From an uncultured virus (IMG/VR IMGVR_UViG_3300017950_001657) (taxonomy: Duplodnaviria; Heunggongvirae; Uroviricota; Caudoviricetes), in IMG/VR virus record IMGVR_UViG_3300017950_001657: a DNA stretch of 20,000 nucleotides. The stretch is one strand, 5' to 3'. The translations under genes and the position numbers were made by a program. The notes under the pieces were generated by a model. It did not search any database, was not told the DNA's origin, and worked only from the letters and a program-made list of their open reading frames with translations. Shown here in pieces: positions 1 to 20,000 of the stretch. The stretch's first letter is position 1. Each line of letters begins with the position of its first letter.

Positions 1-2
1 AA

Positions 3-287
3 GCAACATGGGAAAATAAACAGCTCAATGTTATCGAAGCTGCTCAAAAGGCATATGCGTGGGCTATTGAGAATGGTATTGCTAAAGAACAAGCCAGAGC
101 TGTATTGCCTGAGGGCAATACAGTAAGCCGCATGTATATGAACGGTACGCTACGTAGTTGGGTACACTACATTGAACTACGTGGTGCTAATGGTACTCAA
201 AAAGAACACATGGATATTGCCCATGCGTGTGCACGAGTAATTGCAGATGTGTTCCCACTTGCGGACGAAATGTTTGAATGGACGTAA
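3..287 (+). CDS. thyX: FAD-dependent thymidylate synthase ThyX, C-terminal part (5' truncated by window edge)
   Basis: Frame is open from position 3: ATWENKQLNVIEAAQKAYAWAIENGIAKEQARAVLPEGNTVSRMYMNGTLRSWVHYIELRGANGTQKEH. The GIAKEQARAVLP and MNGTLRSWxHYxxLR...TQKEH segments are typical of ThyX C-termini. Stop TAA at 285-287. Confidence 0.93.
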   Translation, partial: ATWENKQLNVIEAAQKAYAWAIENGIAKEQARAVLPEGNTVSRMYMNGTLRSWVHYIELRGANGTQKEHMDIAHACARVIADVFPLADEMFEWT

Positions 288-550
288 CTCACAACTGGGT
301 ACCTAAACATTCATACCCACAAGGTTGCGGTTACTGGAAAGTATACGAACATCAAATACCCCTCGAGCGTGATGGTGTAATTGGCGAGAGCATATGGTGG
401 GCGGCAAATAAATGTAAAAGTCGCTGGGGTTGGTATTTTACAGAACATGACAGTCATGCTGTTACAGGCAATGCTGTTATGACATTTGAAGATCCTAAAG
501 AAATGGTTTTTTGGGCAATACGTTGGCTAGCAGAACATAGGAAAAAATAA
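278..550 (+). CDS. Hypothetical protein, 90 aa, Trp-rich, phage-type small protein
   Basis: ATG overlaps the thyX end and its stop overlaps the next start (TAATG 548-552). C-terminal 'TFEDPKEMVFWAIRW' resembles ends of small orphan proteins of large phages. No function recognised. Confidence 0.7.
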   Translation: MDVTHNWVPKHSYPQGCGYWKVYEHQIPLERDGVIGESIWWAANKCKSRWGWYFTEHDSHAVTGNAVMTFEDPKEMVFWAIRWLAEHRKK

Positions 551-819
551 TGGCAAAAGTTATTAAGAAAATTATTACTACTCCACCTGATATAGATAGT
601 ATTACTCAAAAGCTTGGTATTGGTAGATTAGAACTGGTCAGCATTGCAGCTAATATAGCCAGAACTAAAAGGGTAAAAGCTACCGAGGCATTGTGGATGC
701 TGGATCGGGGCGAAGTGGCCTTGGAGCAAGTTCGAGAAAATATTGTTCTACAGTTACAAAAACACGTTCCAGAACTGGAACAAAAGCAAGAAGATGATAC
801 GCCTACACAATCTGAATAG
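550..819 (+). CDS. RNA polymerase omega subunit (RpoZ)-like protein, divergent
   Basis: IDSITQKLGIGRLELVSIAANIAR resembles RpoZ 'VEDCxxKVxNRFELVLLAxxRAR'. TEALWMLDRGEV resembles 'VxALREIxxGxx'. EQVRENIVLQLQKHVPELE resembles the alphaproteobacterial RpoZ extension 'xxLKEDLIHSLQKHVEVDE'. AGGA at 539-542 precedes the ATG. Recognition from memory, no alignment run. Confidence 0.55.
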   Translation: MAKVIKKIITTPPDIDSITQKLGIGRLELVSIAANIARTKRVKATEALWMLDRGEVALEQVRENIVLQLQKHVPELEQKQEDDTPTQSE

Positions 820-1786
820 ACTATACGAGGAACTATCTCCAAGTTTAGAACGCATGAACGACCTGGTTTTAAAATCAGGTCGTGTCATGTTGGGCGAATT
901 TACTGAAAAATTTGAAAACAGAATAGCAACTGTTGCTGGTGTTGAACATGCCGCAGTAGTAGGCAGTGGCAGTGATGCCTTGTATTATGCTCTAATAGCA
1001 GAAAAGGTAGATGGACCAGTAGCAATGCCTGCGCAAACATTTATTGCTACTAGCAATAGCATCGCAAGAGCAGGATGTCAGCCTGTGTGTATTGACATTA
1101 AACCTAATGGATTGCTTGATTGGAATTTAGTTCCGCAAGAGATTGAAACAGCGGTATGGGTAGGATTGTTTGGAAACACTGAACATATTCCTGATGACTG
1201 TTTTGTAATAGAAGATGGTGCTCAACATTTTGGAGCGCCCTTACAAGCAGACACTGCTGCTTACAGTTTTGATCCCACAAAAGCATTACCCAACTTTGGC
1301 AATGGTGGTGCTGTAGTAAGCTGGGATAAAAAGGTTATTGATAGAGTAAAAGAATTACGTAGACATCATACAGTAGACGGGCATGTTGGTGGCAATAGTA
1401 TTATGAGCGAGCGTGATTGTGCTGAGATGCTAGTTAAATTAGATCATTTCCCGTTCTGGCAAGAGCGTAGACAGGAGATTGCTAGAGATTATCATCAGCA
1501 GTTAGGCAGATACGTAAAGTGTGTAACTGATGCAGATGGACAAGTTAGTAAGTTTGTTATTGAAACATCACGTAGAGCTGACTTACAAGCACATCTAACA
1601 CATCGTAAAATAGAAACAAAACGTGCCTATAGTGAGCCTATTGCTACACTAGACAGAGCAGTGGCAAACTGTCATAAGTTTTTACAGTTGCCTTGCGATC
1701 CATATATGACTGATGAAGAACTGTTAGCTGTTGTAGTGGCTATCAAAGAATTCTTTGAGGAAAGCCCACTCGAAGGTTTGCTGTAG
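794..1786 (+). CDS. DegT/DnrJ/EryC1/StrS-family PLP-dependent (NDP-)sugar aminotransferase
   Basis: Motifs GSGSDAL, PAQTFIATSNSI, IEDGAQHFGA and SFDPTKALPNFGNGGAVV (PLP Lys). Start moved from the track's TTG at 743 to ATG at 794 (MIRLHNL..., typical DegT N-terminus). Confidence 0.93.
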   Translation: MIRLHNLNRLYEELSPSLERMNDLVLKSGRVMLGEFTEKFENRIATVAGVEHAAVVGSGSDALYYALIAEKVDGPVAMPAQTFIATSNSIARAGCQPVCIDIKPNGLLDWNLVPQEIETAVWVGLFGNTEHIPDDCFVIEDGAQHFGAPLQADTAAYSFDPTKALPNFGNGGAVVSWDKKVIDRVKELRRHHTVDGHVGGNSIMSERDCAEMLVKLDHFPFWQERRQEIARDYHQQLGRYVKCVTDADGQVSKFVIETSRRADLQAHLTHRKIETKRAYSEPIATLDRAVANCHKFLQLPCDPYMTDEELLAVVVAIKEFFEESPLEGLL

Positions 1787-2965
1787 ATCATTTCCATCTT
1801 GAACATACTTGACTGCATCTTCAGCACCTCGCACACTCCACTCACCGTTCTCACCATTACCAACTGTACTCCATTGCTCTAGTCTATAACGACTCTCAAT
1901 GTCCGACTGTTGAGTAAGTTTAACACACTCACGAAACGCTGTACGCCAAGTTTCATATGGTGTGGTGTTAAAGTCAGCAGTGCTTCCTACGACAGGTACT
2001 ACACCATGTCTAGCACTTAGCGTAAAATCCAATCCCCATTCTGTAGCATCTAACACCATCTGTTTGTGGTATGCAATAATACCCATGTGCCCATATTCTA
2101 GTCCGTTAACAGGATTACGACTATGAAATATCCAGTGTTTGGGCCCTTGTAGCCAGTCCGGTTGCCACTTAAAATTAAAGTCGGGCTCGACGATACACTT
2201 AGCAAACACGTTAAAGAACCAGGGTGTTTCGCTTATCTCAGCACAGGCTTTGTATGCTTGTGCTCTGCCTGTGACGCCGTCTATGCGCTTGGCTCTAGGG
2301 CACTGTGCCTTTAACAGAAACCAGTTTTTATCGGCGTTTTTTTCACCATTACTAAGATATACAACATCTAGTGGCTTTTCTTCTATATTATAGTCCGTAT
2401 GACGCAATATGTATGGGTAGTCATAGAATTGGTCCTTAAAATGCTGTTTACAGTCCCTAGGCACTAGTAGTACACTGCCGCTCTGTGTAAAGGCGTGTAG
2501 ATCACGTTTTTTCCATAGACTGGGATCATAGTTAATGTCTGCGGGAGTTTGCTTGTGCCATGCATATAGGCTTGTTTGTTCATTCAAACTATCAACTGTA
2601 GGCCACTCATAACGCTGTATATAGGGCTCTGTATGCCAGTTGATATGCTTGTACCACTCTAGTAGTTTAAGGCCCTCTTGTTGACGCTTAAAAGCAGCTA
2701 CAGGCACTAGGAAAGTATCCCCAAACTGCTGGTTACCGCTAGCCCAACAGTGTATCTGATCTGCTTCCCAGGGTGCAGGTTGCCATGTAAAATCAAATGT
2801 TGCATAATTGCAACAGTCTGCTACAATCCACACATACTCTGTACGAGCACGGTTAACACACCTACGTATTGTATCTAGGTGTGTACCGTTCCAACGAGTG
2901 TATTGTGTGTGGGCTGGTAGGTCAACAGTATTACCTGTAATCTGCATGCAAAAGATATCAAACAT
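1724..2965 (-). CDS. Putative glycosyltransferase-like protein (GT-A-like, internally duplicated domain)
   Basis: Second half has DVVYLSNGEKNADKNW...RAKRIDGVTG...AYKACAEISETPWFF...NPVNGLEYGHMG...TPYETWRTAFRECVKL, a GT2-like phage family pattern. The N-terminal half repeats 'TEYVWIV...FDFTWQP' versus 'TPWFFNV...FNFKWQP'. Confidence 0.6.
   Translation of the reverse strand: MFDIFCMQITGNTVDLPAHTQYTRWNGTHLDTIRRCVNRARTEYVWIVADCCNYATFDFTWQPAPWEADQIHCWASGNQQFGDTFLVPVAAFKRQQEGLKLLEWYKHINWHTEPYIQRYEWPTVDSLNEQTSLYAWHKQTPADINYDPSLWKKRDLHAFTQSGSVLLVPRDCKQHFKDQFYDYPYILRHTDYNIEEKPLDVVYLSNGEKNADKNWFLLKAQCPRAKRIDGVTGRAQAYKACAEISETPWFFNVFAKCIVEPDFNFKWQPDWLQGPKHWIFHSRNPVNGLEYGHMGIIAYHKQMVLDATEWGLDFTLSARHGVVPVVGSTADFNTTPYETWRTAFRECVKLTQQSDIESRYRLEQWSTVGNGENGEWSVRGAEDAVKYVQDGNDLQQTFEWAFLKEFFDSHYNS
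1743..1758. repeat. Perfect 16-bp palindrome TCAAAGAATTCTTTGA inside the convergent gene overlap
   Basis: The sequence equals its own reverse complement and encodes KEFF on both strands. Confidence 0.9.
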
Positions 2966-2966
2966 T

Positions 2967-3617
2967 CTATAAAAACTTATTCATAATGAAATCAGCTATA
3001 GCCCTATGTCCTATTCTGTTAGGATGCATTTCACATGGCCTTATAAAATTTTGAACATCACTATTATTATCTTGTAGCCAACATGAAAAATCTCCACAAT
3101 GTGGATATTCTGCAAAGTAATTTTGTGTGTCAAAAACTTCTTTGACTAAACAAGAACGTTTACTAATTAACCATGCGTTATCTGGAATCAGATCGTACAA
3201 GAAACTTTCTGCTAACTGCCCTGCAAATAAATTTACAAAGTAGCACTGTATACCCAAATCCTGGCACCATTTATATAAAATATAAAGAGTTTGGCTTGCA
3301 ACTATGTCATCATTGTAGTCGTTGCCAGTCATTTGTAGTATGCGAAGTTCACTAATTTCTTGGGCAGTGCCTTCTGAATAATCTATGTAGTTATTGTAAT
3401 CTTTGTAAAACATCTGTCTACTTGGATCTGTCAAACAAAAAATTGCTATACTAAAATCTTTTCGTACCTCATTAAAACGTCTAAGTAATCCAGGAATACT
3501 TGTTCCGTTAACACCATAGTTGTTTGATCCTAACAAACAAGGAAAAGACCACTTACTATCTAACTCAGCTCCATATACCCAACTATCTCCAAAAAAAACT
3601 ACACGATTAAAATCCAA
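2967..3617 (-). CDS. SGNH/GDSL-like hydrolase or acyltransferase
   Basis: Block I FFGDSW, block II NYGVNGTS, C-terminal HPNRIGHRAIA. No signal peptide. Confidence 0.8.
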   Translation of the reverse strand: MDFNRVVFFGDSWVYGAELDSKWSFPCLLGSNNYGVNGTSIPGLLRRFNEVRKDFSIAIFCLTDPSRQMFYKDYNNYIDYSEGTAQEISELRILQMTGNDYNDDIVASQTLYILYKWCQDLGIQCYFVNLFAGQLAESFLYDLIPDNAWLISKRSCLVKEVFDTQNYFAEYPHCGDFSCWLQDNNSDVQNFIRPCEMHPNRIGHRAIADFIMNKFL

Positions 3618-4572
3618 GATACTGCTCCCTATTATTAATTAAAAAATTAGTTTCCTGTTCAATCCAATTGAGTGTGTTTAGACTGCGTTGGACATTCTTT
3701 CGATACACATTTCTATTATGATTAAATCTAGATTCGAGTTGAACGATATCATATTCTGTTAACGGTATTTTACTTAACCTCAATACTTCTTGCTGGAATC
3801 TCCACATACGGACATCATGATTAGACTCATTGTCAAAACTTGTATCAACAATGTTATCAAAAACATCAAATCCTAAATTTTTAAGATACTGGTAAGTGCC
3901 CCTGGGTCCATAGATAAGAGGTATGTAGCCCCATAAAAAAGGTTTAATACTTTTTTCTGTTAATCCTATATAATTTTCTGTACAGTAGGTTTCTGCACAT
4001 ACGTCAAACAAAAAGTTATGCACAGGATAGAAGTTTCCTACATTGGGACCTATATCCCTATGTACTTTGTCCTCCAAAAAGTTTTTATACGGTTGTTCTA
4101 TTTCATCTTCTATATAGCCGCGCTGGCTATTATTATTATAACTTGCATATGATAAATCTAATAACTGGTTGTCTTTAAAAAAATAAAATAGTTCTTTTCT
4201 TGGCTTAGTAGGTCGGTTGTTAAGGAAACAAAAAGTTTTCTCAAGGGAGACTTTCCTAAGTTTAGGCAACTCATCAAAAGTATGATCAAAATTTACAGCA
4301 TTCTGAAATTTTAAAAATAATAATTCGGGTCTATAAACATAGTTAAAGTTTGAAAAATGATTGATAAACAGAGAGGGATAATAACAAAAACTGTACAGTC
4401 TGTAATATTTTGTGTAAAGGTTGTTTATTTTTTTGTCAGTAACCTGTTTTACCCATTCAACAATATCTTTATCAAAATTGTCGTCCCAATGGATTAATGT
4501 TACTATACTCGACCGTTCGTTTTTCCAGTAAATATCATGGTAAATTTCAAAATTTGATAATTTAGGAATCAC
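3607..4572 (-). CDS. Putative glycosyltransferase, GT10 (alpha-1,3-fucosyltransferase)-like GT-B family, paralog 1
   Basis: CFLNNRPTKPR...AETYCTENYIGLTEKSIKPFLWGYIPLIYG...LKNLGFDVFD. The E..TEK..P motif recalls the GT10 donor-binding motif. GTG start overlaps the dCMP deaminase stop. Confidence 0.6.
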   Translation of the reverse strand: MIPKLSNFEIYHDIYWKNERSSIVTLIHWDDNFDKDIVEWVKQVTDKKINNLYTKYYRLYSFCYYPSLFINHFSNFNYVYRPELLFLKFQNAVNFDHTFDELPKLRKVSLEKTFCFLNNRPTKPRKELFYFFKDNQLLDLSYASYNNNSQRGYIEDEIEQPYKNFLEDKVHRDIGPNVGNFYPVHNFLFDVCAETYCTENYIGLTEKSIKPFLWGYIPLIYGPRGTYQYLKNLGFDVFDNIVDTSFDNESNHDVRMWRFQQEVLRLSKIPLTEYDIVQLESRFNHNRNVYRKNVQRSLNTLNWIEQETNFLINNREQYLGF

Positions 4573-5011
4573 TTAATTGCTCCACTGGTATGTTACATTC
4601 CTGCAGAAACTTTAGTCCAGCATCCAGTCTATATGGATGCACATAATACACTTCACTAATGCCGCTTTGATATAAAAGTTTAGCACATTCCATACAAGGT
4701 TGATGTGTTATAAAAGCACTGGCACCTTCGCCGCTCTCACTACAGCGAGCAAGTTTCGCGATAGCATTAGACTCTGCATGAAGCACTTCTGGTTTAGTAA
4801 CTAACTCCTTTGTTACCTCAATCTTAGATACTTTAGAAAAGACCTCATCTTCACATTCATTAGTCCAGCCGCTGGGCATCCCATTGTAGCCAATGCTAAT
4901 AACACGATTGTCTTTAACAATCACACAACCAACCTTTAATCTGACAGCAGTACTACATTCAGCATATGCAAACGCTGCTTTCATGTGTGCTACTTTGTGC
5001 TTTTCTTTCAC
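4562..5011 (-). CDS. dCMP deaminase (ComEB / T4 Cd family)
   Basis: VGCVIVKDNRVISIGYNGMPSG, HAESNAI and PCMECAK Zn-binding motifs. Likely start is GTG at 5011 (GTGA overlap with the upstream stop, AGGA just upstream). The track's ATG at 5032 is an alternative. Confidence 0.95.
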   Translation of the reverse strand: MKEKHKVAHMKAAFAYAECSTAVRLKVGCVIVKDNRVISIGYNGMPSGWTNECEDEVFSKVSKIEVTKELVTKPEVLHAESNAIAKLARCSESGEGASAFITHQPCMECAKLLYQSGISEVYYVHPYRLDAGLKFLQECNIPVEQLSDS

Positions 5012-5340
5012 AGTCCTAAATCCATTCTCCATGGATACATCGTATAGCCAAGAGGACGTAAGACGAACTCTTCAAATAGTATAATGACAACAATACCAAA
5101 TACCCATTGCACCCAACGTGGCCATGTTGCTTGCCAGCGTGTAAATGGACGTAATATCCATGCCAATATATTGGTTACCTTGCCCCAGAACCAATCACCT
5201 ACACTAAAGGGAGGAACTTTCCACAGTACTACAGGAACTATTAACCACCATACCCACTGTGGATAATCATCATTAGGATCATCTATTACAATCATTAGAA
5301 CTAGTAGTGCTAGTAGGTATGCACCGATCCATTTTTTCAT
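5008..5340 (-). CDS. Small integral membrane protein, possibly SxtJ-like
   Basis: Hydrophobic segments WIGAYLLALLVLMIVI, WVWWLIVPVVLW and WVFGIVVIILF. Lies directly downstream of the carbamoyltransferase. Start ATG at 5340 (alternative 5355). Confidence 0.7.
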   Translation of the reverse strand: MKKWIGAYLLALLVLMIVIDDPNDDYPQWVWWLIVPVVLWKVPPFSVGDWFWGKVTNILAWILRPFTRWQATWPRWVQWVFGIVVIILFEEFVLRPLGYTMYPWRMDLGL

Positions 5341-5345
5341 ATGTG

Positions 5346-6872
5346 CTAGGAACATACTCTTACTCCATATTTCTTTTCAAAACGATTTGCGTCTGTGCGA
5401 TCATTTACCATTGGCTCTCCACGAATATTAAGACTAGTGTTTAGTAGCATAGGACAGTCCGTTAACACATACCATTTCTCTAATAAATCTCTAGCACCCG
5501 TCTTATCATCCTTGCCCACGGTTTGCACACGGCTCGTACCGTCATGATGTACAATGGCAGGAAAACGTTCAGGGTGCTTGCACTTATAGGTATGTTGCAT
5601 ATATGGACTTTTATCCCCGTCCATTTTAAAATAATCTTGTGCATGTTCCTCGAGTATCATAGGCGCAAAAGGTCTAAACTTTTGTCTACGTTTGATTTCG
5701 TTTACGCGGTCCTTGATATCTGCACCACGTGGATCAGCAAGTAGACTACGATTACCTAGGGCACGTGGACCAAACTCTGCACGACCACTTGCAACTCCTA
5801 CAATACCTTCACGCTGTAGCTCACCAATAATCTCTTCACTTGGATATTCTCCAGGAATGTTTGTGCCTAAATACGGCCCTTGCCAGTTTAACTGTTTACC
5901 ATATGCTAGCGCGGCTGCGCCTAGACTTGAACCACAGTCTCCTGGATTAGGCATAATCCACATATCATTCCATATATCTCTGATGTGACTGTTTGCCACA
6001 CAATTAAGAGCAACTCCACCCATGAACACACAATTTTGTAAGTGTAAACCCCAACGTGTGCCTGCAAGTTGTCGCATAAAAGTTCCTAAAAAACGTTCTG
6101 TGGTTAACTGAGTTGCACGAGCAAGAGTCTCTTTGCCGTATTCAGCACCAAACTCGTATTCTATGCCTGTATGAAAGTTTCGTTTAAATTTTTGTTTGTG
6201 ATCCTGATCAATAGCCATTTCCCATACGTCACGATATGCATCTTTTTTACCGTATGCAGCCATACCCATTAGAATGTATTCTTCTTCCATAGGCTTCAAG
6301 CCTACACGATGTGTCATAGCACTATAAAATAAACCTAGACTATGAGGATAAAGCTGACGATATAATCTTTGATATTGTGCATGACCATCGTCGTCATACC
6401 AAGCTCGCCATGCTGTAATAGTATCCCATTCTCCTATGGCATCGATGACGACAACCATTGCTTCTTCAAATGGGCTAGTTTGAAATCCTGCTGCTGCATG
6501 ACTCAAGTGATGGCTGTATGTACGAATTCTTCTAGTAGGTCGACTGTCCATGCTAACAGATGTTGGCATAACATCATTGAGGTAAGGACTTAGATGTGCC
6601 CTAGGACTTTTATCGTTCAAAGCCTTTCGCCATTCACCGCTATAAATTTGACGTGTCTTTTTTAGCCAAGGACGTTCATACCATGCAATTACATCAGGCA
6701 TCCCGTATCCTAGTGCCTCTTGCATAATGCCATCATTAAGTTCAGCATCATTTTTAATTTTGCTATAGCGTTCGCTATGACCAGCAAATAATATATTGCC
6801 GTTACCGTCTACAACACTCACACCAGCATCATGAAAGCCGGCGCTCACACCCATGTATGTTTTAATTTTCAT
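5346..6872 (-). CDS. O-carbamoyltransferase, NodU/CmcH/TobZ family
   Basis: FHDAG, ERYSKIK, HHLSHAAAG, DAIGE, SLGLFYS, EYILMGMAAYG, GGVALNCVAN, PGDCGSSLGAA (Kae1-like domain), then EFGPRALGNRSLLADP, FRPFAP, HHDGTSRVQTV and LLNTSLNIRGEP (YrdC-like domain). Confidence 0.97.
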   Translation of the reverse strand: MKIKTYMGVSAGFHDAGVSVVDGNGNILFAGHSERYSKIKNDAELNDGIMQEALGYGMPDVIAWYERPWLKKTRQIYSGEWRKALNDKSPRAHLSPYLNDVMPTSVSMDSRPTRRIRTYSHHLSHAAAGFQTSPFEEAMVVVIDAIGEWDTITAWRAWYDDDGHAQYQRLYRQLYPHSLGLFYSAMTHRVGLKPMEEEYILMGMAAYGKKDAYRDVWEMAIDQDHKQKFKRNFHTGIEYEFGAEYGKETLARATQLTTERFLGTFMRQLAGTRWGLHLQNCVFMGGVALNCVANSHIRDIWNDMWIMPNPGDCGSSLGAAALAYGKQLNWQGPYLGTNIPGEYPSEEIIGELQREGIVGVASGRAEFGPRALGNRSLLADPRGADIKDRVNEIKRRQKFRPFAPMILEEHAQDYFKMDGDKSPYMQHTYKCKHPERFPAIVHHDGTSRVQTVGKDDKTGARDLLEKWYVLTDCPMLLNTSLNIRGEPMVNDRTDANRFEKKYGVRVCS

Positions 6873-6970
6873 TTGTAAATAAAAGGATCTCTTTTACGTA
6901 GTTCTTTTAGTCGCTTGCGATACTGTATCTCAAGTTTAATTCTATTAATAAGGTTGCGAATCCATTTCAT
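6869..6970 (-). CDS. 33-aa basic peptide MKWIRNLINRIKLEIQYRKRLKELRKRDPFIYK (not in ORF track)
   Basis: Fills the 6873-6969 gap exactly. ATG at 6970-6968 overlaps the upstream TAA (TAATG) and TGA at 6871-6869 overlaps the carbamoyltransferase ATG (ATGA), so it is coupled at both ends. Confidence 0.85.
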   Translation of the reverse strand: MKWIRNLINRIKLEIQYRKRLKELRKRDPFIYK

Positions 6971-8040
6971 TATAATAATCCTAGTGCTTGCATCTGCACA
7001 TTTTCATAGTCTTCATCGTCTACAGTATAATTAAAGTAGTAGGGAACACCATCTACTTCAATAATATGTATGTTTAAGAGAGGGCTCATCATATCCCAAA
7101 TCTGTTCAGGATCGGTTGTTCCAAAACTACTTAGTACATCTACTTGCCCTAGTGGCAAATAACCTAAACTAAGCATGGGATCATTTATGTCTTTACTGTT
7201 TTCTGTAAGCCAAGAGTAATACTTGTCCATAGTACTATCATGCCAGGGTTGATCACCACCACGTACTACATCACGACCCCATTCAATATCAAACTCTCCG
7301 CTATAATATTTTAAATCTGTAATTGCTTCGCATACAGCATTGGTAAGTTTAGGCGCACCTTCATCACGGAAAACTTCGAAGTATGTTTTACCGATCTGAC
7401 ACCAGTGCATATAAACACCACCAAATACACGATCATATCCGTTAGTTATAAATCCATCGCGATATTCGTCTTGTAAATGTAAGCGTGGAGCATTTAAAAA
7501 TGTAGTGATCTGGCTAGGACGAGTCCAGTAGGGATTACGCTCATGCTTTACACGACTAAGAATATACGATTCCATTTCGTGGCACAGATTATTCAATTGT
7601 CTGATACTATACTTTACATATGGGTTAGCTTCATGATAGTACTGGCTCATGTTGCCAACCGTGCCTTGTAATATTTCAAAATGATTGTGTAGCATATTAA
7701 ACGTGTCGTGTTTAATATACTCAGGATCTTTATCAAACTTATATTTGTCTGGATGGTACCAAACAGTATCCAGAGTATACTCTTCATCAATATTATATTT
7801 TAGAGGGCTCCTATTAATACGAGTAATATGCCGATTAAGGTCAGATAGCATTGCTTCCAGACCACGTGTCTGTTTTGGAAACCCCATAAAGCAAAAGTTC
7901 TTTTCCAAGTGTAGCCCACGCTCGAGAATATCTACTAGAGCAGACTTCCATGCACGAGCCAAGGGAATATCGTGGGGAGTTATTGTGTAGTCTAACTCAC
8001 CGCCACCTTTGTAAGGGCTTTTAAGAACTACTCGTATCAA
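6970..8040 (-). CDS. Hypothetical protein, 356 aa, with His/Glu helical motifs
   Basis: Long open frame with TTG start overlapping the upstream radical SAM gene end. Motifs NMLHNHFE, LNNLCHEMES and YMHWCQIGKT. No family recognised. Confidence 0.8.
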   Translation of the reverse strand: MIRVVLKSPYKGGGELDYTITPHDIPLARAWKSALVDILERGLHLEKNFCFMGFPKQTRGLEAMLSDLNRHITRINRSPLKYNIDEEYTLDTVWYHPDKYKFDKDPEYIKHDTFNMLHNHFEILQGTVGNMSQYYHEANPYVKYSIRQLNNLCHEMESYILSRVKHERNPYWTRPSQITTFLNAPRLHLQDEYRDGFITNGYDRVFGGVYMHWCQIGKTYFEVFRDEGAPKLTNAVCEAITDLKYYSGEFDIEWGRDVVRGGDQPWHDSTMDKYYSWLTENSKDINDPMLSLGYLPLGQVDVLSSFGTTDPEQIWDMMSPLLNIHIIEVDGVPYYFNYTVDDEDYENVQMQALGLL

Positions 8041-9319
8041 TGCTTGCCCACCATTGCTTTAGTTTACCATACACCCAAGGATCATTACCAATTCTTAAGG
8101 TATCTATAAACTTTAAACCACTCCTACGACTGTCGTATAGGTCCATTCGTTTTTTGGCTTTTCGTCTAGCCTCTTGATATGTGTCGGGATACTCTTCAGC
8201 AAACGTAGGCCGATTGAGTAAGTTTACCAACACATCATGCATTGCCCCATTGGTTAGAGGAAGTACACGATTTATTATAGCATGAAGCTCTTGCTTGGGC
8301 AAGAATAAAGGAGACATTGCAATATCTGGCGTAAACGCAAAACACACCTTTACTAATAGATCCACATTTAACTCATTGGCTAGCTCTTGTATTTTTAGAA
8401 TTTGGCCTAGTCCAGGCGTAGTTAGTGTAAAGTCCAGTCGCATTTGTCTACGATGCTTGCTATGTTCTAAACCTTGCTTGAAGTTTTCTATAAACTTGTT
8501 ATAGTTTAATCCAGTACGTATGTACTCTCCAACCTCACCAACACCGTCAAGGCTAGCACAGATTTGCCAGTCTCTTACCTTCGCAAGTATGTCAGTATAA
8601 AGGTTGCAACCACCTAACTCAATACGGCTAAGGTTGGTATTGTACCTAGCGTATATACGTGGACCATCTCCAAGTTCTATAATGCGTTGCATATACCGCC
8701 AGTGCTGTTCATACATAAGTGGCTCTCCGCCCACCCAGTATATTTCCTCAACGCGATGTTCCTCGACTGCACTAGCAAACTCCTGTTCTACAGTATCTTT
8801 TTGAAACTGGTCAATGGCTTGCTTTACAGATGTTTCCATCCAAGGTTCTATTTTACCATCCATACGTGCTTCTGCTTCCCAACTGCTACTCAGCATTGGA
8901 CCGCACATACGACACTTAAAGTTGCATAGGTTAGTAAAACGATAGTCCCAACTAACAGGCTGCATACTAGTATAGCCTGTGTCATCCGTTGTTCGTGCTA
9001 TGTCATCATACTTGTGTTTGAATAAATGCCAAAAGTAATCACGGTAAACATCTGTGTTAAGTAACTTCTTGTCACATACTTCACACTCAGGTGGTAGTTC
9101 GTTTGCTAGCATTTGACGTCGTACTCTGCGAATATGTTCGCCATTCCACCATTCTTCTAGTGTTTGTGGCACATATTCATTTGTGCCATCAGCAGTGTCT
9201 ATATACTGACGGAAGTTTTGTGCAGGTTCTCTGCTAGCACAACATAACCTACGCTCTGTCTGTGGACTTAGATAGGTATGCGTCCAGGGAGCCATACATA
9301 GGTTATCTGGTTTATCCAT
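8021..9319 (-). CDS. Radical SAM protein with N-terminal Twitch/SPASM-like domain (subtype A)
   Basis: CMAPW...RLCC...CEVC, then NLCNFKCRMC (CxxxCxxC), GGEPLM and YNTN. Confidence 0.93.
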   Translation of the reverse strand: MDKPDNLCMAPWTHTYLSPQTERRLCCASREPAQNFRQYIDTADGTNEYVPQTLEEWWNGEHIRRVRRQMLANELPPECEVCDKKLLNTDVYRDYFWHLFKHKYDDIARTTDDTGYTSMQPVSWDYRFTNLCNFKCRMCGPMLSSSWEAEARMDGKIEPWMETSVKQAIDQFQKDTVEQEFASAVEEHRVEEIYWVGGEPLMYEQHWRYMQRIIELGDGPRIYARYNTNLSRIELGGCNLYTDILAKVRDWQICASLDGVGEVGEYIRTGLNYNKFIENFKQGLEHSKHRRQMRLDFTLTTPGLGQILKIQELANELNVDLLVKVCFAFTPDIAMSPLFLPKQELHAIINRVLPLTNGAMHDVLVNLLNRPTFAEEYPDTYQEARRKAKKRMDLYDSRRSGLKFIDTLRIGNDPWVYGKLKQWWASIDTSSS

Positions 9320-10295
9320 TTATAAACTCTAGTATTTTTTCTTTAGTTTGCATGTTGCGTTTGTTAATCACATCAAAAAACTTATTGTAAAAATAGTCAT
9401 AATTATAATCAACTTGATCCTGTTGGTCGAGATCAAAACTAAAGTTGCTTATTAAGTTTTTGACATAATCAACTCTTTCGAAATCCCATTCTTCGTCCCA
9501 ATTAATACCAAAATAATCTTCAAACGTTTCAAATCCTAATCCACGTAACCGTGCGTAGCCTAATCTTTGTCCAGTCATTACAAACATACTCTTTGATACT
9601 ATTGGTTTAATAATTTTTTCTGTCAAATAACCATGCAATCTGTTATCATGACTATTGCATAAACTTTCATTTGTCCAAATTAATTTGCAATCATTACAAA
9701 TTACATTGTCAGTTGACCATTGATCTCCGGCGATACTGCGTTTTGGTATATTATATTTTGACTGATACGTCGGGTTAACCGGGTTTTCCAACCACGTATA
9801 CTGTGTATCAGGATAATTATCCAACAGATGTTTGAGTATTTCCTCTTTATGCCAATCAGCTCTACGATTTAGACAACCAAATGTATATTGCCTTTGGTTT
9901 AAATTCTTTCTTGGTATTTTTGCAAACCATTTAAAATTAGGATGTGTATACCAGTGTAAATGTTCCATATGAAAATATGTTACATCTAAGGTGTTCACAG
10001 TGTCACCTAAATGTTGACTTGTTATTATAATTTTTCTGCCGGTATACTTCTTTATGGTGTCTACCAAGTCAATATTCTCACATTCGCCTAAATTTGTTAT
10101 AATATAGGTATCGTAACCTTTGGGGGGCGGCTTTTGACTCCAATCTCCTGTCATTACAAGATACGTATTGGTTTTATCTGTGACGTGTTTTAAAAATTCT
10201 AGATCTGTGCCACACTCTTGATAATATTTTCCAAATTCATAATTGTCTAGTGTACCATTATACAAGGTAAAGCCTAATATTTCCCATTCATTCAT
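9312..10295 (-). CDS. Putative GT10-like glycosyltransferase, paralog 2
   Basis: FGCLNRRADWHK...NESL...YLTEKIIKPI...LRGLGFETFED. Confidence 0.6.
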   Translation of the reverse strand: MNEWEILGFTLYNGTLDNYEFGKYYQECGTDLEFLKHVTDKTNTYLVMTGDWSQKPPPKGYDTYIITNLGECENIDLVDTIKKYTGRKIIITSQHLGDTVNTLDVTYFHMEHLHWYTHPNFKWFAKIPRKNLNQRQYTFGCLNRRADWHKEEILKHLLDNYPDTQYTWLENPVNPTYQSKYNIPKRSIAGDQWSTDNVICNDCKLIWTNESLCNSHDNRLHGYLTEKIIKPIVSKSMFVMTGQRLGYARLRGLGFETFEDYFGINWDEEWDFERVDYVKNLISNFSFDLDQQDQVDYNYDYFYNKFFDVINKRNMQTKEKILEFING

Positions 10296-11430
10296 AACCT
10301 ATTAATCTCGCAACTTCTGGATGTGTATCTGCAAAACTTACGCCTCTAAACTTATCTGTCTCACGTATTTTTGCAAATATCTTCTCTGGATCAATTACAG
10401 GCTGAGAAAGTGTAATTGCTTTAATACTACGGATCTGATCTGCATAGTCACTGTGCATAACTATTGCCTTGTCTAGTCTATGCATAAACTCTGCATGTGC
10501 ATCGCGAGGTAGATTGAGTAAACTATACTCCTCAGGATCATGCATTAGATTAAAGTGTATGTCATCTATTCCACTCTGCTTTGCCCAGTTAAGTATCTCA
10601 GTCATGTAATAAGTGTTCTGTAGATTCCAAGTAATACACAACTGCAAACTAAATGGATAGCCTTGTTCCTTCATTTCAATGAAACGTTTGATATTACGAT
10701 TTACTGTACGCCACTTTGCGCCATCACGTTCATACTCAAAACGTTTGCCGGTATTGTCTATGCTAAATGCAATCTGTACATGTTTAAAGTGCCGCCATAC
10801 TTCATGCTGTTTGGGGAACTGTGTGCCATTTGTGTTATAGTGGATGTCAATCTCGCCTGCATGCCCCTGATCCACTGCACGTTGTAGTAAATCAAAATGC
10901 TGTTTAATAAGGAAAGGTTCACCTCCAGTAAATTCAAAGTACTTTAGATTTGGTAGTAGGCTATCCAAATTGTCCCAAAAACCTTGACTGCGTCTTGGCC
11001 ATTGGCCCTCTCGTAACCACTGCTTGGCAATATGCTTGTCCCCAAACTGTGCAATTTGTTCTTGTGCCCATTTACTGCTACTCCAACTGCCGCATATGCG
11101 ACATTTAAGATTACAGATGTTGCCTAGTTTAAGATCAAGGAATATTAGGTCAGGTTCAAAAGGTACGTGCTTAAACTTTTCCAACATGTATTCACGCTTG
11201 GACTTTTTTCCAGCCGTTTCTTCAATCCAACAGCGTTCACACTGTTCAGGCTGTTTACCTTGTTCAAAAGTTTCTCGCAACTCTTGCATTGCACTGCTGT
11301 TAAATGCTTCTTCTAAAGTATGTGTACGCAAGTTTAATCCAGGTAGTTCACCTTTGTACAAACAACAGGGACGAACACCGCCTAGTGGTGTTGTTTCCAA
11401 ACTAATCCATGGCAGTATACATTTATGCAT
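10288..11430 (-). CDS. Radical SAM protein with N-terminal Twitch/SPASM-like domain (subtype A)
   Basis: CILPW...RPCC...CERCW, then NICNLKCRIC, TGGEPF and YNTNGT. Start moved to ATG at 11430 (MHKCILPW), which overlaps the upstream stop at 11423-11425. Confidence 0.93.
   Translation of the reverse strand: MHKCILPWISLETTPLGGVRPCCLYKGELPGLNLRTHTLEEAFNSSAMQELRETFEQGKQPEQCERCWIEETAGKKSKREYMLEKFKHVPFEPDLIFLDLKLGNICNLKCRICGSWSSSKWAQEQIAQFGDKHIAKQWLREGQWPRRSQGFWDNLDSLLPNLKYFEFTGGEPFLIKQHFDLLQRAVDQGHAGEIDIHYNTNGTQFPKQHEVWRHFKHVQIAFSIDNTGKRFEYERDGAKWRTVNRNIKRFIEMKEQGYPFSLQLCITWNLQNTYYMTEILNWAKQSGIDDIHFNLMHDPEEYSLLNLPRDAHAEFMHRLDKAIVMHSDYADQIRSIKAITLSQPVIDPEKIFAKIRETDKFRGVSFADTHPEVARLIGYE
11404..11421. 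repeat. 18-bp exact direct repeat AATCCATGGCAGTATACA, copy 1 (copy 2 at 12596-12613)
   Basis: Identical 18-mer encoding CILPWI at the N-termini of two adjacent radical SAM paralogs. Confidence 0.85.
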
Positions 11431-12736
11431 AGTCTTGTAATCTTTCGAGTTCAGGGAATACGCTGAAGAAACTTTCATTGCGCCAACGATCAAGTTCCTT
11501 AGCCCGCATAACAAACTCATGAATGAGCTTGCTGTTATCAGTTGTTTGCATATACTTTACTGCACTCTTAAACCCATTTGTAGCTCTTGTTAAATGATCC
11601 TGCGGTTCAAGCCATGCAATATGTTCATTGTATATATCTACTAGTTCAGTCTTCATGTCATTGGGTAGTACATCCAAACGGAAACGCACAGGATCTTGTA
11701 ATATATTAACATTCCAATCACTGGGTTTGACTAGTCCTAGCTCTACCCATTCTCTATGAAAGTTAACAATATTATAACTGTTCATCAGGCTTAGTGTTGA
11801 ACTTACATAAAAATCTACAGTAGGACACTTCTCTAGCATACGTTCTCTGTTTGCTACAATCTTACTCCACTCTGTACCTTTACGCATGAGCTCACCACGT
11901 GCATAGTTTGCATCCAAACTTGCCCCAATGCTTACAATGTCAAACTCATTCCACATGTCCAGCACATCCTGCTGTTTGAATACTAGCTCTGTAAAGTTTG
12001 TATTGTAGTTTAGTCTAACATCTGTGCGGCCTCTGCGTAATAGTTCACGAAGCAATTTGTAATGCTCTGCCATCATTAGTGGTTCACCACCTGCAAAGTA
12101 AATGTTTTCTATGCTGTCTATGTGTGGTTCTAACTGTTCCCACATGTCCATTTCGTAGCGTCCTGCGTACTGCACGTTGGGATGATCCTGTGGTAACCAA
12201 CTCATCTTCTTTGCTTCTTTTACCCAGTTGCTGCTAAAAATATCACCGCATGTACGACAAGCTAGGTTACATAAATTACTAAAGCGTATGTCATAGTACT
12301 TGAGTTCAAAACGATCTAGTGTTCCGTCATCTAGTGTTTCATCTACAACCGCAATGTGATGACCTTCATTTTTGTTTTGACTGTAGCGCATGCTAACAAA
12401 GCCTGCTGCTTCCTGTTCATAACATTTGGTACACTGTTTGCAAGGTTTATCTGCTAACATGTTACGACGCATTTCACGTAATGGTTCGTCGTTCCATACT
12501 TCAGCCATAGTCTGTTCACGCAGGTTACCAACTGGATGTTCCATTAGTCCCAAGCAACAAGGATAGGCACGGCCATCTGGAAACGCATGCAAGTGAATCC
12601 ATGGCAGTATACAAAATGATTCACTGGTTAACAGTCTGTCACGCTGCACGTCTGTAAGATCTTCTACATCAATGTACACAGGTTTACGTGTATGATAATC
12701 GTAGTTTTTATAATAATTTTCTAATTTGTCTGTCAT
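11423..12736 (-). CDS. Radical SAM protein with N-terminal Twitch/SPASM-like domain (subtype A)
   Basis: CILPWIH...DGRAYPCC...VGNLREQTMAEVWN...CTKCY, then NLCNLACRTC, AGGEPL and YNTN. Confidence 0.94.
   Translation of the reverse strand: MTDKLENYYKNYDYHTRKPVYIDVEDLTDVQRDRLLTSESFCILPWIHLHAFPDGRAYPCCLGLMEHPVGNLREQTMAEVWNDEPLREMRRNMLADKPCKQCTKCYEQEAAGFVSMRYSQNKNEGHHIAVVDETLDDGTLDRFELKYYDIRFSNLCNLACRTCGDIFSSNWVKEAKKMSWLPQDHPNVQYAGRYEMDMWEQLEPHIDSIENIYFAGGEPLMMAEHYKLLRELLRRGRTDVRLNYNTNFTELVFKQQDVLDMWNEFDIVSIGASLDANYARGELMRKGTEWSKIVANRERMLEKCPTVDFYVSSTLSLMNSYNIVNFHREWVELGLVKPSDWNVNILQDPVRFRLDVLPNDMKTELVDIYNEHIAWLEPQDHLTRATNGFKSAVKYMQTTDNSKLIHEFVMRAKELDRWRNESFFSVFPELERLQDYA
12596..12613. repeat. 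18-bp exact direct repeat AATCCATGGCAGTATACA, copy 2
   Basis: Identical to 11404-11421. Confidence 0.85.
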
Positions 12737-14079
12737 AGACTGTTATACCATTCAGCTAATTCTGGGAAAGTCTCAGTAAAGTTTTTATTCCTGCGCACAT
12801 CATACTGCCTATAAAACTTTTTAAAGTCGTTGTGTAGTTTAGGCATTTCAAACGCTTCACTATGCGGCGTTTCTACTGTACGCAAATATGTTACCAGTCG
12901 TTCCAACTGTCCTTGTTCAAACTGATGCATTGGCGTGCTGCGGTTAAGGTACTTGGGTGCCCAACGTTTGTATAAGTCTTCTAGTCTATCAGCGTGACGA
13001 TTACGAATATCATTAGGAAGTACTAAGGGCGACTGAAAACTTGGAAAGCGTAATATATTTAAACTGAATACTGCAAAGTTATTTCCTAACAGTTTTCTTG
13101 CTTGTAATATTTGATCGATTAGATCCGGTAGTGTTTCTAAACACAATGCGTTAATGGTCATCATACAATGTGTACCGATGCCTGCCTCACTTAATTTACA
13201 AATATTTTCCCACCAGTATTCAAAGTCCAAACCATCACGAATATATTCTGCTCTTGCACTAGTGCTTTCACAACTTGTATAAACATCCAAACTAGGCAAA
13301 TAACTACGTGCGCTTATTAGTCTATCAATGAATTCCTGCTTACCGCCTAAGTTACTATTAATAGCAAGTTTGGTTTGACTTTTGTCTACGTTAGCTTTGA
13401 ACCAATCTATCAAACGCCACAAGTCTGCACTCATTGTTGGCTCACCGCCGGTTACTCGTAGTTCACGTAGTGTACTGTGGAGATCAGTTTCCCACCATTT
13501 AAAAAATGCTTCTACGTAAGGATTTCTATCCTCCACCCCATAAAGCTGGCTACTACTATGAACGTGAGTAAAGTGGTTGCGGCCATCACTAACAAGGCCT
13601 TGATAACTACCATTTGTTTTTAAGTCCTTTACCCATGTGCTACTAAAAGCAGGATTACAATAACTGCAAGCAAAATTGCAGGTACGATCAAAGGCAATTT
13701 CGAGTGTTCGGAGATTGACGTCACTATCATGCGGGCTATTTCGCGCATCTTGTAATTCCTCATCAGTATATATCTTACTTTTGTATACACGGTCACTTAT
13801 AAAGTTAGAACCCATGTCCTCTATTTTCCAACAGTATTCACAACCCTGTGGTCGTTCCCCACACTGCATTTGTCGTCTTTGTTCTTTTTTCTCCGGTGTA
13901 TTATGTAACAGTTTTGGGTTTGCTTCTACCTCAACAGGATCTACTTTATGTGGCAATGGATGATGGCAACTGGTGGTCATGCCACTACCTAACCATATGG
14001 TGGCATTGTACCACTTAGCACCGCAGAAGGTCGGACTAAGTTTATCGAGGACCTGCTGCTTGTAGGTTAGATCATCCAT
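12733..14079 (-). CDS. Radical SAM protein with N-terminal Twitch-like domain (subtype B)
   Basis: FCGAKW...GMTTSCHHP...CEYCWKIE...SDRVYKS, then RTCNFACSYC and TGGEPTM. Confidence 0.93.
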   Translation of the reverse strand: MDDLTYKQQVLDKLSPTFCGAKWYNATIWLGSGMTTSCHHPLPHKVDPVEVEANPKLLHNTPEKKEQRRQMQCGERPQGCEYCWKIEDMGSNFISDRVYKSKIYTDEELQDARNSPHDSDVNLRTLEIAFDRTCNFACSYCNPAFSSTWVKDLKTNGSYQGLVSDGRNHFTHVHSSSQLYGVEDRNPYVEAFFKWWETDLHSTLRELRVTGGEPTMSADLWRLIDWFKANVDKSQTKLAINSNLGGKQEFIDRLISARSYLPSLDVYTSCESTSARAEYIRDGLDFEYWWENICKLSEAGIGTHCMMTINALCLETLPDLIDQILQARKLLGNNFAVFSLNILRFPSFQSPLVLPNDIRNRHADRLEDLYKRWAPKYLNRSTPMHQFEQGQLERLVTYLRTVETPHSEAFEMPKLHNDFKKFYRQYDVRRNKNFTETFPELAEWYNSL

Positions 14080-15101
14080 TCAAAGATATGTTCCATTTTG
14101 TATTCTTGTTCACTACTGAACTCATAAAAACGTTCTTTATTATAACGTAGATCGTCTAGCATGTCACTATACATACTAGTCAAATCCTGTGTTTGTAAAT
14201 GCTCTAACACTTGCCACACAGTATCGTGAGGGCCTTGTGTTTCAGCTGGTATATGATCCCAGTAATGATTGAATGTTTTAAACCCATGATTACGCATCCA
14301 TGCATAGGTTTTAGGATTTCCGTGTACAATGTATGGACGTAATCCTATTGTAGCTTTCCACATTTTCTCCGTAACTAACAACGGTTGCCATTCGTCAAAA
14401 ACAGTTTCACTGATAATGTTCAAGAAATGATTCTGCCATAAATCTAGTCTGCCTAATGTTACTAGATCATTCGGAATACCTGCAAAATCATCATGACTGC
14501 CGTTGTGCAGATAGTTTTCTGGATAGTCTTCGATAGTTATTGGTTCCCAGTGTTGTATGCCACCTTGCCAGTCAATTCCCTCTTGTGGTCCACCTAGTGT
14601 CACTATACCATGTTTGAGTAAATCTCTTAGTCTAAGTATTTCAGTTATCTCAACTCTATGTAATCTAGGTTTGCGTTGATATAGCATGTACATGTATATA
14701 GGTTGTTGCATAACTACTTGATCTTCAGTGTACTTTGGCATTAAGTCTTTGCCAATTAGTCCATGGAAGTTCCATTCATAGGGACTGTTTTCAAACATGC
14801 CTATACGGTAAATGTTTTTGATATTATATTTCTTTACAATACTATCTAGATCTTCGCTGGTAAGATATACCGGATCAATTACACTTAGTAAAAACAAGTT
14901 ATCAAAATCGTGCGTAAAGCTCATTGCACGTTTATATTCGTTGTTTTCAAACTGACTACCAAACCAAGTTGTATTAATAACGAGATTACGATCGTTAGGA
15001 AAAGCACTAGCTACTTGTTGTACTGTGCTGTCAAAAATGTGTTTTTCTTCAGGGCCATATTGCCAACTAATTGGAAAATGAGTGCCTACACGTTCTAGCA
15101 T
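14067..15101 (-). CDS. Putative GT10-like glycosyltransferase, paralog 3
   Basis: LYQRKPRLHR...NIISETVF...LVTEKMWKATIGLRPYIVHG...GFKTFNHYW. Confidence 0.6.
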   Translation of the reverse strand: MLERVGTHFPISWQYGPEEKHIFDSTVQQVASAFPNDRNLVINTTWFGSQFENNEYKRAMSFTHDFDNLFLLSVIDPVYLTSEDLDSIVKKYNIKNIYRIGMFENSPYEWNFHGLIGKDLMPKYTEDQVVMQQPIYMYMLYQRKPRLHRVEITEILRLRDLLKHGIVTLGGPQEGIDWQGGIQHWEPITIEDYPENYLHNGSHDDFAGIPNDLVTLGRLDLWQNHFLNIISETVFDEWQPLLVTEKMWKATIGLRPYIVHGNPKTYAWMRNHGFKTFNHYWDHIPAETQGPHDTVWQVLEHLQTQDLTSMYSDMLDDLRYNKERFYEFSSEQEYKMEHIFEWMI

Positions 15102-15925
15102 TAGATCATATTCCTAACACCGTCTCTGAAACTGGTTGGGCATTCTAGACCCAAGCTCTTCATACGAGTAGTATCTGCATATCTATGACCTGCACCTTCT
15201 GGCTCATCAGTGTCTCGCTCTACAGGCACACGCTCTCCCCATATAAGTTCATAGATAGTTTCCGCGACTTCAATAAAGTCAATTGGAATACCTGTTCCAA
15301 TATTGACTGTTATACTATCATCTCTTTGGATTAGCGTGTTCCAAATAGCCAGTGCATCGTCAATATAAACCCAGTCACGTGTTTGTGTCCCGCTACCCCA
15401 TACACTACACTGCTTACGTTTGGCACGTTCGATAATAGCAGGTAGCGGATAGTCCATGCTCTGTCCAGGTCCATATATACTAAAAGGTCTAACAACCATA
15501 CTAGGTATTTTGCAAAACTCTAGCATACGTTCTGCCATAAGTTTTTCCATACCGTATAAGTCAAACGTATCACTACTGCCAAATGTATCCTCTTGCATAG
15601 GAGTACCAGTTTTATGCTGTAGGTCCACGGGATATGCTGCACAACTACTTGGGTAAAGTATTTTACCACAATGCTGTTCTGCCCAACTAAAGGCAATCCT
15701 ATCTAGTTCAGCGTTCTCTGCAATACGCCAATAGTTATTATCGATACCTTTGCGTCCTCCTACGTAGGCTGCAAAATGTATGAGCACATCAAAGTTTTCA
15801 TTGGGCATACCCTTGCGTATGTCTTCTTGAATGTCCATGCCTGTAACAGCATGACCTTGATCTGCAAAATATTTTTGTGCGTGGCTACCTAAAAAGCCTC
15901 TGTTACCTGTAATTAATATTTTCAT
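15101..15925 (-). CDS. NAD-dependent NDP-sugar epimerase/dehydratase (extended SDR)
   Basis: ILITGNRGFLG (Rossmann), HFAAYVGG, SSCAAY, YGMEK (YxxxK), RPFSIYGPG and VWGSGTQTRDWVYIDD. AAxVGG plus SSC recall GDP-sugar epimerases and reductases. Confidence 0.93.
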   Translation of the reverse strand: MKILITGNRGFLGSHAQKYFADQGHAVTGMDIQEDIRKGMPNENFDVLIHFAAYVGGRKGIDNNYWRIAENAELDRIAFSWAEQHCGKILYPSSCAAYPVDLQHKTGTPMQEDTFGSSDTFDLYGMEKLMAERMLEFCKIPSMVVRPFSIYGPGQSMDYPLPAIIERAKRKQCSVWGSGTQTRDWVYIDDALAIWNTLIQRDDSITVNIGTGIPIDFIEVAETIYELIWGERVPVERDTDEPEGAGHRYADTTRMKSLGLECPTSFRDGVRNMI

Positions 15926-16763
15926 ATACGTACTCTGCCCATTGTTTGTGATAGTCTGCTAACGGATGTTGATTACGGAATATATTAGTATCTGAGTAAT
16001 GCTGTTCTCTGTATTCAACACTGTCTATTAGCTGTAACATCCATTGCTTAAAGTCTACTAGTTGTTTACCGCTAACAAACTCTTCGATAGTCAGCAGTCT
16101 TTCAACTGCTGTCATATCTGTATAGACACATTTGTCGTCAGTAATTCCTATTGTTTTGTACCAAGCGTCAAAACTTGAAGTGAAACCTAAACTATCTATC
16201 ATATTAGTAGTAAGGTATAGATTAACGTGAGGAAACTGTAAACTGTTGCGTATTTGTTTTATAGCCGTTGTATTTAACAATTCCAAAAGACTGTAATAAT
16301 CATTAGGTGTGTTTATATTTTGTTTGAACCACTCTACGTAGTCAAAGTCATGATCAATATCTGTGTTAAACATTCTACCAGCACCTGTAAACACACAGAC
16401 TACTAGGATCTTTTCATAGTTTAACAATGGCACAATATTGGCAAACTCAGTTATCCTGTTAGCCATCCATTGATTTCCTTGAGCACACAATGCGAGATTT
16501 AACCAGTCCGAGCCCATCATACCTGAGAGTTGGTTTCCCCAAACGGATTTTAATCTATAGTCATCGTCAGAGTTGTTCTCGCTTATATCGCTACCCCAAG
16601 TCCAACTATCTCCGACAGTAACTAGTAGAATGTTGCTTGATCTGCTTACAAAGTCAAAAGTGTTTGTAGGAGTTAGATACCAGCTATTAGTGCTATCAGC
16701 GATAGTAAAATACCTAGGAAGTACTTCTTTAGCTAAAACTATTGGCAATGTATTTGCACTCAT
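15903..16763 (-). CDS. SGNH/GDSL-like hydrolase or acyltransferase, second copy
   Basis: VTVGDSWTWGSD, NLALCAQGN and C-terminal HPLADYHKQWA. Exact start uncertain. Confidence 0.75.
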   Translation of the reverse strand: MSANTLPIVLAKEVLPRYFTIADSTNSWYLTPTNTFDFVSRSSNILLVTVGDSWTWGSDISENNSDDDYRLKSVWGNQLSGMMGSDWLNLALCAQGNQWMANRITEFANIVPLLNYEKILVVCVFTGAGRMFNTDIDHDFDYVEWFKQNINTPNDYYSLLELLNTTAIKQIRNSLQFPHVNLYLTTNMIDSLGFTSSFDAWYKTIGITDDKCVYTDMTAVERLLTIEEFVSGKQLVDFKQWMLQLIDSVEYREQHYSDTNIFRNQHPLADYHKQWAEYVYENINYR

Positions 16764-18099
16764 TCCAAAACTCTGACATTTCAGGAAATGTTTCTAAAAA
16801 GTTCGTACCGCGTCTGCGATCATGTTCACTAAAAAATCTATAAAAGTCTGCTCTGCGTGTATCAATGTCACTTACATTATCCACACCTTGCATCCATGCT
16901 AGATCACGTCTCATCTTTAGTACTTCGTAGTCCTTAAATCCGTGCATCTCATCTAAATTGGATTCCATAAATTTTATACAGTCTTTAAGATATAACTGAT
17001 ATGCCGGAGTTAATATCTGCATACTTTGCCATTCAGGAGTATACAGTAATGGAGTATCAAACCAAATACGCTGATAACTTTTGGTATAAGTCTTGCGAAG
17101 GTATAAAATATACTCTAGCAGTTTCTGCAGACTAATAATACTTAAATTATTCATTGTAATTATCAAGGTAAGACTGGAACGCTCAGGAACCTCTTTTATA
17201 AACTGTTCAATGCGTGACTTACAAAGTTCAAAGTCAAGTCCATGCCTAATGTATTCTGCTTGTGCACCCCAAGTATCCAAGCTGACAAACTGCATGAAGT
17301 GTTCTATTTGTTCGCCAGTGCATAGTCGTTTAACATAGTCCATGTAGCGAGTAAAGATACGTTCGTCCACACTAAAGTTACTTGTTACGTTTAAGTGAAG
17401 ATCAGGCTTTGGGTTCTCAAGTACATAATCAAACACACGATAGGTGTTTGGATCCATGGTAGGTTCGCCGCCGGTCATACGAAAGTGTTTAAGGTCTTTG
17501 TATAGGTCTGGCCACCAACGCCAGAATGCTTCACGATATGGATTAGTGTCCCTATTAGGAATAGGCTTACGTTCGCCTTTAAAATGTGCAGGATCATTAT
17601 GAGGAGTGCTTGTAGGATAAGCACCAAACTCATCTGCTTCACGTTCCCATGTACTGCTAAACTGTGGACTACAATAACTACACTTTAGATTACAACTGTT
17701 ATTAAAGTTAACTTCTACGTAACTGGGATTAACATCTGCTTGTGGGTTTGCTACAATGTCTTCGAATGCCTCCATAGCCCAAGGCTCACCGCTGCGATAA
17801 TGCCTATCACTGAGGTCACCGTTTTTCTCAATATTCCAACAGTAGTTACATTCGGCACACTTTACACCTGCCATCATTTCGGCACGTCGTTCTTTCTTGT
17901 GTGCTGTATTGTGTAGTGCGCTTGGATTACTTGCTAGTGGCTCTACGGGTATGCGGTGCAATGGGGGATGGTAGCAACTGTTAGTATGCCCTGTTGTTAG
18001 ATGTAAACTAACTTGTTTCCATTTTGCCAAGCAGAAACTGCCGCTAACACCTGCCATACGTGCTTTTGCTATGTTTGCGTCTGTCAGATAGTCACTCAT
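16729..18099 (-). CDS. Radical SAM protein with N-terminal Twitch-like domain (subtype B)
   Basis: FCLAKW...GHTNSCYHP...CNYCWNIE...SDRHYRS, then NSCNLKCSYC and TGGEPTM. Confidence 0.93.
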   Translation of the reverse strand: MSDYLTDANIAKARMAGVSGSFCLAKWKQVSLHLTTGHTNSCYHPPLHRIPVEPLASNPSALHNTAHKKERRAEMMAGVKCAECNYCWNIEKNGDLSDRHYRSGEPWAMEAFEDIVANPQADVNPSYVEVNFNNSCNLKCSYCSPQFSSTWEREADEFGAYPTSTPHNDPAHFKGERKPIPNRDTNPYREAFWRWWPDLYKDLKHFRMTGGEPTMDPNTYRVFDYVLENPKPDLHLNVTSNFSVDERIFTRYMDYVKRLCTGEQIEHFMQFVSLDTWGAQAEYIRHGLDFELCKSRIEQFIKEVPERSSLTLIITMNNLSIISLQKLLEYILYLRKTYTKSYQRIWFDTPLLYTPEWQSMQILTPAYQLYLKDCIKFMESNLDEMHGFKDYEVLKMRRDLAWMQGVDNVSDIDTRRADFYRFFSEHDRRRGTNFLETFPEMSEFWNECKYIANSFS

Positions 18100-19027
18100 T
18101 GGCTAACTCTATCAAACGTTGTTGATTATTTTTAAGCCTGTCAGTTATAGTGTTGTAGTCTACAGGGTTTCGCATAAACTTTTGTAAACTATTAAAAACT
18201 TTATCCACTCTTATATAGCTGCTTTCGGTATCATAGGTTTTATCTAGTATATCATCGAACGTATCAAAACCTAATTCTCTGAGATTACGCTCATAGTTAG
18301 GACTTCCTATTACTAGAAAAAGTCTACCGTAATATATTGGCCTAAATATTTTTTCTGTCATAAAAAAAGTTCCAGAAGCTATATTTGTTTCGCACACAAT
18401 TTCAATAGCTATATTATTATACGTTTCATGCCAAATTGGATCCAAGTCAAATCTACAAATCTGTGTAAATGTATCTTGTGTACCGAAATGAAAATTTTTA
18501 TCTATAATATCACTATAGGGCAGGATTGGTTTTATTTCCTGCCATTTTTCGTTGTTTTCACAAATAAAGGGAGTGAAATCACAGTTGGATTCTAAAGTAT
18601 TATTAATGTTTACATGGCAAGTAGCGATACAGTTTTGCATCTTTCTTGATTTCCAAAATGCATATAAACGTTCATTAGTACCTCTACCTGTAAACAAACC
18701 AAAATTATTTTTATATGGATTGTTGAAGTCAATAGGTTTTAAATTTTTTGGCAGTAGACGGTTTTTAACTGTATTTACAACAAATGTTTCACTTTTGCCT
18801 AGCCTATCTGTAGATTCAAAAGTTATATTACTATACGGAATATGAAGTTTATTGGCAATGTCTTTTACTATATTTTCTATACCATTGGCAACAATATCCC
18901 AGCCATCAGTACCTAAACTTAAAACAATAGGTTTACCTGTTTTATGTATTGCTGCTATTTCTAGTGCTAGAAGATGAGTGTCTCTAATGTGACTAGCACC
19001 GCAGTATTTTGTTAAATCAATCTTCAC
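18092..19027 (-). CDS. Putative GT10-like glycosyltransferase, paralog 4
   Basis: GLFTGRGTNER...IVCET...FMTEKIFRPIYYGRLFLVIG...LRELGFDTFDD. Likely start is GTG at 19027, overlapping the upstream stop (track uses TTG at 19084). Confidence 0.6.
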   Translation of the reverse strand: MKIDLTKYCGASHIRDTHLLALEIAAIHKTGKPIVLSLGTDGWDIVANGIENIVKDIANKLHIPYSNITFESTDRLGKSETFVVNTVKNRLLPKNLKPIDFNNPYKNNFGLFTGRGTNERLYAFWKSRKMQNCIATCHVNINNTLESNCDFTPFICENNEKWQEIKPILPYSDIIDKNFHFGTQDTFTQICRFDLDPIWHETYNNIAIEIVCETNIASGTFFMTEKIFRPIYYGRLFLVIGSPNYERNLRELGFDTFDDILDKTYDTESSYIRVDKVFNSLQKFMRNPVDYNTITDRLKNNQQRLIELANE

Positions 19028-19556
19028 GCAAAAACCCACTAATTTGCATGGTGTATTTGTCTTGCATGCCTGCATTAGCACCAAGATGTATTACACTGCT
19101 ATCCCATAGTAATGCATCACCTTGTTTCCAATGTGTAAAGTTTTTAAATTCCTTACCGTCTTCGCTATACTGTATAAAATGTCCCAGACAGTAATCTTCC
19201 ATATGTATATTGGCACGTACTTTAAGTTCTGTTCTTTCAGGAAATTTTTTATTGATCTGATAAAATGTATCTCTATGTAGTGGTATAACACAACCTGGGG
19301 GTTGTTTAATGGCGCTGACAGTAACAACTTCGATACCTATCTGATTGCCAATTTCATCGAAATCAATATCATCCTTAGTATACCATAACTGATGTATGCG
19401 AGTATTAAGGTATTCGTAAGCAGTAGGTGCACCATATTTTTTATGAAGATCTGTTAGTTCATGTACCTGATGACTAATACAACTACCTTCATGTAATGTA
19501 AAGTCTGCTTGTAAAAACTTGTCGTAATCTATATTTAATTTAAGTTTCTTAAACAT
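19017..19556 (-). CDS. 2OG-Fe(II) oxygenase / cupin-fold protein
   Basis: QPPGCVIPLHRD (HxD), WKQGDALLWD, and IHLGANAGMQDKYTMQISG (distal His followed by the final strand), typical of DSBH oxygenases. Confidence 0.78.
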   Translation of the reverse strand: MFKKLKLNIDYDKFLQADFTLHEGSCISHQVHELTDLHKKYGAPTAYEYLNTRIHQLWYTKDDIDFDEIGNQIGIEVVTVSAIKQPPGCVIPLHRDTFYQINKKFPERTELKVRANIHMEDYCLGHFIQYSEDGKEFKNFTHWKQGDALLWDSSVIHLGANAGMQDKYTMQISGFLRED

Positions 19557-20000
19557 TTACCATCCTTCAACTTTCCTAATAACTTCTAGTTCTGTAGTCA
19601 TAGGATCATATGCGTGATAAGTCTGACTGTAGTAGTGTTTAAAGAACCGGCTCTCTTCTGCTGTATAATCCACAATAGGAAGTTCTAGTTTACGTCTAAG
19701 TTGCACACCATATTCTGTAAAGTTAGTATCCAACCAAGATTGTTCTTCTTCCCAAATCTGATCAAGGGCTGCAAAGTCTCTTACTTCATGCCAGTCCCAG
19801 TCTGTCAGCATGAGCTTGTATGTGCCATAACGTGCACCATACATTGCTTCATAACCATACTCAGTGTCCTGTCCTACACTTTGCCAGATGCAGAGCTTGT
19901 CAAAGTTTTTTGCGTGTACCTGCTGTTTGAATTCTTCCAGTGTAGGCTTGCGTCCTTTCATCAAACACATCTTTACACCTTCTCTGAATCCTGCACGCCA
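19557..20000 (-). CDS. C-terminal part of a GT-A-like protein (5' truncated), related to 1724-2965
   Basis: Frame is open to the window edge: WRAGFREGVKMCL..., matching WRTAFRECVKL in 1724-2965. 'IWQSVGQDTEYGYEAMYGARYG' matches 'QWSTVGNGENGEWSVRGAEDA'. Confidence 0.65.
   Translation of the reverse strand, partial: WRAGFREGVKMCLMKGRKPTLEEFKQQVHAKNFDKLCIWQSVGQDTEYGYEAMYGARYGTYKLMLTDWDWHEVRDFAALDQIWEEEQSWLDTNFTEYGVQLRRKLELPIVDYTAEESRFFKHYYSQTYHAYDPMTTELEVIRKVEGW

Follow-up and report, generated by a model that had tools for sequence, protein, structure and literature searches.

A conserved microprotein gene precedes the carbamoyltransferase gene

In the window, by which we mean the whole analyzed stretch of 20,000 nucleotides from an uncultured virus of the Caudoviricetes, a gene for a 33-amino-acid microprotein (6869..6970, minus strand, stop codon included) lies just 5' of a carbamoyltransferase (CT) gene, and sequence comparisons are best explained if the C-terminal tail of this microprotein is a dedicated partner of the CT translated directly after it. 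The CT (508 aa; 5346..6872, minus strand) was assigned to the NodU/TobZ type (class III) from its matches to Pfam Carbam_trans_N (2.4e-33) and Carbam_trans_C (3.9e-52) and to PHROG 1601, Nol-like carbamoyltransferase (1.5e-89), and from its PDB relatives (7xb6, GdmN, NovN, and TobZ). The coordinates and translation of the peptide ORF (MKWIRNLINRIKLEIQYRKRLKELRKRDPFIYK), which starts with ATG, agreed with the preliminary description, in which it had been reported as an unlisted frame with overlaps at both ends. Since the upstream 356-aa ORF occupies 6970..8040 of the minus strand, the peptide ATG and the upstream TAA have one base in common (TAATG), and since the CT ORF begins at 6872, the peptide TGA overlaps the CT ATG (ATGA). 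As read from the sequence letters, AGGA stands 8 nt ahead of the peptide ATG. Metatranscriptome contigs from four runs covered parts of 5300-8100, and one 216-nt contig, from a relative of about 94%, spanned 6850-7065; these contigs were not counted as evidence, because DNA may be present in such libraries and they show neither strand nor translation.

The peptide contains 12 K/R against 3 D/E in its 33 residues and has no hydrophobic run, which bore out the earlier view that it is basic and lacks a transmembrane helix. In the AlphaFold2 model built with the family alignment (mean pLDDT 90.8), residues 2-27 are helical, D28/P29 break the helix, and residues 29-32 make a short turn. The product is best explained as a soluble, basic, helical microprotein in which a basic helix is followed by a C-terminal tail, and the tail ...ELRKRDPFIYK is probably its working part. 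The codons for D28-P29-F30-I31-Y32-K33 are found at 6872..6889 (minus strand), with Y32, the proposed reactive residue, at 6875-6877. The peptide matched no named family in Pfam, NCBIfam, or PHROG, and when its profile was searched against PDB sequences, only helices matched by chance came up (E 0.28 and 2).

Conservation, selection, and coupling to the carbamoyltransferase

Loci were collected by way of a CT alignment; a scan of viral contigs with the single CT gave only four near-identical loci. Of the 84 viral CT loci, 76 had a same-strand ORF ending in ...ELRKRDPFIY[K/R/D], which supports the proposed coupling of the peptide to the CT, and locus L058 had a DPFTY variant of the tail. Among the seven remaining loci, four had no upstream flank (L004, L059, L063, and L081), and three (L007, L014, and L074) had the flank and no peptide. 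Of the 76 viral peptides, 47 abutted or overlapped the CT start, mostly as ATGA, and the other 29 were 160-2041 nt upstream of the CT on the same strand. For 43 unique 33-codon genes (403 pairs), the median dN was 0.18, dS 1.53, and dN/dS 0.12, and over the final 12 codons non-consensus bases made up a fraction of 0.017 at codon position 2 versus 0.273 at position 3. The peptide profile matched 546 representative protein clusters (E<=1e-3), and peptide-bearing loci were found in bacteria as well as in viruses, so that the system, first described as phage-encoded, is not confined to phages. By these sequence criteria the peptide ORF is a conserved gene whose recurrence goes well beyond chance. 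It is short and annotated by no family library, and could on that account be taken for an untranslated chance ORF in an intergenic overlap; however, its presence in 76 of 84 loci, a dN/dS of 0.12 with saturated synonymous sites, and the 546 clusters refute this as far as sequence evidence goes, and we assign it a negligible probability.

In the CT tree, one clade (support 95) held 90 of the 91 peptide-bearing rows, including the window CT, and none of the 18 rows with DUF5989, the Pfam family of the SxtK peptides; the two peptide classes, Tyr-tail and DUF5989, thus go with separate CT clades. We argue from this pattern that the peptide and the CT coevolve. The window peptide belongs with the CT-coupled Tyr-tail family: its end fits [KR]L[KE]ELRKRDPFIY[KRD], and it immediately precedes, in the same orientation, a CT from the Tyr-tail clade. 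No peptide was found upstream of Streptomyces-type CTs (45% identity), where a 'B' label on one locus (L107) proved to be an alternative-frame artefact. Blastn of 5000-8100 against phage records gave only one weak match of 177 nt. In the literature searched we found no description of the Tyr-tail family, nor anything on DUF5989, on a CT combined with MBOAT and SGNH proteins, or on a CT-linked phage microprotein; among the papers listed as combining DltX with carbamoyl, the overlap appeared coincidental, judged by title.

An invariant tyrosine in a portable tail

The preliminary description had asked whether DPFIY is invariant upstream of homologous CTs. D, P, and Y were invariant in all 68 aligned peptides. 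Among the matches listed, the Tyr was retained in 148 of 149 representatives and was never replaced by Phe, and D, P, F, and I each varied occasionally; this difference argues that the Tyr hydroxyl matters. In most of these 149 representatives the Tyr was the last or penultimate residue, followed by K in 105, by D in 6, and by nothing in 12.

Of 120 longer matches from a profile search at an E limit of 10, 110 had the tail as their exact C-terminus. The enzymes that carry it are aldolase-like (about 70 clusters), SGNH-like, radical SAM, cupin-like, glycosyltransferase-like, SnoaL-like, and UDP-glucose-dehydrogenase-like, so what precedes the tail can range from a basic helix or an acidic stretch to an entire enzyme. 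Close relatives switch between the two arrangements: among the aldolase-tail loci, seven had a fused and four a split tail. The CT followed the tail gene in all 11 of these loci, abutting it in 10, and in the bacterial contexts only the CT and the tail were common to all. In sequence terms the tail is therefore a portable module, which is a new observation, and we argue that only the tail is needed, whatever stands N-terminal to it. In viral contigs there were no relatives of the cupin-like (P0136) or glycosyltransferase-like (P0185) tail fusions, and the radical SAM tail fusion (P0138) had relatives of only 24-25% there.

Genes neighboring the peptide and the carbamoyltransferase

The 356-aa protein encoded upstream is a frequent neighbor of the peptide, with homologues in 48 of 85 loci, and belongs to no named family, since the ORF had no Pfam, NCBIfam, or PHROG match. 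Its AlphaFold2 model (pLDDT 89.9) showed a weak likeness to a cyclophilin barrel (Z 7-8), and Foldseek against the PDB gave no match at E<=0.001. As a candidate for a partner that is elsewhere fused to the tail, the 356-aa ORF was rejected, because BLASTP gave no likeness to the bacterial L089, L092, and L093 or to the aldolase-like tail fusion P0146. One locus (L003) had a divergent homologue of the 356-aa gene with a different C-terminal end and an unaltered peptide-CT pair.

Two window ORFs were SGNH-like. The 216-aa ORF (2967..3617, minus strand), a DUF6071-type candidate downstream partner, aligned by hhalign with a profile of 24 peptide-flanking SGNH-like proteins at a probability of 97.1 (E 6e-11) over 189 columns that take in the GDS block and a C-terminal HPxxxGH; members of this profile exceeded the Pfam DUF6071 cut-off. 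The 286-aa paralogue (15903..16763, minus strand) aligned only through the N-terminal GDS block (probability 96.7, E 3e-10, 75 columns) and had a weak Pfam Lipase_GDSL match (E 0.13). SGNH-like genes occurred in 41 of 85 loci, often directly adjoining the peptide; 24 copies separated the peptide from the CT, and others overlapped the peptide start. In two bacteria (L089, the culturable Geodermatophilus amargosae DSM 46136, and L092) the SGNH-like protein was fused to the tail, and in a third (L093) it was adjacent yet separate. No SGNH-like gene was present within 2.5-3 kb in 44 of the 85 viral loci. The SGNH link that had been proposed for the peptide thus gained support from co-occurrence, fusion, and the 216-aa ORF, but transfer to SGNH proteins cannot account for everything, because the tail is also borne by aldolase-like, radical SAM, cupin-like, glycosyltransferase-like, and SnoaL-like enzymes.

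Radical SAM genes were found in 48 of 85 loci, and the window holds five N-twitch radical SAM enzymes; the 11 aldolase-tail loci had no radical SAM gene within 3 kb. The island also encodes sugar-nucleotide enzymes (a DegT-type aminotransferase and an epimerase/dehydratase) and glycosyltransferase-like paralogues, a relative of which (P0185) bears the tail. Neither an MBOAT nor a 2OG oxygenase was found among the 21 window ORFs scanned (12 by Pfam and 12 by NCBIfam in the MBOAT scan).

Comparison with DUF5989/SxtK, DltX, HypE, and crocagin

Peptides of DUF5989/SxtK resemble the window peptide in being small ORF products encoded beside a NodU/TobZ-type CT, such as SxtI, and in having a C-terminal P-F-I-Y. 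As had been stated beforehand, those beside CTs end in PFIYxxF: all 17 class-A peptides matched PF19451, and their consensus, ...APFIYxLF, fits FXYXXF. The window peptide is not a DUF5989 member, giving no PF19451 match at E<=1 (Pfam threshold 27 bits) in a search whose positive control was 17 of 17; DUF5989 was found in none of 68 family members at E<=0.1, and a search of the complete 105-kb record did not return it at E<=10. Whereas DUF5989 has a membrane helix (class-A consensus ...KKWWLxPIxxVLLL...) and ends in PFIYxLF, the window peptide has no such helix, and its PFIY is followed by K and the stop codon without xxF. DUF5989 genes are mostly downstream of a CT of the separate clade, with SxtJ, MBOAT, or GDSL neighbors; in 18 loci they sat with the CT plus MBOAT (4), GDSL proteins (5), or SxtJ (5), and one locus (L110) had the order CT-MBOAT-GDSL-DUF5989. 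Hhalign of the two families placed DPFIY on aPFIY only (5 columns, probability 15%), and since there is no homology beyond these five columns, the common PFIY could be convergent. The likeness to SxtK noted earlier therefore stands for PFIY and the CT linkage, but does not extend to family membership or to the xxF end.

According to a study of DltX and PatA (PMC12148441), the Tyr of an FXYXXF motif is an acyl shuttle to an SGNH enzyme, in line with what the preliminary description had said of DltX. Like the DltX and PatA tails, the tail described here has an invariant Tyr in F-x-Y close to the C-terminus and exists in free and fused forms, and, as DltX works with DltB (MBOAT) and DltD (SGNH), it is linked to SGNH-fold proteins by genome context and fusion. 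F30-I31-Y32 fits the FXY of FXYXXF, but the final XXF is missing. Unlike DltX, the peptide is predicted to be soluble, without a membrane helix, and has no MBOAT among the window ORFs scanned; its putative donor would be an ATP-dependent CT rather than a carrier protein or acyl-CoA, and the group transferred would be carbamoyl.

HypF (PMC9633730, PMC12130793) makes carbamoyl-AMP and carbamoylates the C-terminal Cys of the PRIC tail of HypE, a flexible tail that swings the loaded carbamoyl to another active site. The parallel consists of a carbamoyl-AMP-forming enzyme (here a CT with both Carbam_trans domains) and a putative nucleophile near a C-terminus. The nucleophile is Cys in HypE, an ATP-dependent enzyme of 300+ aa, versus Tyr here, and the CTases differ in class: HypF, with four domains, is class II, and the window CT is class III (TobZ/GdmN-like). 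In the crocagin pathway (PMC10070186), the CgnA precursor has a C-terminal Ile-Tyr-Trp core and is combined with an esterase-fold protease, CgnD, and a carbamoyltransferase, CgnI. The peptide resembles CgnA in being small, in having an Ile-Tyr-containing C-terminal end, and in that its gene is accompanied by genes for an SGNH/esterase-fold protein and a CT. However, the crocagin core is consumed and released, whereas the tail here is often fused to whole enzymes, and crocagin needs CgnB/CgnE and the dioxygenase CgnC, whereas no 2OG oxygenase was found in the ORFs scanned.

A possible carbamoyl-tyrosine carrier and its alternatives

We tentatively propose, at somewhat less than even probability, that the CT carbamoylates the near-terminal Tyr of the tail, which then serves as a carrier. 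The CT would put a carbamoyl group on Y32 to give O-carbamoyl-tyrosine, an activated aryl carbamate; the loaded Tyr would then reach a second active site, probably in the island's SGNH-like (DUF6071-type) proteins, from which the carbamoyl would pass to a sugar-like product built by the island. CT binding, Tyr carbamoylation, the SGNH-like hand-off, and the final acceptor are all steps that we infer from sequence. A more extended version, which we consider doubtful, is that of a cytoplasmic, MBOAT-free carrier system in which the penultimate Tyr of the portable tail, either on the free 33-aa protein or joined to pathway enzymes, would be loaded by a TobZ-type CT and would be the true carbamoyl donor for SGNH-like transferases, DUF5989/SxtK being its membrane-anchored, envelope-facing version. 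Several observations count against the carrier: the motif is FIYK and not FXYXXF; the tail-fused aldolase-like, radical SAM, cupin-like, glycosyltransferase-like, SnoaL-like, and UDP-glucose-dehydrogenase-like proteins have no evident use for a carbamoyl group; and 44 viral loci have no SGNH-like gene nearby. Carbamoyl-serine enzyme intermediates usually turn over slowly, which also counts against it. The fusion pattern also fits a docking tag, or may simply reflect whichever gene stands 5' of the peptide.

If the tail were instead a non-covalent CT subunit or docking tag, it would bind the CT or a common hub as a short linear motif, activating the CT or tethering it to any tail-bearing enzyme and so channelling intermediates, with the Tyr hydroxyl as a key hydrogen-bond or metal contact that never becomes carbamoylated. 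Its occurrence on at least six unrelated enzyme families irrespective of N-terminal context, the ATGA coupling that favors 1:1 co-assembly with the CT, and a basic ELRKR helix conserved like a binding helix all speak for this. A Tyr kept in 148 of 149 representatives and never exchanged for Phe while its neighbors vary is, however, not what one would usually see in a docking residue that acts through hydrophobicity alone; this reading also leaves unexplained why the free C-terminus must lie within zero to one residues of the Tyr, and the free 33-aa form would be a competitor of fused tags. We regard docking alone as rather unlikely, though to be taken seriously.

The preliminary description had offered a RiPP-like substrate for the radical SAM enzymes as an alternative, and more generally the peptide might be a crocagin-like or cofactor-like small-molecule precursor or scaffold, with FIYK modified by the CT, radical SAM, and other enzymes and cut by an SGNH-fold peptidase, as CgnD cuts CgnA. 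The parallels with the CgnA core, CgnD, and CgnI (PMC10070186) and the frequency of radical SAM genes, five of them in the window, are consistent with such a role. The stable, widespread fusions to whole enzymes are not, since each product would cost an enzyme molecule, and a tail joined 1:1 to an enzyme is ill suited as a consumable precursor. With the 11 aldolase-tail loci devoid of radical SAM genes within 3 kb, bacterial contexts reduced to the CT and the tail, and no 2OG oxygenase among the ORFs scanned, the RiPP proposal is weakened and a precursor role appears improbable. Glycogenin is the model for a sugar built on a Tyr hydroxyl, and the tail could likewise be a glycan primer on which the island sugar is built and tailored, the CT acting on the tethered sugar. 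The wealth of sugar-nucleotide enzymes, the tail-bearing glycosyltransferase-like relative, and the invariant Tyr would suit this reading, but it does not account for why the strictly adjacent gene is a CT and not a glycosyltransferase, and in bacterial loci such as L093 and L102 no glycosyltransferase adjoins the tail-CT pair; we consider it very improbable.

Small molecules are assumed to be the direct substrates of NodU/TobZ-type carbamoyltransferases. If the carrier reading is true, the loading of a conserved protein tail, or dependence on one, would be an unlooked-for step in their action, and the acyl-tyrosine shuttle idea (DltX, PatA, and OatA) would be extended from membrane acylation to soluble, ATP-driven carbamoylation. 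If DUF5989/SxtK were the envelope-facing version of the same carrier, the long-unexplained SxtJ/SxtK companions of CTs would be explained. A testable role would then be available both for DUF5989/SxtK and for the unnamed microprotein family, which counts at least 546 clusters in phages and bacteria.

Peptide gene and its conservation

ORF coordinates and translation bore out in all details the preliminary description of a basic 33-aa ORF with TAATG and ATGA overlaps at its ends. The ORF (6869–6970, minus strand) encodes MKWIRNLINRIKLEIQYRKRLKELRKRDPFIYK, with 12 Lys/Arg against 3 Asp/Glu residues; its ATG and the TAA stop of an upstream 356-aa ORF (6970–8040, minus strand) have one base in common, and at the other end its TGA stop overlaps the start codon of a 508-aa NodU/TobZ-type carbamoyltransferase (CT) (5346–6872, minus strand). 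The CT matched Pfam Carbam_trans_N and Carbam_trans_C, and its PDB relatives were 7xb6, GdmN, NovN, and TobZ. AlphaFold2 with the family alignment predicted a single helix at residues 2–27 of the peptide and a break at D28/P29, where the C-terminal tail DPFIYK, with its penultimate Tyr32, begins. The parent viral record (105 kb; CheckV completeness, 29%) had just this one tail and no second copy. Contigs of four metatranscriptome libraries from salt marsh and seawater mapped to parts of 5300–8100, and one 216-nt contig from an approximately 94% identical relative covered the entire peptide ORF, with DNA carry-over being possible.

Among 84 viral CT loci (80 retrieved with an alignment of 27 CTs, plus four close loci), 76 had a same-strand ORF ending in [KR]L[KE]ELRKRDPFIY[K/R/D]. 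Locus L058 had the variant ending DPFTY, four loci had no upstream DNA, and L007, L014, and L074 had a flank and no peptide. The peptide gene abutted the CT start in 47 of the 76 loci, mostly as ATGA, and lay 160–2041 nt upstream in the other 29. For 43 unique 33-codon genes, the median dN/dS was 0.12 (dS, 1.5), and all four Pro codons and all six Arg codons occurred in the tail. A 68-member profile searched against 1.84 billion representatives yielded 546 clusters at E ≤ 0.001. In 149 sequences among the matches listed, the Tyr was kept in 148 and replaced by Phe in none, with occasional variation at each of the tail residues D, P, F, and I; the residue after the Tyr was Lys in 105, Asp in 6, and absent in 12. 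No named family in Pfam, NCBIfam, or PHROG covered the peptide, and a search of openly accessible papers found none on it. Judged from these comparisons, the 33-codon ORF is a real gene.

Neighboring genes

The peptide gene is located in a one-strand island that includes a DegT-type aminotransferase, an epimerase/dehydratase, and a dCMP deaminase. Five paralogous radical SAM enzymes in the island (8021–9319, 10288–11520, 11423–12736, 12733–14079, and 16729–18099, minus strand), with a twitch/SPASM domain placed in front, all passed NCBIfam NF033640 N_Twi_rSAM (292–383 bits; cut-off, 170). Four glycosyltransferase-like paralogues of 321–344 aa without a family name (3607–4572, 9312–10295, 14067–15101, and 18092–19084, minus strand) had a common C-terminal motif, GF(D/E/K)xF(D/E/N); the three scanned (3607–4572, 9312–10295, and 14067–15101) gave no family match. 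A Trp-rich, membrane-like 115-aa ORF (5008–5355, minus strand) that overlaps the CT stop had no family match and fell outside all larger neighbor clusters of 85 loci; it is therefore not a conserved component of the module.

When same-strand ORFs of the 85 loci, window included, were clustered, N-twitch radical SAM proteins and homologues of the 356-aa ORF were each found in 48 loci, and an approximately 225-aa family in 41. This last, SGNH-like family scored above the Pfam DUF6071 cut-off and gave weak GDSL matches with a GDS block. Twenty-four of its copies lay between peptide and CT, and others overlapped the peptide start. In the window, a 216-aa ORF (2967–3617, minus strand) belonged to this family over its full length (probability 97 across 189 columns), and a 286-aa ORF (15903–16763, minus strand) matched the N-terminal block. 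An SGNH-like protein was fused in frame, via a long linker, to a C-terminal RRDPFIY directly preceding the CT in Geodermatophilus amargosae (L089) and in a Terrimicrobiaceae MAG (L092); in L093, protein and tail were separate genes. The link to SGNH proteins suggested earlier was thus strengthened by frequent flanking positions and by these fusions.

The 356-aa ORF had no named family. Its AlphaFold2 model (pLDDT 89.9, pTM 0.87), with a helical insert at 55–168, had no Foldseek match in the PDB at E ≤ 0.001; in a VIA-wide comparison, the top Z was 8.5, and many cyclophilins scored Z 7–7.6 over 130–148 residues. That a putative proline-binding fold neighbors a peptide whose Pro is invariant is no more than a lead. 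Homologues of a 413-aa ORF (1724–2965, minus strand; start MFDIF), which had no family match, occurred in 38 of the 85 loci, in most cases downstream of the CT, as well as in loci with aldolase-borne tails (MLDVFFLSYNEPYAD...). APS-kinase-like and cytidylyltransferase-like genes recurred upstream or downstream of the CT in L006, L008, L013, L016, L017, L023, L024, L030, L049, and L085, a hint that the product is also sulfated.

Portability of the tail

The peptide profile gave 131 matches at E ≤ 10 among proteins of 127–2000 aa. In 110 of the best 120, LEELRKRDPFIY[RK] formed the very end of a larger protein; in the other ten, the peptide was at the front or inside, and some read through into the CT. 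Carriers among the matches listed were approximately 70 aldolase-like proteins (343–369 aa; Pfam PF08013/PF01116), SGNH-like, cupin-like (247–253 aa), and SnoaL-like proteins, one UDP-glucose-dehydrogenase-like protein, an N-twitch radical SAM relative of the five window paralogues (P0138), and 428–501-aa relatives of the glycosyltransferase-like paralogues, of which P0185 (501 aa) has the GF(D/E/K)xF(D/E/N) motif and ends in the tail. Of 11 viral loci of the aldolase-like group, seven had the fusion and four were split into enzyme and short tail ORF; the tail stop abutted the CT in ten, with one intervening gene in L167. In the loci whose context was read, a CT gene follows the tail; the constant features are therefore the last 12–15 residues, a free C-terminal position, and the CT gene behind them. 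The N-terminal part seems to be whichever gene happens to be 5′ of the peptide.

Comparison with DUF5989/SxtK peptides

Searching bacterial genomes with the CT profile revealed two peptide classes. The same soluble peptide accompanied CTs 48–60% identical to the window CT in MAGs assigned to Legionellales, Haliscomenobacter, Polynucleobacter, and Rickettsiales; variant forms of it occurred in an alphaproteobacterial MAG and in Nonomuraea, Geodermatophilus, and Terrimicrobiaceae. CTs with 29–34% identity carried membrane peptides ending in APFIYxLF, mostly directly downstream, and all 17 aligned matched Pfam DUF5989 (PF19451). The window peptide had no DUF5989 match; profile–profile comparison aligned only DPFIY with aPFIY (probability 15%); and in the 162-row CT tree, one clade (support 95) held 90 of 91 soluble-peptide rows and none of 18 DUF5989 rows, which fell in a separate 29-row clade. 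Membership in DUF5989 was therefore rejected. The statement in the preliminary description that SxtK/DUF5989 peptides beside CTs end in PFIYxxF was borne out; the window peptide has the PFIY motif and the CT partner in common with them.

Among 18 DUF5989 loci, SxtJ was a neighbor in five, MBOAT in four (L110, L129, L140, and L143, in operons with DUF5989 and CT), and GDSL/SGNH in five. Pseudaeromonas sp. ZJS20 (L110, 2968–7508) had the order CT-MBOAT-GDSL-DUF5989, a Dlt-like set with the CT as activating enzyme in place of DltA/DltC; no paper on this operon type was found in the literature search. The ending PFIYxLF fits FXYXXF, which PMC12148441 gives as the acyl-shuttle motif of DltX and PatA. 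SxtJ and SxtK are termed "unknown" in PMC2679770 and said merely to act "in conjunction" with SxtI.

Possible role of the tail tyrosine

In class III CTases, a YrdC-like domain forms carbamoyl-AMP, and carbamoyl transfer takes place in a Kae1-like domain. HypF, a relative, loads the C-terminal Cys of HypE with carbamoyl, according to PMC9633730 and PMC12130793; in the window tail, the candidate acceptor is instead the penultimate Tyr. Taking HypE as the parallel for the enzyme and DltX/PatA as the parallel for the tyrosine, we propose that the CT may carbamoylate this Tyr, a reading we hold with somewhat less than even confidence. The resulting aryl carbamate would be delivered elsewhere, most plausibly to SGNH-like proteins, a hand-off in which we place less confidence than in Tyr loading.

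The main rival, a tail that docks non-covalently or activates, would accommodate the variety of fusion partners but would leave the strict rule of Tyr and never Phe unexplained, and we consider it less likely than Tyr loading. A crocagin-like precursor, for which CgnA, CgnD, and CgnI provide a real precedent (PMC10070186), appears still less probable, as it is hard to square with 1:1 fusions of the tail to complete enzymes and with the 11 viral aldolase-tail loci, where no radical SAM gene lay within 3 kb; both observations also weakened the RiPP-like alternative raised earlier. If its Tyr is carbamoylated, the tail would resemble known tyrosine or terminal-residue carrier tails.
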